Below, piece after piece: positions 1-64,000 of a stretch of 64,000 nt of DNA (positions within the stretch are counted from its first letter, which is position 1; every line of letters starts with the position of its first letter). The DNA lies in IMG/VR virus record IMGVR_UViG_3300043424_000514, positions 8,871 to 72,870 of that record, one strand, 5' to 3'. The notes beneath the pieces were generated by a model. It saw nothing but the letters and a program-made list of their open reading frames with translations, was not told the DNA's origin and searched no databases. The DNA is from a virus. The translations under genes were made by a program, and so were the position numbers.

Positions 1-17
1 TTCGCCGAAGTGTATTC

Positions 18-233
18 GTGGAATTTCAAGTAGAACTCGACCGCGACATGGAGCGGGATTTTGCCGAGGCGTTGGCGGCACTCGTTGAAATAAACGATGT
101 CTTCCCCGCAGAGCATCGTGGCTGCTCCGTCGCTAGTCGCGAGATGTTTCACGATTCGCTCCGCCTCTATCATAGCCGCGGCTTCTTTGTTGTAGGATTT
201 GTTGTAGGTCTTCTTGCCTACTTTCCATTTTAG
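18..233 (+). CDS. small hypothetical protein with hydrophobic C-terminus (may begin upstream of window)
   Basis: 71-aa ORF ending GFFVVGFVVGLLAYFPF; no recognisable motif. Confidence 0.35.
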   Translation: MEFQVELDRDMERDFAEALAALVEINDVFPAEHRGCSVASREMFHDSLRLYHSRGFFVVGFVVGLLAYFPF

Positions 234-356
234 GCGGTGCGTTGTGTATCCGTTGCGAAGCAGTTTTGAGATTCTCACTACGGCGTGTCCGCAGCGCATG
301 ACCGAGTTTTTTTCGTCGATGTTTTCAATTTGGGTTTTCATTTTTTCCTTTCTGGT

Positions 357-507
357 TTTGTCCCAAAAATTGGGACAAAGTGTGTTTTGCGGTGTAATAA
401 CCTATACAAAGAATAATACACCGCAACGAAAAAACCCGTAGGCTTGCGTAGGAGAACCAGAAATTTGTCCCCGAAAAATTAGGACAAAAAAGAACGGAGC
501 CTACGGG
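357..507. repeat. nested inverted repeats upstream of terL
   Basis: TTTGTCCCAA-aaa-TTGGGACAAA (357-379); CCCGTAGGCT (435-444)/AGCCTACGGG (498-507) enclosing TTTGTCC (464-470)/GGACAAA (482-488). Confidence 0.7.
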
Positions 508-607
508 GCTCGAATTCGTGTATGAAATTGTATAAGGTATTACCAAAAAATATATTGTGTAAAAGCGAAATTGACTGTGTCCCAAGTTAGACCTACCTTG
601 TCCTGAA

Positions 608-2377
608 ATGGTTCAAAATAAAGTTGGGATTTTTGTCGATGACGGCAAAACACCGGTCCCAAAAAATAGCATTGTTCGCTATGGCTATGTTTATCCTCCG
701 GGCACCGCGGATTGGACGATCGAGCTTCACGCTTACCGAGCATTAGCAAAAGACGGCACGCCGCGAGAGGAAAATTTCAAGCGGGCCGCAATGATGTTTT
801 TCTCGAAAAACTCGGAGCCGTTTATCTGGCATCCGTGGGCCGACGATATGCTCTATGAGTGCTGCTACTCGCAGTTCGTGGGCTTTGCGGGCTGCGGTTC
901 GTCGGGCAAGTCGGATTTCATGGCGGTTTGGATTTTGCTCAACTGGCTCGCCGCGCCTTATCACACGCTGGGGCTTCTGACCTCGACTTCAATTCGCGAT
1001 TCCAAGAAGCGCGTTTGGGGTGCGGTGGCCCGCTATTGGCCTGCGATTGCACCTGTCGCGCCTGCGAAGCTCACGGACACGCCGACTCCGGCGATCTATG
1101 TGATGCGCGACAAGGTTCGCATGGAGCAGGCAGGCGTGTATCTCATCCCTGCCGAAGCGAAGAAGACCAATGAGGTGACGGGCAAGATGCGAGGCATGAA
1201 AGCGCCGCGAGTCTTTCTGGCAGCGGATGAGTTGTCGGAGCTTTCCCACTCGCTCCTAGACACGGCGATGAGCAACCTCGCGAACAACGCGGTGCTCCAC
1301 ATCTGCGCGGCGGCGAACCCTGTTTCTTACTACGATCCTTTCGGAAAATTCGCGGAGCCGCAAAACGGATGGGGCAGTATCACGGTGAACGACGATCGCT
1401 GGGAAACCAAGCTGGGTGGGGTTTGCCTGCACTTCGACGCGATGCGGAACCCGAATTATTTGGCGAAGGAAAATCTTTGGCCGATTCAAAAATGGGAAAA
1501 GATCGAGGAAGCGGTGGAGCGCCTTGGCGAGGATTCACCGATGTTTTGGCGCGACTACCGCGGCTTCTGGCCCCCGCAGGGCGTGAGCAAAGCGATCTAC
1601 TCGGAGAGCGAGATCATCAAGTTCAAGGCGGATCAGCCGCCGGTCTGGCAAGGCGCGACGACGCGGATCGCGGGCGTTGATCCCTCGTTTGTTTCGGGTG
1701 GAGACCGCTGCGTGCTGTTCGTTGGGAGCTATGGCTTGAACAAAGACGGGGTAGAGCAGGTATCATTTGATACCTTCCATTTTGTCGAGGACGACGCGAC
1801 CTCGAACGAGCCGCGCACCTTTCAGGTGGCGGCGAAGATCGCCGAAATTTTGCGGCGCGAGCGGGTGCAGTCTTACCACCTCGGAGTCGATGTGACGGGC
1901 GGGGGCGTGCCGTTTTGCGATGCGTTATCCCGCGTTCTAGGTAGCAATGATTTTCTTCGGGTGCATTTCGGCGGGTCTCCGAGCGATCGGTCTCTCTCGG
2001 CTTACGATGCGACGAAAGCCAACGACAAGTATGTGAACCGCGTCACCGAGCTTTGGTTCGGTGCCAAGGAGTATTTACAGAATGGGCAACTGCGCGGCAT
2101 TGGCCCCGACCTCGCCCAGGAAATGACGGCCCGCAATTTCGAGACTCGCAAATCGGGCGGGATGAAATTGTGCGTCGAGCCGAAAGCGGACATGAAAGCG
2201 CGGATGGGGCGCTCCCCCGACATCGCCGACGCGGCGTTTGTTTTATTGGAGGTGGTGCGCGAGCGGATGGGCCTTCGACCGCCCCAGGAGAGCGGATCGC
2301 GGGTTGCCCGCCCTTGGCGCAAGATGATGGGGCGCTTCGATGTCAAGCGTAATTCGCCTTGCCTTTTGGACGCCTAG
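608..2377 (+). CDS. terL: terminase large subunit
   Basis: Walker A GCGSSGKS, Walker B LAADE, coupling motif AANP, RNase H-like nuclease motifs AGVDPS, GVDVTG and SPDIADA. Confidence 0.92.
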   Translation: MVQNKVGIFVDDGKTPVPKNSIVRYGYVYPPGTADWTIELHAYRALAKDGTPREENFKRAAMMFFSKNSEPFIWHPWADDMLYECCYSQFVGFAGCGSSGKSDFMAVWILLNWLAAPYHTLGLLTSTSIRDSKKRVWGAVARYWPAIAPVAPAKLTDTPTPAIYVMRDKVRMEQAGVYLIPAEAKKTNEVTGKMRGMKAPRVFLAADELSELSHSLLDTAMSNLANNAVLHICAAANPVSYYDPFGKFAEPQNGWGSITVNDDRWETKLGGVCLHFDAMRNPNYLAKENLWPIQKWEKIEEAVERLGEDSPMFWRDYRGFWPPQGVSKAIYSESEIIKFKADQPPVWQGATTRIAGVDPSFVSGGDRCVLFVGSYGLNKDGVEQVSFDTFHFVEDDATSNEPRTFQVAAKIAEILRRERVQSYHLGVDVTGGGVPFCDALSRVLGSNDFLRVHFGGSPSDRSLSAYDATKANDKYVNRVTELWFGAKEYLQNGQLRGIGPDLAQEMTARNFETRKSGGMKLCVEPKADMKARMGRSPDIADAAFVLLEVVRERMGLRPPQESGSRVARPWRKMMGRFDVKRNSPCLLDA

Positions 2378-2386
2378 GTGTAATAA
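2359..2386 (+). promoter_or_regulatory. putative promoter TTGCCT-N16-TAATAA
   Basis: same architecture recurs at 4034, 7935, 13875 and 25783, each just upstream of a start codon. Confidence 0.5.
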
Positions 2387-2396
2387 TTCTGCAACC

Positions 2397-2738
2397 ATGG
2401 AAGCTGTTGAATACCCTTTGACGATCGAGCAAGGTTCCACTTTTCAGAAGCAATTTCGCTGGAAGGTGGACGGGCAGGTTATGAACCTGACGGGTTACAC
2501 GGCCAAGATGCAGGCCCGCAAGAGCTACGGCGGTGCGGTTGGTTTTGAACTCAGCACCGAGAACAGCCGGATTTTGTTGGGCGGCGCGGGGGGAACGGTC
2601 TCATTGGAGATGGCTCCTGAAGAAACGGCGGCGCTCCCTGTGGGAAATTTTGTTTACGATTTGGAACTGACGACCGGCGGCGTGGTCCGCAAACTTATTC
2701 GCGGCACGGTGGTTGTGCTGCCGGAGGCAACGATCTGA
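2397..2738 (+). CDS. virion accessory protein, BppU N-terminal-like Ig fold
   Basis: LTIEQGSTF...NLTGYTAKMQAR...FVYDLELT...LIRGTVVV pattern typical of this family; start moved to ATG 2397. Confidence 0.7.
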   Translation: MEAVEYPLTIEQGSTFQKQFRWKVDGQVMNLTGYTAKMQARKSYGGAVGFELSTENSRILLGGAGGTVSLEMAPEETAALPVGNFVYDLELTTGGVVRKLIRGTVVVLPEATI

Positions 2739-2739
2739 T

Positions 2740-3273
2740 ATGGCGGAGATTATCGAAATTATTGGCTCGGGATTGACTGGCCCCCAGGGGCCCCGCGGGT
2801 TGCCTGGGTTGAACGGAGCCCCTGGAGCCGCTGGGGCGCAAGGTCAGATTGGCCCCGTCGGCCCCGTCGGCCCTGTCGGCCCTCAGGGTTTGCAAGGCGA
2901 CAAGGGCGACCGCGGGCTGCAAGGTCCTAAAGGCGATAGCATTGTCGGTCCCCAGGGCGAGCGCGGGTTAAAGGGCGACAAAGGCGACCGCGGCGTGGAA
3001 GGTCCTATGGGCCCCGTCGGCCCCGTCGGCCCGTCTGGCGGACCAGGCCCCGCTGGGGCGATGGGCCCCCGTGGTTTTCAAGGTTTGCGCGGCGACCCAG
3101 GCCCCCAGGGCATCGAAGGCCCCCGCGGATTGCAGGGCGTGCAGGGCAATAAAGGCGATACCGGCGCAGTCGGGCCCGCAGGTCCCCGCGGTTATACCGG
3201 CCCGCAAGGCCCCCAGGGCGAGGTTAGCAAAGGGTCAGTTATGGCTTTTAGCATCGCTCTTGGAGGCGTGTGA
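2740..3273 (+). CDS. collagen-like fibre protein
   Basis: long Gly-X-Y runs; C-terminal MAFSIALG. Confidence 0.8.
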   Translation: MAEIIEIIGSGLTGPQGPRGLPGLNGAPGAAGAQGQIGPVGPVGPVGPQGLQGDKGDRGLQGPKGDSIVGPQGERGLKGDKGDRGVEGPMGPVGPVGPSGGPGPAGAMGPRGFQGLRGDPGPQGIEGPRGLQGVQGNKGDTGAVGPAGPRGYTGPQGPQGEVSKGSVMAFSIALGGV

Positions 3274-4037
3274 AACAGCAATACACCGGCCCTTACACCT
3301 TCGACCTCGCCACGCGCACGATTACGCTGGCGGGTATTGAGGTTCCCCAGGAGCGATTGGCACTGATCGTTAATTCGACGGTCGGGTTTATTTACCACAA
3401 CCTCGAACACGAACCGACGGCGCAGGTCACGATCTCTGGCGGCGACACGACGATTGTTTTTCCGCAATACAAGGACTGCGAGACGCATCGCGATTCCGAC
3501 GCGTTGTCGATTTTTTATGACGATGGCGTCGATCTTGGACAGTTGATTAAGGACGAGTCGGACGAGACGCAGGCGTTGTTGCAGGCCGAGTTTGACGAGA
3601 CGCAGACTTTAGTTTCTGCGTTCAAGGACGAGTTCAAGGACGAGATTGACCACACCCAATCGGTTTTAGAGACGCGGCTGGAGGCCATCGACATTACTCT
3701 TGCAGACTTTCAAGCCGAGGCTTTGGCCGAGTCCAATGCTACGCAGAATTTTTTGAGCGATACTCTGCGTCCTGTTTTGGATGGTTTTAAGACCGAAGCG
3801 AAAAGCGAGTCGGATGCGACGCAGACGCTTTTGAACCTCAAGCTCTCGGGGCTGATTAACGGGTTTTTGGGGCTGGACGCCCTCGCCAAGTATTCTGCGG
3901 AAAATGGGGTCGAGATTGATTTCACCCCCGGGGGATACGGCCCGTCGCAGATTGTGTTTTCGCAAGGCGGCACCCCTATTAAAACGATCAATCTCACTTA
4001 TGACGCGAGGGGGGCTTTGGTTTTAGTTTCCGCTTGA
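3270..4037 (+). CDS. virion fibre-associated protein, paralog A
   Basis: 255 aa; helical repeats ESDETQ/ESDATQ; clear paralog of next ORF. Confidence 0.7.
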   Translation: MKQQYTGPYTFDLATRTITLAGIEVPQERLALIVNSTVGFIYHNLEHEPTAQVTISGGDTTIVFPQYKDCETHRDSDALSIFYDDGVDLGQLIKDESDETQALLQAEFDETQTLVSAFKDEFKDEIDHTQSVLETRLEAIDITLADFQAEALAESNATQNFLSDTLRPVLDGFKTEAKSESDATQTLLNLKLSGLINGFLGLDALAKYSAENGVEIDFTPGGYGPSQIVFSQGGTPIKTINLTYDARGALVLVSA

Positions 4038-4072
4038 TTTTTCGCTTGTTTGATGTAATAACCACATAACCC
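4034..4072 (+). promoter_or_regulatory. putative promoter TTGATT-N16-TAATAACCACATAACC
   Basis: TAATAACCACATAACC is identical to the copy at 7958. Confidence 0.5.
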
Positions 4073-4840
4073 GTGAAGCAACAATACAAAGGCCCTACAC
4101 TTTTCGATGTCGCCACGCGCACGATCACGATGCTGGGCATCGAGGTGCCGCCGGAGCGGGTGTTGCTGGTGGTTAATTCCACGGTTGGTTTCGTTTATCA
4201 CAATTTTGCGATTGAGCCGAATGGGGATATTTCGATCTCCGGCGGGAATACGGTCATTGTTTTTCCGCCGTATAAGGATTGTGACACACACCGGAATACC
4301 GACGCACTTTCGATTTTTTACGACGACGGGGTCGATCTCGGGAAGCTCATTAAGGACGAGTCGGACGAGACTCAGACGCTCGTTCAAAACGAATTTAACG
4401 AGACACAAACGCTGCTGACCGCTTTCAAAGAGGAGGTCAAAGCAGAGTTCGACGAGACTCAAGCCATCATCGAGCCGCGTCTGGAGTCGATCGACACGGT
4501 TCTTACGGCATTCAAGGCCGAAGCCAAGACGGAGTCCGATGCCACCCAAGTAATCCTTGAAAATCTTTACACGAAGGTTTCGGATTTTAAGACAGAGGCA
4601 AAGAGCGAGTCGGACGACACGCAGAGCATTTTAACGACAAAGCTCCCCGATCCGGTGAACGGGCGCATCCCTGTCGAAACGGTGGGGGCTTTTGACCCGA
4701 CCAACGGGGTGTCGATCGCGATGGATTATGGTGCTTACGGCCCCACCCAAGCGAGGTTTTCCCGCAGTGGATCGGTGGTTAAGACCGTGAATTTGATTTA
4801 CGACCTCAACGGAAACCTGACTTCCGTGATCCCAGGATGA
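4073..4840 (+). CDS. virion fibre-associated protein, paralog B
   Basis: 255 aa; shares MKQQY, VNSTVGF, YKDC.THR..DALSIFYDDGVDLG.LIKDESDETQ with the previous ORF. Confidence 0.7.
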   Translation: MKQQYKGPTLFDVATRTITMLGIEVPPERVLLVVNSTVGFVYHNFAIEPNGDISISGGNTVIVFPPYKDCDTHRNTDALSIFYDDGVDLGKLIKDESDETQTLVQNEFNETQTLLTAFKEEVKAEFDETQAIIEPRLESIDTVLTAFKAEAKTESDATQVILENLYTKVSDFKTEAKSESDDTQSILTTKLPDPVNGRIPVETVGAFDPTNGVSIAMDYGAYGPTQARFSRSGSVVKTVNLIYDLNGNLTSVIPG

Positions 4841-6531
4841 GATTTTTATTCAACCCTATCACCTCGCAGTTTAATGCGGCTCCTCCTAGGGAGATCGTTT
4901 ACTCTGACACGGCCCCTGCGTTTCCTGTTGAGGGCACTCGCTGGGTCAATACGCTGGAGATTCGCGAGTATGTATTTACCTTCGATGCCAGCGGCACGGG
5001 GTATTGGGTGGAAGTGGGCGTCGGATCGACCGGCCCCCAGGGGGAGCAGGGAATCCAAGGCATCCAGGGAATCCAAGGCATCCAGGGAATCCAAGGCGAA
5101 CAAGGCCCTGCTGCCACGGTAGCTGTTGGCACCGTCACGACTGGTGAGCCTGGAACGAGTGTTTCGGTCTCGAATGCAGGCACAAGCGGAGCCGCGGTTT
5201 TAGATTTTACAATCCCTAGGGGCGCAGTCGGGCAAACCGGCGCAGTCGGCCCCCAGGGGCCACAGGGCATACAGGGGCCGAAAGGCGACGACGGCGCAAG
5301 CGTCGTGCTCAAAGGCGCAGTGAATTTTTATTCTGATCTTTCTGCAATCACTAACAAGACCCAAGGCGATCTGTATGTCGTCCAAAGCGACGGCAACGGG
5401 TATGTGTGGAGTGGATCGGGCTGGGTAAATGTCGGGCAAATCCGCGGACCGAAAGGCGACACCGGAGCGCAAGGCCCCGCAGGCCCCGCGCCAGCGGGAA
5501 CCGGTGCGGTGGTTGTGAGTAACGGTGTTGTGGGAACGCCCGTCGGTTACGGCACCACCAATGTCGCCAGCACACTCGTTCAGCGTGACGCCAGTGGAAA
5601 TTTTTCGGCAGGCACGATCACAGCGAATATCACCGGCAATGTCACGGGGAGCGTGACTGGCGGCGTATCCGGCAACGCAGGCACCGCGACCAAACTCGCC
5701 ACGGCCCGCACGATCAATGTCTCCGGCGATGTCACGGGGACGGCGCAGAGTTTCGACGGCTCGGCGGACATTTCGATCCCAACGGCGATTACGGCGGGTT
5801 CGATTGTCGATGCTGACATCAATACCGCAGCGAACATTTCCGACACAAAGCTCGCGACGATTTCAACGGCGAATAAGGTAAGCAACTCCGCCACCACGGC
5901 GACAAGCGCGAACACCGCTTTTGCAATCGTGGCGCGGGATGCAAACGGCAATTTTTCTGCAAACCAAATCACCGCGAATCTCACGGGCAATGTTACCGGC
6001 AACGCTACGAATGTTTCTGGAACGGTAGCAATTCTTAACGGCGGCACGGGGGCGAGCACGGCGGCAGGTGCGTTGGTTAATCTCGGAGCAGCGGCAAGTT
6101 CCCACGCGCATGGGAACATTACCAATGCAGGAGCGATCGGAACGACTGCGAGCTTACCGATTATTACTGGCGCGAGCGGCGTCCTCCAAGCAGGGGCTTT
6201 TGGAACGACTGCGGGGAGTTTCTGCCAAGGTAATGACCCCCGCCTTCAAACCCCGTGGGTTTCAAAGACCACTTCCTACACCGCAGTCGCAGGCGACCGG
6301 ATCAGCGCCAACACCACGGCGGCAGCGTTTACGATCACCCTCCCAGCCTCCCCCGCTGCGTTCACTGAAATTGTTTTTGCTGACCATTACAACCAGTGGG
6401 CAACTCGCAATCTCACGATTGCCCGTAATGGGCAAAACATCGAGGGGCTCGCTGAAGACCTTGTGTGCAATGTCGCCGGATTACAAATCACCTTACGATA
6501 TGAAGGAACAACCTGGAGAGTCTATACATGA
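4837..6531 (+). CDS. tail fibre protein with collagen segments
   Basis: GIQ repeats, RDASGNFSA/ATKLATARTI fibre motifs, C-terminal FTITLPASP...NLTIARNG domain. Confidence 0.8.
   Translation: MRFLFNPITSQFNAAPPREIVYSDTAPAFPVEGTRWVNTLEIREYVFTFDASGTGYWVEVGVGSTGPQGEQGIQGIQGIQGIQGIQGEQGPAATVAVGTVTTGEPGTSVSVSNAGTSGAAVLDFTIPRGAVGQTGAVGPQGPQGIQGPKGDDGASVVLKGAVNFYSDLSAITNKTQGDLYVVQSDGNGYVWSGSGWVNVGQIRGPKGDTGAQGPAGPAPAGTGAVVVSNGVVGTPVGYGTTNVASTLVQRDASGNFSAGTITANITGNVTGSVTGGVSGNAGTATKLATARTINVSGDVTGTAQSFDGSADISIPTAITAGSIVDADINTAANISDTKLATISTANKVSNSATTATSANTAFAIVARDANGNFSANQITANLTGNVTGNATNVSGTVAILNGGTGASTAAGALVNLGAAASSHAHGNITNAGAIGTTASLPIITGASGVLQAGAFGTTAGSFCQGNDPRLQTPWVSKTTSYTAVAGDRISANTTAAAFTITLPASPAAFTEIVFADHYNQWATRNLTIARNGQNIEGLAEDLVCNVAGLQITLRYEGTTWRVYT
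5047..5097 (+). repeat. in-frame 18-nt tandem repeat (CAGGGAATCCAAGGCATC) encoding collagen GIQ
   Basis: about three exact copies. Confidence 0.85.
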
Positions 6532-7184
6532 ACCTAAGTAGCATTAAACCAAATTTTAGCGCGTCCGCTGTGGCTAACACTTTAGTCTTGCGCGACGCAA
6601 ATAATAGAATGGTCGGCAAGGCAAGTGAGTTGCATCCCGATGGGATTCATACCATGACTGCGGCAACCACCCTCGCTGACGCGGATGAGTTGCTGGTTTG
6701 GGAAGCCTCAACATCCACATTAAAAAGAATCACAAAATCTGCTTTTAATTTATCTATGAACACTAATAACCCTGTCGCCAGATGGAGCGGAATTTCTGGG
6801 GCTCACGCACTTCAGTATGAATATGGTGGAAGCTCAAATAATACTTCTTGGGCATCTACTAGCGGAGGAAACATACAAATACTACAAGCAGGAACTTATA
6901 GGGCAGTAATAGGACATGGTAACAGTTACTTAACTGGCTATATGGCAAGTGGAACTGCTGAAATCAGGTTCGTTCAAAAAACTCCTTCTGCGGGGACCCT
7001 AGTCGCTGTTCGGGCTGGAATTGGGAGCGGTCAGTCTATTTTTACTGCTTGCAATGGGTCTGGGGAGCTAAGTTGCACTTTTACAGCCGCAGCGAACGCT
7101 ACTTTCGCTTTGGAACACGCTGCTGTATCAGGTAGCGCGGTTTACGGAGGTGGGGGGTATGTCGAGATTGAAAAATTAAGCTAA
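6528..7184 (+). CDS. tail fibre / receptor-binding subunit
   Basis: ANTLVLRDAN motif shared with upstream fibre; AT-richer distal part; followed by a chaperone gene. Confidence 0.6.
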   Translation: MNLSSIKPNFSASAVANTLVLRDANNRMVGKASELHPDGIHTMTAATTLADADELLVWEASTSTLKRITKSAFNLSMNTNNPVARWSGISGAHALQYEYGGSSNNTSWASTSGGNIQILQAGTYRAVIGHGNSYLTGYMASGTAEIRFVQKTPSAGTLVAVRAGIGSGQSIFTACNGSGELSCTFTAAANATFALEHAAVSGSAVYGGGGYVEIEKLS

Positions 7185-7188
7185 ATAT

Positions 7189-7596
7189 ATGAAATACACG
7201 CCAATTTTTAAGCAATCTGAGGGTAAATTCTTTTTGGAATTAAAAGACCCCGACACTTACGATTTGATATATTCTATCCCCGAAAGTTATGACAGCCCAG
7301 ATGACGCATGGTTAAGGTTGCCGTATTGGTTAGAAAAATTAACCCCTTCTACATGGGAAAGAGTGCGTTTTGAGCGGAACGCTAAACTTACCAAAAGCGA
7401 TTGGACTCAACTCGCCGACGCACCATTGAGCCCTGAACAAAAGCAGGCTTGGACCGTTTACCGTCAAGCCTTGCGCGATCTGCCTTCGAGTTTTGCTACG
7501 CCTGAAGAAGTTGTGTGGCCTTCTTCTCCGCAGGAGCAAATTCCTGCGTGGTCTTGGGATCAAACATCCCCGCCATGGGAGCGAATTAACGAGTAA
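7189..7596 (+). CDS. tail fibre assembly chaperone
   Basis: R.ERNAKL..SDWTQL.D.P...W..YRQALRDLP...WP signature. Confidence 0.85.
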   Translation: MKYTPIFKQSEGKFFLELKDPDTYDLIYSIPESYDSPDDAWLRLPYWLEKLTPSTWERVRFERNAKLTKSDWTQLADAPLSPEQKQAWTVYRQALRDLPSSFATPEEVVWPSSPQEQIPAWSWDQTSPPWERINE

Positions 7597-7938
7597 ATGT
7601 TCACTTTTCCCACAAGCCCGCAACTTGGCGATACCGTCCAACTCGTAGATCGCATCTACCAGTGGAACGGCGCGGTGTGGCGGTCGATTCCGGTTACGGG
7701 GGCGCAAGGCCCCCCTGGGGCCCCAGGGCCCGCCGGACCCGCAGGCCCAGCCGGTCCCCAAGGGCAGCGAGGCGAGGCTGGCCCCGCCGGTCCAGTTGGC
7801 CCAGCAGGCCCCGCTGGGGCGAGCGGCGCACCAGGCGATCCAGGGCCTCCAGGCCCTGCCCCTTCGGGCACCGGCTTTGTTTTTGTGGAGAGCGGCGTGG
7901 CCTCCTCCACTTTGGACTTTGATGCCGGAACTTTTTGA
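7597..7938 (+). CDS. short collagen-like fibre protein
   Basis: N-terminal FPTSP...YQWNG..W, Gly-Pro-X run, C-terminal DAGTF. Confidence 0.75.
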
Positions 7939-7975
7939 CTTTTCCCAGAACTAGCAGTAATAACCACATAACCCA
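7935..7975 (+). promoter_or_regulatory. putative promoter TTGACT-N17-TAATAACC
   Basis: near-consensus -35, 17-nt spacer, recurrent TAATAA hexamer, A/C-rich leader to ATG 7989. Confidence 0.55.
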
Positions 7976-7988
7976 ACCCAATTAAAAC

Positions 7989-9023
7989 ATGGCTAATCCC
8001 AACCTCAAAGTAGTCCGCCGCCGCCTTACTGGCGCAGCCGGAGCCCCTTCCGACATGGAAGCGGGACAAATCGCAATAAATTCCGTTGACGAAAAAGTCT
8101 ATATCCACAACGGCACTTCCGCAATCCCCGTTGCGGGTAAGGGCGAGTTCGTGGACAAAGGCTCCGAGCAGAGCGTCACCGGCAAAAAGAATTTCACCTC
8201 GGCGACCGTCTCCACCGCGCCAAGTGCTACGACCGATGTCGTTCGTAAAACCGATCTCGACACCGAAGTCACTGCACTTCAAGGTGCCATCACGACTGAG
8301 GCGACGACGAGAGCCTCGGCAGACACCGCTCTTGGTCTCCGCATCGACGCCCTAGGGAGCGCGCTGAACTATGTTGGCACTGTCAACGGTGGTGCAAACT
8401 CTGGCGCGGCGACTAACCTTGCCTCGCTGACCGAGAAGGACGCGGGCGATTACTACAAAGTAGGCACGGCAGGACACTTCGTTCTCGCTCCCGCAGCTTC
8501 GTTCTTCGCCAATAGCGGAGACGGCCTCGTCTTCAACCTCACTGGTGGAATCGACAAGATCGACAATACCAACAGCACTGTTGCAGGCACGGCGAACTAC
8601 ATTTCCGTTTCTGGTAGCACCGACACCGGCTACACGGTGGACATCGACAGCGCCTTCAAGACCCGTCTCACAACTGCGGAGACCACTCTTGCAGGGCTCG
8701 GCACCATGTCCACGCAGAATGCCAACAGCGTTGCCATCACCGGCGGCACGGTTAATGGCACGGCGATCGGCGGCACGACTGCTGCGGCTGGCGCGTTCAC
8801 CACGCTCACAGCTTCCTCGACCGCGACCCTGAACACCCTGGCCAGTTCCGGCGCTACCCTCACGGGCGGCACGATCAATGGCATGGCGATCGGCGGCACG
8901 ACTGCTGCGGCTGGCGCGTTCACCACGGTTTCGGCTTCTGGCAATGCGACCTTCAATGGCAACATTGTGGGTGACGGCTCGACCGAAATCACGGACTGCA
9001 TCATTGACGCTGGAACATTCTGA
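7989..9023 (+). CDS. tail fibre protein
   Basis: N-terminal RR...P....GQIAIN..D.K.Y fibre motif, [16 protein letters not shown] and [13 protein letters not shown] repeats, C-terminal DAGTF. Confidence 0.75.
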
Positions 9024-9026
9024 CGA

Positions 9027-9335
9027 ATGGCTGATCCAGTCCTCAAACTGAGACGCACAGATGTCGTGGGGCGAATCCCCACGGCATCTGACCTCCCCCC
9101 AGGGGCGATCGGCTACAATATCGCCGACAAAAAAATCTACGCTCGGCACGATGACCCGATGGGGGCTGTCGTTCAGATCGCCGCTTCGGTCGCTCAAGGG
9201 GAAAAGGCGGACATCTCGATTTCCAAAAACCCCTCGGACGCCACGCCCGTCAATACCATTCGGGTTCTTACGCAGGCGGAATATGACGGCATAGTTCCGA
9301 AAGACGCGACCACCCTTTATTTTATTAAGTCGTAA
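9027..9335 (+). CDS. fibre adaptor protein
   Basis: LKLRRT...P..SDL..G.IGYN..DKKIY N-terminus; LTQAEYD.I..KDA.TLYFI C-terminus typical of phage fibre linkers. Confidence 0.7.
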   Translation: MADPVLKLRRTDVVGRIPTASDLPPGAIGYNIADKKIYARHDDPMGAVVQIAASVAQGEKADISISKNPSDATPVNTIRVLTQAEYDGIVPKDATTLYFIKS

Positions 9336-10678
9336 TGCCTGAATTTATTAAAGCGTATCTTGGAACGACTCCTTTGTTTTCAAACGAAGCGCCTAAAACA
9401 TACCGCTCGTCGGATTCATACACCCGCCCTGCTGAATGGTTGGCCCTCCCGTCTGCCGCCGCGAACGAGGTTCGCGCCCTCCACGCTGTTTTCGACAATA
9501 CGGAAAATTTTTGCACGGTTCGGATGAATACGACCGATGCCTCGACTTATTTTATTGATTGGGGCGATGGGCAAATAGAAACCGCAACATCCAATTCGCT
9601 TCGCACTCATGTCTATGACTATTCTAATGCGGCTTTGGATTCTGCAACCGTAACCAAGTTCGGTTACAAGCAATGCTTAGTTCGCATCTATCCTCAAGCC
9701 GGGAAAACTTTTTCCAGATTTGACCTCGGCGTGAAGGCTACTTCCCCAGCAGGTTTGCAAACCTACTCAAGTGGATGGTTGGACATGAATATCAACCTGC
9801 CGAATCTTGTGGCTGGACTTAATCTAGTCCTCGGAAGCAGTGCAATTAGGCATGGTTTCTTGGAAAGAGTCAACATCACATCTTGGGGCGCGATAACCTC
9901 ATTGAACGGAGCTTTTAGGCTATGCGTTCGGCTTCGTTCCCTAAACGAGCATGAATGGAACACGACTAATATCACAAGTCTTAATGGGGCGTTTTTTTCA
10001 TGTTGGGCTTTAACGACCCTTGATGCTTCAAACTGGAACACGGCAAATGTCACGAACTTTGGGGATATGTTCCGTGACGCTATCGCAATCACCGCCATAA
10101 AAATGCCCCCTCAATTCATCACCCAGACTGCAACCGTGATGGTGAATATGTTTTTTGGTGCGAATAGTCTGCAAGAGCTGGATTGCTCGAATTGGGACAC
10201 ACAAAATGTAACCTCGCTCGCTTATGTTTTCAACGGATGCGCCCTACCGCGAGTTGATGTTTCAAACTGGAACACTGCCAAGGTCACCACGATCAACAAT
10301 ATGTTTCAAGGTTGTATTTTATTGCAATCAATAAATTTAACAAACTGGAACTTGAATCTCTGCACCAATGCTACCACGGCTTTTAACAACTGTCCCAGCC
10401 TTCGTGAATTGCTGGGGTGCAACATTTCTGCCGCAACCTCCCTCGGCACTCCGTTTCTTGCAGGATGCAACTCGCTTTCCAAGATGACTTTAACCGGCAT
10501 GAATGCGACATTTAATGTGACTAACTGCAATTTGAGTGGCGCGGCGCTGAATACGATTTACGCCAACCTCTCATCAAATGGAACGGGCAAAACGATTGGC
10601 GTAGCTGGGAACCACGGCATCGCAACTCACGACACCTCAATCGCGACCGCAAAAGGCTGGACCGTAGCAATAGTTTAA
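9335..10678 (+). CDS. BspA/DUF285-type leucine-rich-repeat protein, probable receptor-binding
   Basis: IDWGDG motif; repeated W(N/D)T.NVT....(M/A)F units of about 25 aa; C-terminal IATAKGWTV. Confidence 0.8.
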   Translation: MPEFIKAYLGTTPLFSNEAPKTYRSSDSYTRPAEWLALPSAAANEVRALHAVFDNTENFCTVRMNTTDASTYFIDWGDGQIETATSNSLRTHVYDYSNAALDSATVTKFGYKQCLVRIYPQAGKTFSRFDLGVKATSPAGLQTYSSGWLDMNINLPNLVAGLNLVLGSSAIRHGFLERVNITSWGAITSLNGAFRLCVRLRSLNEHEWNTTNITSLNGAFFSCWALTTLDASNWNTANVTNFGDMFRDAIAITAIKMPPQFITQTATVMVNMFFGANSLQELDCSNWDTQNVTSLAYVFNGCALPRVDVSNWNTAKVTTINNMFQGCILLQSINLTNWNLNLCTNATTAFNNCPSLRELLGCNISAATSLGTPFLAGCNSLSKMTLTGMNATFNVTNCNLSGAALNTIYANLSSNGTGKTIGVAGNHGIATHDTSIATAKGWTVAIV

Positions 10679-10679
10679 T

Positions 10680-10859
10680 ATGGACGATACATCCGGCTTT
10701 TACAAAAACGATAACGGCGAGCTATTATATGGCACTAAAATTTACGGGCCATACGAGCAATACCTCCTAACCAAACAGGAAAAAAATAATCATTCGTATC
10801 CTGTGGACGGGTGGCATTGGTTCGACAGCGAAGAGGAAGCGCGAGGAGCTTTGCTATGA
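10680..10859 (+). CDS. small hypothetical protein (59 aa, below ORF-track cutoff)
   Basis: hand-translated MDDTSGFYKNDNGELLYG...YPVDGWHWFDSEEEARGALL; fills the gap exactly, with ATGA overlap to next gene. Confidence 0.7.
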   Translation: MDDTSGFYKNDNGELLYGTKIYGPYEQYLLTKQEKNNHSYPVDGWHWFDSEEEARGALL

Positions 10860-11173
10860 CGCCCGACGCCGCTCTTAACACGATCTCGCACATCAGTAGT
10901 CAAAGCGATCGGTGGATATTTGTCGCTTTGTTGGCGATCGGGATTTTTGCCGCGTGGATGTTATTCAAGCATTTCACTGCCCGCGAGCAAGCCCTCGAAG
11001 CCAAAATCGACCGGATCGGCGCGGAGAGTCGGGAGCAAAACCAGCAGTTCATCACTCACTTGCAGACGGCCAACCGCGAACTCACCCAAATCCTCACCGA
11101 GACCAACGCCACGCTCCACCGGAACGCGACGCTCATGGAGCGGGTCGAACGAAAGCTCGAAAAGAGTTTATGA
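10856..11173 (+). CDS. membrane protein of lysis cassette (i-spanin- or holin-like)
   Basis: one TM helix (WIFVALLAIGIFAAWMLF) followed by coiled coil. Confidence 0.55.
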   Translation: MTPDAALNTISHISSQSDRWIFVALLAIGIFAAWMLFKHFTAREQALEAKIDRIGAESREQNQQFITHLQTANRELTQILTETNATLHRNATLMERVERKLEKSL

Positions 11174-11394
11174 ATAGAGCCCTACTATTTTGTATCACAT
11201 TAGTATTTACCGGCTGTGTCAGCGTCCCCATCCCTCCGATCGGCGATCGCGTGGGAGAATTAGGCAACCTCAAACTCAGCGTCAAAGTTTCCTACGAACC
11301 CAAATCCTCCCCCGAACGACCGCCGAGCGATTCCATGGCTTTTGCCTGGGAGCAATTCGGCTTAACGCAACCCAAACTGTTAAAAGACAAATGA
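11170..11394 (+). CDS. lipoprotein, o-spanin candidate
   Basis: MNRALLFCITLVFTG-C lipobox, Pro-rich mature part, within lysis cassette. Confidence 0.6.
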   Translation: MNRALLFCITLVFTGCVSVPIPPIGDRVGELGNLKLSVKVSYEPKSSPERPPSDSMAFAWEQFGLTQPKLLKDK

Positions 11395-11564
11395 AAATAG
11401 TAAACATCGTCATCGAACGACTCAGTGAAAATTCCACCTGGCGCGGGCTCATCCTCGTCGTCACCGCCCTAGGGCTCCGTTTGGAGCCAGAGCTTCAGAA
11501 TCAGATCGTTGCGGCGGGCCTCTCACTCGTCGGCCTCATCAACATCGTTCGCAAGGGTAAGTGA
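11391..11564 (+). CDS. holin
   Basis: 57 aa, RLSENSTWRGL motif, two hydrophobic segments, basic C-terminus, directly before endolysin. Confidence 0.7.
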   Translation: MKIVNIVIERLSENSTWRGLILVVTALGLRLEPELQNQIVAAGLSLVGLINIVRKGK

Positions 11565-12145
11565 CCCAAGAGCAAATCCAGCGGATGCAACGGCGCATTG
11601 GCGTCGTGCCGGACGGGTTCTGGGGCCCCAAGTCCCAGGCCCGTTGCCGCGAGCATCTGCGCTCGCTGATGCCGAGCCCGAACCCATGGCCGCACTCCAC
11701 GCAAGCGGCGCTCCGTGAGTTCTATGGCGAGCCAGGGGATGAATCGAACCTCGTCACGATCGAGTTTCCCTTCCCCATGTATTACGATGGGAAGCTCGTC
11801 AAAAAATCCCGCTGCCATCTGAAGGTCGCGCCTTCCCTGACGCGGATTCTCCAAGCGATCGGGAGCCTGCACGGCAAAGATCGCGAGGTCATGGAAGAGG
11901 CCGAGGACTACGGCGGTATCTTCAACTTTCGACAAAAACGCGGCGGAAACTCGTTTTCTGTCCATGCTTGGGGGGCGGCAATCGACCTCGACGCCGACGA
12001 CAACACTTTTCGCGACACCTGGCCGCTGAAGGCCGATATGCCCCTGGAGATCATGGAGGCTTTCGCCCGCGAAGGCTGGCAGAGCGCCGGAGCCTTCTGG
12101 GGCTACGACGCCATGCACTTCGAGGCGACCCGCCCTAGGGCTTGA
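11561..12145 (+). CDS. endolysin, M15-family peptidase with N-terminal peptidoglycan-binding motif
   Basis: DGFWGPKS; SVHAWGAAIDL and DAMHFE zinc-ligand motifs. Confidence 0.88.
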   Translation: MTQEQIQRMQRRIGVVPDGFWGPKSQARCREHLRSLMPSPNPWPHSTQAALREFYGEPGDESNLVTIEFPFPMYYDGKLVKKSRCHLKVAPSLTRILQAIGSLHGKDREVMEEAEDYGGIFNFRQKRGGNSFSVHAWGAAIDLDADDNTFRDTWPLKADMPLEIMEAFAREGWQSAGAFWGYDAMHFEATRPRA

Positions 12146-12149
12146 ATTT

Positions 12150-13187
12150 ATGCCAAAAAAACAACCCGCAGCCAACAATGTTTGGCAGGAGATCGAACGC
12201 TCCTCCACGACTCGCGCCCACCGCTCCGAGGTGGACGACCTGAAGAAACAGATCGCAAGCTACCAGCAGGCGATCGAAGAGTTGAGCGCCAGCATGGATG
12301 TCGCGTCCCTGCTGAAGGAGTCGCCCGCAAGCAACCGCACCTACGCCATCGAGCGCAAAGGCAAATCCTCCACGGAATCCGCCGCGGTTGTCGTAGCGAG
12401 CGATTGGCACTGCGAGGAATCGGTCGATCCCCGCACGGTCTCGCACCTCAACACCTTTAACTTGGAGGTGGCCGATCAACGCATCGAGCGGTTTGCCAAG
12501 TCGGCGATCCGACTCCTCGAAATCCAGCGCGGTGGCTGCGACATCCCGATTTGCATTCTCGCGCTGTTGGGAGATTTGATGTCCGGTTTTATTCACGAGG
12601 AATTGCGGGAGGAAAACGAACTCACTCCCACCCAAACCGTTCTGTGGCTCAAAGAGCGCGTGGCGAAATTCATCAACACCTTCCGCAAAGAGGGAGGCTT
12701 TGACCACATCATCATTCCCTGCTCGGTGGGCAACCACGGTCGCACCACAGTCAAGCCCCGCCATGGGACGAGTTGGAAGAACTCCTACGAGTGGCTCCTT
12801 TACAAAATCTTGGAGCAAGAGATCACTGACAAGGTGACATGGGTTATTGGGGAGTCGTATCACACCTACCTCGATGTCTATGGCAAGACCTTCCGCCTGC
12901 ACCATGGGGACGGATTGAAATTTCAGGGGGGCGTGGGCGGGCTCACCATACCCGTCGAGAAAGCCATCTCAAACTGGAACAAGGGCCGCGTAGCGGACCT
13001 CGATATTTTCGGGCATTGGCATCAGAGCCAACAAAATCCGAAGTGGGTATCAAACGGGAGCCTCATCGGCCACAACGCCTACTCCATCGCCATCAAAGCG
13101 CCCTATGAACCGCCCCAGCAAACGCTCTTTCTTTTCAATGCGAAGCGCGGACGCACCGGCACCTGGCCCATCTTTTTAGAAGATTAA
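12150..13187 (+). CDS. calcineurin-like metallophosphoesterase
   Basis: SDWH, GD, GNHG, HHGD, GHWH motifs in canonical order. Confidence 0.85.
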   Translation: MPKKQPAANNVWQEIERSSTTRAHRSEVDDLKKQIASYQQAIEELSASMDVASLLKESPASNRTYAIERKGKSSTESAAVVVASDWHCEESVDPRTVSHLNTFNLEVADQRIERFAKSAIRLLEIQRGGCDIPICILALLGDLMSGFIHEELREENELTPTQTVLWLKERVAKFINTFRKEGGFDHIIIPCSVGNHGRTTVKPRHGTSWKNSYEWLLYKILEQEITDKVTWVIGESYHTYLDVYGKTFRLHHGDGLKFQGGVGGLTIPVEKAISNWNKGRVADLDIFGHWHQSQQNPKWVSNGSLIGHNAYSIAIKAPYEPPQQTLFLFNAKRGRTGTWPIFLED

Positions 13188-13199
13188 CCCTGTAAACTT

Positions 13200-13616
13200 A
13201 TGAACCCTTGGAAAGCCCTCGTCGTTAAACACAAAGCCAAAAGCGTAAAGCCCATCCCCGAGGGGTGGCTCACCCGCGCCCAAGTCGCCGAAAAACTCGG
13301 ATGCTCCGAGTCCCGAGTGAACGAAAACCTCCGCTCGGCGATCAAGGCCAAAGATGTTTTGATGGATAAATTTGCGGTGTGGGACGCGCTCGAAGGCAAG
13401 GTCGTTTCGATCCCCTGTTATTCGATCGCAACCCGCAAATCCTCGGAATCGGCTCCTGCGAAAAGCAAACGCTGGCCTTACCCCGTGGGAACCAAGGTTC
13501 GCCGGTATGACAGCACCCAAACGGGGGTGGTGATTTCAGGCGGGCGCATCGAGTGGGCGAACGGGCACATCAGCACGCCAAAAGGTAGCTCGACTCAAAA
13601 GATTCTCGCAGTGTGA
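13200..13616 (+). CDS. putative HTH DNA-binding protein
   Basis: WLTRAQVAEKLGCSESRV helix-turn-helix-like segment. Confidence 0.5.
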   Translation: MNPWKALVVKHKAKSVKPIPEGWLTRAQVAEKLGCSESRVNENLRSAIKAKDVLMDKFAVWDALEGKVVSIPCYSIATRKSSESAPAKSKRWPYPVGTKVRRYDSTQTGVVISGGRIEWANGHISTPKGSSTQKILAV

Positions 13617-13900
13617 AAAAAACCTCCGGCAGAGTCCGAATCCGTGGCAAGTGGTGGAAAATCGAAATAAAGCGGCTCGCGCCTATCAAAAAAGAAGGCG
13701 GCTGGTCCTCGCTCCACGGACTCTGTGATTATTCCAAGCGAACGATTTACTTGAACCCGCAATTCAACATGAAGGCGACTCTGCGGCATGAAGTAACCCA
13801 CGCCTGCCAGCCCGACCTGGACGAGCCCACGGTGGAGGAGATCGAGGACGCCCATGAAAATGCCGACAAAGTTTTTGAAAAACTGGTTGCCGAATGTTAA
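13613..13900 (+). CDS. small zincin-like metallopeptidase
   Basis: GLCDY..RTIYL...TLRHEVTHA (HExxH). Confidence 0.65.
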   Translation: MKKTSGRVRIRGKWWKIEIKRLAPIKKEGGWSSLHGLCDYSKRTIYLNPQFNMKATLRHEVTHACQPDLDEPTVEEIEDAHENADKVFEKLVAEC

Positions 13901-13905
13901 TAACC
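13875..13905 (+). promoter_or_regulatory. putative promoter TTGAAA-N17-TAATAACC
   Basis: matches the recurrent late-arm motif; precedes the portal operon. Confidence 0.5.
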
Positions 13906-13922
13906 TTGTAGAATAATAACCC

Positions 13923-14690
13923 ATGCTGCTTGTCATCCCGTTTGCCGAAAAGTCTCTGCCTCTGTATCAGCACCTTTTTTCCCTAGGGGGCGTGGCGATG
14001 CACGATGTTTTGCTGGTCGGCGGGAACCGCGATGTCGCCGAGATCGAGAAGGCGCTCAACATTTTGAAGGGAGCTTTTGCCAACGCGGATGTTTTCACAG
14101 GCGACCATGTTTACACCTCGCGGAACAAACTCTTTCACGACACGGCGCACTACCTCGACCTCGTGGGCTGCACCGATCCGTGGTATTGGTTCGACGAGAC
14201 CTGCTGCCCGCTGCGCCCTTCATGGCTGACGGAGATCGCAAAGGAGTATTTCGCCGCGAAGATGCCCTACCTCGGAGCCACCGAGCGTAGCGTGGAGCGC
14301 AACCCTGCCACGGGGAAGCCCTATGAGGAGCCGCCGCGCCTGATCGCTTCGTCGATCTACCCGCCCGATCTTTACCTGCGGAGCACGCTGATCCGCCGCT
14401 TGGGCTACGGTCCGAAGGAGACGCCGTGGAATGTGACGATGCGGTTCGAGATTCGCAAGGAAGCCGCGACTTCCAAGCTCATCCAAAACCAAGCGGGCAC
14501 CTCGAATTATCGGGGTGGTCCTGATGGGAAGTATTTTTTCAAAGAAGCCCCTGGGGTGAACGCCGAGCCGATTGCCCCGCACACGGCAGTCGTCGCCGGA
14601 GTCTCCGATGGGTCTGTGCTCGAAGTCCTCAACCCCAAGCCCAAACCGGCCAAGAAAAAATCCGATGAATCTGAACCACTCTCCGCTTGA
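13923..14690 (+). CDS. hypothetical protein, possibly glycosyltransferase-like
   Basis: PWYWFDETCCPLRPSWL resembles a degenerate GT-A DxD region; weak. Confidence 0.4.
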   Translation: MLLVIPFAEKSLPLYQHLFSLGGVAMHDVLLVGGNRDVAEIEKALNILKGAFANADVFTGDHVYTSRNKLFHDTAHYLDLVGCTDPWYWFDETCCPLRPSWLTEIAKEYFAAKMPYLGATERSVERNPATGKPYEEPPRLIASSIYPPDLYLRSTLIRRLGYGPKETPWNVTMRFEIRKEAATSKLIQNQAGTSNYRGGPDGKYFFKEAPGVNAEPIAPHTAVVAGVSDGSVLEVLNPKPKPAKKKSDESEPLSA

Positions 14691-16995
14691 ACTGAAGGGG
14701 CTCGACCCCGTGACCGGCGAAGTCCCTTGCGCCCGCGTGGGCGATGTGGACGCCGCCCGCTCGATTTACCTCTCGCTGAAAAAAGCCGACGAAGGCAGCA
14801 GCCGCAACCGCGCTTTGATCGACGGGATGTTCAACGGAGCGCCGCCCTTCAACGCCAACGATCTGAAAGAGGTCGGGCAAGGCGAGCGCACGAATCTGGA
14901 TTTCGGCGAAGCCGCCGCGCTCAAGGATCAAGCCCTCGCAGGCTACTACGATCTGACGAACTCGGTCGATATGCTCGCCCGCGTTCGCACCACTTACGGA
15001 AGCCCCGAGCAAGCCGCCGAGTGGAGCGAAATCATCGGCGAGGAGTTCCACCGCACCCTTCGCGGATGGAGCGAGTTTGAATTTAACCACCAGCGGCTCT
15101 CGGATTATTTCGTGAGCCACGGCGTCGGTGTCTCGTATTTCGAGGACGAACTGGATTGGCGCTGGCGCGTAACGGGGCTCAATGAATTTCGCATCCCCCG
15201 AGGCACGCGGGCGAGCGAGGCCGAGATCGAGGTCGCCACAGTGGACCGCGAATACCGCGCCGACGAGCTTTACGGATTTATCCGCGACCCTGAGATCGCC
15301 GCCTCCCTGGGGTGGGATGTCGCCACGGTCAAAGAAGCCCTGAAGCGGGCTTGCGCTCAAGACACCACAACCTCCCTGGGGGACTGGGAGAAATTGGAGG
15401 TAGAGCTAAAAAACAACGACATCCTTTACGGCACTGCCAAGAGCAAGGTCGTTAAAGTCGTTCATATGTGGGTGAAGGAATTTTGCGGCTGTGTGTCGCA
15501 TTTGATTTTCCTGCAAGAGCCGCTTCCCACCGATGTCGGCGCGATCAAGGAGAGCTTCCTTTACCGAAAAGAAAAACGCTTCGACACGCCGACGCAATGC
15601 TGGGTGACATTCACCTACGGCGTCGGCAACGGCACCTACCACGGCATCCGCGGGCTGGGCTTCAAAATCTACCCGCACATTCAAGTGCTCAACCGCCTGC
15701 GTTGCGGCATGGTGGATGGGGCGCTGCTCTCCTCCTCGCTCATCGTGCAGCCGAGCGACAGCAGCACTCGCGCTCTCGATGACCTGACACTCACCTACTA
15801 CGGCCCTTACGCCCTGTTCCCGCCTGGCTTGAAGATCGTGGACAAAGCCGTCCCGAACCTTCAGCAGAACATCATCCCCGTGATTAACGACATGGCGATG
15901 CAGATGAGCAACAACACGGGGGCCTACCAGACCCGTGCCAACACGGGCGACAGCAATCAAGCCCGCACCGCCTACGAGGTGAAGGCGCAGTTGCAGAAAG
16001 AGGCCGTGCTGTCCAACGCCTCGATCAACCTTTTCTACCACCCGTGGAAGCGGCTTCTCACCGAGGTCTTCCGCCGCCTCACACGCCGCGATTACAACGC
16101 CCGCGAGCCAGGCGGCAAGGAAGCGGTAGAGTTCCGCAAACGCCTTCTTAAACGCGGCGTGCCTGAAGAAGCGATTCACCGCGTCATCAATGTCGAGCCA
16201 GTGCGGGCGATCGGCTACGGAAGCCCCGCGATGCGAATGGCGGCGATTGACGAGACCATGTCGATCTTCGGCTCGCTCGATGAAATGGGCCGCATCAACC
16301 TGCTCCGCGACCGCGTGGCGGCTCGTTTCGGACAGGAAGTGGTGGACCGCTACATTCCTTCCCCGCAGACGACGCTCCGCCCGCCATTGGATTTCAAGAT
16401 CGCGGTCTTGGAGAACGCAACGATGTCCACGGGAAGCCCGATCCCCGTGAGCCCTGGGGAAAATCATTTCATCCACGCCTCCACCCACCTCAACGCGATG
16501 GACCAACTCGACCGCGCCGTGGCCGAGGGAGCAAGCAACCCGATGGAAGCATTGAGCGCCTTCAAAATGTTCTTGCCGCATTTGGGCGAGCATTTGTCCC
16601 AGTTGGGCAGCGACCTCGTTCGCAAAGACCAGGTCGCCCTCATGCGCCAGCGCCACCAGCAACTCAGCGCCAGCGCCCAACGCCTCGCTGACGAGTTGCA
16701 GGCGATGCAGGAGAACCAGCAGAAAGCCCAACAAGCCGAAGCCGAGCGCCAACAGACCGCCCTCATGGCCGAGTATCAGGCGATGCAGAAGAAGCTCGCC
16801 GAGTCCGAGCAGTTGAGCCCTGAGGCCCAGCAACGGCTTCTGGAGCGCCGCGCCGAACTGCAAATGAAAATCGAGAAGCACCAAGCTGACCTGCAAATGA
16901 AGGACGCGCAGACCGCCCAGAAGCTCGCTTTGGAAGACGCCAAAGCCGCCGCGAAGATTCGCTCGATGACGACTCCCGCCACTCCACAACCATGA
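14665..16995 (+). CDS. portal protein
   Basis: about 776 aa, RTAYEV motif, Gln-rich coiled-coil C-terminal barrel as in P22-like portals, upstream of scaffold and capsid. Confidence 0.75.
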   Translation: MNLNHSPLELKGLDPVTGEVPCARVGDVDAARSIYLSLKKADEGSSRNRALIDGMFNGAPPFNANDLKEVGQGERTNLDFGEAAALKDQALAGYYDLTNSVDMLARVRTTYGSPEQAAEWSEIIGEEFHRTLRGWSEFEFNHQRLSDYFVSHGVGVSYFEDELDWRWRVTGLNEFRIPRGTRASEAEIEVATVDREYRADELYGFIRDPEIAASLGWDVATVKEALKRACAQDTTTSLGDWEKLEVELKNNDILYGTAKSKVVKVVHMWVKEFCGCVSHLIFLQEPLPTDVGAIKESFLYRKEKRFDTPTQCWVTFTYGVGNGTYHGIRGLGFKIYPHIQVLNRLRCGMVDGALLSSSLIVQPSDSSTRALDDLTLTYYGPYALFPPGLKIVDKAVPNLQQNIIPVINDMAMQMSNNTGAYQTRANTGDSNQARTAYEVKAQLQKEAVLSNASINLFYHPWKRLLTEVFRRLTRRDYNAREPGGKEAVEFRKRLLKRGVPEEAIHRVINVEPVRAIGYGSPAMRMAAIDETMSIFGSLDEMGRINLLRDRVAARFGQEVVDRYIPSPQTTLRPPLDFKIAVLENATMSTGSPIPVSPGENHFIHASTHLNAMDQLDRAVAEGASNPMEALSAFKMFLPHLGEHLSQLGSDLVRKDQVALMRQRHQQLSASAQRLADELQAMQENQQKAQQAEAERQQTALMAEYQAMQKKLAESEQLSPEAQQRLLERRAELQMKIEKHQADLQMKDAQTAQKLALEDAKAAAKIRSMTTPATPQP

Positions 16996-17210
16996 GAGAC
17001 TACCGCGCCGAATACGACAACTACCACGCCCGCCCCGATCAGAAAAAGAAACGGGCGAATCGCAACGCCGCCCGCCGGAAGCTGGCCCGCGAGGGCCGCG
17101 TGAAGAAAGGCGACGGGATGGATGTCCACCACAAGGACGGCAACCCGCTCAACAACAACCCTGGCAACCTGCAAGCCCTGCGGGCGAAAATCAATCGCTC
17201 CTTGAAATAA
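16992..17210 (+). CDS. HNH endonuclease
   Basis: DVHHKDGNPLNN...NL......NR motif. Confidence 0.8.
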   Translation: MRDYRAEYDNYHARPDQKKKRANRNAARRKLAREGRVKKGDGMDVHHKDGNPLNNNPGNLQALRAKINRSLK

Positions 17211-17447
17211 ATGCCGAGCGCCTTCGACATGGCGAAAAGTTTGCTTACCGACACCGCGAAGTGGGCCAAGAAAGGCTTCAAGCTCGCCTCGGGCGAGGTC
17301 ATCACGAACCGGTTCGAGCAGTGCCAAGCGTGTCCATTTTGGAACTCGAAGGCATGGGGTGGCTCCGGCAAATGCACGGTCTGCGGCTGCTCGACCAAGG
17401 CCAAGCTCGTTCTCGAAACCTCCAAATGCCCGAAAGGGAAATGGTAG
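17211..17447 (+). CDS. small Cys-rich zinc-binding protein
   Basis: CQAC, CTVCGC, CPKGKW. Confidence 0.65.
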   Translation: MPSAFDMAKSLLTDTAKWAKKGFKLASGEVITNRFEQCQACPFWNSKAWGGSGKCTVCGCSTKAKLVLETSKCPKGKW

Positions 17448-17930
17448 ATGGGCCGATTTCTTTTCAATCCCTTCACGCAGAATTTCACGGTGATCCCGAA
17501 GCCGCAGGCCGAAGGGTTTTTCCTGCTCGCGGCCCGCAATGGCAAGCTGGAGTGGGTGGAGCGGGAAGACCCGATGGCAAAGACCGTGACGATCGGCTTC
17601 ACCACCACGGCGACCCGCGAGGTGTCCTCTGTGGGAATCCTCCCCAGGGTGGTGATCGCCCGCGCCGATGCGGCCTATGTGAAAACGATCGAAGACCCAG
17701 GCACCTACACGCACGAGGTCTTGATCGACGACACGGCCAGCAGCACCGCCTCCTACGCGGTGGGCGTGTATCTCGCCCCCGACCAAGCCGCCGCCATCAC
17801 CACGCTCCCCAGCACCGCCATCACCGCGTCCCCTGTGGCCGACAGCAACGGCGACAATGTCGCGTTTATTTATGTGATGACCTTCACGGGTGACGCCTCC
17901 GTGAACATCGACGCCTACGACTCACCATGA
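17448..17930 (+). CDS. putative virion protein
   Basis: N-terminus GRFLFNPFTQNF resembles RFLFNPITSQF of the fibre at 4837. Confidence 0.55.
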   Translation: MGRFLFNPFTQNFTVIPKPQAEGFFLLAARNGKLEWVEREDPMAKTVTIGFTTTATREVSSVGILPRVVIARADAAYVKTIEDPGTYTHEVLIDDTASSTASYAVGVYLAPDQAAAITTLPSTAITASPVADSNGDNVAFIYVMTFTGDASVNIDAYDSP

Positions 17931-18214
17931 CCACGATTGAAACCTTCCGATCCAGCGAGGTGCTTACGAGCGCCTTCGCCGACCTACTGAAACGCCCCGA
18001 GATGAAAGCCGCCATCGAGGCGCTGCGCCAGTTGGGGTGCCCCAGGGAGATCGCTCCGCCGACCGGCGTGGGCTTCTCCGAATGGAACTCGCACCAGAAC
18101 ACGCGCTTCGAGGGCTTCAACCAAGCGATCGACGCGCTCCTCGCCCTCGGCGTGCCGATCAAGCCGCGCAAGAGCGATAGCGACCTCATGCCCAGCCTCG
18201 AACCCGAGGATTGA
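17927..18214 (+). CDS. hypothetical protein (portal-scaffold intervening gene)
   Basis: translationally coupled ORF in the head operon. Confidence 0.55.
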   Translation: MTTIETFRSSEVLTSAFADLLKRPEMKAAIEALRQLGCPREIAPPTGVGFSEWNSHQNTRFEGFNQAIDALLALGVPIKPRKSDSDLMPSLEPED

Positions 18215-18219
18215 ACTTT

Positions 18220-19458
18220 ATGTCAGACACCACCGAAACCACACAGACAACACCCGCGCCCGAGGGGGAACCCCAAGGCAAGGGAGGAATGATGAGCTTC
18301 GACGCCGCCGCGAGTATCGCGGACGCCTTCGCCAAGCTCAAAGACGGCGACGCCGCCCCCGACGCGCCGATCGAAACCGAGCCCACAGGGCCCACAAACC
18401 ACTCTGGGGACAAAGGGCCCGAGGGTGAGGCAGGCAAGCCCGAATCCGAGGAGAAGGAGATCAAAGTCCCCACCTCCGACGACCTCGCCAAGCTGCGCGG
18501 GAAAAAAGCCCCCGCGAAGAAAAAAGAGGAGACCCACGAGCCTTCGGAAGATCGGGGCTTGGAGAATGCCAGTGAGAGCGCGAAGAACGCTTTTGCCGCC
18601 ATGCGAAAAGACCTGAAGGCCGAGCGGGAAAAAGCCGCCGCGCTGGAGGCCCGCCTCGCCGAGTTGGAGAAATCCAAATCCGAGACCGACCCCGAGGAGG
18701 TGCAACGCCTGCGCTCGCAGAACGAGGAGTATGAGCGCGAACTCCAAGTCGCCCGCGTCGAGGCCACCAAGGAGTTCAAGGACGCCGTGGTCGCCCCCAT
18801 GCAGGCGATCCGCGAGTCGATCAGCCAGATCGCCTCGAAATACGAGATTGTGGAAGCCGACATCGTGAACGCCTTCGCTGAGTCCGATGCCAGCGCCCGC
18901 GCTGACAAACTCAGCGACATCGCCGCCGGAATGAACGACCGCGACAAATTCGCCCTCTACGACTTGGAGACCCGCTTCGCCAAGGTGCAGAGCACCCGTC
19001 AGAAAGTGGTCAACAACGCCAAGCTGGCGCTGGAAAAAATCGAGCAACACCGTGAGGAGCAGTCCAAACTTCAAAAAGAGGAATACGGCAAGCGATACAA
19101 CGGCGTGGTGGACAAGGTCATCGAGGAAGGCCGACAGGCTGTGCCGCTCCTGCGCCCGATCGACGGCGACGACGAGTGGAACGGCCAACTCGCCGGAGCC
19201 GAGAAATTCGTGCGCGAACTCGACTTCGAGGGGCTGAACGAGGATTCCCGCGCCCGTGTGGCTTATCGCTCCGCGGTGGCCCCGATCATCTACGGCCAAT
19301 TCGTCTCGCTCTACAATCGGTATCAGGAACTTGAGAAGTCCCTGGAGAAATACCAGAAAGCGACCCCCAAGGCGGGCGGAGGCGGCAGCGCCCCAGCGGC
19401 CCCAGCCAAGGAGGAGTTTGACGACTTCATGTCGGCGCTTAAAGCCAATCTGCGCTAA
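18220..19458 (+). CDS. capsid scaffolding protein
   Basis: acidic disordered N-terminus, coiled coils, directly upstream of major capsid gene. Confidence 0.7.
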   Translation: MSDTTETTQTTPAPEGEPQGKGGMMSFDAAASIADAFAKLKDGDAAPDAPIETEPTGPTNHSGDKGPEGEAGKPESEEKEIKVPTSDDLAKLRGKKAPAKKKEETHEPSEDRGLENASESAKNAFAAMRKDLKAEREKAAALEARLAELEKSKSETDPEEVQRLRSQNEEYERELQVARVEATKEFKDAVVAPMQAIRESISQIASKYEIVEADIVNAFAESDASARADKLSDIAAGMNDRDKFALYDLETRFAKVQSTRQKVVNNAKLALEKIEQHREEQSKLQKEEYGKRYNGVVDKVIEEGRQAVPLLRPIDGDDEWNGQLAGAEKFVRELDFEGLNEDSRARVAYRSAVAPIIYGQFVSLYNRYQELEKSLEKYQKATPKAGGGGSAPAAPAKEEFDDFMSALKANLR

Positions 19459-19476
19459 GAGCTTCCCCTCCCCATG

Positions 19477-19515
19477 ACCCCACAGGGACTTAGTCTCTGT
19501 GGGGTTTTTCTTTTT
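19477..19515 (+). terminator. Rho-independent terminator
   Basis: ACCCCACAGGGAC-tta-GTCTCTGTGGGGT followed by a T run. Confidence 0.75.
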
Positions 19516-19538
19516 CGCAACCTCTTGAAAATTGTCTG

Positions 19539-19570
19539 TTGACTTTGCGGGATTGCAGGGTTATTACATT
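19539..19570 (+). promoter_or_regulatory. putative capsid-gene promoter TTGACT-N17-TATTAC
   Basis: follows terminator, precedes capsid gene; variant of the recurrent motif. Confidence 0.4.
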
Positions 19571-19694
19571 CCTGACGCTGCTTGCAGGCGGTAACTGCAT
19601 GGACATTACTTGCGTGTAATTCCGATCCCCGCACGGAAAAAACGAACGAGGTGTAACAACCTCACAACCTCAACTTTTTGTTTTTTCTAATCCT

Positions 19695-21026
19695 ATGGCA
19701 GCACTACAAAACATCGAACAACTTTTCGTGGAGTGGGGCGGTTTGATCCGCAACAATGTCGCGAAGAACATCGTAACCTCCGACTTCTACCTCAAATATC
19801 TTCCTAAAGATAAGTGGGTGGATGGTCAGGGCAACCAAGTCAGCTATCCTATTTTCGAGCGTTCGCTTTCCAGCGCCGCGGTCTCGACTCCAGGTGGCGT
19901 GATTTTTGAGAACTGGACCTCCTCGGGCGGCGATGGCGACAACGCCACCAAGAGCGGCACTTACACCGCTTCCCCGAACAACTCCAACCTCGTTGGAGCC
20001 AATGGCGGTTCTCTCTCCCGCAGCGGTATGCTCGGCGGCGGAAGCCACATCGTCGGTCAAAAGATCGACAGCTTCGGCGTGACCGTTCGCACCATGTCGC
20101 TCAAAAAGGCGGCTCTCAACAGCCCCGACATCAACCTCGATGACCTCCAATTCGCTTGGCAGGTCGAGGACCAGGTCAAGAATGTGATCCGTGTCCTTTC
20201 CGAGAACACCAAGTATGTCTGGACCAACACCTACCAGGACGAGTATGTCAACGCCTGCGGACAAAAATCCGTGGCGGTTGCCAACTTCGACCCCACCACG
20301 ACCGACTTCGCGGCCACTCCGGCGACCTCGAAGCTCACCTGGGGCATCCTCGAAGCGATCTACGAGCAACTCGGCTACAACGGCGGGTCGATCAACCCGT
20401 TCGCCCGCGTGGACGAGATGACTCCGATCTATGCCGCTGTCGGCGAGCGTTACACCTTCTCGGACCTCAAGCGCCAAGACGCCAATGTCCGCGACGACTT
20501 CCGCTATGCCTACATGGGCAACGGTGACAGCAACCCGATGCTTTCGGCCCCAGGGCTGAACGCCATCTACCGTGGCTTCAAGTTTTTCACGGTTGAGTTG
20601 CCTCCTCGCTACACCTTCGACGCTGTGGCTGGTGACTGGGTCCGCGTGTTCCCCTACGAGCCCATCGCGACTTCGCGTGGTATGCGTTGGGAGATCAGCG
20701 CCGCCTACAAGGCCGCTCCTTACACCGACACCGTGATCTACCACCAGGATGTGATGAAAGTCCTCACTCCTTCGCCCCGCACCAGCAAGGGCGGCATGAC
20801 CTACAACCCTGCTTATAGCTGGGCTGGCGAGTTCGTGTGGAGGAACATCCCTGACCGCGAGAGCAACATCGACGGCAACACCGGCTTCTTCCGTGCGCTC
20901 TACGCCTACGGCTCGAAAGTCGAGCGCCCCGAGTTGGGCTTTGTGGTCCGCCACCTCCGTTGCGTGGATCGTGCGAACGATCTCACCGACTGCGACGGCG
21001 ACCATGTCTGCCCTCCGGCTCCTTGA
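19695..21026 (+). CDS. major capsid protein
   Basis: 443 aa, follows scaffold, strongly biased codon use, flanked by terminator/promoter and a downstream hairpin. Confidence 0.7.
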   Translation: MAALQNIEQLFVEWGGLIRNNVAKNIVTSDFYLKYLPKDKWVDGQGNQVSYPIFERSLSSAAVSTPGGVIFENWTSSGGDGDNATKSGTYTASPNNSNLVGANGGSLSRSGMLGGGSHIVGQKIDSFGVTVRTMSLKKAALNSPDINLDDLQFAWQVEDQVKNVIRVLSENTKYVWTNTYQDEYVNACGQKSVAVANFDPTTTDFAATPATSKLTWGILEAIYEQLGYNGGSINPFARVDEMTPIYAAVGERYTFSDLKRQDANVRDDFRYAYMGNGDSNPMLSAPGLNAIYRGFKFFTVELPPRYTFDAVAGDWVRVFPYEPIATSRGMRWEISAAYKAAPYTDTVIYHQDVMKVLTPSPRTSKGGMTYNPAYSWAGEFVWRNIPDRESNIDGNTGFFRALYAYGSKVERPELGFVVRHLRCVDRANDLTDCDGDHVCPPAP

Positions 21027-21033
21027 TTAGGTA

Positions 21034-21088
21034 AGCCTCAAACCCCGCCTCCGGTTCCCTAGGGGATCGGGGGCGGTCTTGAGGTTTG
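21034..21088 (+). terminator. long imperfect hairpin after capsid gene, centred on CCCTAGGG
   Basis: AAGCCTCAA..CCGCCTCCGGTTCCC-TA-GGGGATCGGGGGCGG..TTGAGGTTT. Confidence 0.6.
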
Positions 21089-21116
21089 ACCAACACATCA
21101 AACCCGACCAACCCAC

Positions 21117-21368
21117 ATGATTAAATTCCCGATGCCGGAAGGCTACACACTCCCCGAGGGGGCCGACAAAGGCACCTTCGAGGCCCTTGCAACTTTGGAA
21201 GTCGATGGCGAAAACCTCGTGCTCACCGCGATCGACGGCCTCCCCGTCGGCGGCGAGGGTGATGAATCGAAGGAGACGGACGAAGAAGACGAAGCCTACG
21301 CCGAGGCCACCAACCCCGACACAGGGGATTTCCAAAAGGCCATGGCGATGGGCATGATGGGACGGTAG
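21117..21368 (+). CDS. small acidic hypothetical protein
   Basis: 83-aa ORF with A/C-rich leader. Confidence 0.6.
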   Translation: MIKFPMPEGYTLPEGADKGTFEALATLEVDGENLVLTAIDGLPVGGEGDESKETDEEDEAYAEATNPDTGDFQKAMAMGMMGR

Positions 21369-21374
21369 TTCTCC

Positions 21375-23585
21375 ATGATCGCCGACAAGCTCAGGCTCGT
21401 AGATGGGTTTCGAGGGCTTCCCGGCGGAATGGACGGGAGCCAAGACCCTGTCTTGACGCCCGAGACTTCGGTTTACTACGCCGAAAATGTGGTCTTCCGC
21501 GGAGGGGCGGGGCCAAGGACGCGCCCTGGGTTTCATTATGTGGACCTCTTCGGCACTTTCACCGCCATCAACGGCGGAACGGGGCTTCTGACAGGAGCCA
21601 CGGTCGTTCAATGCGCGACGGTCTTCAACCCTCCGAACCGCGAGCCCGTGATGGTCTTTGTGGCGGACGGCAATGTGATCGCGGTCGATCTGGTCGGGAA
21701 GGAAGTGACCTATGTGAACACCGACCAAAACAACGCCATCGTGCCGGTCTTCACGAACCGCACGAACCCGTGCTACGCCTGCCAAGTCGAAGAGTTCTTG
21801 GTGATCCAAGATGGGGTTTCGACGCCTCGGGTTTTGGTTTTTACCGACTCCACAACGATGCGGTTGAATCTAGCGACCTATTATTCGGCAGAGACGCCGA
21901 TCCCAACTGGGAAGCAGATGGCTTACGGGCATGGGCGGTTGTTTGTGACCACTCCGAACGGGCGGGAAATCACAGCGGGCGACATCGCTTTTGGCGGAAG
22001 CCTGACCTCGAAGGACATCGTCTCCTCCTCCGACGACGACCAAGTCGTCATCACGACCGCGACGGCGCATGGCTGGAATGTCGGCGACTATGTGACGATC
22101 TCGGGGCATAGTTCGCTCCCCGCGATCAACGGCACTTTCAAAATCGAATCCAAGCCCGCGACTGACAAGTTCACGATCGCAGCAGCGGTCGGCGTGCCAG
22201 GCTCGGGCGGGCAGGCGACGAAGTTCAATGCAGGCACTTCCTCCGACGCGCTCAATTTCAGCGAAAACACTTTTATCAACGAGGGCGGGAATTTTGTGAT
22301 CCCGCTGGAGATGGGGCCTGTGAAGACGATGGAGTTCCTCCCGATCCAGGATGTGAGCACGGGGCAGGGCGACTTGATTGTCTTTGGCGAACGGGCGGCG
22401 ACGAGTTTCGCGGTCTCCACGCCGCGCACGCAATGGAAGGAGACGGCAGGGTTCCAGCGGGTGCTGTTCTCCAACATCGGCTCACTGGCCGAGACAACCT
22501 GCACGATCAACGGCGACATCTTTTTCCGTTCTCGCGAGGGGAATGGCATTCGCTCCTACCGCAATGCGAGGGCGGAGTTCAGTTCCTTCGGGCAGACGCC
22601 AATCTCCGCCGAGATGGACCCGATCTTTGACAAAGAGGATTTGAGCAAGCTCTCCCGCGTCTCGATGATTTATTTCGACGACCGTCTGCTTATGACCTGC
22701 AAGCCTGCCACGGTGGATGGGCGGCAGGTCTACCGCGGAATCACGGCGATGGATTTCCGCCCCGTGTCGGCCAACAGTGGCAAAGGGTATGCGATCTACG
22801 ATGGCGTGTGGGGCGGGCTGCAAGTGGTGACGCTGCTCACGGGGGTATTCAACGACACGCCCCGCGCTTTTGCCCTCTGCTACCACGGCGACGACATCGA
22901 CCAGCATCAACTCTGGGAGATTACGAAGAACGAAGTTCAAGACAAAAATTCCTATCAAGGTAACGAGTATCGCTTCATCCGCTCGCTGGTGCTGACGAAA
23001 GCCTACGATTTCAAATCCCCCTACTCGGAAAAGAAACTCATCCACGGTGATCTGTGGTTCAGCGAGGTGGGCGGGTGGAGCCAGGAGAATAAAAAATTCA
23101 CCGCCGACTTGAAATTCCGGCCTGACAACAACCCCAACTGGACGGATTGGGGTGACTGGGAACTTTGTTTTTCGGAGGACAACCCAAACGATCCGGGCGA
23201 TGAACCTAGGGCGCTCCGGGGATACGCGCCACAACTTCGCGCCGTGGTGCCCGAGGTGACGACCAATGACTTCACCGACCGCACGATCGGGCGTGGGTAT
23301 GACTTCAAGCTGCGCGTCGAATGGCGCGGGCGGGCGAAGCTGGAAAAACTCCTCGTTCACTCTTTGCAACTCGTCGAGCCCGTGGGCGCTGGGGTGCAAC
23401 GCGACACGGGGGGCTGCGTTTTGGTTTTGCCCGACAGCGTCGAGGAGACTTTGGAAAACACCTACAAGGCGTGGGAGCCCGACGGGCAGACGCTCGACTA
23501 CTTCATTCAACTCACAACCGGCGGCGTGGACTACCTCTCCACTGAAACCGGCGGTTTACTCATCGGCTACCAGAAATACATCTAA
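21375..23585 (+). CDS. tail nozzle / stabilisation protein (P22 gp10- or T7 gp12-like) with inserted beta-barrel domain
   Basis: 736 aa, beta-rich, TPISAEMD motif; insert ITTATAHG..VGD.VTISG....INGTF.I.......FTI resembles E1 FCCH-like domains. Confidence 0.65.
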   Translation: MIADKLRLVDGFRGLPGGMDGSQDPVLTPETSVYYAENVVFRGGAGPRTRPGFHYVDLFGTFTAINGGTGLLTGATVVQCATVFNPPNREPVMVFVADGNVIAVDLVGKEVTYVNTDQNNAIVPVFTNRTNPCYACQVEEFLVIQDGVSTPRVLVFTDSTTMRLNLATYYSAETPIPTGKQMAYGHGRLFVTTPNGREITAGDIAFGGSLTSKDIVSSSDDDQVVITTATAHGWNVGDYVTISGHSSLPAINGTFKIESKPATDKFTIAAAVGVPGSGGQATKFNAGTSSDALNFSENTFINEGGNFVIPLEMGPVKTMEFLPIQDVSTGQGDLIVFGERAATSFAVSTPRTQWKETAGFQRVLFSNIGSLAETTCTINGDIFFRSREGNGIRSYRNARAEFSSFGQTPISAEMDPIFDKEDLSKLSRVSMIYFDDRLLMTCKPATVDGRQVYRGITAMDFRPVSANSGKGYAIYDGVWGGLQVVTLLTGVFNDTPRAFALCYHGDDIDQHQLWEITKNEVQDKNSYQGNEYRFIRSLVLTKAYDFKSPYSEKKLIHGDLWFSEVGGWSQENKKFTADLKFRPDNNPNWTDWGDWELCFSEDNPNDPGDEPRALRGYAPQLRAVVPEVTTNDFTDRTIGRGYDFKLRVEWRGRAKLEKLLVHSLQLVEPVGAGVQRDTGGCVLVLPDSVEETLENTYKAWEPDGQTLDYFIQLTTGGVDYLSTETGGLLIGYQKYI

Positions 23586-24178
23586 TGGCAAACTCGACAA
23601 TCAACGGACTCTCGGAAGTCACAACCCTCGCAACGAACGATCAGTTCGTGGTCTGGGCGACTTCGGCAAACGGAACGCGAAAAGTCAAAGGGGAGAACCT
23701 CGACAAGCTGATCTTCCGGCAACGGTCGGCGGCGACCGATCCTTCGGGAAAGATCGTCCCCATTGTTTCTTATGCGGGCGGAGTTCCGGTGGTGGAGGGA
23801 ATCACTTTTGAAAATTTCACTGCCCCGCTAGGCATCGCCGACAACGCTGTGACATCCGCGAAGCTCGCGCCTTCGGTTCGCGTGAACGCTTGGGCGAAAA
23901 AAACCGCCAACTACACGGCTATCGCGTGCGACCGGATTGCGGCGGATACGACAGCGGGGGCTTTCACGATCACGCTCCCCGCCAGCCCTGCCGCGTTGGA
24001 TTGGGTGCTGATCTCCGACATCGCGCAAAAATGGGGCACCAACAATTTAACGGTAGCTCGAAACAACAGCCTCATCAACGGGCTGGCGGAGAACCTCGTT
24101 TGTGACACCACAGGGGAAATACTGCTGCGCTACGAAGGAACTACTCAAGGCTGGAGGGTTTTTGCTTATGGCTACTAG
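23585..24178 (+). CDS. tail fibre attachment protein
   Basis: ADNAVTSAKLA repeat; C-terminal domain homologous to that of 4837-6531. Confidence 0.65.
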   Translation: MANSTINGLSEVTTLATNDQFVVWATSANGTRKVKGENLDKLIFRQRSAATDPSGKIVPIVSYAGGVPVVEGITFENFTAPLGIADNAVTSAKLAPSVRVNAWAKKTANYTAIACDRIAADTTAGAFTITLPASPAALDWVLISDIAQKWGTNNLTVARNNSLINGLAENLVCDTTGEILLRYEGTTQGWRVFAYGY

Positions 24179-25796
24179 CTTTCAAGCCGCCAAAGCGGCG
24201 CTCGCGCCGTATGTGGACAACGGGATTGACCCAGAGAATGCCCGCGTCACGGCAAGGATCAATGAGGCCCAGCGCCGGTTGATCGACCACTACAACTTTC
24301 TCTCCCGCCGCGAGGAGTTGGAGAAGGACCCGTTGGTCTATGTAGAAAATGGAACCAGTGGATACCTCACCCTTGATGATCTCGACGCGACCAAGGTGAT
24401 GATCCTCGCCCTATGGCGCGAGGAGAACAACGAACTGGAAATTGCGACAGGGCTGGAGCAAAAGGCTCTGGCTTTTGTGGAGCGCAATCTCATGGCCGAG
24501 GTGCAACGCGCCCGCCGCGTCGTCACAGGCGAAGTGGGGCGGCTGCACAACGAGCTTCCCGAGGGGTTGAAATTCTCGACTTCGCGGTTGACGACTTTGC
24601 TCGGGCAGGCGGCGACGGAGGCAACGGCTCATTTGGAGTTCCTCCAAAGACGCGAGGAATTTGAGGGGCCGACTTTGACAGCCTCTTTCGAGGTGAGGAA
24701 AAAACTCGTCGAATCCTACCTCGCCACTTCCCAAGCGGCAGTCGAGCCTGCGATGGCGCTTAAAAAAGACGCGCTCGATCTGCTCGAACGCGACACGATC
24801 GCGGCGGTTCACCAACTCCGCAAAGCCACCACGGGCGAGGTGGGGCGGCTGCACAACGAGCTTGCCACAGGGTTGAAGGTGCCGACTTCGCGCATGACGA
24901 CCCTGCTGAACCAGGCTGTGAATGATGCGATCGCCCATCAGAAATTCCTGCAAAAGCCGGATGACGACGACTTCGCCGCGCCGCCGATCACTTTTGAAAT
25001 CAAGCGGGCGCTCGTGGAGAGTTATCTGGCCGCGATGGAGGGAGCCGCAGAGGTCGCCCTAGGGTTGAAGAAAACCGCGCTCGACCTGATCCAGCGCGAT
25101 GTGGAGGCGCACGACCAGACGCTCCGCCGCACCACACGCTACGATCTCTCGCTCACCTCGCCGAACAGCTTCGGCTACCACTGGGGCCGCGTGGGGCTGG
25201 GCTTCGAGAACTCGCTCACCTTTTCCAACAACGCGATCAAGCGGGCGGTGACGAGCGCCGAGGAATCCCTGATGAACTCTGGCAAGTGGGTCGGCACGAT
25301 TGCCGAATACACCTTGACCCTCTCGAACTCCGGCGAGGTTTTTCTCCCCAGGGAAATCGAGACTGTGCTGTTCGTCTCCTTCGACGGCGACCCGCGCCCC
25401 GTCCACGATCGGTTCGCCGAATACATGACCGGCGGCACCGGCATCCGCACGACGGAGAACCCTGGGCGCAGTGGCTTCTCCGACCTTGGCGACTCGGTGG
25501 ACTCCGTGGATGGCAAGACGAAACGAAAATACTTTGTGACTGTGCCACAGGAGGACAAGGCGACCGTGATCCGCTACCTCGCCAAACGCCGTTTCGTGCC
25601 GCACACGAGCGATTCGGAGCCCATGTATCTGAACAACTACGAGGCGATCGCCCAAGCGGCGATGGCGATTCTGACCAACGGGCAGCAAGGGAACTTTGAA
25701 GCGGCGAAGCAACTCCTCGCCGCGCAGGTTTACCAGCAATACTTCAAGCCACAACTTTATGGGGTTCACAACAAACCTGTCCTTGCCTTGCGCTAG
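24168..25796 (+). CDS. tail adaptor (head-tail connector-like) with internal repeats
   Basis: INEAQRRL and LPREIETV motifs; repeated units of about 100 aa (TGEVGRLHNEL x2, LVESYLA x2). Confidence 0.55.
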   Translation: MATSFQAAKAALAPYVDNGIDPENARVTARINEAQRRLIDHYNFLSRREELEKDPLVYVENGTSGYLTLDDLDATKVMILALWREENNELEIATGLEQKALAFVERNLMAEVQRARRVVTGEVGRLHNELPEGLKFSTSRLTTLLGQAATEATAHLEFLQRREEFEGPTLTASFEVRKKLVESYLATSQAAVEPAMALKKDALDLLERDTIAAVHQLRKATTGEVGRLHNELATGLKVPTSRMTTLLNQAVNDAIAHQKFLQKPDDDDFAAPPITFEIKRALVESYLAAMEGAAEVALGLKKTALDLIQRDVEAHDQTLRRTTRYDLSLTSPNSFGYHWGRVGLGFENSLTFSNNAIKRAVTSAEESLMNSGKWVGTIAEYTLTLSNSGEVFLPREIETVLFVSFDGDPRPVHDRFAEYMTGGTGIRTTENPGRSGFSDLGDSVDSVDGKTKRKYFVTVPQEDKATVIRYLAKRRFVPHTSDSEPMYLNNYEAIAQAAMAILTNGQQGNFEAAKQLLAAQVYQQYFKPQLYGVHNKPVLALR

Positions 25797-25812
25797 GGCA
25801 TGGTGTAATAAC
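25783..25812 (+). promoter_or_regulatory. putative promoter TTGCCT-N17-TAATAA
   Basis: recurrent motif directly upstream of ATG 25828. Confidence 0.5.
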
Positions 25813-25827
25813 AGCAAAGGTTATTAA

Positions 25828-26919
25828 ATGGAAACCCGATCCGAACGCCAATTTCTAATTCTAGGACAGCCTAGGTCCCGCACGGCGTGGCTTGCAAATT
25901 TCCTTACGCGGGGGGATTCCATTTGCCACCATGAACTTAGCGGTCGTGGGCTGAATGCCGCCGCCATGGCCGCAGAGATGTCGAGGGGGGCTCGGTTCGT
26001 AGGGAACTCCGACAGCGCCGCGTCGCCAATCGTAGCAGAGTTATTGAGGCTTTTGCCTGAGCTAAAGCTAGTCGTCATCAAGCGCCCTATGGAGGAAGTT
26101 TTATCTTCCTACCAAAAAGTTGCCGGAGAAAAGCTAGAAAAACTACGGTCTTTTTTGGAAATCAACCAAAAGATTTTGGAAGGCTTGGAGCCGCAGGCGC
26201 TTGTCGTAAATTTCCACTCACTGTCTTCTGCCGAGACGGCAAAGAAAATTTGGAACCATTGTCTCGGGGGCTACATGGAATTTCCTACGGACCAGTTTGA
26301 TTTGTTGCGGACTCTGAATGTGCAAATGGAGCCGCAGTTCATTCGAGGTGCTTTGAGAGGCGGTATGGAACTCCCTGGTCGCGTGGCCCCGCTTACAGAA
26401 AAAGAAACGCAGTTATTGGCACTGGTGTTAGAGGCGCACGCTAAAAGCGCCCTCCGGCAGAACATTTCTACGACCACGGTTTTGCAATGCGCGGCGGGCA
26501 ACGGCACCTTGACCAATAGCATTGCGGCAGGGCTGCTAACTCTGGGCGGAACCCACGCTCCTTTAGAGCAATCCTGCGAGGTGCTGATGGCTAGTAACCC
26601 CGTCGAAGGGGCTCGGCTACTCGTTGCCGACGGTTACAAAGTTCCTGGCTGGGGCAACTCGTTTCATCGCGGAGAGCCCGACCCGTGCTGGGCTGAAGTC
26701 GATCAATGGCTCCAAGAGAATCGCCCAGATTTGTATGCAAAAATTCAAGCCGTCACCGATTTTCTCCGCTCAACTGGAAAGCCTGTGATGCCAAACCCTT
26801 CGACCTACACCGCAGCCGCCGCTTTGGCACTCGGAATCCCGCCTCGTTGCGCCGCTTTTTTGTTCATTCAAGGTCGTCTTTTGGAGTGGGTTAAAATTTT
26901 TATGAGAGGAGAAATCTAA
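25828..26919 (+). CDS. sulfotransferase-like P-loop domain fused to citrate-synthase-like domain
   Basis: FLILGQPRSRTAWLANFL..HE N-terminus; ST...SIAAGLLTLGGTHAP, VPGWGN.FH..EPDP and PN motifs in the C-terminal half. Confidence 0.7.
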   Translation: METRSERQFLILGQPRSRTAWLANFLTRGDSICHHELSGRGLNAAAMAAEMSRGARFVGNSDSAASPIVAELLRLLPELKLVVIKRPMEEVLSSYQKVAGEKLEKLRSFLEINQKILEGLEPQALVVNFHSLSSAETAKKIWNHCLGGYMEFPTDQFDLLRTLNVQMEPQFIRGALRGGMELPGRVAPLTEKETQLLALVLEAHAKSALRQNISTTTVLQCAAGNGTLTNSIAAGLLTLGGTHAPLEQSCEVLMASNPVEGARLLVADGYKVPGWGNSFHRGEPDPCWAEVDQWLQENRPDLYAKIQAVTDFLRSTGKPVMPNPSTYTAAAALALGIPPRCAAFLFIQGRLLEWVKIFMRGEI

Positions 26920-26920
26920 C

Positions 26921-28240
26921 ATGGGCTTAATCGCAGGAGCACTCGTTGGGGGCGCGGTGATCGCAGCCGGAGGAGCCGTCGCCGCAGGAGCCATGCAGGC
27001 CGACGCTACGAACAGGGCCAATGCCTCATCCGCCGCGGCCACCAAGAAATACATGAAGCTGGCCTCGGCGGAAGCCGAGCGGGGCTACGGCGACATGATG
27101 GCGGCGATCGGGAAGCTGGGGGGATCGCAGTCGGGGCTTTCAAACACTTACATCGACCGCACGGGAAAGCTCGTGGATCAATACGGGCAGCAAGTTAAAG
27201 AAGCCCTGGGGAATTTTCCTGATTACTTCACCGGATGGAGTGGGGTCGTTGACAAAGCCGATCAAAATGTCACGGACTTTGAGACCCGCTCCCGAAATGT
27301 CATTAAGGAATCGGCGGATCAGACTTACGATTACAACCTCGGAAGGTTCGACGATTTCACCAATTTCGCGACCCGACTGAGCGAGGAGAACCAGAAAATC
27401 CGGTTGAACCTTGCCAGAGCGGCGACCCCGCTCTTTGACGAGACCCGCTCGCAGATGGCGCTCAACGACCTCCAGCTAACCCAGGGAATCGTGCCCGCCT
27501 CGGTGCAAGCCGAGATCGAGCGTGCAGCCGCCCAACGCGCCCTAGGGGCGGGAACCGGCGCGGGGAGCCAACTTAAAAACAACCTGTCGATGCGTGACTT
27601 GGGGCTTTCCTCCATGGCGGGGATTCAGCAGGGGCAGCAGAATTTCCAAAACCGCCAGCTTCAAGATTACAACACGCTCGTCGCTGGAACGCAGGTCGGG
27701 GTCGAAAATGTTTACAACTGGATGGGGCTCAATACCAACAAGGTCATTGATGTCAATAACGAGAACAGTTGGAAGCTCTTTGAGGCCCAGAAAGTGCCGC
27801 TCGACTACAAGATGGTCGGGCTCAACACCGCGCTGGACAAGAGGTTCGACCTCGCCACGAACCAAGCGAGCTTCCTCCACACGACTTACTCCAATGTCTA
27901 TGGGCAAGAGAGCGAGACGGCTCGCGCCATGGCCGCGATGGAAGCGGCAGCAGCAGAGGCCCGCACGAATGCCAAACTCGGCATCGCGGGTCAAGGGCTC
28001 TCCAATGCTTACGCCAGCGCCAACCGCTCCATGGCTTCGGGGCTCGCCAACGCGCAACTCGTGAGCAACGCCTCGTCGCAGATCGGCGGGTCTTTAATGG
28101 GATTTGGAATGGCGGGCATGACTGGAGGGGGGTCAGGAGGGTTTTCGTCTTACGGACAGATGACTCAACACACCGCCCCCGGCACAACGGGAAGCTATGT
28201 CCAGGGATCAGGGTGGGTTCCTAGGGCGACAGCCGCTTAA
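26921..28240 (+). CDS. ejection / DNA pilot protein
   Basis: Gly/Ala hydrophobic N-terminus, Ala/Gln-rich helices, position after tail genes. Confidence 0.65.
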   Translation: MGLIAGALVGGAVIAAGGAVAAGAMQADATNRANASSAAATKKYMKLASAEAERGYGDMMAAIGKLGGSQSGLSNTYIDRTGKLVDQYGQQVKEALGNFPDYFTGWSGVVDKADQNVTDFETRSRNVIKESADQTYDYNLGRFDDFTNFATRLSEENQKIRLNLARAATPLFDETRSQMALNDLQLTQGIVPASVQAEIERAAAQRALGAGTGAGSQLKNNLSMRDLGLSSMAGIQQGQQNFQNRQLQDYNTLVAGTQVGVENVYNWMGLNTNKVIDVNNENSWKLFEAQKVPLDYKMVGLNTALDKRFDLATNQASFLHTTYSNVYGQESETARAMAAMEAAAAEARTNAKLGIAGQGLSNAYASANRSMASGLANAQLVSNASSQIGGSLMGFGMAGMTGGGSGGFSSYGQMTQHTAPGTTGSYVQGSGWVPRATAA

Positions 28241-28243
28241 TTT

Positions 28244-28711
28244 ATGAGAGGATTCGATGTTCCAATAATCAACCCCACCACAGGGGCCAGTGAATACGGG
28301 GCCAATCTCGCCCAGTGGGATTGGAAGCCTTTTGACACGGCCATGAAAGCGGCCAAGACGACCTACGACATGGTCCAAGGCAACAAGGAAGAAAAGCGCC
28401 AGCAGGAGGAGTTCGAGTTGGAAAAACTCCTCTTTCCTTCCAAGCAGAAGGCCGCAGAGCTTCAACTCACCAAGCTGCAAAGCGAGATCAACGAGAATAA
28501 CGCTAGGGCCGAGGCTTTGTTAGGTCAGGCAGATGCGGATGGTTTGGCCGAATATGGTGGTTCGTTACACCCTGAACGCTATGCCCCTCTCGGCATCAAT
28601 GCCCCGTCATCGGTATTCAGGCCATTCATTTCAAAACAAAAATCGTCTGCATCGTCCGACGCGGTTTCACTAAATCTGGGCACTAACGCAGCGCAATACT
28701 TCCCACAATAA
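28244..28711 (+). CDS. putative ejection protein
   Basis: helical ORF in the ejection module. Confidence 0.5.
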   Translation: MRGFDVPIINPTTGASEYGANLAQWDWKPFDTAMKAAKTTYDMVQGNKEEKRQQEEFELEKLLFPSKQKAAELQLTKLQSEINENNARAEALLGQADADGLAEYGGSLHPERYAPLGINAPSSVFRPFISKQKSSASSDAVSLNLGTNAAQYFPQ

Positions 28712-30210
28712 TGGCTATTACCGCTTCTACCGCTCCTTCATTCGATCTTAATACGGTATTTGACCCTAACTGGGAGGAGGATTCCGCTCAAAGAATTTTT
28801 TCCGGCATGGCCGACCCAGAAAAGAAGCAGGTCGATCAAACAGTTGTCGAAACTGGGGTCAAGTCGCTTCAACCTGAAAGGAGCTACACCCCTGCAAAAG
28901 AGGGCAGCGGACGATTGACCTCTGACATGACAGGAAATCCACTTGATGACTTTGAAGCCCCGCTAAAAAAAGAGGCCCCGAAAGAAGCCCCAGTAGTGGA
29001 ATCCGAACAAGACGAGCAACCGTCTATCGGTAAAATTATTGCGGACGGCCACAATTATATTTCCCAAATTAAAGCGGTGCAGTCGGGGCGCTTTGGAAAA
29101 ACAAGAGAAGTTCAACGAGAAAAGGCTCTCGATAACCAAGCGATTTTTCAGGCTTACTCGGCTATGCAGGCGCGGCTCTCGGAGCGCGGCTATGATGATC
29201 CTACTTTGGTGGCTACGCTAGGGACTTACAAAGGGGGAGGTCTCCGATCCGCGGAAGACATCGACCGGCTTTTCGAGATCAAGAAGAACGGGCTGCAATA
29301 CCAGACCAAAGAAGGAAACATTGCCAAACTCGAAAAGAACGCCCCGTGGAGCGCTATCGTGGACGCAGCCGATGAAGTCGGAGGCATCACGATAATGAAG
29401 CCGAGTGATCCTGGTAAGGACTTCGGGCAGTTGGCAGATAACCTTAAAAAAGCTGAAGACAGTTACACAGCCGTGAAAGACTCTGATGATGAAAGCGCAA
29501 AAGCGAGGGCAAAGTCGATTGTGGAGCTTTACGAGGGTCAACTAAACGCTGCAACGGAGGGTAAGTTTTTCAGAGACCGACACGCGGGCATTCAACAGAA
29601 TCTCTTAACGGCGATAAACCACTTGAATAATCCGAAGGTGAATTACAAGGGTGTGGCTTACGACCAAGTCGATAAATCTAAACCGGAGGACAATTTATCA
29701 AGCAATGATTTCTTTGAGCAAGCGGCTACGAAGGGGATGATGCCCACCGTTACAATGACGCCTACGGGCTTCAATACTGACGCGGTTGAAGAGTATGTAA
29801 ATTATTACGGTGTCGATAAAACACTAGCCGCTGCATACAATAAAAAAGGCGGGTTTGATTTTTTTGAATACTCCCACAAAGATAAAAAACTCACACCCCT
29901 TTTAGGAAAAGCGGCTGAAGCCCCTTTGCCAAAAACCGAAAGCACTTCAGGGATTGATAAAGCCCTTCAAGAAATCGAAGCCCGTGAAGCGGTAAGCTCT
30001 GCAAAGAGCCGCGAAGCGGAAATCGCAGAGATTGACGCGGAAATTGCAAGAGTTTCTTCCCTTATGACAGAGCGGCGTGAAGGCGGATTTATGCCGTCTG
30101 GATACTCGGCCCCTGTTTCGGGCCGCGCAAAAACTAAAGAAGAATTGCAGCAATCAAAACTGAAGATTCAAAAATTGGAGCAACGCAGAGCAATGCTTCG
30201 AGGCAAATAA
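28711..30210 (+). CDS. putative ejection protein
   Basis: 499 aa, charged and helical, precedes the giant virion protein. Confidence 0.5.
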   Translation: MAITASTAPSFDLNTVFDPNWEEDSAQRIFSGMADPEKKQVDQTVVETGVKSLQPERSYTPAKEGSGRLTSDMTGNPLDDFEAPLKKEAPKEAPVVESEQDEQPSIGKIIADGHNYISQIKAVQSGRFGKTREVQREKALDNQAIFQAYSAMQARLSERGYDDPTLVATLGTYKGGGLRSAEDIDRLFEIKKNGLQYQTKEGNIAKLEKNAPWSAIVDAADEVGGITIMKPSDPGKDFGQLADNLKKAEDSYTAVKDSDDESAKARAKSIVELYEGQLNAATEGKFFRDRHAGIQQNLLTAINHLNNPKVNYKGVAYDQVDKSKPEDNLSSNDFFEQAATKGMMPTVTMTPTGFNTDAVEEYVNYYGVDKTLAAAYNKKGGFDFFEYSHKDKKLTPLLGKAAEAPLPKTESTSGIDKALQEIEAREAVSSAKSREAEIAEIDAEIARVSSLMTERREGGFMPSGYSAPVSGRAKTKEELQQSKLKIQKLEQRRAMLRGK

Positions 30211-30220
30211 TTTAATTAAA

Positions 30221-33200
30221 ATGATTATTCCTTACGACCAAGTTGAGGGCTATGAAAACTACACTCCAACCCTTAACGAAGAGGAAGATAAAGAAAACCT
30301 AGTCCCTATCTCCAGCGTCCCCATGAAAATGCGGGAGGACCTTTCCCTAGGGGAGGAATTCGGGCGCGGGTTTGACCGCGGGTTGCTCCAAACCAAGGGC
30401 CTTGGCCTCGGGTTGGTGGGGGCCCTCGGCGAGGCGGCGGGGTTGGATGATGTCGAGGAGTATGGCTACACCGGAGCGCAAGAGGCGATGCAGGCTGCGT
30501 CGGCTCCTGAACTCGCAGGTGAGGTGGAGAGTATTTTCGATGTGGGGTCCCCTGGGGACTTTATGAGCTATGCCGCGGGGCTGATGGGGTCGCAGGTTCC
30601 GAACCTGGCGATCTCGGCTGTGACCGGCGGCGTGGGCGGTATGGTCGGCAAACGGGCTGTCTCCGCGGCGATCACCGAGGCTTTGGAAGCGAAGACGGCG
30701 CAACTCGTGGGCGAAGGCGTGGCGAAGGAAGTCGCCAAGCGGCAGGCGCAAGTGGCGCTCTCCCGCGAGATGGGCGTGAACATGGCTGAAAAACTTGCTG
30801 CCGAGAAAGCGGCGCAGATTGCCGCGACGAAGACGGGCATCGGCGTGGGCACGGCGGTATCCGGCGTAGGCATGGAAGTCGGCTCGATCTACTCCGAGAC
30901 TCGCGATCTGGGGCTGGCTGTGAAATACGGCGTGCCTGCCGGATTGGTGGAAGGTATCGCTGACCGATACTTTGGCGGCAAGATCGTGGACGCCATCGAG
31001 GGGACGAGCGGGACGAAGGGGCTCAAAGCAGCGGGTAAAGAATTTGTAAAAGGCATCGGGGTCGAAGGCGGCGAAGAAGGCGTGCAGACCGCGCTGGAGT
31101 TGCAGGCTCTCGAAGAATCCGGCGTGGAGCCAGGGTTCGAGTTGTTCTCGAAAGAGGGTGCCAAGCGTGTCACGGAAGGCGTGGCGGCTGGCGCAGTGAT
31201 GGGCGGTGGCATGGCTACAGGGGTGCAAGGCTTGAAGCTGGGCCTGACTCCGCTGACACAGCGGGCGCTACAAGATGTCGAGACGGGGCTTCCCCCAGGA
31301 ACCGAGACCCCAGGAACCGAACAGCAGGACACGACCGACGAGGAGAAATTTTACAACTTCTCACCAGACGCGGTGACGATCGACGACGGTGACGATGACC
31401 CGATCACGGCCCGTCGTTTTACGATCGGCACTGAGAAGGGTTGGGCAATCGACAACCCGACCGAGGAGATGCAGCGCCGACTGGTTCCCCTAGGGAACAC
31501 CGGCAAAGTGGCTCTTGTGGACGGGGGTAAAGGTTACGGCGATGCGCTCAAACACATCCTCAACAACGGCGGTCGGGTTCGTAACATCGACCCCTCGATT
31601 CTGGACAACGAGATCGCGGATGATGACGGGGAGTATGTGGGCTTGTCCTCGTTCACACAGGACAACAAGCTGGCTGCGGGCACGGGGCAGCAGCAGGGGA
31701 AAGTGCAGGGCACGGACCTTGAGATCGACGCGGAGCAGCGTGCTTTCGAGGATCAGTTAATTTCAAAATACGGCCAGCTAAACAATGTGCTGAATGCTAC
31801 GGAGTTGTTGGAATCCACAGGGGCGATGCCCCAGGGATCGTTCACCGGCTCTGAACGGGAGGCTTTGGGGGGAGGTCTGAATCAAGACGAGCGAAACGCG
31901 ATTCTTGCGGCGGTGCCTTCAAGGGAACTGACAAAATCCAAAGCCCAAGTGGAGCGACTGATCCGAGAAACGGAAGAAGCTGCGGCGAAAGAGGGGACGA
32001 CCCCAGAGCTTGAGCGCCGGTTGAACTTCCTCGCCGATGTGCAGGGGAGGATCGCGGATTTCGAGAACCTCAAGACGATGCAGCAAACCCTAGGGCGCAA
32101 GCCGCTGGAGGGTGGAGCCGCAGGGGAATTATCGGCAGGCGTTTCCAAGACTGACCCCGTAGAAGAAAAGCTCGCAGAGTGGAGCCGGATCGTGGAGGAG
32201 CGGGGGAAAGTCGATACCGAAATATCTTCACTACAAAAGCTAACTGCTCCTTCTGGTGGAGGTTCTATTTTTGATGCTCTCGACGCCTACGAGATGATGC
32301 TGTCAGATAGTCAGAAAGTTTCACAAGAAATTGCGGCGCTCAAAAAAGCAAAAGCCGACAAGAATCAAATCCAGGCGAAAATGCAGGAGCTTCGGAACAT
32401 TGAGGAGTCCGCAAGGGGGTTGATTAGTGAATCAGGCAACCAAGATTTGTTTGCAAATGAAGTTCGCAAGCAGGTTGTGGTAGAAGAAAGAAACAACTCA
32501 GCGGCTTACAAGGCATGGGACGCTTTAGTTCAGGAAGCTGACGCGCTACAAGCTGAACGGGATACTCTTGTTACTGAGGAGGACATCAAAAATTTTGACG
32601 AATCGTCAAAGGGAAAAAAACTAGAGACGATTGCTCAAAAAATCGACAAGGCTTACGAGCAAGTAGTCCCAACAGCACGACTCGCGGAGTTTTACAAAAA
32701 CGCTGCAAAAGTAGCTACTGCGAAAAGAGATGAACAGCGTCAAGTTGACCAAGCATCTCAAGAGCAAAGACTCGCTGCGGAAAATAACTTGAAGTCCGCG
32801 ACAGAGAAAAGCCGAGGACTGAACACAGATGTCGTCTATAAAACTCCTGATGGCAACACAGTCGTTGGAACCTTGGTGCCCGACCCCGAGACGGGGCGTG
32901 CATTGGACCAAAACGGGAATCTCGTTATCGCGCCGAAATCTTTTGAAGGCAGCGACAAAAGCGATTTAGTAGATACAAGAACTCAATACGGCGACCGCTT
33001 CATCCGAGTCCCCAGGGAAAATGTCTTGAACATTGTTCCAGACAAAACGGTGGGAGTGAAAACACAAGCGGCCAGCCAGGCAAAAGCCTTGGGCGTGGAA
33101 AACGCCGACCAGAATTCTCTGGCTCAGAACGCCACGGCGATTGCGGCCAAGCTCAATGAGCAATCGGAAGCCCGAGAGAAGGAACTGGAGAACTCTTTGG

Positions 33201-36200
33201 AGCCTGTCTTTACGAGAGACAACAAGGGCAAGTTGGTCCCAAGCGCGGTGCGTCGCGGGGAGACTGTCGGCTTGCGTTTAGAGGGTCGTGAGGCTTTGCA
33301 CAAGACGATGTATCTGCCAGACGGCACGACGCTCGTGCCCACCAACGCGGGAATCTTCCGTGGTGTGGAGGGGGCTGGAGTGGATCAACGAGTCGTCTTC
33401 GACCGCTACTATGTCGCCAAGCCCAAAGGGGCCAAAGCGCCTACCGCTACGAACACAGTATCGCTCCCAGTGTTGCGCCCTGGGGAGACGCTCATCACGC
33501 TAAACGACCTCTCGGACGAGCAGAAAACAAGCACTGGGATAACCCGCGCCAAAGGGGGCAAATGGAGAACCAGCGAACTTGTTTCCGAGGACCTTTGGGA
33601 CAACCTCTACAAAGCTCCTAAAGCTGCCGTCTTCGGAACAGCGAAGACGCCGGTGGGTGGAGTGCTTGCCCCTACTCAAAAGCCAACCCGCTCGGGGACC
33701 CGCATGACCCAGACGCCCAGCGTCGCGGAGACGGAAAGTGGAGACTTGGAACTTCAGGATGTTTTCACTTTTGAAGGCGACCTCACCGACGCGGAAAGAA
33801 TCTTGACTACCGCCCTGGGGAAATTTTCCGCTACCCCGACCCGCGAGGAATTGATCTCGGCGGGGTTCACGCCGACGAATGAGAAGGCGGAGTTCGAGGT
33901 GGCGCGTGGGAAGTATGCTCTGGAGGAGGTTCAGGATGTAACCATCAAAGACCCGCTCTCAGGGTCGGGCTTGGACATCCCCGTCAAAGCAGGGGTTTTC
34001 AAAGACTCCAAGAACCCCGACGCTCCGGCGCAAGTCAAGCTGTATGCCCAGTTCGACCTGAGCAAGGTGTATGCCGCGATGGAAGAATTGGAGGCCAAGC
34101 GCAAGGCCCCCGACACAGCGCAGAAAAACGCCAATATCGTCAGGGCCGAGCAATCCCTAGCCCGAGAGGTTCAGGACTTGCAGCGCCTCACGCTGGCTCA
34201 AATGAACATGGGCCTTGATGTTCGTGTCCGCGAAATCAATGGGGTGCCGGAGGCGCAGTTTCTTTCTGACTATGGGTTTGTCGCGTCGCGGAATGCGAGA
34301 GCTTCTGGAAATAAAGGGGCGTTCGGAAACCACATCATCACCGAAGTCACCTACAACCCGAACCCTGATTTCAAAAAGGGGGGAGACACTTTCCGTCGAA
34401 AGGCGCAGAGCCCAAGACAGACGCAGCAACAAGCCGCCGCAACGCTTACCAATACGACACTGCGAGGCCGCGGGTTCGACTTCAAAAAGACGGGGCTCGG
34501 GTCGGCGAATCAAATCTTAGGGAACTTCCGCCGCCAGATGCTCGACCGAGCGCAAGAGGCAAAAGAAAAAGAAGCAGAAGCAATCGAGAGTGGCTCCGAC
34601 CTTGCCGCTCGGCACGCCGAGGCTTTGGTCAAGCTCACCGCGTTCACCCGCCCGATGTTTGAACGCTACGCGGTGCCAATTCGTAAACATATCGAAGAGG
34701 CCCCAGGCTCGACGCCAGAGTTCAAAGACCGTTGGCGTATGCAAACCGAACTCTTCTTGGCGCGTGAGTTGAACAAGACGCAACTGCGGGCAATGCCTGA
34801 CTCTGTTGCGGCAGAGATGCAAAAACAGATCGAGACTAAAAAACGCAATGCTGATAAAATAGAACCTGTCCGCGGGAAGCGCCGAGTTAAAAAGAAAGGC
34901 AAGAACTACGGGCAGTTGGTCGATGATCCTTACCAGTCCGAGCGTCAATTCAAAATCCGCCGCAGAGAGTGGCAACAAAAACTCGATAGCGAAATTGCGG
35001 AGATAGAAGAAAAATTCTTTCGGCAAATGCTCCCCAGGGCGACCCGCGGCAATACGGGGGTTTCTGAAGTAAATCGCCTCACGAAAGAGATCGAGGATAA
35101 GAAAACAGCAATCCGCCAAAGCGTAGCCGCCACGAAGATCAAAGAAAAGCCGAGCGCCGAAGAAATCAAAAAGCAAATCAGCGCCGACTCAGAGGTTAAA
35201 AAACTAACCGCTTCTTTTCAACAAGCTAAAGGGGACGCAGCAAAAAAGCGTTGGAAGACCAAGCTGGAAGCTAGAAAAGCGCAGATTGAAAACAACGCAA
35301 TCGTCGAGCGCGACCCGACCGAGGGAGAGATTGAGACCGAGACCCGCAATCGAGTTCAAAAAGACCAAGACATCTACAATTTGGAGCGGAAGATCGAAAA
35401 GCTCGGGGAGTTCACGACAGCGCAAGACGCGATGATTGACGAGTTCTTGGGCTTCATACAAGCCGAGGCAGAAAAAAGCGGGAACCAAAATCAAAAAGCC
35501 CTGACAGAGAACCTTCGCCGATTGCTCGCTCGCAAAGAAGAAGCCGCAAAGGGAGGTAGAAAAGTATTTATCAATGTCCGCAAAGAGGTTGAAAAATCAG
35601 AGTCTTTTGCAGACCGCCAACTGCAAAAACAAATTAAGGCCGAAGCTAAAAAACTAGAAGCCACGGATGAAAGGGTAAAAGAACTCAAGGAAAAGCTCAA
35701 AAACGCGAAGCCTGGAAATGTTCTGCAACTAGAAAAGAAACTGCGGCTGCGAAAAGAAGCACTTCTCGAAGAAGCGGAATACCGTCTTTCCAAACAAGGG
35801 TTATTTATAGGACAAAACGACCAAAAAGCCGCCGAATCCGAAGAGCTTCTCGACTCCGCAGCTAAAGCGATGGATTCTGCACAAATCAGCGGCAACGACC
35901 GGATGTTCGAGGGTGCGGCTCAAAATTTTGCAGACCGGCAACAAGCCAATGAGGCAGAGAAGTTCTCCGACGCTGACCGAGCGATCGTCGAAGCCTTTGG
36001 CAAGATGATGGATGAGGTGAAAACCTTGAACATCTTTGGCACCACAGGGAGGGTTAAAGGCATCTTGCGACAAGGCTTCAATGAAGCAAGCAAGTTCAAA
36101 GGAGCTATCGAGAAGCAGGAGTTCGTTGACCCACAGACGGGAAAAGCTGCCGACGCGGGGAGCGACCTCGTGCAGGGAATGATCCGCGGGCAAGAAGACC

Positions 36201-39200
36201 CGCTGGCCTTTGAGAACTACCGCGAGCCTCGCAAGAAGGATGACGCGAAGCGGCAGGAATACCTAGAAGACCTCGCCGCCCTCAAACTCAGAGAACTCGC
36301 GAGGGAGGCAAATGACAAAACCAAAGGTGATGTTGACCCCAATATCGTAGAACTTGCCCTCGTAAAGCTCTTTGGCGGTAAGTTTGAAGGAGAAGTTGAG
36401 GGCAACTACATCAATGAGACTTTCGAGCCATTGGCAAAAGAATACGCCGATGTCATGGAAGACTTTTTCGCGGGCACAACCGCAAGGAAAGAACAACAAA
36501 GAATAGCTGAGATTGAAGCTGCCCGCGGCAAAGGCGAAAGGTCCACTCTGACAAAAGAAGAGTTGGAGCCGCTCAGAAAAGAATCGAGCCGCATATCGAA
36601 AATCGCCTTTGGCGTCATAGAGAATTATCTGTTCAACCCGAATACAAAACGAACCCTGTCGGGCAAGTCTTTACCGACGACTGAAAAGGTTTCTCTCGGA
36701 ATCCCAGGTGCTCCCCTTGCCAGCGCCCCAGGGGCGAACGGCACTGATGTAGCCCAGAGTAATAAAAACGCAACCGCTCAACCTGACCGCAACCCGACAA
36801 GGGAAGGATCAAAAGCGGCGGTGCAATCATTCGTGCAAGGTTATGCAGGGCTAACCGACTCCGACATGGTCGGACTTGATGATAGAGAAATCGACGCGAT
36901 CTACCAAGCGGCGACCTCGAAGGCCGATGCCGACATGGCGGCTGGCGCAGTGGACTCTGTCGTAGCTGCCACCCCAGGGATGAACGCGCTCCTCGAAATG
37001 AGCGGCAAGGATTTGATGCGCGGGTATCTCAGGGAACTCGAAGCAGAGCAGACCCGTGGAGATGCCGAGACGATCCTTCGCGAGAACCTCCGCAGGGCGG
37101 CGACAACGAAGATGTTCAAGTCGAACACCGACTTTCTGGAGTATGTCTCCAAGATGCCCCAGGGGATCAAGCGGGCGGCTGCACTTCGAGCGAAGGAATT
37201 CCTCAAGCTCAACGAGCAGCGCGGGTTCAACTGGAACAAGATCGCTACGCAGATCGCGGCGTTCGGCAAAGACGGCAAGCAGGCCACATGGGCGGGGCTC
37301 CTAGGGACCGACATGGAAACCGGCGGGCACGCCATCTTCCTGAACCTCGATCAGATTCACGAGGGCGACATCGTGGAGACGATGCTGGAGGAGATGGACC
37401 ACGCGCTCACCCACCGGATCATCAACGCGGAAGCCTTCGGCATGAAGCTGAACTCTGTTCAGCAAAGCGCCCGTGATCGTTTGAGAACGGATTTCAAACG
37501 CGCTGTGCTGAAAGCCGGAGAAGGCATGACCGAATTGGCCGAAGGAGCCCGTGGGTTGACGCCGGAGCAGAAGGTGGCGTTCTACTCGAACGCCTTCAAA
37601 GACATGGTGGCGGAAAGCCCCGATCAATTCCGTGCCTACTACAACCTTACGAACCTCGACGAGTTCGTGGTGGGCATCAAGAAGGACGGCAGCTTTATCG
37701 ACTTGCTCAAGGAACTTGGCTTCAGTGAAAAAGCCGAGGGCGGCTTCTCGATCTCGCAGCTCCTCAAAGACATTTTCACCTCGCTGGCGGAACTCGTCAC
37801 AGGGCGCAGGCTGGATGCAAACTCCGAGCTTGCCCGTGCGTTCTCCGACGCTTGGACCCTCTCCACAGGGCGCGATGCGAAGCAATGGACGGTGCCCCCG
37901 ACCCAGCTATCCATGGCCCTAGGGGTCGAGGCGGCAAGCACCAGCAAAGCGACCGGCAGCAATGAAACCGTGCGGATGCGTAAGGACGGCGGCACCGCCG
38001 TTTACAACGCCTACCTGCAACAGAACGAAGACGGGTCGTGGTCGGTCTTTGGAGAATTCGGAGACCCCACTAGGAAGCTCCAGCGTGCCGAGAAAAGCAA
38101 AGGCAAGCTCGATTACGAACAAGCCAAGGCGGTTTTCGACAAGACGGTTGAAGCCAAGTCCAAGAAATACTCGGTGATTCCTGAAGGACCAGAAGGACCT
38201 CAAGGACCAACGGGACCGAACGAAGGTCCTCAAGGCCCCCAAGGGCCACAAGGTCCACAAGGTCCCGCCGTGACTCCGCGGGCGCAGAGAACCCCAGGGG
38301 AATATGGTCGCAGCTTCCTGCCGCAATCCGCCCCAGGGCGGCGGTCGAATGTGACCAGGTTCAACGAACTCACCGCCGATCTGCAAGGGCGCAATCTTAC
38401 TCAAACCGACCTCGATGCTTGGAAGAACGCTAACCCTGAGAAGTATGCAGAGCTTGAAAAAATGCGGGAGGATGCGATTAAGTCCTCGGCAAGCAATAAC
38501 GGGCAAAAGGTATTCGGCCCGCTGTGGCACATTTCCAGTGAGACAGGACTTTCCGAAAACAGGTTTGACCCGAATAAAATAGGGAGCCAAACAGATAGCG
38601 GGTATTTAGCCAGAGGGTTTTATTTTGCCGGAAGTGAAGATGAGGCAAGAAACTCTGTCGGCCTCCAAACATCGAGGTCGGGAAAAGCATACCGAGTATT
38701 TGTAGGGTTCAAAAATCCTTTAGAAGTAACCCTACAGTCAAATTCGGTTGGAAACTGGCAATACAACGATGCTAATAAATCAGTTATAGAACAGCTTGCA
38801 AAAATCGTAACGCCTCAAAAATGGAATGAATTCTTAACCAAGTATAATTATAGCGCAGAAGAACTCAAAGAGCTTGGGTTAAGGCCCCCCTCCGAAATAA
38901 AAAATAGAGATTTAAGTTTCTATAATTTTTCGCTCAACGCTTACAACGAGTTGTTCAACTTTTTAGGGATAGATGGGATTGTTACTAAACTTAAAAATGG
39001 GGCTCCATTTGAAGTTGTAGGACTATCCACAGTAAAAAACCCAACCTTCAACCCTAACCAAATCAAGTCCGCCGAGCCGCTTAACCTTGAAAACGGACGG
39101 CTCATTCCGCCGACCGAGTGGGCGCAGCCGGAGAATCCAAACATCCTATACTCCGCCCCAGGGCGGCGGTCGAATGTGACCAGGATGCTCCTAGGGAAAA

Positions 39201-42187
39201 AAGAGGGGACGACTTACACCGGCAAGAAGGTGGAGACCGGTGGCTGGTTCGCCTCCGACGCCTTGGCGACGGATGGAGTGACCGCGATGTTCGATCGCAA
39301 GACGAACCGCGAGTCCTTCGGCAAGCAGCAGGCCGAATTTTATGACAAGGCCCTGGGCAGGGCGCTGAAGAAATACGAGGGCCAGTTCAACCCCAAAGAT
39401 GTCAACGACGCCCTGGGGAATATCGAAAACCCGCTCACCGAGGCGCAGGCCAGGGAGATCGACGAACTCGTGGCGACCAACCAAGAGGCGGATGCCGCCG
39501 TGCTGAAGAACGATTACATGGAGGCTAACCGCGCCGACTTCCGCAGGCGGCAGGCCGAGGCCCGCAAGCGTCTGCCCGAGGAGGTCGTGAAGATCATCGA
39601 GGAGATGCGCGACACGGTCGATCCGCTCAGTAGCTACGCCGACGAGAAGATGGGCTTCTCGACCGCCGCCAACCAAGGAATCTACCTGAACCGCGCTTAC
39701 CTGATTTTCGGGGACGAGAAGACAAGAGAGCTTCACCAAAAACAAATCCGCGAGAACCCTGTGGTGATGGAGAACCTAAAGAACTACCTCTCCCGACAAC
39801 TCGCGGAGCAGGACGCCGAGGCTTTGATCCGCCGAGCCACCCGCGAAGGGCGAATCCTCCCTAGGGAAGAAGCCTTGGTCCAAGCCACCGCCAATTTGTC
39901 GCCGACAGATTTGGGCGCGGCGATCGAGCGCGTGCTCAATGCGGGGGATAAAGGAGTCGGCTCCTTGTTTGTCTCGGGGCGCATCCCTGGGCAAAAGAAC
40001 CTGAAAATCTTTGATGCCCGCGGCAACATCGCCAAGGAAATCCAAGCGGCCTGGGGCGTGGTCGAAGACCCTGGCACGAACTACGCGAACACCGTCATCA
40101 AGCTCGCGAACCTGGTCGCCAACGACAAGTTCTTGCAAGAACTCAAGGCGGCGGGGCTGGAGTCGGGCACGCTCTACGACCCTAGGGACCCGAAGAACCT
40201 GAACGAGGAGGACGGGCAACGACTCGCTGACGCCCGCTCGGCGGCTCTGGAGGCCGATCCGACACTGGCGGCGCGGTCGCGCTTCAAGCCAGAGTTGCTC
40301 GATCGGGCAATGATCGCCCAAGACCCTGTGGTGGCGAGCATCCTCGAACAGGCTGAAAGCAAAGTCCCTTCAAAATATGTAAAGCTATCCAGCGAGACGA
40401 ACAAATCGTTCGCTCCCGTCTCGGGTATGTATGCGGAGCCGCTCTTGTTCGAGTGGTTGACCACGAAGTTCCCGCCGAGGGGCGAGGAGAGTTGGTGGAT
40501 GAAAGCCCTTACGCAGGCAACGCTCGTCCCTATGGCGATGAAGACCGTAGGCAGCGTGACAGGGCAATTCCGAAACTACTACTCGGGCTATATGTCGCTG
40601 CTTTCTAATAGCAACTTGAGGTTTTGGGACCCTGAGTGGCGGGAGGATTTCAAAGCCGCGCACCGCATGACCTTCGGAGAAATCTATCGGGATGTGCGGG
40701 GAATCTCTACCGATGCCACAGCTCGCAAGGCGATGATGAAAGCCCGCGAAAGGCTTTCGGAGTTGGGAGTGACCGGCCAATCCGTGACGATGAACTTCAT
40801 GCAGGACTTGGCGCGGCTGAACTCTGGCAAGGAGAACGGCATCGTCAAAGGAATCGACGGGCTGGTTCAGAAATTCATCCAGACCTACGGAGCATCGGAC
40901 GACAATTTCAAAATCATCCACTACTTCAGCGAGCTTGGCAAATACCGCAGGGCGTTCCCTGATATGCCGCAGGCACAGCTTGAGGAAAAAGCCGCCGCGA
41001 TCGCCCGCGGGATTCATCAAACTTACGGAGACACTTACTCGGCGGTGAAGTCGTTGAAGAAAGTTCCGTTCATCGCGCCGTTCATCAGCTTCACCTCGGA
41101 GGTGATTCGCAATACGATTTATTCAGGGCGCTTGGCGTGGAACGAAGTCAAAGAAGGCCGTGCCACAGGGAATCGGGAACTCGAACGAATCGGGCTCCAA
41201 AGATTCGCCGGAATGAGCATTGCGGGCTTTGGCACCTTTGCATTGACGAGCATCAGCGCATCTCTTGTAGGGATCAGCGGCGAGGAGGAGCGGGAGTTCC
41301 GAAAGCTGCTGCCGGAGTGGCAGCGCAACAGCCAACTTCTTTTCACAGGGAAAGAAAACGGGAAGATTAGATTCGCTGATTTCAGTTTTAGTGACCCGCT
41401 ATCGTATCTGAAAACCCCTGCGATCGCTTTTAGCAGAGAAATCTGGAGCGGCGACGAACGCTCGTTCAACGAGAAAGTCGGTAAGGGAATTCTAAACGCC
41501 ATGCAAACCCTCGCGTCTCCGTTCGTCTCGGAGCAGTTGTTCTCGGGTTCTTTGATGCAGCTTTACTCGAACAAGGACGGATCAGGCAGGGAGATCGTGA
41601 ACTGGCAAGACGACCCCGCCGCGATTGCAGGGGCGGTAGGAGGGCACCTAATCCAGCCATTCCTGCCAGGAACATTCGACTCCCTAGGGCGCATTGGCAA
41701 AGCCTTTACCGGCTATGTCAGCCCGAGCGGTCGCTCCTATGACAAGGGGAACGAAATTATGAGCTTCTTCGGAGCGCGTATCTCCGAGGTGGATGTGCGC
41801 CAATCCCTAGGGTTCAAGACCAAGGCGTTCATGCAGAACTACCGCGAGGCGGCAGAACTGTTCACAGGGCCGTTCTTGTCCCGCGGCACGCAGGATAGCG
41901 AGAGCATCGTGGAAGGATACGAAAGCGCCAACAGCGCGGTTCAGCGGTTGTTCGGAGAACTGCGGGGAATCTACCTCGGGGCGGTTCGACTCGGCGTTCC
42001 TCAACGGGAAGTCCTCTCGATCCTCAAGGCAAACGGACTTTCAGAAGAAAATCTCGCGATGCTTCGCAGCGGCAAGTTCAAGCCCTACCAAGCCAGCAAG
42101 CAGGCAATCACAAAGAACAGGGAGGCGGGGATGCAAACCCGAATCTCAGACTACAACAAAGCGTATGCGGCGGCTCAAAGACCCTAA
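30221..42187 (+). CDS. giant polyvalent internal virion protein (zincin-like, WGR, ADP-ribosyltransferase, LPD38-like C-terminus)
   Basis: 3988-aa ORF; LEEMDHALTH...NLDEFV; WGR-like YNAYLQ..DGSWSVFGEFG..LQ...AKAVFDK.VEAK.KKY; ART-like WH...FD...G.GFYF...KNP...GIDGI...NPNQIKSA; LPEWQRN..L...DFSFSDP. Confidence 0.8.
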   Translation: MIIPYDQVEGYENYTPTLNEEEDKENLVPISSVPMKMREDLSLGEEFGRGFDRGLLQTKGLGLGLVGALGEAAGLDDVEEYGYTGAQEAMQAASAPELAGEVESIFDVGSPGDFMSYAAGLMGSQVPNLAISAVTGGVGGMVGKRAVSAAITEALEAKTAQLVGEGVAKEVAKRQAQVALSREMGVNMAEKLAAEKAAQIAATKTGIGVGTAVSGVGMEVGSIYSETRDLGLAVKYGVPAGLVEGIADRYFGGKIVDAIEGTSGTKGLKAAGKEFVKGIGVEGGEEGVQTALELQALEESGVEPGFELFSKEGAKRVTEGVAAGAVMGGGMATGVQGLKLGLTPLTQRALQDVETGLPPGTETPGTEQQDTTDEEKFYNFSPDAVTIDDGDDDPITARRFTIGTEKGWAIDNPTEEMQRRLVPLGNTGKVALVDGGKGYGDALKHILNNGGRVRNIDPSILDNEIADDDGEYVGLSSFTQDNKLAAGTGQQQGKVQGTDLEIDAEQRAFEDQLISKYGQLNNVLNATELLESTGAMPQGSFTGSEREALGGGLNQDERNAILAAVPSRELTKSKAQVERLIRETEEAAAKEGTTPELERRLNFLADVQGRIADFENLKTMQQTLGRKPLEGGAAGELSAGVSKTDPVEEKLAEWSRIVEERGKVDTEISSLQKLTAPSGGGSIFDALDAYEMMLSDSQKVSQEIAALKKAKADKNQIQAKMQELRNIEESARGLISESGNQDLFANEVRKQVVVEERNNSAAYKAWDALVQEADALQAERDTLVTEEDIKNFDESSKGKKLETIAQKIDKAYEQVVPTARLAEFYKNAAKVATAKRDEQRQVDQASQEQRLAAENNLKSATEKSRGLNTDVVYKTPDGNTVVGTLVPDPETGRALDQNGNLVIAPKSFEGSDKSDLVDTRTQYGDRFIRVPRENVLNIVPDKTVGVKTQAASQAKALGVENADQNSLAQNATAIAAKLNEQSEAREKELENSLEPVFTRDNKGKLVPSAVRRGETVGLRLEGREALHKTMYLPDGTTLVPTNAGIFRGVEGAGVDQRVVFDRYYVAKPKGAKAPTATNTVSLPVLRPGETLITLNDLSDEQKTSTGITRAKGGKWRTSELVSEDLWDNLYKAPKAAVFGTAKTPVGGVLAPTQKPTRSGTRMTQTPSVAETESGDLELQDVFTFEGDLTDAERILTTALGKFSATPTREELISAGFTPTNEKAEFEVARGKYALEEVQDVTIKDPLSGSGLDIPVKAGVFKDSKNPDAPAQVKLYAQFDLSKVYAAMEELEAKRKAPDTAQKNANIVRAEQSLAREVQDLQRLTLAQMNMGLDVRVREINGVPEAQFLSDYGFVASRNARASGNKGAFGNHIITEVTYNPNPDFKKGGDTFRRKAQSPRQTQQQAAATLTNTTLRGRGFDFKKTGLGSANQILGNFRRQMLDRAQEAKEKEAEAIESGSDLAARHAEALVKLTAFTRPMFERYAVPIRKHIEEAPGSTPEFKDRWRMQTELFLARELNKTQLRAMPDSVAAEMQKQIETKKRNADKIEPVRGKRRVKKKGKNYGQLVDDPYQSERQFKIRRREWQQKLDSEIAEIEEKFFRQMLPRATRGNTGVSEVNRLTKEIEDKKTAIRQSVAATKIKEKPSAEEIKKQISADSEVKKLTASFQQAKGDAAKKRWKTKLEARKAQIENNAIVERDPTEGEIETETRNRVQKDQDIYNLERKIEKLGEFTTAQDAMIDEFLGFIQAEAEKSGNQNQKALTENLRRLLARKEEAAKGGRKVFINVRKEVEKSESFADRQLQKQIKAEAKKLEATDERVKELKEKLKNAKPGNVLQLEKKLRLRKEALLEEAEYRLSKQGLFIGQNDQKAAESEELLDSAAKAMDSAQISGNDRMFEGAAQNFADRQQANEAEKFSDADRAIVEAFGKMMDEVKTLNIFGTTGRVKGILRQGFNEASKFKGAIEKQEFVDPQTGKAADAGSDLVQGMIRGQEDPLAFENYREPRKKDDAKRQEYLEDLAALKLRELAREANDKTKGDVDPNIVELALVKLFGGKFEGEVEGNYINETFEPLAKEYADVMEDFFAGTTARKEQQRIAEIEAARGKGERSTLTKEELEPLRKESSRISKIAFGVIENYLFNPNTKRTLSGKSLPTTEKVSLGIPGAPLASAPGANGTDVAQSNKNATAQPDRNPTREGSKAAVQSFVQGYAGLTDSDMVGLDDREIDAIYQAATSKADADMAAGAVDSVVAATPGMNALLEMSGKDLMRGYLRELEAEQTRGDAETILRENLRRAATTKMFKSNTDFLEYVSKMPQGIKRAAALRAKEFLKLNEQRGFNWNKIATQIAAFGKDGKQATWAGLLGTDMETGGHAIFLNLDQIHEGDIVETMLEEMDHALTHRIINAEAFGMKLNSVQQSARDRLRTDFKRAVLKAGEGMTELAEGARGLTPEQKVAFYSNAFKDMVAESPDQFRAYYNLTNLDEFVVGIKKDGSFIDLLKELGFSEKAEGGFSISQLLKDIFTSLAELVTGRRLDANSELARAFSDAWTLSTGRDAKQWTVPPTQLSMALGVEAASTSKATGSNETVRMRKDGGTAVYNAYLQQNEDGSWSVFGEFGDPTRKLQRAEKSKGKLDYEQAKAVFDKTVEAKSKKYSVIPEGPEGPQGPTGPNEGPQGPQGPQGPQGPAVTPRAQRTPGEYGRSFLPQSAPGRRSNVTRFNELTADLQGRNLTQTDLDAWKNANPEKYAELEKMREDAIKSSASNNGQKVFGPLWHISSETGLSENRFDPNKIGSQTDSGYLARGFYFAGSEDEARNSVGLQTSRSGKAYRVFVGFKNPLEVTLQSNSVGNWQYNDANKSVIEQLAKIVTPQKWNEFLTKYNYSAEELKELGLRPPSEIKNRDLSFYNFSLNAYNELFNFLGIDGIVTKLKNGAPFEVVGLSTVKNPTFNPNQIKSAEPLNLENGRLIPPTEWAQPENPNILYSAPGRRSNVTRMLLGKKEGTTYTGKKVETGGWFASDALATDGVTAMFDRKTNRESFGKQQAEFYDKALGRALKKYEGQFNPKDVNDALGNIENPLTEAQAREIDELVATNQEADAAVLKNDYMEANRADFRRRQAEARKRLPEEVVKIIEEMRDTVDPLSSYADEKMGFSTAANQGIYLNRAYLIFGDEKTRELHQKQIRENPVVMENLKNYLSRQLAEQDAEALIRRATREGRILPREEALVQATANLSPTDLGAAIERVLNAGDKGVGSLFVSGRIPGQKNLKIFDARGNIAKEIQAAWGVVEDPGTNYANTVIKLANLVANDKFLQELKAAGLESGTLYDPRDPKNLNEEDGQRLADARSAALEADPTLAARSRFKPELLDRAMIAQDPVVASILEQAESKVPSKYVKLSSETNKSFAPVSGMYAEPLLFEWLTTKFPPRGEESWWMKALTQATLVPMAMKTVGSVTGQFRNYYSGYMSLLSNSNLRFWDPEWREDFKAAHRMTFGEIYRDVRGISTDATARKAMMKARERLSELGVTGQSVTMNFMQDLARLNSGKENGIVKGIDGLVQKFIQTYGASDDNFKIIHYFSELGKYRRAFPDMPQAQLEEKAAAIARGIHQTYGDTYSAVKSLKKVPFIAPFISFTSEVIRNTIYSGRLAWNEVKEGRATGNRELERIGLQRFAGMSIAGFGTFALTSISASLVGISGEEEREFRKLLPEWQRNSQLLFTGKENGKIRFADFSFSDPLSYLKTPAIAFSREIWSGDERSFNEKVGKGILNAMQTLASPFVSEQLFSGSLMQLYSNKDGSGREIVNWQDDPAAIAGAVGGHLIQPFLPGTFDSLGRIGKAFTGYVSPSGRSYDKGNEIMSFFGARISEVDVRQSLGFKTKAFMQNYREAAELFTGPFLSRGTQDSESIVEGYESANSAVQRLFGELRGIYLGAVRLGVPQREVLSILKANGLSEENLAMLRSGKFKPYQASKQAITKNREAGMQTRISDYNKAYAAAQRP
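38327..39184 (+). repeat. exact 33-bp direct repeats (38327-38359, 39152-39184) flanking the ART domain
   Basis: TCCGCCCCAGGGCGGCGGTCGAATGTGACCAGG twice, 825 nt apart, in frame (SAPGRRSNVTR). Confidence 0.95.
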
Positions 42188-42389
42188 CCTATGGCCCCCT
42201 GGGGGCTGGCAATTTGAAGAACTTTGCACCGGCTGTAAGTTCCGCGGCAACTCGCTGGCCGACCTAGCCGAGAAGGTGCGCCTCCACAGGGAATCCAACG
42301 CCCTAGGGCGGGAGGACCTGGCGCTGGAGGACATCCAAGAACAGATCATCCTGCGAGCGCCGGAAGAATTCGACGGCTGGGAGGAGTAG
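42165..42389 (+). CDS. small hypothetical protein
   Basis: 74-aa ORF (PPGGWQF...) overlapping end of the giant gene. Confidence 0.55.
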   Translation: MRRLKDPNLWPPGGWQFEELCTGCKFRGNSLADLAEKVRLHRESNALGREDLALEDIQEQIILRAPEEFDGWEE

Positions 42390-42432
42390 TTCTTAATTGA
42401 ACGATCAGGGGGTTCAGGTGTCTAATACCCCC

Positions 42433-42894
42433 ATGAAAAAACTTGCTTTGATTCTTGGGCTCTTGGCTGCACCTGCTCTCCATGCGGACGATGACGCGGT
42501 GGCGACGGCGGTGAACGGAAACACCTTCTTCTCCAGCGGAGAGTCGGCAACGACTGTGGGAAAGAATACTTTTTTCTCGGACGGGGAGAGCGCCACGACA
42601 GTCGGGAAGAACACTTTTTATTCGGATGGCGAGACAGCCACGGTAGTCGGGAAGAATACCTTTTATTCGGACGGGGTGACTGCGACAACCGTGGGAAAGA
42701 ATACTTTTTATTCGGACGGCACGGTGGCGACTCAAGTGGGCAAGAACACCTTCGTCGATAGCGACGATGAGGAGGGGGCCGAGCGGGCGCTCAAGGCGGT
42801 GGCGATCCCGAGCGCGATCGAGTCCAATGAGGATTCATACAAAGGATACGAGGGGTTCAAGGGATACGAGGGTTATTCCTACGACGAAGAGTAA
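42433..42894 (+). CDS. secreted protein with 15-aa tandem repeats
   Basis: signal peptide MKKLALILGLLAAPALHA; about six ATTVGKNTF(F/Y)SDGxx repeats. Confidence 0.75.
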   Translation: MKKLALILGLLAAPALHADDDAVATAVNGNTFFSSGESATTVGKNTFFSDGESATTVGKNTFYSDGETATVVGKNTFYSDGVTATTVGKNTFYSDGTVATQVGKNTFVDSDDEEGAERALKAVAIPSAIESNEDSYKGYEGFKGYEGYSYDEE

Positions 42895-42898
42895 AAGA

Positions 42899-43043
42899 CG
42901 GCAGGGACGAGTTCGCGACCTCTTTTCAGGTGTGGGCTTTCGGGAGTCTAGGGTGCTCATGCACCGCCCATCCCGCCATGTTCCTTCACGCCGCAAGGAC
43001 GGAGAGGGATTACGCTGGCCGTAAATTAAACACCTGCCTGCCG
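42899..43043 (+). ncRNA. candidate structured RNA at the convergence of the two arms
   Basis: closing stems CGGCAGG/CCTGCCG and CAGGTGT/ACACCTG plus at least three internal hairpins; family not recognised. Confidence 0.35.
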
Positions 43044-43150
43044 AAAAATATAGGGGGTGCCGCCCTTCCGTGGTTAGAGGTTCTGCGGGCGGCTTGCAGT
43101 ATAGAAAGCGGGGTAACATGAAAGACACAAAACCCCCTCCCTCAAGACAC

Positions 43151-43681
43151 TCACGGCTTGTCTGTTTCTTCAAACACTGCGTCAATTTCACTGAGCGAGC
43201 GTCGTTTGTAAAGTTTGGCTTCCGAGTTCAAAAAATCAATATCTGACAGAACTGCGATGTTGACCGCGTTTGCGTTGGTCTGCTTCTCATCGAGGCCCGT
43301 GGCTCGACGCCCCATGTCCGCAGCCGTCTTCACTTTCTCAACCTTGAGAAGAAGGTCTTCCTCGGTCATTAGCTCAGTGAACTCCAAAATTCGATTGGCC
43401 GCGGTGTATTCCCGTTCGCGAATCTGATCGGCGCGTTCTTTCCACATCGCCTCATTCGCCTCGACGGCGTTCTGTTTAAGCTGTTTCTCGACCTTCTTGA
43501 TAACCCGAGGCGACAGTTCTTTGCCCAGCCAGTTCTGCCGGTAAGCGCGGGTTTTAATAGTGCCCTGCGGAACCTTGAACTTCTTGGAAAGCTCTTTGAA
43601 AGTCGTTCCGGCAATAAACATTCCCTTGATTGTCTTCCAATCAATCGCGTCCCTGCCCGTCAATGGGTCTTTCTTGGGCAT
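43151..43681 (-). CDS. terminase small subunit-like HTH protein
   Basis: DW..IK.MFIAG.TFKELSKKFKV..GTIKTRAYRQNW is the typical TerS N-terminal HTH. Confidence 0.65.
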   Translation of the reverse strand: MPKKDPLTGRDAIDWKTIKGMFIAGTTFKELSKKFKVPQGTIKTRAYRQNWLGKELSPRVIKKVEKQLKQNAVEANEAMWKERADQIREREYTAANRILEFTELMTEEDLLLKVEKVKTAADMGRRATGLDEKQTNANAVNIAVLSDIDFLNSEAKLYKRRSLSEIDAVFEETDKP

Positions 43682-43682
43682 A

Positions 43683-43928
43683 TTAAGGAATTATGATAGA
43701 CCTTTTCTCCTCGGGCTCGGCCTTTAACTCCTCGCGTTGCTTGGATATAAAAGCCTCCATCGTCGTCTCAACGATGGCTTGGCATTCGGGGTTGCTCTCG
43801 ATGGCGTTGAGCAGGAAAGCGTGTTGCACGAAGAGGCGGCGCAGGAAGTCGCGGTCTTCGTTGTCGTTGCCCTTGGGGTCAACGGCGTTGAGGTGGTTGG
43901 CGACGGCTTCGAGGAGATAGCTTTTCAT
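43683..43928 (-). CDS. hypothetical protein
   Basis: coupled ORF in minus-strand operon. Confidence 0.6.
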   Translation of the reverse strand: MKSYLLEAVANHLNAVDPKGNDNEDRDFLRRLFVQHAFLLNAIESNPECQAIVETTMEAFISKQREELKAEPEEKRSIIIP

Positions 43929-44107
43929 TTGATGGTCTTGCCCACGCTGGGCAGAGCTTTGACTTTATTGATAATCAGGTTGCGGACTTCGCGGTCCAGT
44001 TGCTCCAAGAACTCCTTGGAGACTCGTTCAAAGGGGTGGGCGGGGCGATGGGTCTTGGCGGCTTCGAGTGTGAAGTCGCGGCAGTTTTTTTGATTGATGT
44101 ATTTCAC
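43925..44107 (-). CDS. candidate histone-fold protein
   Basis: RVS.EFLE.LD.EV..LI...V......GKTIK resembles L1-alpha2-L2 of prokaryotic histones. Confidence 0.5.
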   Translation of the reverse strand: MKYINQKNCRDFTLEAAKTHRPAHPFERVSKEFLEQLDREVRNLIINKVKALPSVGKTIK

Positions 44108-44367
44108 CAGAGATTTTTACACGCCCAATAACCTGCTTTGGTTTTGTCTTTCTTGTCCTTGCAGTTGTGTCGGGCGTGGAAGTTTTTTCTACGCTTTTCG
44201 TTGTGGTGCTGCGTGAAGTCGGACATCGAGCTATCGCCGAAGTGAACCACTTTGACATTGCCCTTGTCCGACTTCACGAACACGGATTTCTTTTTACCTG
44301 CGGGAGTTACCCCCGCGATCTTTCGAGGGGAGTTGAGCGTGACTTTCTTGCCTTTCCATGTAGCCAT
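44104..44367 (-). CDS. basic phage protein of unknown function
   Basis: KVVHFGD...RRKNFHARHNC...AGYWAC pattern that I recall from other aquatic viruses. Confidence 0.7.
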   Translation of the reverse strand: MATWKGKKVTLNSPRKIAGVTPAGKKKSVFVKSDKGNVKVVHFGDSSMSDFTQHHNEKRRKNFHARHNCKDKKDKTKAGYWACKNLW

Positions 44368-44404
44368 GGGAGCAAGGTTGCACGGTTAATAATCTGATGC
44401 AACA

Positions 44405-44599
44405 TCAGAACGAGGCGCGGCGCAAAGGTTGTTGAACCGGCACCACGACGCCCCGATCCGTTACCTGATACACTACCTGGCTGGAGGGGCTAACGCTCTT
44501 GGGCGTTGATGACTTGCGGCAACCGCCACCAGCGGTGCAAAAGATTATGATTGGTGCGGACAAAACAATAAGTGCGGTGAATAGTCTTTCAGTAAACAT
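44405..44599 (-). CDS. small membrane protein
   Basis: hydrophobic N-terminus; shared leader upstream. Confidence 0.55.
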   Translation of the reverse strand: MFTERLFTALIVLSAPIIIFCTAGGGCRKSSTPKSVSPSSQVVYQVTDRGVVVPVQQPLRRASF

Positions 44600-44635
44600 A
44601 AGGTTAGTTTCTTTCTATGGTTGGTTGTTGGGTTA

Positions 44636-45118
44636 TTATCTCTGCTCCTCAAGCCACTCGGCGATGTTGTCGTAGTAGGCCCAATGCAGCAGGGAAATGG
44701 CTTGATCCTCCTCCAAGGCGGAGGGGAGGGGAGCGCATCGGCGCTCGCTCTGGGAGAGCAAAGCGTGGGTGAGAGCAGGGATCATTTCCCTCCACTGGAA
44801 AGGAAAGAGCCGGTGCATCACCGTCGCAACGAATCGGTCGGCCAGAACGAACGCATCAGCAAAATGCCTTGCGTCAGCGCCCCAGTGGGAACGATCCGCG
44901 CTCCAGTCAATCGTGGGGTAATCCTCCTCGAACGCCTCGTCCCCAAAGATCAGGCGGAAGGCGGCTTCCCACTCTCGGGTGTGGGCGACCCATGCACCAA
45001 GTTCAACCAGCAGGCCCTCGATCTTGGGGTCCCCTGGAGCTTGGAATCTTGGCTGCACCCTGGGGGTGTTGCGGTTGATGTGGTAGTAGGCTTCGGTTGG
45101 TAGGCAGGTTTGTGTCAT
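44636..45118 (-). CDS. hypothetical early protein
   Basis: start placed after shared leader. Confidence 0.6.
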   Translation of the reverse strand: MTQTCLPTEAYYHINRNTPRVQPRFQAPGDPKIEGLLVELGAWVAHTREWEAAFRLIFGDEAFEEDYPTIDWSADRSHWGADARHFADAFVLADRFVATVMHRLFPFQWREMIPALTHALLSQSERRCAPLPSALEEDQAISLLHWAYYDNIAEWLEEQR

Positions 45119-45155
45119 GTGGTTCCTTTCGGTTGTGTGTTTTGTTGTTGGGTTA

Positions 45156-45422
45156 TTACGATTCGGCATGAGTCATAACCGTTGTGCAGAGGCCGTCCTC
45201 GGCGCAGTTTTCGGTGATGATCCAGATTGCTCCGAGGGGAGTATCGAAACAAGAAACGGCGCGGTCGGGATCGACGGGGCCTTCCACGCATCCCCTGTCA
45301 CCCCGCCAGTGGCGGTCGATGTAGAGGTGGGCGAGCAGGCCGTCTTCGACGAGTTGGTGGGCCGCTTCGGTGAAGCGCATCATCCCCAAATCGAATTGTG
45401 GTTCTCCGAGTATGTCAGTCAT
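45156..45422 (-). CDS. hypothetical protein
   Basis: RHWRGD.G.V...IWIITE motif; coupled to upstream ORF. Confidence 0.55.
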   Translation of the reverse strand: MTDILGEPQFDLGMMRFTEAAHQLVEDGLLAHLYIDRHWRGDRGCVEGPVDPDRAVSCFDTPLGAIWIITENCAEDGLCTTVMTHAES

Positions 45423-45733
45423 GGCAGATGGTCCTTGTGGATCAGCAGAGCGGTTCCGAAGAACTCATGCTCCCCCGCCAGCACGACCGCCAGCAGGTTC
45501 TCCTCGCCGATCTTGTTGGCGTCCGCCACTACGACATAGTCCTCGACCCGATACTGCGGGCCGCTTCCGTCCTCCTCCAAAGAAAAGAACGGGCCGCTCC
45601 CGTCGTCCGTCACAGGAGCCGTGATCCGCACGGGCCCGACATAGGAGCAAAGCTCCTCCTCGGTGAACCTCCCGTTTTCGGGGGAGATGTCCTCGATTGT
45701 CGCATCGGTGTATAGTATTTTTGATATGGTCAT
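45419..45733 (-). CDS. hypothetical protein
   Basis: P.NG.FT.EEL...VG pattern; gene packing. Confidence 0.55.
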   Translation of the reverse strand: MTISKILYTDATIEDISPENGRFTEEELCSYVGPVRITAPVTDDGSGPFFSLEEDGSGPQYRVEDYVVVADANKIGEENLLAVVLAGEHEFFGTALLIHKDHLP

Positions 45734-45777
45734 GGTTGAGTTTAGACATGGGTTGTGTCGTTTCGTTCAATAAAAAA

Positions 45778-47391
45778 TTATGCTTTTACTGAACGCAACA
45801 ACCTCACAAGCGCATCGGCCAGCCCCCACAGGCTTTCGCGGCTGATGTAATAATCGAAGTGCTCCTTCAAGTTCTTCGTCCGGTCGATGGAAGAACAGCA
45901 CAGGCCGAGGGTTTGCAGCCCCCGCTCGCGCAGCGCAGCGCGGTCGATCGGGTTATCGGTGATCTCGCCGTCGGTGTAGATGATGGCGAGCCTGTCCTTG
46001 GACACCTCGTCGAAGCAGTTCTTCGAGGTCTTGCGGTGGGCGGGGCTGGGGCTCAAGGCCAGACCGAACCCCTCGGCTGAACTCCAACCGCGGGCCAACT
46101 GCGCTTGCGCGTAGCTCTTGATGGGCAACTCCGTCTTGTAGTTCACGCCGCCCTCGGAGCAGAAGTAGGCCGTGCATTTGATCTTCTTCTTGCCTGCGAG
46201 GATCGACAGCGCCATGAGCAAGACGCGGCCTGCACGATCGGTCGGGAGCGAGGTCGTCTTCTCCCGATCAACGAAGCAGTTGTAATACGCCATCGAGCCC
46301 GAGCAGTCGATGAGCAAAGACAAATGCGGGACGCCGTTGTTGCCGATGACCTTGCCGATGTAGGGCAGGTCGTAGCATTTGCGGAGGATCGCCCGCAGGT
46401 TGAGCTTGGAGGTCGGTCGGCTGGTCGCCCCCTTGGTGGTGCCCACCCCCTTGAAGGCGGTGGCAAGCATTCGGGCGAGGCGGACGGCGAGGTAGTGCTC
46501 CCGCTTCTGGTCGTCTCCACTGACGCCTGACAGCGACTCTTCCTCGGAGAGGGAGGACAGGGTTCCGTGGGCCTTCATCTCCTCCCCTTTGCTGGTGCCT
46601 GTCGTCTCGCCTTCCTCGTCGCCTGGCTTCTTGGGGACATGGAGCACGGCTTCACCGCAAGCAGTCATAGCGTCCTTGAGGTCGCCGGTGCCGAGCCCGC
46701 CCGCTTTCTCGATCGAGTCGTCGCTGGTGCGAGGGAACTCTTTGAGCCAGTCGATTAGCACGGGGATCAAATTCTCGGTGCTAGAAGTCCTGCGAATGCG
46801 GTTGAAGTATTTCAAAACCGTATCGAAGAACGGTAGCACTCGGAAGGTCGCCTGAAACTTTCGGGACAACTTGCGGGAGAATCCCGAGCAGTCGTTCTTC
46901 ATCCAGTAGAGCAGCGCCGAGGGTGTGACTTTCGAGATGTCCTCGGGATACTTCTCCCAAGTCATCCACTTGAAGGCCCGCCTGCGGAGGCGGGACCAGA
47001 TGGTCTCGATGCGGATGTCCTCGAAGAGGTTCATCAAACGCCAAGGGATGTTGTGTTTCTTGAGCGCATCGTTGAGTTCCTTGAGGTTCTTGGTGGTGAA
47101 GCGGGAGTGCGCCGCCTCGTGCTCATAGACCTCGGTGAACAGCTTGGGCACCGACCGGCGAACGCCGCTCCCTAGGGAGGGGGTGGCGATCGTATCGTAG
47201 GCCAGAGGCGAGATCATAATCTCATGCTTCTTGGTGTCGTGGTTGTAGGTCCAGCACCCCGTCTTGCAGGGGTGGGACGGCGGGAGAACTCCGAGCGAGT
47301 AAGCCTCGGTCAGGGTTCCCTTGGAGCGGAGCTTGATGTGAGCCGCTTCGACGAGCGAGCGGATGTGTGTGGTCAGTTTGATCTTGGACAT
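45778..47391 (-). CDS. metallopeptidase-like + vWA domain protein (CobT/NorD-like partner of MoxR ATPase)
   Basis: HEAAH...NLFEDIRIE; MIDAS LLIDCSGSM; IYTDG. Confidence 0.85.
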   Translation of the reverse strand: MSKIKLTTHIRSLVEAAHIKLRSKGTLTEAYSLGVLPPSHPCKTGCWTYNHDTKKHEIMISPLAYDTIATPSLGSGVRRSVPKLFTEVYEHEAAHSRFTTKNLKELNDALKKHNIPWRLMNLFEDIRIETIWSRLRRRAFKWMTWEKYPEDISKVTPSALLYWMKNDCSGFSRKLSRKFQATFRVLPFFDTVLKYFNRIRRTSSTENLIPVLIDWLKEFPRTSDDSIEKAGGLGTGDLKDAMTACGEAVLHVPKKPGDEEGETTGTSKGEEMKAHGTLSSLSEEESLSGVSGDDQKREHYLAVRLARMLATAFKGVGTTKGATSRPTSKLNLRAILRKCYDLPYIGKVIGNNGVPHLSLLIDCSGSMAYYNCFVDREKTTSLPTDRAGRVLLMALSILAGKKKIKCTAYFCSEGGVNYKTELPIKSYAQAQLARGWSSAEGFGLALSPSPAHRKTSKNCFDEVSKDRLAIIYTDGEITDNPIDRAALRERGLQTLGLCCSSIDRTKNLKEHFDYYISRESLWGLADALVRLLRSVKA

Positions 47392-47425
47392 GGTTGTGTT
47401 TCCTTTCTTGTTGGTTGTTTGGTTA

Positions 47426-48847
47426 TTACTTGGCGGACGGGCCGAACGCTTTGGCGAGGGCTTCGTTCACCTTCTTGACTTGCTCGGTTTCGGGCAGGCC
47501 CTCGATCGTCTCGGCGACCCAGATGTTCATACCCAGCAGGCGCAGGGATGTCGGGACATCGGCCTCGTCGATCGCATACAGCAATGCTTCGGAGAGGATG
47601 CGAGTGGTGGGGCGCACCTCGATGAAGCTATCGGCGGCAAGCACGCCGCACTCTTTCCAGAAGGCGATGATCTTATCGACCACGGCGGGGGTGAACCCTT
47701 TCGCCTTGGCCGCAGCCGACAGGACAGCACGCAGCTTGGCCTCCTCGACCTCGACATGGACGATGACGAAGCGTTCTTTGCCAGCAGGGCAGTCGGCATT
47801 GACATCGAACTTCGCGCCGACATTGGTGGTGGCGGCGACGGCGAGGTTCTCCTTGGGGCACAGGATTTCCTCGGTGCTCTCGACGCCGGTGACGGGATCG
47901 ACAATCGGGCGACCCGTGTTGAGTGCGTAGTAGAGCTTGCCGTCGATCTCACGGGCGCTGAACGGGGTCAGCAACGACTGGCGGGCGGCACCTTGGGCGC
48001 GGTAGATTTCGTCAAGCAGAACGAATACCTTCTTGCCCGCGGCGGCGAGTCGCCATGCACGGGTGAGCGGGCCGTCCACCCAATCGGTCTTGGCTGTGCC
48101 GAAGCCGAACATATCCGACGGCATCGTCTCAGGCTGGAAGCCGAACTCGATGTAGGCATCGAACTTCTTGCCCCATGCACGAGCGCCGTAGGTCTTGCCA
48201 CTGCCCTGCCCGCCCTTGATGAGCACCGGCTTGAGGGCGGCACCAGGCTGGCAGAATCTCTCGAAGCACAGGGTTGTCGTGTCTTCGCTTGTCGGCGCAG
48301 TTGTGATCCCTAGGACAGGGGCAATCACGGCGGTAACGGCGGAGTTGCCCCGCTCGATGGCGTCTTTGACGAGGTCGGTCAACTCGTCGAGCTTGTTGTT
48401 GCGCTTTGCCAGCGAGTCGGACATGACGCGGTGCCCTTCCTTCAAAGCCTCGATGTCGGGGAGCAGGGTCGGAGGTAGCTCCACTGCGGCAGGCGAGTGC
48501 GCCTTCATCTCCACGCGGACCGAGAGTTCGTCGATTGCTTCAGCGAAGGTGGTGCTGGCCGACTCGATGCGGGAGGTCAACTCGTCAAGCTGCGGTTGCA
48601 CTGCGGCCTTGAGGGCGGCGGCAAGCAAGGCGGTCTCTCCCCCTGTGGGCGAGGTAGGGGCTGACGCGCCGAAGGTGCGGGCCTTGGCCTCGTCGCCTGT
48701 GATCTCCCCCTTGAGGTAGGCTTTGAGGATTCCGCTATTGGCGGTGCTCACCCAAGTTCCGGTGGCGGTGGCTTTCACAGCCTTGCGGGCTTCGGTGTAG
48801 CCGAGGGCGTCGATTTGTGCGGTGGTGAGTGTCGTTAGCTTTGTCAT
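47426..48847 (-). CDS. MoxR/CbbQ-type AAA+ ATPase
   Basis: Walker A GGQGSGKT, WVDGPLTRA, Walker B LLDEI, AATTN sensor, KERF. Confidence 0.88.
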   Translation of the reverse strand: MTKLTTLTTAQIDALGYTEARKAVKATATGTWVSTANSGILKAYLKGEITGDEAKARTFGASAPTSPTGGETALLAAALKAAVQPQLDELTSRIESASTTFAEAIDELSVRVEMKAHSPAAVELPPTLLPDIEALKEGHRVMSDSLAKRNNKLDELTDLVKDAIERGNSAVTAVIAPVLGITTAPTSEDTTTLCFERFCQPGAALKPVLIKGGQGSGKTYGARAWGKKFDAYIEFGFQPETMPSDMFGFGTAKTDWVDGPLTRAWRLAAAGKKVFVLLDEIYRAQGAARQSLLTPFSAREIDGKLYYALNTGRPIVDPVTGVESTEEILCPKENLAVAATTNVGAKFDVNADCPAGKERFVIVHVEVEEAKLRAVLSAAAKAKGFTPAVVDKIIAFWKECGVLAADSFIEVRPTTRILSEALLYAIDEADVPTSLRLLGMNIWVAETIEGLPETEQVKKVNEALAKAFGPSAK

Positions 48848-48886
48848 GTTGTTGGTCTTTCTATTGTTGGTTTGGTTGTTTGGTTA

Positions 48887-49558
48887 TTATTCTGCGGGGT
48901 TAATCTTTGTTTTCTTGGGGCGCAAGCGGTTGACCATCTTGCGGAGATATTTGATGTTGTCTTGTGCCGCCTCGATGCAGTTCTCTGGGGTGGCTGATTT
49001 GCCGTAGCGCCAGTTGTTAAGCTGGTCTTGTCCGGTGCTGGCGCAGTCCAGGCAATACTCTGCCCATCCTGCGAAGTGTTCGATGCTCCGGCCTTCGAGG
49101 TGATACCAAAGGTCGTCGAGTATAGACTCGCAGACTTCGTCGCCTTCGCGTTCATCCCATCCGGCAACAGGTTCGTAGTCGCCGCATCCGGCGATGCTGT
49201 CCTCACGGACAACGAACCAAGTCTTGCCGTCCTTCCTGCCCTGTTCGATAGCCTGAACGCTCTCGTGCCACCCCGTTTCGCAGTCCGACTCGCCGCAGTT
49301 CCATGCGTTGCCGACATCCTCGGCCTCACCATCCCACTCGAAGTCGCCTTCTGGGCAATGAGCAAACAAGGACTCCTCGGTGATCTTGGTGCGGTTGACT
49401 GGCTTGAACAGCTTGGCCTTGAGCTTATAGATTTCAGACTGTAAGCGGGCGACTTGCTTCTCCTGTTCTGGGGTTAGGGGGTTCTCCGCTTCTTCCTCTT
49501 GATTGTAGAGGTGCTTGTCGGGGTCGAGGTAGTCGTTATGTGCAGATGTGAATGACAT
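48887..49558 (-). CDS. acidic hypothetical early protein
   Basis: 223-aa ORF bracketed by shared leaders. Confidence 0.65.
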   Translation of the reverse strand: MSFTSAHNDYLDPDKHLYNQEEEAENPLTPEQEKQVARLQSEIYKLKAKLFKPVNRTKITEESLFAHCPEGDFEWDGEAEDVGNAWNCGESDCETGWHESVQAIEQGRKDGKTWFVVREDSIAGCGDYEPVAGWDEREGDEVCESILDDLWYHLEGRSIEHFAGWAEYCLDCASTGQDQLNNWRYGKSATPENCIEAAQDNIKYLRKMVNRLRPKKTKINPAE

Positions 49559-49597
49559 GGTTTGGTTTCTTTCTTTGTTGGTTTAGTTGTTGGGTTA

Positions 49598-49987
49598 TTA
49601 TTCTCCGAAGTAAAAGCAACGGGAGTAATCAAGAAGCACTCTCTCGTCGTCGTTGGTGATGGGAAGTCGCTCCCATGAGGTGAACCAATCTTGATACTCC
49701 AAGGTGGCGCTTTCAGGATCGCCGAAGCAATCAAGCTGACCGAGGATTCGGACGGCGGGGCCTCCGGTGCAGAGGAGAATTTGGAACTCTCCAGCTTTTA
49801 ACTCGCTTGGAGTTGAGGCCCAATCGGAGCGCACCTCTACGGACAAGGGGTCTTCTTGGATGGATGTCATTGCATCCTCGCGGGCGTCCTCGTCGGGGGA
49901 ATTGAGGGCGGCGACCATCTCTCGGATGGAGTCAAGTTGCGAGGCGGCTTGTTGTTGGGCGCGGTTGTTTTCAGTGTCTTTGTTCAT
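49598..49987 (-). CDS. hypothetical early protein
   Basis: ILLCTGGPAVRI.G...LEYQDW motif; shared leader. Confidence 0.7.
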   Translation of the reverse strand: MNKDTENNRAQQQAASQLDSIREMVAALNSPDEDAREDAMTSIQEDPLSVEVRSDWASTPSELKAGEFQILLCTGGPAVRILGQLDCFGDPESATLEYQDWFTSWERLPITNDDERVLLDYSRCFYFGE

Positions 49988-50022
49988 GGCTATGTATCCT
50001 TTCTTTGTTGGTTGTTGGGTTA

Positions 50023-50247
50023 TTATTCTGCGGGGGAATCAAGGGCGGCGAGGAATTCGCGGGCGGCATCGACATCGGTGTCGTCCGCCGCAGGGTGGAT
50101 CAGACGGGAGACAATGGACTTCGTCTCAGTAAGCAAGAGCAGCCACGCCTTCTCGGCATGGAGCCCTTCCCTGTGGTGGTCTTCGCAATACTCGGACAAG
50201 GCCCAGTGGAGGGTGTCGAGTGCGCCGGTAAGTTTATGTTTGCTCAT
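50023..50247 (-). CDS. hypothetical early protein
   Basis: shared leader and SD. Confidence 0.6.
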   Translation of the reverse strand: MSKHKLTGALDTLHWALSEYCEDHHREGLHAEKAWLLLLTETKSIVSRLIHPAADDTDVDAAREFLAALDSPAE

Positions 50248-50269
50248 AGGTTGTTTCCTTTCTTGTTGG

Positions 50270-50605
50270 TTAGCGGTATCGGGAGAGAGTTGAATACATA
50301 GGCTTTAATGTGGCTTGGACAGCCCAATGGTGTAGACCTGCCAAGTCGTCATACTCGTGTTCCACGAGCTTCCCGAATCGTTTGAAAGGGGCGCTCGCCT
50401 CAACTTGCTGAATTAAGTTAAGCAACTTTTCATTTTTGTATTCCCCGTAATAAATGTGCTGCGGTCCAGATATTACGAGTATCCACTTATTAGGTGCCCA
50501 CGAGTGAGTCACTTGTCTGATGCTGAAACCATTAACGCCACGGGGCATCTCCTTGTTTGCGGCTCGGACTAAATCAAGCGCGGTGTCGATGGGGTCTATG
50601 CTCAT
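50270..50605 (-). CDS. hypothetical early protein (AT-richer)
   Basis: shared leader and SD. Confidence 0.6.
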   Translation of the reverse strand: MSIDPIDTALDLVRAANKEMPRGVNGFSIRQVTHSWAPNKWILVISGPQHIYYGEYKNEKLLNLIQQVEASAPFKRFGKLVEHEYDDLAGLHHWAVQATLKPMYSTLSRYR

Positions 50606-50635
50606 TGGTTTGTTTCCTTTCTTGTTGGTTGGTTA

Positions 50636-51043
50636 TTACTCGTAACGAGGGGCTGATTCTTTGCTGTTGTCTGATTGCCCTGGGGAGGATTCGACTGTGA
50701 CCCACAGGTCTCCGCCATCGCTCCACCCTAGGGGGATATACCCCTCGTCATGGTAGGCGGTGTCGATGTCGGGCAGGTTAGCCATGGCAGCATGGCGGGA
50801 CGGGGCCTCGGCGCGGTTGGCCTTGGCGACAAGGGCCTTGGCTACTTCGAGCCACTTCTCGGCGACGCTGCGGGTGGCAAAGGGGACGGTGCCGTGAAGG
50901 GCGTTCACGGTATACCACCACCCGCCTTCTTCTGGCCCGCCGTAGCAGCGTTCTCTCCGATACACGGAGACCCAAGCGGGGCTGGCTTGCTCGAATTCGG
51001 TGTGGGCTTCGATCTTTTCTACGAGTTGTTCGATGAGGTTCAT
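50636..51043 (-). CDS. hypothetical early protein
   Basis: R.YGGPEEGGWWY motif; shared leader. Confidence 0.7.
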   Translation of the reverse strand: MNLIEQLVEKIEAHTEFEQASPAWVSVYRRERCYGGPEEGGWWYTVNALHGTVPFATRSVAEKWLEVAKALVAKANRAEAPSRHAAMANLPDIDTAYHDEGYIPLGWSDGGDLWVTVESSPGQSDNSKESAPRYE

Positions 51044-51069
51044 AGGTTGTTTCCTTTCTTGTTGGGTTG

Positions 51070-51258
51070 TTACTTGGATGCTTTTGCGATGCGATAAAGG
51101 AGTATCTCGCGCAAGGTCGATCCCCTAGGGAGGTCTCGCACGAACTCAAACGCACGGCTTAACTCCTCGACGCTGGGTAAAGGGGCGTCGTGCGACAGGT
51201 GGTTGGCGACATTGATGTGACCAGCCTCAATGAGCAATGGTATGTGTGGGTGTTTCAT
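51070..51258 (-). CDS. hypothetical early protein
   Basis: start placed after shared leader. Confidence 0.55.
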   Translation of the reverse strand: MKHPHIPLLIEAGHINVANHLSHDAPLPSVEELSRAFEFVRDLPRGSTLREILLYRIAKASK

Positions 51259-51281
51259 TTGTTTCCTTTCTTGGTTGGTTA

Positions 51282-51578
51282 TTACTCTTCGTTTTCTGCG
51301 GCTTCCTCTGCGGTGCGCCAGCATTCTTCGTAGTAGGTGTTGTTGTCGTGCCGCTCCTTGGTAGCCAGATGACCGAGGTGGTTACAGAAGTGGTGCGGCG
51401 GGCCGATAATGATCCACTCGGAGCCGTCGTCTCCTTCGGATGTTGTGACTGACCATATCTGGTCGTCGTCAAAGCCTGCGTCTTTGGCTTCCTTCCAACT
51501 TTGGAAGTAGTCTCCGTCTGGTCGCCGGATTTCTTCATAGGGGAAGTCGCAATCAAAGCAGATGTTCATTGGTTTCAT
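51282..51578 (-). CDS. acidic hypothetical early protein
   Basis: start placed after shared leader. Confidence 0.6.
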   Translation of the reverse strand: MKPMNICFDCDFPYEEIRRPDGDYFQSWKEAKDAGFDDDQIWSVTTSEGDDGSEWIIIGPPHHFCNHLGHLATKERHDNNTYYEECWRTAEEAAENEE

Positions 51579-51597
51579 TTGGTTGTTTCCTTTCTTG

Positions 51598-51852
51598 TTA
51601 TCCTTCAACGATTCGGAAGTCGTCGGCATCTTGCCAGTAGGGTTGGAAGACCAAGTCCTGCCAGAAGGGGCTGTCCCAAACACCGCACTCAAAAGAGTCT
51701 TCACACTCATCGAGTTCCTTGGCGACCGCTTGCTCGGCGGCGGCTTGGGACTCGGCTTCGATCTCGATCTCGGCGTAGGCCGGAACGGTTACTGCTACGG
51801 TTACTTTGTATTTTTTAGGTGCCCAAATAGTTTCTATTTTATCGAGTTGCAT
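51598..51852 (-). CDS. hypothetical protein, DpnD/PcfM-like N-terminus
   Basis: KYKVTV......IEIEAES...AEQ pattern. Confidence 0.55.
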   Translation of the reverse strand: MQLDKIETIWAPKKYKVTVAVTVPAYAEIEIEAESQAAAEQAVAKELDECEDSFECGVWDSPFWQDLVFQPYWQDADDFRIVEG

Positions 51853-51871
51853 ATTGGTTAGTTTCCTTTCT

Positions 51872-52129
51872 TTAGTTTGCTGCGTCTCTAACTCGATCCC
51901 AGTTCGTGCCGTAGTTGGCGTCGAAGTAGTGATCTAGGTTGTCTGCGGTTGCGATATGGGCAGGATCGTTCCAGTCAACGGGGTCGGGTGAGGCGTCCCC
52001 ATCCTCATCGACGGAGAAATCCTCTGGAGTCCAAGCCTCCAGATAGACCATCGGATACTTCGCTCGGAAGACTTTGAGGTCTTCGTAGAAGGTGTCGGCG
52101 GGGTTGTTGGGTTTGGTTTTCTTGCTCAT
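51872..52129 (-). CDS. acidic hypothetical early protein
   Basis: shared leader. Confidence 0.6.
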   Translation of the reverse strand: MSKKTKPNNPADTFYEDLKVFRAKYPMVYLEAWTPEDFSVDEDGDASPDPVDWNDPAHIATADNLDHYFDANYGTNWDRVRDAAN

Positions 52130-52244
52130 TGGTTTGTTCTTTCTATTGTTGGTTGTTGATGTGGATGTTCTGGAGGGAACAAAGGGTTTCTGTTATTCGA
52201 TAACAGGCTCCCTAGGGAACGAGGTTACTCTCCCTAGGGAGGGG

Positions 52245-53426
52245 TTAAGACACCGCTGCCGCTGATCCGTTCAATCCTTTTTTGTTTAGGAATGCGACGA
52301 GTTCTCGGTAGCGGTTGCGCCGTGAGGGGTGGTTGACGAAATCGCAGAAGCACTCGGCGGTGATGTCACGCAGGCTGACGACACGGACAAACTCGACGAG
52401 GGCCGCAACGAACTGGACATTCTTGAGGAAGCTGGACTTCTTGAGTGTCGCACGGAAGGCACGAACCTCGATGCGGTCGCCCTCACGAATGGCGGCGGCG
52501 GCATAGCGTCCGGTGTAGGGGTCGCGAGCCCAAGGAACTACGACATCATAGTTTGCGAACCCATTGGACCCACGGCCTGTGACCTTCTCGCAGAACTTCC
52601 GATTGACAGGGAAGAACCGGAGGAACTTGACCTGTTGCAAGCGGGTCAGCGAACTGCGGCGGATGCTGATGTGGATGCCGTAGCCTGTGCCTGCATCCCA
52701 TCCGATTGCCTTGCCCCGTATGTCGTCGAGGAACCCAGACCAATTCCCTTTGCGGTAGGTGCGGAGGCCGAGAGGCGGGGCGACAATCTCCACGCCAAGC
52801 TGCTCATGCAACGAGCCGTCCCTCTCGGGGATGAATCCGTGATCCTTTGCGGCAAAGCAAATGTCGTTTAGGGATTCTTTGTTGCTGGCGCATATCTCCA
52901 ACTCGACACCGAACAAGTCGGCGAGGGGGTCGTGTTTCTTCCACAGGTTTCGAGTGTATTGATCCCCGTGGTATTGCCCTCGACCTGATGATTCCTCATC
53001 CTCATCCTCCGGCTCTGGCTCCCAATGGTAGTCGCCATCGCTGTCCCAGTGGTAGAGGTCGTCTTGGTGTTCTTCATAGCAGACGGTGTAGCCGTCCACC
53101 TCGACGCTACTAAAATTATTATCGCTGAAATAATTATCGGAGTGTTCGCAGAAGAAGGCGTTGTTGCCAGTGCAACAACCGCACCATTGCTCCTCGTGAC
53201 CACGACGGTTGACAATGACGGTCCGGCTGTCATCGGAAGGGTGGCAATCACCGCAATGGCCGCAGTCGAAGGTGTCCTCCGTGTAGTGAATGTCGCCATC
53301 GTAGGTGGTGCAATAGTCGCTCCCGTCGATGATGCCTTGAGCCACGAGCCAGTCGCAGAGTTCCTCGGTTCTCTTGCTGGGGCGGGTGTTCTGCCAAACT
53401 TTGCGGATGTAGTCTTTGAGTTTCAT
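52245..53426 (-). CDS. putative amidoligase (COOH-NH2 ligase) with N-terminal Cys-rich zinc ribbons
   Basis: FGVELEI, ERDGSL, GVEIV..P, GIHISI, IEVRAFR motifs. Confidence 0.85.
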   Translation of the reverse strand: MKLKDYIRKVWQNTRPSKRTEELCDWLVAQGIIDGSDYCTTYDGDIHYTEDTFDCGHCGDCHPSDDSRTVIVNRRGHEEQWCGCCTGNNAFFCEHSDNYFSDNNFSSVEVDGYTVCYEEHQDDLYHWDSDGDYHWEPEPEDEDEESSGRGQYHGDQYTRNLWKKHDPLADLFGVELEICASNKESLNDICFAAKDHGFIPERDGSLHEQLGVEIVAPPLGLRTYRKGNWSGFLDDIRGKAIGWDAGTGYGIHISIRRSSLTRLQQVKFLRFFPVNRKFCEKVTGRGSNGFANYDVVVPWARDPYTGRYAAAAIREGDRIEVRAFRATLKKSSFLKNVQFVAALVEFVRVVSLRDITAECFCDFVNHPSRRNRYRELVAFLNKKGLNGSAAAVS

Positions 53427-53456
53427 AATGTCTCCTTTGGTTGTTGGGTTATTACA

Positions 53457-54323
53457 TCAAAGCGGGATCGAACTGCCGTAGGTTCGATAATTGAAATCGT
53501 CGCAGGAGAAGACTGCCTCGTAGAGGTCATCGAATCTGTCGGAGTAGGCGAGGATTTCCTCGGGCAACATCCCGATCTTTAGCGCGTCATCGACGAGCCA
53601 CTCACCATCGACGCCGAGCTTTTCCCGTGCCCTTGCTAGTCGGCGGATGTCTTTCTTGCCATACTCAAGGGCGGTCGATGCGCTCCAGCCGGTGCATGAC
53701 CAATCCTCCCTGTTATCGGATAACAGAGGGCGATTGAATCCGTAGCCGTAGCAGACCTTCTCGTAGCTGTCGTTGCTATACCAGATGCTCGGAGACTTCT
53801 CGTCGTCCCAATGCCCAGCCTCCTCGTTGATGAGGAGGTAGCGTCCGTCCTCGTGGAGGAAGGCGAGCTTCGATCCCCCGATGCTCTGGGCAAAGAGGAA
53901 CTGGATCGCGTTGCAATTCCACAGGGACTCAGGGTCGCGATCGGCAATGGGCTTGATGACCTGCTCGACATAGTGCCAGGTGTCCGAGTGTTCTTTGGAT
54001 ATGCTCTGTGCAATCGGGATGATCCCGTTGTGCGCCATGTGAACGGCGCTCGATACCTCGAAGGGGTGGCAGTTGGCTTCGTTCTTCAGGCCCGCTGTGG
54101 CGAGTCGGAAGTGGACGATGCCTTGCTCCATTGCGAAGGGTCGGTATGCCTCGATGAAGTCGGAGTATTTGAAGAAGCCACGCTCCCTGTGGAGGTAGCT
54201 TGTCCCGTCCTCGTTGACCATGCGGACGACGAAGCCTGCGCCGTGTGGGTTGGCGCTGAAGGCGGTCTCCAAGTGATCCTCGGGGATGGTGATGTTGGCA
54301 TTTTTATAGATGAGTAGGCACAT
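53457..54323 (-). CDS. class II glutamine amidotransferase
   Basis: N-terminal MC, NPHGAG, HFRLAT.G, NCHPF, HNGI, SDT motifs. Confidence 0.9.
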   Translation of the reverse strand: MCLLIYKNANITIPEDHLETAFSANPHGAGFVVRMVNEDGTSYLHRERGFFKYSDFIEAYRPFAMEQGIVHFRLATAGLKNEANCHPFEVSSAVHMAHNGIIPIAQSISKEHSDTWHYVEQVIKPIADRDPESLWNCNAIQFLFAQSIGGSKLAFLHEDGRYLLINEEAGHWDDEKSPSIWYSNDSYEKVCYGYGFNRPLLSDNREDWSCTGWSASTALEYGKKDIRRLARAREKLGVDGEWLVDDALKIGMLPEEILAYSDRFDDLYEAVFSCDDFNYRTYGSSIPL

Positions 54324-54451
54324 ATTATTTATCTTTCTTTTTGTTTGGTTTGCGGCGGTAAAACAAAAGGGAGTTACACCATGTAACTCCCCTTCGTGCA
54401 GCCTTGCCGCTTGGCTACAAAGTTTCTTTGTTTAAGGTTTTCTTAAACGGG

Positions 54452-54865
54452 TTAGTAGAGGTCGCGATCAGCAGGGGTTCCCGCATCGACTACTCGGAAC
54501 TCCGTTGAATACTCGCCTCGGTAGTCAGCCAAGGCGTCAACTTCAGTAGCATAGATCGCAGTTTCATACTCCCCTTTCATCTTGAAATCAGCCCATCCGT
54601 CAAGGTAGCGGACCTGAACCTTGAACCTAGTCAACTTGACTGCTTCATAGTCAGGGCGGTTCAAGGTATAAAGCAAGTAGTCCTGATTGGATTTCGTTGC
54701 TTCGAGCAGGGTCCCGCAGTTATGCCAAGAGGATGATTCGATTGGGCACATCCACGACTCACCTGTGATTAGGTTTGTCACTCGGTAAGGGCAGTCAGTT
54801 GCATTGATGTCCACGATTTCAACTTTGAGGTCGTGGATGTAGTGGGTTATGTTAGTCTTGCTCAT
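54452..54865 (-). CDS. hypothetical early protein
   Basis: start after shared leader; C-terminal domain paralogous to 55569-55976. Confidence 0.6.
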   Translation of the reverse strand: MSKTNITHYIHDLKVEIVDINATDCPYRVTNLITGESWMCPIESSSWHNCGTLLEATKSNQDYLLYTLNRPDYEAVKLTRFKVQVRYLDGWADFKMKGEYETAIYATEVDALADYRGEYSTEFRVVDAGTPADRDLY

Positions 54866-54884
54866 AATCAGTTTCCTTTCTTTG

Positions 54885-55532
54885 TTAGTGACCTCCCTCG
54901 TAAGTGCGGCCTGCTTTGATGGTGCCGTCGGACAGGAAATGAATGATGAACCCATCCCCCAAGTCATTGCTCGGCATGACATCCGCTATGTGGTAAACCC
55001 CATCGGGGCGGCAACCTACATACTGCCCGTAAGGCCAGATTCTAACGGTCGTCCCACCAAATTGCGTTTCCACATACCACTCTCGCGGCTTGACCGAACC
55101 CCTGAACCCAGCAACCGAGCCTATTTTGAAGTCGGCTTTGTAAGTTTGGTAGTCGATCCACCCGAAAAGATGGAGGACTGAAGTTAAGTCCGCAGTCTTG
55201 TCGGGGAAGTGTTCGTCGATGAAGTAGTGCATCGAGCCGCGATCCATGCGGGAGTATTCCAACTCCCTCACATCACTTTCACTTAGCTGGTTTTCTGTAT
55301 TGGGTGGTGGCTCTGCGTCCAGAATCCCATCCGAGTCTTCGACAACCTCGAAGCGATCTGCGTCCCAGACAAAGGGGTAGGGAGCCTTGTCATCGAGGAC
55401 AAACCCTCGCTTTACGATAGCCCCTTTATGGTCACGCCCCTTGTCGATGATGAGGTTGACCTTGTGAACTTCACCCTCAACAAGCAGGTCGAAGTAACCA
55501 CGCTTAACTTTAACTTTAAGATATTTAATCAT
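54885..55532 (-). CDS. hypothetical early protein
   Basis: 215-aa ORF with GAAAGGAAAC SD. Confidence 0.6.
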   Translation of the reverse strand: MIKYLKVKVKRGYFDLLVEGEVHKVNLIIDKGRDHKGAIVKRGFVLDDKAPYPFVWDADRFEVVEDSDGILDAEPPPNTENQLSESDVRELEYSRMDRGSMHYFIDEHFPDKTADLTSVLHLFGWIDYQTYKADFKIGSVAGFRGSVKPREWYVETQFGGTTVRIWPYGQYVGCRPDGVYHIADVMPSNDLGDGFIIHFLSDGTIKAGRTYEGGH

Positions 55533-55568
55533 AGTTTCCTTTCTTTGTTTAAGGTTTTCTTAAACGAG

Positions 55569-55976
55569 TTAGTAGATGTCGTCATCTGACCCCGTGTTTT
55601 CCGGCACAACCCGATATTCCGAGTAGTTGAACTCTTCACGCACCTCGGCGTGAGCCTCGCCGCAAGACATCAACTCAACCTCGTAAGGCCCGCCATCGAC
55701 AGACACTTTGAGGTCGGCCCACCCATTCACCGAGCGGGTTTGAATCTTCCACTTGGATTCCTTGAACCCTATGATCCTTGATTCATCCACATCGAAGTAG
55801 CCTTCTCTGGTCGTCTGGATTGTGGCGTCGTGTTCTTTGGCGAGTTCATTCGCCTCTTCGCTGTCCTCCAGCATAAGCTCGGCTATTTCCATAGCCACCT
55901 TTCTGGAAGGGGCTTCAATACGGAAGCTGTCGTGACGAGTGGCTTCCATTACAATTTCAATCTCGAATGTTTTCAT
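55569..55976 (-). CDS. hypothetical early protein
   Basis: SD leader; GWAD...RVV...D.D(L/I)Y C-terminus shared with 54452-54865. Confidence 0.6.
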   Translation of the reverse strand: MKTFEIEIVMEATRHDSFRIEAPSRKVAMEIAELMLEDSEEANELAKEHDATIQTTREGYFDVDESRIIGFKESKWKIQTRSVNGWADLKVSVDGGPYEVELMSCGEAHAEVREEFNYSEYRVVPENTGSDDDIY

Positions 55977-55994
55977 TTGGTTTTCCTTTCTTTG

Positions 55995-56393
55995 TTATCG
56001 GCTAACGCCGAGTTGCTTTCTAATCCACGGCTCTGTTGTCTGGTCGCCATGCTCAACCAAGGCATCGAGTGCCGTGTAGAGCAGGGACAACAAGTCGAAC
56101 TGGTCGGTAACAGGATTGATTGTGGGGTGCGTATCGCTATACCCCTCTCGCTCGTTCTTGTGTTCCTCGAACCAGTCTGTGATCTTCTGGTGCATAGAGT
56201 CTAGGAACTGCAACGCCTCCTGTTTCTCTTTCTCCTCGTAGGATTTGTTCATCCAATCAGTTATCAATGAAGCGCCGCCGATGATTTCCTTTCGGTCGAA
56301 CGGGATGCCGTAAGCCATAGCCATAGACAACTGCGCCATGCTGTAAGCCATCCAAGAGTATTCTTCTTTCGAGAGTGTAGGGTCTAACTTCAT
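55995..56393 (-). CDS. hypothetical early protein
   Basis: SD leader. Confidence 0.6.
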   Translation of the reverse strand: MKLDPTLSKEEYSWMAYSMAQLSMAMAYGIPFDRKEIIGGASLITDWMNKSYEEKEKQEALQFLDSMHQKITDWFEEHKNEREGYSDTHPTINPVTDQFDLLSLLYTALDALVEHGDQTTEPWIRKQLGVSR

Positions 56394-56412
56394 AATCAGT
56401 TTCCTTTCTTTG

Positions 56413-56622
56413 TTATCGGGTAACAGGGTTCCAGTAGGCCGAGATGTGCGCCGGAAAATACCGAGCGAGGATGTCGAGGGTCTGCTTGTTCTCTGCTGGG
56501 GTGCAGCGGTTCACCTCCTCGATCCACCTGTCGGGATCGGCGGGGATGTGCTTGGCTGATGGACGCCACTCCTCCAAGGGTTTGTTGTTCAGGGTGGCGA
56601 TGTCGTTTCTTTCTATTCTCAT
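56413..56622 (-). CDS. hypothetical early protein
   Basis: AAAGCAACCT-ATG leader. Confidence 0.5.
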   Translation of the reverse strand: MRIERNDIATLNNKPLEEWRPSAKHIPADPDRWIEEVNRCTPAENKQTLDILARYFPAHISAYWNPVTR

Positions 56623-56775
56623 AGGTTGCTTTACCTTTAGGCGCTTTGATTCCCTAGGGAGGTGACAGAGTTACGCCATGTAACTCCGATCCCTATGGGA
56701 ACTTGCAGTTGCGCCCGACCGCAAGCTGCCGCTCCCTGTTAGCGGATAACAGGAAGCGGGGTGCTTGCGTTCAGG

Positions 56776-56859
56776 TCAGAGCCAGAACAGGGCGAGCAAC
56801 GCCCCGATGCCGACGACCAGTCCGGCAAAGTCAGCGATGAGAATAAGCAGGTCTTTCAT
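56776..56859 (-). CDS. 27-aa single-pass membrane peptide
   Basis: MKDLLILIADFAGLVVGIGALLALFWL preceded by AAGAAAGG SD. Confidence 0.55.
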   Translation of the reverse strand: MKDLLILIADFAGLVVGIGALLALFWL

Positions 56860-57016
56860 AGTAGCCTTTCTTGTTGAATGTTTCTTCGATGAGCCGATAA
56901 GCCTCGGCCTTGGTTTGCGGAGTGCGGGAGACTCCGAGCTTGCGAAGCGTCTCGATCTGTCGATAGGTCGGCAGAACCTCACGCCATGAAGGAGGTAATA
57001 AGTTCATGTGGACTTA

Positions 57017-57256
57017 TTACACCGAGAGCGTGGCAAACGGCTGGTAGGTGAGCCTGTCCGATGTGGGCTGGCTTGGCTTGTCGCCAAGCAGGTTGGCGGG
57101 GATCGTGTTCAAGTTGCACCGAACGCGGCGCGAGCCGTGGTTGATGTCAACGCCTTCATGCTTGAGGGTGTTCAAGTCGGCGATGGATTGAGCCGCCATG
57201 TAGTTGCGGATGAAGCGATGGCTGGCGTTTTCGTTACGGATGATGATGTCTTTCAT
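57017..57256 (-). CDS. hypothetical early protein
   Basis: 79-aa ORF; weak leader. Confidence 0.45.
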   Translation of the reverse strand: MKDIIIRNENASHRFIRNYMAAQSIADLNTLKHEGVDINHGSRRVRCNLNTIPANLLGDKPSQPTSDRLTYQPFATLSV

Positions 57257-57396
57257 ATTACTTAATGCCTGAAGTCCCCTAGGTTTAATTGCCCAAAGAG
57301 TTAGGGGAGCCTTGGTTCTTTGGTTCTGCTGGTATCAACAGACTGCTGCCCCGTTTAAGGTTTTCTTAAACGAGGCAGAGTGTCTATCGGGTCAGA

Positions 57397-57786
57397 TTAG
57401 CTGACCAGCTTGGCGGCGATCTTCGCCGCGAGCTTCTTGTCGATGTTGAACTCCTGCAACACCGCCATGATCTTGGACTTGCGGCCTTTGAGCATGGTCT
57501 TCTGCAATTCCGCCTTGGCTTCCTCACTCATCGGGGTGCCGAAGATCGTCTTGGCCCAATAGCTGATCTTGTTGGCTACGGCGAAGTAGGCGGATTTGGC
57601 CTTGTCGTCCTTCTTCCGATTCGCCGAGAGATCGGCGAAGTTCCACACGGCTTTCAACTCGTCGCGAAGCTGGTCTTCTGTGATGCCAGATGCCTTGATG
57701 CTTGGGATCATGGCGATGACGCTGTCATGCTGTGATTGAGCGGCGACGATGGCATTGACGATGGATTTTAGTGTTACTTTTTTCAT
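57397..57786 (-). CDS. basic Lys/Ala-rich protein, first gene of early array
   Basis: 129 aa; flanked on both sides by GTTTAAG hairpins. Confidence 0.65.
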   Translation of the reverse strand: MKKVTLKSIVNAIVAAQSQHDSVIAMIPSIKASGITEDQLRDELKAVWNFADLSANRKKDDKAKSAYFAVANKISYWAKTIFGTPMSEEAKAELQKTMLKGRKSKIMAVLQEFNIDKKLAAKIAAKLVS

Positions 57787-58399
57787 TGTGTCTTGTCTTT
57801 CTGAAATGCGTTTAAGGTTTTCTTAAACGGCTTGATGAAGGATTGAAGCGGCTGTGGCGGTGTCGCCGATTGGCGACCGCTTCCGTTCATCCCTTCACTG
57901 ATTCATTGCGCCGTTATCGTTTTTCCCTAGTGAACGGAGGATGCTTGGAATCGCAAACCGATTGCATTTCGCCGAAACATCCAAGGCAACTTTGCTATTT
58001 TCGCCATTTTCGCCTGAAACAGGCATGGACACACTAGGACAAAGCGGGACAAGGAATCCATGAACCATTGATTATCAACGACTTACAAAGAATCAGGCAC
58101 AGGTCAAAAGCCCGCACCCACCACCCACCCCACCACGGTGCCTCCCTATCAGGCGCTGTCCATATAATACTATCTTATATACCGGCTTACAAAATTTTTT
58201 CGTTATTTTAAGCGTTATTAACTTTTTAGGTAATTTAGCAAGTCCCTAGGGAAGATAAAAAGCTCAAGCGCAAGCGCAAGCCGCTCGAAAGCTAGAAAAC
58301 TTAGCCGGAGGCTCTACGATTGGAGGATTTTACTGCGAAGACCGCGAAGCGCGGGCAAAAGTCTCGGTTTTTTCGACTGAAAAGGGGCTCCGATAGGGC

Positions 58400-58745
58400 A
58401 AAAACCCCTGAAAAGGGGGTTTAGAAACGAAAAGGGGGTTTAGGGGGGGATAGGTTTTCGCTAAACCCCCCAAGTTAAAGCTCTATACGATAATGCTTTT
58501 ACCTCTTTCGGGGGGTTTAGGGGGGAGTAGTATATCTTTTTTAAGAAATAAAATATAATATAAGAAGGGGTATGTCCCATACCTTCCCCGAAAAGAGCCC
58601 CCCGTCGATTCCGCCCCCCTAAACCCCCAAACCCCCCGAGATTTCTGTAACGACTTCGTCGAGAATTATTTCTAATTCGTAAAAACCGGGGGGTTTGGGT
58701 TTTGCTAAACCCCCCATTCGGGCTAAACCCCCCTCGAAACAAAAA
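58400..58745. repeat. ori-like region: seven GGGGGTTTAG/CTAAACCCCC decamers around an AT-rich core
   Basis: copies at 58415, 58434, 58511 (forward) and 58461, 58619, 58705, 58723 (reverse); AT-rich tract about 58528-58566; non-coding. Confidence 0.75.
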
Positions 58746-58797
58746 AAGCGCCTATTCAAGGCGCAAAGAATCAAAGAAACAATGCTACAATACCCGC

Positions 58798-59337
58798 CTA
58801 TTCGCAGCTCCAGGTCTCAGTTTGCAGCCTGAGTCGAGGAACCACACCAGCGGTGAACGACCGATCCTCGAATACGACCTTGTTGGTCGGCTGGATCGTG
58901 AGTCGTCCGTTGTCTAGTTCAAGGAACATGAACTCCTTGTTTTGTTCTGGGGAATCAGAGAACCCCTCGTTCATAGGGGCGGTGGTAAAGAGATACGACC
59001 CTCGGTAGGATTTGTCGCCGATGAGGGCGTGGCAGCGCAGGCCGCGGAGGTAAGTGTATTCGTGGACCGCCCAGTCGTGACCGTAGCAGTCCCAGAGTTG
59101 AGCGTCTTCCTCGCTCCATAGGGGCTCGGGGTCTTTGGAAAAGGATACAGCGTGCGGGGGGAGGTTTCGGTAAACGGCTCCGCATTCGAGCATGACATTC
59201 AGGCCCCACATCCGCCCAGGGATCGACACCAGGCCGAACCACACCCCAGGGACAAAGCCACAGGGAGTTTCGTGCGTATAATTCGAGTCCACCTCGATGT
59301 AGAGGTGCTTGGGGAGGCTCCCGATCCGGGTGTTCAT
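58798..59337 (-). CDS. phage protein of unknown function
   Basis: GAVYRNLPPHA, QLWDCY, YLFT, LDNG....QP.N pattern that I recall from aquatic phages. Confidence 0.7.
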   Translation of the reverse strand: MNTRIGSLPKHLYIEVDSNYTHETPCGFVPGVWFGLVSIPGRMWGLNVMLECGAVYRNLPPHAVSFSKDPEPLWSEEDAQLWDCYGHDWAVHEYTYLRGLRCHALIGDKSYRGSYLFTTAPMNEGFSDSPEQNKEFMFLELDNGRLTIQPTNKVVFEDRSFTAGVVPRLRLQTETWSCE

Positions 59338-59630
59338 AGCTCGCCTCGGATAACTTTTTCCGCCGTCTCGGTCTTTTCGAGCATTCGGTTGATGCGGTCG
59401 AGCCAGTTTGTAGCCTTTTTAGGCTTTTTCTCGGTCTTTTTGCGCGGTTTGGTGGAGGGAATGGGTTTGAATTTCTGTTCTGGCGCGATTTCAGTGACCT
59501 CGTAGGTCGTGAACCGCTTCCGGCAGCGGGCACATTGCCGTCTGCGGCGGACGCGAAGCTCGTAGGCATCGCGGAGTTTGCGGGAGTCGATGATTTTGGA
59601 CTTGGCGGCTTCGCAGTGAGGGCACTTCAT
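59334..59630 (-). CDS. NrdR-like zinc-ribbon protein lacking ATP cone
   Basis: MKCPHC...IIDSR...RRRRQC..C..RFTTYE. Confidence 0.8.
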   Translation of the reverse strand: MKCPHCEAAKSKIIDSRKLRDAYELRVRRRRQCARCRKRFTTYEVTEIAPEQKFKPIPSTKPRKKTEKKPKKATNWLDRINRMLEKTETAEKVIRGEL

Positions 59631-59803
59631 TTCGTGAACCAGTGCTTAAAGTGCCCAAAGTCGCGGGGTTCTGTGACAAAGGTGTTCTTCTCGCACACAT
59701 CGCACTTGCCGAAGTGGAAAGTGGACACAGATTTGACCTTGCTAGAGCCGTGTTTTCGTCCGCATGGAACGCAAGCCCAAGATGGGTAGGGCTTTTCTTT
59801 CAT
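59627..59803 (-). CDS. small zinc-finger protein (58 aa, below ORF-track cutoff)
   Basis: hand-translated MKEKPYPSWACVPCG...GKCDVC...TEPRDFGH...; ATGA-coupled on both sides. Confidence 0.65.
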   Translation of the reverse strand: MKEKPYPSWACVPCGRKHGSSKVKSVSTFHFGKCDVCEKNTFVTEPRDFGHFKHWFTK

Positions 59804-60036
59804 TTAGAGGTGGACATTTTGACAGACATTAGCGCCTCACGGAGTTCGGTGACGACGCCGAACTTGTCGTTCTCGAAGTCGATTTCAGCCAGTGCGATAG
59901 CCCTTTCTGCGATGTAGATTAGTTCTCTAATCTGCTCCCGCGCCTCGTCGCGCTCGCGTTCCAACTGCTGTGCGTGGAGCCGTGGGTTGCAACTGGCGCT
60001 ATCCCAACAAGCATCCGTCTCTGGTGTATCGGTCAT
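59800..60036 (-). CDS. hypothetical coiled-coil protein
   Basis: MTDTPETDA...LERERDEARE. Confidence 0.6.
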   Translation of the reverse strand: MTDTPETDACWDSASCNPRLHAQQLERERDEAREQIRELIYIAERAIALAEIDFENDKFGVVTELREALMSVKMSTSK

Positions 60037-60404
60037 TTAATGTCCTCCCATTTTCCTAATGTTTTAAGAAATGCCTCGGCGCGTTGGCGGGCAGTTGCGC
60101 GAATTAGCTTATTGGCTATTGACCATGTAATTGTGTGGTCGTCGTATTGATCTCCTTGCGGAATAATTAGATGGTAAAGGTTCACGGCAAAATAAAAGTC
60201 ATTATCGAGCGTTTCCCCCGCTTCGTGCATCGCGTTGAGGTCGTTGCAGTAGTCGGGGATTTGAGTTTCCAGCGTTCGATTGCCATGCTCTGTCCGCTTC
60301 CAGCCATGCGGCCTTCTTCCAAATTCTACAGGAGCGTGAGAAGACTGAATTTCTTTCCACCCACACGCCTCAGCGATGGCAATGTTGATTTGTTCGTCAC
60401 TCAT
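60033..60404 (-). CDS. phage ABA-sandwich-like domain protein
   Basis: IN.AIAE..GW...PDYCNDLNAMHEA...ATARQRAEAFL. Confidence 0.6.
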   Translation of the reverse strand: MSDEQINIAIAEACGWKEIQSSHAPVEFGRRPHGWKRTEHGNRTLETQIPDYCNDLNAMHEAGETLDNDFYFAVNLYHLIIPQGDQYDDHTITWSIANKLIRATARQRAEAFLKTLGKWEDIK

Positions 60405-60685
60405 TTCGCGCCCTCCTTGAGTTTCTCCAAAATAGACCCTCTCAAGCTCTCAAGGCACTTGATCGCCATGTCGATTCCCGTATTAGTCCCACTCCTAGCT
60501 CCATCCATCCAGATCGGTTTCTCGTCGCGTCGAAGCAACTCGATCAATCTTTTGTTCTCTTCTCGCAGTGCGTCGCGCTCGCGTTCAAAACTTTCGCTCG
60601 TTGTGGCAAGAACAACGACGAGCTTTCTTCCTTCCGTATCGAAAGCAATAAACGATTTGGCGTCCGTCTCTGGTGTATCGCTCAT
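60401..60685 (-). CDS. hypothetical coiled-coil protein
   Basis: MSDTPETDA...FERERDALRE; paralogous N-terminus to 59800-60036. Confidence 0.6.
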   Translation of the reverse strand: MSDTPETDAKSFIAFDTEGRKLVVVLATTSESFERERDALREENKRLIELLRRDEKPIWMDGARSGTNTGIDMAIKCLESLRGSILEKLKEGAK

Positions 60686-60846
60686 TTCATTCTCCCATAA
60701 AGCCCGCAGAGGGGGCAGGTCGTGAACTTCCTGTTCTTGCGTATGCTATTTGCTTCGATGATGTTCATAACACACGCAGTCAGAATCGTGATCCCTAGGG
60801 CGATGAAGCAAATCGTCTCTCCGCTGATGAACTTCTCCCGCTTCAT
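60682..60846 (-). CDS. small membrane protein (54 aa)
   Basis: hand-translated MKREKFISGETICFIALGITILTACVM...CPLCG; fills gap with ATGA overlaps. Confidence 0.5.
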   Translation of the reverse strand: MKREKFISGETICFIALGITILTACVMNIIEANSIRKNRKFTTCPLCGLYGRMK

Positions 60847-61136
60847 TTCTCGGTATCCAGGAAGTCGATCGCCTCGGCGACGAGTTTTTTGGCGGTCGCG
60901 GCCCCGATGAACCGGTAAATCCCGACGAGGGCCTCGTCTCCGGCCTCCAGAACGAAACGAGCCTTGTCAGTGTCTTCGAGTTCCTTGAGCTTGATGCCGT
61001 GTTTCTCGGCAAAACGGTTCATTCCACACCCGAGACGGGTCCAGTGGTTCCCGATCAGGCGTTTTTGGGCTTGTTTTTTCTCGTCGCGGAGCGACCAGGC
61101 GAGTTTGAGTAGTGTTTCGGTGTTGTCTGTTGTCAT
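60843..61136 (-). CDS. hypothetical protein
   Basis: start after TAATAACCGCATAACT leader. Confidence 0.55.
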   Translation of the reverse strand: MTTDNTETLLKLAWSLRDEKKQAQKRLIGNHWTRLGCGMNRFAEKHGIKLKELEDTDKARFVLEAGDEALVGIYRFIGAATAKKLVAEAIDFLDTEK

Positions 61137-61178
61137 AGTTATGCGGTTATTACTGACATCTGTGGTTTGATTTCGTTC

Positions 61179-61220
61179 AAAAGAAAAAGCCCGCTTCGTG
61201 ATTGCCAGTTGTGGCGGGCG
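61179..61220 (-). terminator. putative Rho-independent terminator after helicase
   Basis: GCCCGC...GCGGGC followed by TTTTTCTTTT on minus strand. Confidence 0.55.
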
Positions 61221-61270
61221 CACAACCTGAAAGAACGGGCCTAACCTTTCCCGTTTGGCGTTTGTAAGCG

Positions 61271-62932
61271 TCACGACTCGCTTTTTTCCGTGCTGTCGAA
61301 GGTCACATCACCTTTCGGCTCGACCCACGGCAGGAAAATGGAGAATTGGAGGGACTTCTTCGACTTCGGCGCTCTCTTGACCACCTCAACGCCGGTGTCT
61401 CCCCTGGCGGCAAGCTCTCGAAGCCGCGCGGACAGGATCGTGTGGGTGATCCCGCGCATCTGTTCCGGTGAAGAACGGAAACAGTTTCCAAGCTCGTCAA
61501 GAATCGCGGAGGCAGTGCCGACGAAAGGGGTTTTTCTCTCGGAGGCCGGACGCCTGCCCCACCATTCGGCGAGCTTTTCTTGAATCGAGTAGGCGAGGGA
61601 GGTCTGGAAGATGCGCTCCTGAACTTCTTCTGCAATGATTGGTCGAATCCCATAGCGCCCCCGTTCGTCGAGCACTTCTTCTGGGGGGTTCCAAGCTCTA
61701 AGCCAAGCTAGAAAGTGGGGCAGTTCCGTCTTTTCGATGTTTTTGAAGACCTCCGAAGGCGGGTGGTCCTCCCATGATTTCATATAGACGGCAATCATCT
61801 TGTCGGCGTTGCTGATTTCGAGGTTCGGCATGAGCCGGATTGAGAACGGGTCGTCGTTGAGGGCGAGGACCACTCTGCCCGCCCAGGAAATCTCGGTCGG
61901 GGTCTCGAACTTTTTGTGGTAGGAGTGGACTGGGTTCGCAACGAGTTTTTTAATCTGCGCCGCATACTGGTTGCGCTTCTCCTCGCTACTGGCTCCGCGG
62001 GCGTCGTCGATCACCGCGAGCGGACTCTCGAATACATCCGCAGTAAAACCTCCGGCGTCCCCGCTTGCCATGGAGGAGAAATCGGCAAAGCCTCCCATGG
62101 CGGGTTTGAGGACCTTGTGAATCGTCCACGACTTGTAGCAGTGAATCGGACCGACCATGGCGAGAGCCTGCCCTGGAGCGAGTTCCCCCTCCTCGGCGCT
62201 TTCGTAGAAGCGTTTGAACCACGCGAGGAAAAGGTCCTTGTAGATCGGCTTGGCGAAAACATTGTCATAGACTTGGGCGATGAGCGGGAATCGCACGCCC
62301 CAAGCCCCCGCGATCTGCGCGGGCTCCATGAGCTTGATCGTGGAGGTATTGAGGAATTTGCGCCCGCCACGAACGAAGATGTCGTTCTTGTGGTATAGGA
62401 ACGGAGCGGCCCCATCGACACGGCGGTGCTTGAGAATCGTGTGCTTGGCGCGGTCCAGCGGGGACGCTGTCTGCCCCTTGGCGGCTCGGTCGGAGAAGCC
62501 CCGAACCTTGAGCATGGAAGTCACCATGCCGCCTGCCAACAAACGCCAGATGTTGTCTGCCCCGCGGTCGTAAAAGTTGCGCCCGTCAAAAGCGATGTCA
62601 TCGAACTGGTCGGGATCGACCGAGTGCCCGACTTTCAGCTTGCGCTTTGCATCGTCAATGGCTGCGGAGAAGGCGTCGGGTTCAGATACAGGAGCGTCTG
62701 CGTCTTCCCCGTGTCCTTCCTCTCCACGAACGGGAGCCTCGTCAGCCTCACCGCTGTCAGACTCCCCTGGCAGGCCCCCAGCGGAACTACCAAGCTCGCC
62801 AATTTTCTCACTCTCTCGCTCCACTGCTCCTTCGAGGTCGCGTTGATTAAGATGATCGAGTGCGCCGACTCGTTCCCCGAAAGGGTTATGGAAACGATCG
62901 GGAGTGGGAGTTTTTTCAGTATTGTCAGCCAT
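61271..62932 (-). CDS. SF3/DUF5906-type helicase-like protein
   Basis: LAMVGPIHCYKS (degenerate Walker A), LAVIDD (Walker B), IKKLV, VLALN (motif C). Confidence 0.65.
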   Translation of the reverse strand: MADNTEKTPTPDRFHNPFGERVGALDHLNQRDLEGAVERESEKIGELGSSAGGLPGESDSGEADEAPVRGEEGHGEDADAPVSEPDAFSAAIDDAKRKLKVGHSVDPDQFDDIAFDGRNFYDRGADNIWRLLAGGMVTSMLKVRGFSDRAAKGQTASPLDRAKHTILKHRRVDGAAPFLYHKNDIFVRGGRKFLNTSTIKLMEPAQIAGAWGVRFPLIAQVYDNVFAKPIYKDLFLAWFKRFYESAEEGELAPGQALAMVGPIHCYKSWTIHKVLKPAMGGFADFSSMASGDAGGFTADVFESPLAVIDDARGASSEEKRNQYAAQIKKLVANPVHSYHKKFETPTEISWAGRVVLALNDDPFSIRLMPNLEISNADKMIAVYMKSWEDHPPSEVFKNIEKTELPHFLAWLRAWNPPEEVLDERGRYGIRPIIAEEVQERIFQTSLAYSIQEKLAEWWGRRPASERKTPFVGTASAILDELGNCFRSSPEQMRGITHTILSARLRELAARGDTGVEVVKRAPKSKKSLQFSIFLPWVEPKGDVTFDSTEKSES

Positions 62933-63564
62933 AGGTTAGGTTCAATTTTGTCGCTTTCAACGAGAGCGAATTTGTAGGCCGATATGCTCTCCTCGGCTCG
63001 ACGACTCGCTTTCCCGAGTCGTTCGATAAATGTTTTCTCGCCGCTGACGGGGTTCATCAGGAACCAAGCTCCGACGCGGTTGTTTCTGATGACCCAGTCC
63101 AAGAATCCCCTGGGTGTCGAGTGGCCCCACACCATCTGGCCTTGGCTCCGTTCGTCGTTAAAGACGACGGTTCTCTCCCCATCGGCATAGACCATGCGGA
63201 GGTAGTCATGCACCGTGACACTGCGAGGGTCGATCGGGCTCATAGCCTCGATTTCCTCGAAGGAAGTCGGTCCCTCTTTGGTGGCTTCCTTGATGGCATC
63301 GGGGTCGAGATCGTGGCGCGGGATGTAGTGTGTGCGGTTATGCAACCCGCCCCCGCGAATTTTGCGGAGGGTGTTTTCGACTTCTCCTGGCTGGGCAGGG
63401 CGAGACATCCAGTGGTCCACCCACGCCTCGATGTCGTCATCATCCAAGCCTGCGTTCACGAGCCCGTTGATGACGAGGTAGAGCCATCGGTGGCACCCTT
63501 CGCCAGACGGAGGGCACTCCGGCAAGCACAAGTCACTTGGCTGATGTTCCTTCGGGTCGATCAT
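62635..63564 (-). CDS. RepB/AEP-type DNA primase
   Basis: FALVESD, SGNESAH, RLTRLP motifs. Confidence 0.7.
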   Translation of the reverse strand: MIDPKEHQPSDLCLPECPPSGEGCHRWLYLVINGLVNAGLDDDDIEAWVDHWMSRPAQPGEVENTLRKIRGGGLHNRTHYIPRHDLDPDAIKEATKEGPTSFEEIEAMSPIDPRSVTVHDYLRMVYADGERTVVFNDERSQGQMVWGHSTPRGFLDWVIRNNRVGAWFLMNPVSGEKTFIERLGKASRRAEESISAYKFALVESDKIEPNLWLTILKKLPLPIVSITLSGNESAHSIILINATSKEQWSERVRKLASLVVPLGACQGSLTAVRLTRLPFVERKDTGKTQTLLYLNPTPSPQPLTMQSAS

Positions 63565-63884
63565 TTTTCGGTTTCTTGAATATCCGGTCGTAGTTCTCCC
63601 GATACTTTTTCCAATCGGTGTTTGCGCGGGCCTGTGGCCCTGTGCCAGTCCTTACTTTTTTTAGTTCGATCGTTTTGCTCATAGATTTCCTGACAGACGC
63701 GGCGGATGCGCTTTTCGTTAAGCCCGAGCGCGAATGCCATCACTTCAAAGGCGTAGGAATTAAAAAACCTCATCGCGGCATCCCGCTCGGTTTTAAGTTC
63801 GAGATCGGCTCGCGCTTGCTCGATGATCGCGCATAGGACGCGCCTGGCCCCAATCGTGTCGAGGGGAGGGAAGTTATTTGACAT
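63561..63884 (-). CDS. hypothetical protein
   Basis: AIIEQARAD...AMRFF.S pattern; coupled between polymerase and primase. Confidence 0.6.
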   Translation of the reverse strand: MSNNFPPLDTIGARRVLCAIIEQARADLELKTERDAAMRFFNSYAFEVMAFALGLNEKRIRRVCQEIYEQNDRTKKSKDWHRATGPRKHRLEKVSGELRPDIQETEK

Positions 63885-63999
63885 AGCTTTTCGTGAGGTT
63901 CGCTTCGGCTCCGACGGGGAGATCGGCGCACCAGTCGGGTGCGGTTGCCATGATGGATTCGATGTCCTTGAGGGCGTCATCCGCTTTGTCCTCATCGAC
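63874..63999 (-). CDS. C-terminus of family A DNA polymerase (truncated by window edge)
   Basis: hand-translated VDEDKADDALKDIESIMATAPDWCADLPVGAEANLTKSYVK*; matches the M...P.W...LP..AE.....Y.K end of phage PolA. Confidence 0.75.
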   Translation of the reverse strand, partial: VDEDKADDALKDIESIMATAPDWCADLPVGAEANLTKSYVK

Positions 64000-64000
64000 G

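Follow-up and report, generated by a model that had tools for sequence, protein, structure and literature searches.

A large family of minimal basic phage proteins with probable remote kinship to alpha3-truncated histones

The ORF described here occupies positions 43925..44107 on the minus strand of the window, that is, the 64,000-nucleotide stretch of DNA that was analysed, which belongs to a 72,870-bp virus record judged 100% complete. It encodes a basic protein of 60 amino acids (7 kDa, pI 9.92, 13 Lys and Arg versus 7 Asp and Glu residues), and in position, length, quoted sequence and basicity it agrees with the original prediction made from the sequence. The ATG start assumed there had to be corrected, because the ORF starts with GTG; its stop is TGA. 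The gene lies within a tightly coupled string of minus-strand genes, which consists of the following ORFs:

44104..44367, minus strand: 87-aa basic ORF (DUF5754), pI 10.3, upstream; its stop overlaps the GTG start of the 60-aa ORF as GTGA
43925..44107, minus strand: 60-aa basic ORF
43683..43928, minus strand: 81-aa acidic ORF, pI 4.9, downstream; its start overlaps the stop of the 60-aa ORF as ATGA
43151..43681, minus strand: 176-aa terS-like/HTH DNA-binding ORF, the last gene of the leftward block

The upstream 87-aa ORF, identical with the "very basic small protein" mentioned in the original prediction, matches PF19058 (DUF5754) at E = 8.3e-12 and phrog_7595 at E = 7.8e-13, and the acidic 81-aa ORF gave no family at significant E in Pfam or PHROGs. 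The ATGA coupling suggested earlier exists at the 3′-end of the 60-aa ORF, where it involves the acidic ORF and not the terS-like gene, which starts 1 nt past the stop of the acidic ORF. The 176-aa ORF was similar to phrog_1206 ("terminase small subunit") at E = 1.3e-6 in residues 11–77 of 176 only, its weaker PHROG matches were regulator and DNA-binding families, and no PDB relative of it was found; its putative terS label thus comes from an N-terminal HTH match. AAA+ (47426..48847) and vWA-like genes also belong to the leftward block at whose end this gene string lies, and a scan of 20 large proteins of the window recognised no large terminase. Beyond the window, the record encodes a family A DNA polymerase, a helicase with DUF2800 and an integrase-like gene. 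A promoter and terminator scan of the 42800..46000 region revealed nothing bearing on the operon above shuffle expectation. CCCYRGGG sites are strongly enriched in the window, and the speculation that they are linked to the 60-aa protein was not sustained, as no site occurs within or beside 43925..44107 and the nearest ones are at 42301 and 45058.

Comparison with the closely related gene of locus L002 showed 90% amino acid identity and 76.5% nucleotide identity, the codon differences being 31 synonymous and 5 non-synonymous. These changes, together with the 814 cluster representatives of the family described below, indicate that the 60-aa ORF is a real gene under purifying selection. Among the sequencing-run matches listed (20 rows, 12 studies), most came from freshwater and lake metagenomes, the best four perhaps being the sample of origin, and none was an RNA run. 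The source of the 60-aa protein is an uncultured freshwater phage.

The family to which the protein belongs is large. Its close homologues numbered 24, with lengths of 60–91 aa, and a profile built from 22 homologues retrieved, at E<=1e-3, 814 representatives of clusters formed at 50% identity, 105 of which reached E<=1e-10. Most members among the matches listed are 57–66 aa long, and their source names read "hypothetical protein" save one stray GINS label; in a second search, none of the 120 family proteins among the matches listed had a precomputed Pfam domain. The 60-aa protein itself had no match in PHROGs or in Pfam (at E<=1 for the latter), none of 22 family members matched the Pfam histone families at E<=10, and PF00808 (CBFD_NFYB_HMF) and PF09123 (DUF1931) matched neither the 60-aa protein nor the 22 members. 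PF00808 was likewise absent from the phage genome at E<=10. In a feature search, the clusters obtained for the 60-aa protein contained PF00808 in a minority of members and had low scores (0.82–0.85), so that they count as a lead at most. With three family members as tblastn queries, no cultured relative was detected in 50,697 GenBank phage records, which leaves the family without an experimental handle. Searched with the family profile, 3 bacterial genomes gave no match, and neither did 301 genomes of one phylum at E<=1e-5; 5 archaeal genomes, one of which carries an FtF histone gene, contained nothing that the family HMM recognised at E<=1.

The members are uniformly basic, with a median pI of 10.6 and a median net charge of +7 in 183 single-domain members, and 99.5% of these have a pI>9. 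In 171 non-redundant members, the two motifs to which attention had been drawn earlier proved to be the most conserved columns of the family: the RVS motif in columns 29–31 (R 97%, V 95%, S 84%) and PSxGKT in columns 54–59 (P 96%, S 94%, G 99%, K 68%, T 99%). The other strongest columns in this set were L15 (99%), R/K11 (99%), R22 and F27 (87%). The abrupt stop after KTIK, which was noticed in the single protein, turned out to be a property of the whole family, since the C-terminal end was 0–1 residue past GKT[ILV] in 221 of 260 members with the motif. Two kinds of exceptional architecture were encountered among 263 members. Six were head-to-tail doublets, an indirect hint that the protein may form a dimer, and in five a duplication or insertion lay midway along alpha2, a feature that would not easily be tolerated by a strict handshake geometry.

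The arrangement of helices and loops was read from the conservation patterns across the 171 non-redundant members. Pro and Gly are nearly absent from profile columns 4–22 and 27–53, and are concentrated at column 23 (Pro 68%, Pro plus Gly 74%), column 54 (Pro 96%) and column 57 (Gly 99%), so that these residues are limited to the two predicted loops. The layout of the 60-aa protein is as follows:

44048..44101, minus strand: predicted alpha1, residues 3–20; Pro and Gly about 0 in columns 4–22; holds R10
44018..44047, minus strand: predicted loop L1, residues 21–30 (RPAHPFERVS), from column statistics; ends in the conserved RVS
43952..44017, minus strand: predicted amphipathic alpha2, residues 31–52 (22 residues); Pro- and Gly-free columns 32–53
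43928..43951, minus strand: predicted loop L2 and C-terminus, residues 53–60 (PSVGKTIK), from conserved columns; without alpha3

The column of R10 in alpha1, which is Lys or Arg in 99% of the 171 members, aligns with the DNA-binding K11 of FtF histones. The predicted alpha2 has a continuous amphipathic face with hydrophobic columns 34, 35, 38, 42, 45, 46 and 50, and it is the stretch that aligned best with HTkC and the FtF histones. The gaps of the hhalign alignments fall in L1, the alpha1/L1 part being about 10 residues longer than in alpha3 histones.

Kinship with histones became apparent as the query profile was broadened. In the PDB, the single 60-aa protein (phmmer) had one weak match, chain 9f2c_A of HTkC, at E = 0.56; the same chain was found at E = 0.015 with a 22-sequence profile and at E = 3.2e-5 (27.3 bits, query 5–57, chain 5–50) with an 89-member profile, where it was the sole significant match and the next ones were not below E 4. 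The 60-aa protein alone is not diagnostic, as shown by its 11 bits against the alpha3 HMM and the above E value of 0.56. To obtain comparators, archaeal genomes were found by a 16S primer scan, the FtF histone was located in a Haloferax genome and its relatives, annotated as "DUF1931 family protein" or "histone H3/H4", were collected; two archaeal phyla, each with 121 genomes, supplied diverse alpha3 histones from 108 and 82 genomes, respectively. The halobacterial alignment matched HTkC, 9QT0 and Bd0055 in the PDB, and weakly the HMf, HmvA and H2B entries, and therefore it can be taken as a bona fide histone profile.

In hhalign comparisons, the phage family reached 92.1% (E = 6.3e-7, 46 columns; 91.1% in a separate run) with 36 halobacterial FtF histones, 85.8% (P = 5.4e-6, 51 columns) with 60 DPANN/Asgard alpha3 histones and 95.0% (P = 3.9e-8, 53 columns) with all 162 alpha3 histones. 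All three sets gave one register, in which alpha1 was aligned to alpha1, RVS to (N/R)V(S/A), alpha2 to alpha2 and G-KT to GRKT without the Arg. Reversed alignments used as controls gave 2.5–6.9%, and none of 40 (best 3.8%) or 100 column shuffles reached the real score, the best of the 100 being 21.5% with a score of 19.6 versus 30.9. Reciprocal HMM-to-sequence searches had top scores of 28.7 and 20.0 bits, compared with 10.3 and 6.8 bits for reversed sequences. With the same set-up, alpha3 histones compared with five nucleosomal archaeal histones yielded 95.7% and 60.5%, thus the phage family appears to be about as far from the alpha3 histones as these are from classical histones. Compared directly with the 5 archaeal nucleosomal histones (HMf type), the phage family gave only 2.5% in hhalign. 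The family HMM matched only one of the four distinct alpha3-histone sequences in the PDB copy. The histone likeness put forward in the original prediction was supported as remote homology, and specifically to the alpha3-truncated kind.

The spacing argument on which that likeness had been based also held when it was measured. Between the L1 Val and the L2 Thr, 252 of 253 phage-family members have a distance of 29 residues; the value is 30 for 160 of 162 alpha3 histones and 34 for all 5 nucleosomal histones. According to Schwab et al. (2024, PMC11390915), alpha3-truncated histones have an alpha2 that is 4–5 residues shorter than that of the nucleosomal ones and an alpha3 of 3–4 residues after L2. 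The short alpha2 is shared by the phage family (29 versus 34), the one-turn alpha3 is absent from it, and the 60-aa protein stops 2 residues past Thr58. The RxTxxxxD motif of alpha3 histones is described as the Arg-Thr pair of L2 plus an Asp of alpha3 (PMC11390915); in the phage family the Thr is kept (99%), the position of the Arg is a gap or Gly/Lys, and the Asp cannot exist because the chain has already ended. In the FtF histone D4GZE0, K11 is described as a basic DNA-binding residue on alpha1, and N45 and R41 as the FtF tetramerisation residues (PMC11390915). The column aligned with K11 is the above-mentioned Lys/Arg column conserved in 99% of the 171 members. The tetramer residues are not conserved: column 56 is Lys or Arg in 52% and hydrophobic in 47%, and column 52 is Lys or Arg in 27%. 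Judged from these alignments, the phage family differs from the alpha3 histones in three ways, namely its longer alpha1/L1, the lack of RxTxxxxD and the lack of alpha3.

Among the known systems, a solved example of the FtF alpha3-truncated histones is HTkC of Thermococcus kodakarensis (9F2C; Schwab et al., 2024, PMC11390915). The phage protein resembles it in its length of about 60 aa, the alpha1-L1-alpha2-L2 order, the (R/N)V(S/A) motif of L1, the short alpha2, the KT in L2 and the basic residue at the FtF K11 position. Unlike HTkC, it has no alpha3 turn and neither the Arg nor the Asp of RxTxxxxD, its columns at N45 and R41 are not conserved, its L1/alpha1 is about 10 residues longer, its L2 reads PSxGKT, and it is encoded by a phage and not by an archaeon. 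Bd0055 and HBb (8FVX, 8CMP) are bacterial dimer histones with short alpha3-type folds, and the HLp-type 9QT0 is a tetrameric FtF histone; in contrast to the phage family, these proteins are cellular and keep the one-turn alpha3, and the phage-family HMM did not pick up the chains of 8FVX, 8CMP and 9QT0 at E<=10. Bd0055 is reported to bend DNA as a dimer and to lack the FtF tetramer residues (PMC11390915; 10.1101/2025.05.08.652872), and by analogy a dimer of this type would be the likeliest working model for the phage protein.

Histone folds encoded by phages are not new. The types VTTH, VHHH, VFFH and BBVH were described from Caudoviricetes by Liu et al. (hLife 2025, PMC13681535; bioRxiv 10.1101/2024.12.06.627149), and "phage histones" also by Schwab et al. 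(2024, PMC11390915). As presented in these sources, the published viral types are, like this family, phage-encoded alpha3-type folds proposed to bend or bridge DNA, and they are known only from metagenomes and predictions (PMC13681535). Unlike this family, the types described there keep alpha3 and/or add a C-terminal helix, a loop or an N-terminal tail. The conserved residues given for VHHHFP (K8, K9, K47 and R48) do not fit the R10...G56-K57-T58 pattern of the phage family, and the "phage histones" of Schwab et al. and VTTH are described with a C-terminal tetramerising helix after the alpha3 fold, whereas the 60-aa protein ends at L2. No publication describing this family was found in the literature searched, and some overlap with the supplementary sequence lists of PMC13681535 and PMC11390915 is possible. 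What appears to be new is a phage relative of the alpha3-type histones that lacks alpha3, phage-encoded alpha3-type histone folds as such being already published.

The genomic context was compared in 17 loci, which comprised the window and loci L002, L003 and L005–L018 (L004, being equal to L003, was omitted). Only in 2 of the 17, the window and L002, which are close relatives of one lineage, does the family gene have the terS-like gene, the DUF5754 gene and the acidic ORF as neighbours. The linkage to terS pointed out in the original prediction is therefore true for these two loci, where the genes belong to the same short string, and is weakened for the family as a whole. An ATP-dependent-ligase-like gene (PF01068, E = 1.3e-4) occurs near the family gene in 5 of the 17 loci, and other neighbours elsewhere include a clamp/DNA-polymerase processivity factor, a DNA methyltransferase, HNH endonucleases, an Ogg-HhH protein, GP88 and a phosphoesterase. 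In 8 of the 17 loci, there is a 4-base overlap between the stop of the family gene and the start that follows. No conserved partner gene was found across the 17 loci. The idea that an acidic protein might be the partner was rejected, since the 81-aa ORF is not conserved there and the pI of the downstream neighbours ranges from 4.1 to 12.0.

Considering these results, we think it fairly likely that the 60-aa protein represents a large phage family of remote homologues of the alpha3-truncated histones (FtF, DUF1931-annotated or Bd0055-type) that would function as a DNA-bending dimer. The predicted chain would run from alpha1 through a long L1 ending in RVS, alpha2 and an L2 of the PSxGKT[IL]K type directly to the stop, with the third helix gone altogether. 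In the histone fold, the alpha2 helices are crossed and antiparallel, and L1 meets the L2 of the partner (PMC11390915; 10.1101/2025.05.08.652872). By the same principle, two phage chains may pair via their antiparallel alpha2 helices, and the RVS loop of one chain would be placed beside the GKT loop of the other, bringing together the family's two most conserved motifs. These loops and the conserved basic residue of alpha1 could form phosphate-binding sites, through which DNA would be bound without sequence preference and bent by the dimer. Thus, the 60-aa protein probably binds and bends DNA, as far as its sequence permits such a prediction. As the columns of the FtF tetramer residues are not conserved, it most likely acts as a Bd0055-like dimer rather than as a wrapping tetramer. 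Its site of action is probably the DNA inside the infected cell, in replication, modification, transcription or genome organisation, and a role as a dedicated partner of the small terminase is improbable, because the link to terS is local (2 of 17 loci) and the other neighbours are DNA-metabolism genes.

Three other explanations have to be weighed against this one. The likeness to histones could be convergent, the protein being an unrelated small two-helix basic protein, such as a hairpin or a coiled-coil dimer. Such a possibility is raised by the fact that the fold has been deduced from sequence profiles only, by the lack of any Pfam histone match, the absent alpha3 and the longer alpha1/L1, as well as by the mid-alpha2 insertions in 5 of 263 members and the match to only one of four solved alpha3 sequences. 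Nevertheless, we consider convergence unlikely, as three separately gathered alpha3 sets were aligned in one register over 46–53 columns including both loops at 86–95%, reversed and shuffled controls did not exceed 21.5%, and the loop-to-loop spacing is fixed and only one residue off that of the alpha3 histones. A protein that does descend from the histone fold might, on the other hand, have become a sequence-specific regulator or a protein–protein adaptor of the phage DNA-metabolism machinery. Many eukaryotic histone-fold proteins are adaptors, and such a role would fit the various loci in which the family gene is surrounded by genes of replication, repair and modification, just as it would fit the missing tetramer residues and RxTxxxxD clamp. 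However, a family so uniformly basic (median pI 10.6), with no conserved partner gene across the 17 loci and with its best-conserved columns at what are the DNA-contacting loops and the alpha1 Lys of the alpha3 histones, makes this role quite unlikely.

The location of the gene in the window suggests a further explanation, namely a role as packaging accessory, in which the protein would bend DNA and so assist assembly of the small terminase at the packaging site. Host IHF helps the lambda terminase, and in both the window and L002 the gene lies two genes upstream of the terS-like ORF in a translationally coupled string. This explanation seems very unlikely to us, because a terS-like neighbour is present in only those two loci of one lineage, the terS call goes back to an N-terminal HTH, the gene string forms the far end of a leftward block with AAA+/vWA genes, and the 20 large window proteins scanned included no recognisable large terminase. 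We favour the DNA-bending histone relative acting inside the infected cell. A bolder version of the same reading is tentative, and we would not yet bet on it: the protein could be the smallest natural histone fold, still a DNA-binding handshake dimer, and no histone-like family of tailed phages might be more numerous than its own, which Pfam, PHROGs and the published surveys of viral histones would have overlooked and whose members would serve as the phage's own chromatin protein during infection.

The phage proteins phi29 p6 and SPO1 TF1 are small, abundant and "histone-like": the phage genome is coated or bent by them, and they organise its replication and transcription. Of the two, p6 has its own fold and TF1 is an HU homologue. 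Their analogy to the 60-aa protein is functional only, as the folds are unrelated and no sequence relation was seen. The study of prokaryotic and viral histones is a young field, in which the alpha3-truncated kind was defined in 2024 and few examples have structures or DNA-binding data. If the proposed relationship is true, the family would mark the lower size limit of the histone fold and offer a 7-kDa system in which it can be asked which elements are needed for dimerisation and DNA bending. A "hypothetical protein" that is common in phages from freshwater and other environments would also receive an annotation, and the set of virus-encoded chromatin proteins would grow well past the published counts, given that the survey of Liu et al. 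reports 289 non-redundant proteins (PMC13681535) and this family alone comprises 814 cluster representatives.

Several members of the phage family to which the 60-aa histone-like protein belongs depart from the single-copy architecture. Six are natural tandem doublets (P0050, P0185, P0134, P0220, P0088 and P0044), and in five of these the match of the first copy ends before the PSxGKT loop, the conserved L2 of the family C-terminus. Five further members (P0033, P0036, P0140, P0167 and P0168) carry a duplication or insertion within alpha2, the predicted long amphipathic helix. In P0085 and P0091 C-terminal domains are fused on after a hydrophobic segment. The tail of one of this pair resembles an ORF located two genes downstream in the compared locus L006 (locus positions 1427..2132), which we take to be RlpA/DPBB-like. 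The two fusions may represent read-through with a cell-wall enzyme gene. Some DPANN genomes among the archaeal set (G286, G235, G242, G319 and G326) contain one open frame of 134–144 aa with two matches to the alpha3-truncated prokaryotic histones, and such frames would be tandem doublets of these histones.

The histone-like gene is translationally coupled to the first of the genes listed here, and the other two adjoin each other:

44104..44367, minus strand: DUF5754 protein, 87 aa, pI 10.3, with matches to PF19058 and phrog_7595, neither of which has a known function
45778..47391, minus strand: 537-aa protein with a DCSGSM stretch
47426..48847, minus strand: CobS/MoxR-like AAA+ ATPase by appearance (PF07728, E 3e-7; phrog_249, "porphyrin biosynthesis")

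The DCSGSM stretch is presumably a vWA MIDAS-like motif, and the AAA+ gene and its 537-aa neighbour would be a CobS/CobT-like pair.

Pfam and PHROGs identified none of the 20 large window proteins scanned as a large terminase, portal or major capsid protein, which suggests that this phage (G000) is very divergent.

CCCYRGGG occurs 61 times in the whole window versus 5.28 ± 2.2 expected, a count reached in none of 100 shuffles, and none of the 61 sites falls within the 60-aa ORF. The forms are mainly CCCTAGGG, CCCCAGGG or CCCTGGGG, with CCCCGGGG found once.

2782, 5214, 41805 and 52210: examples of CCCYRGGG sites

Two further ORFs lie on the plus strand:

30221..42187, plus strand: single ORF of 3,988 aa, the last of the rightward block
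42397..42894, plus strand: 165-aa ORF with an N-terminal hydrophobic segment and tandem repeats

The former includes a collagen-like GPQGPQ run, and in the latter a unit of the form GKNTF(F/Y)SDGE(S/T)ATTV is repeated in tandem about six times.
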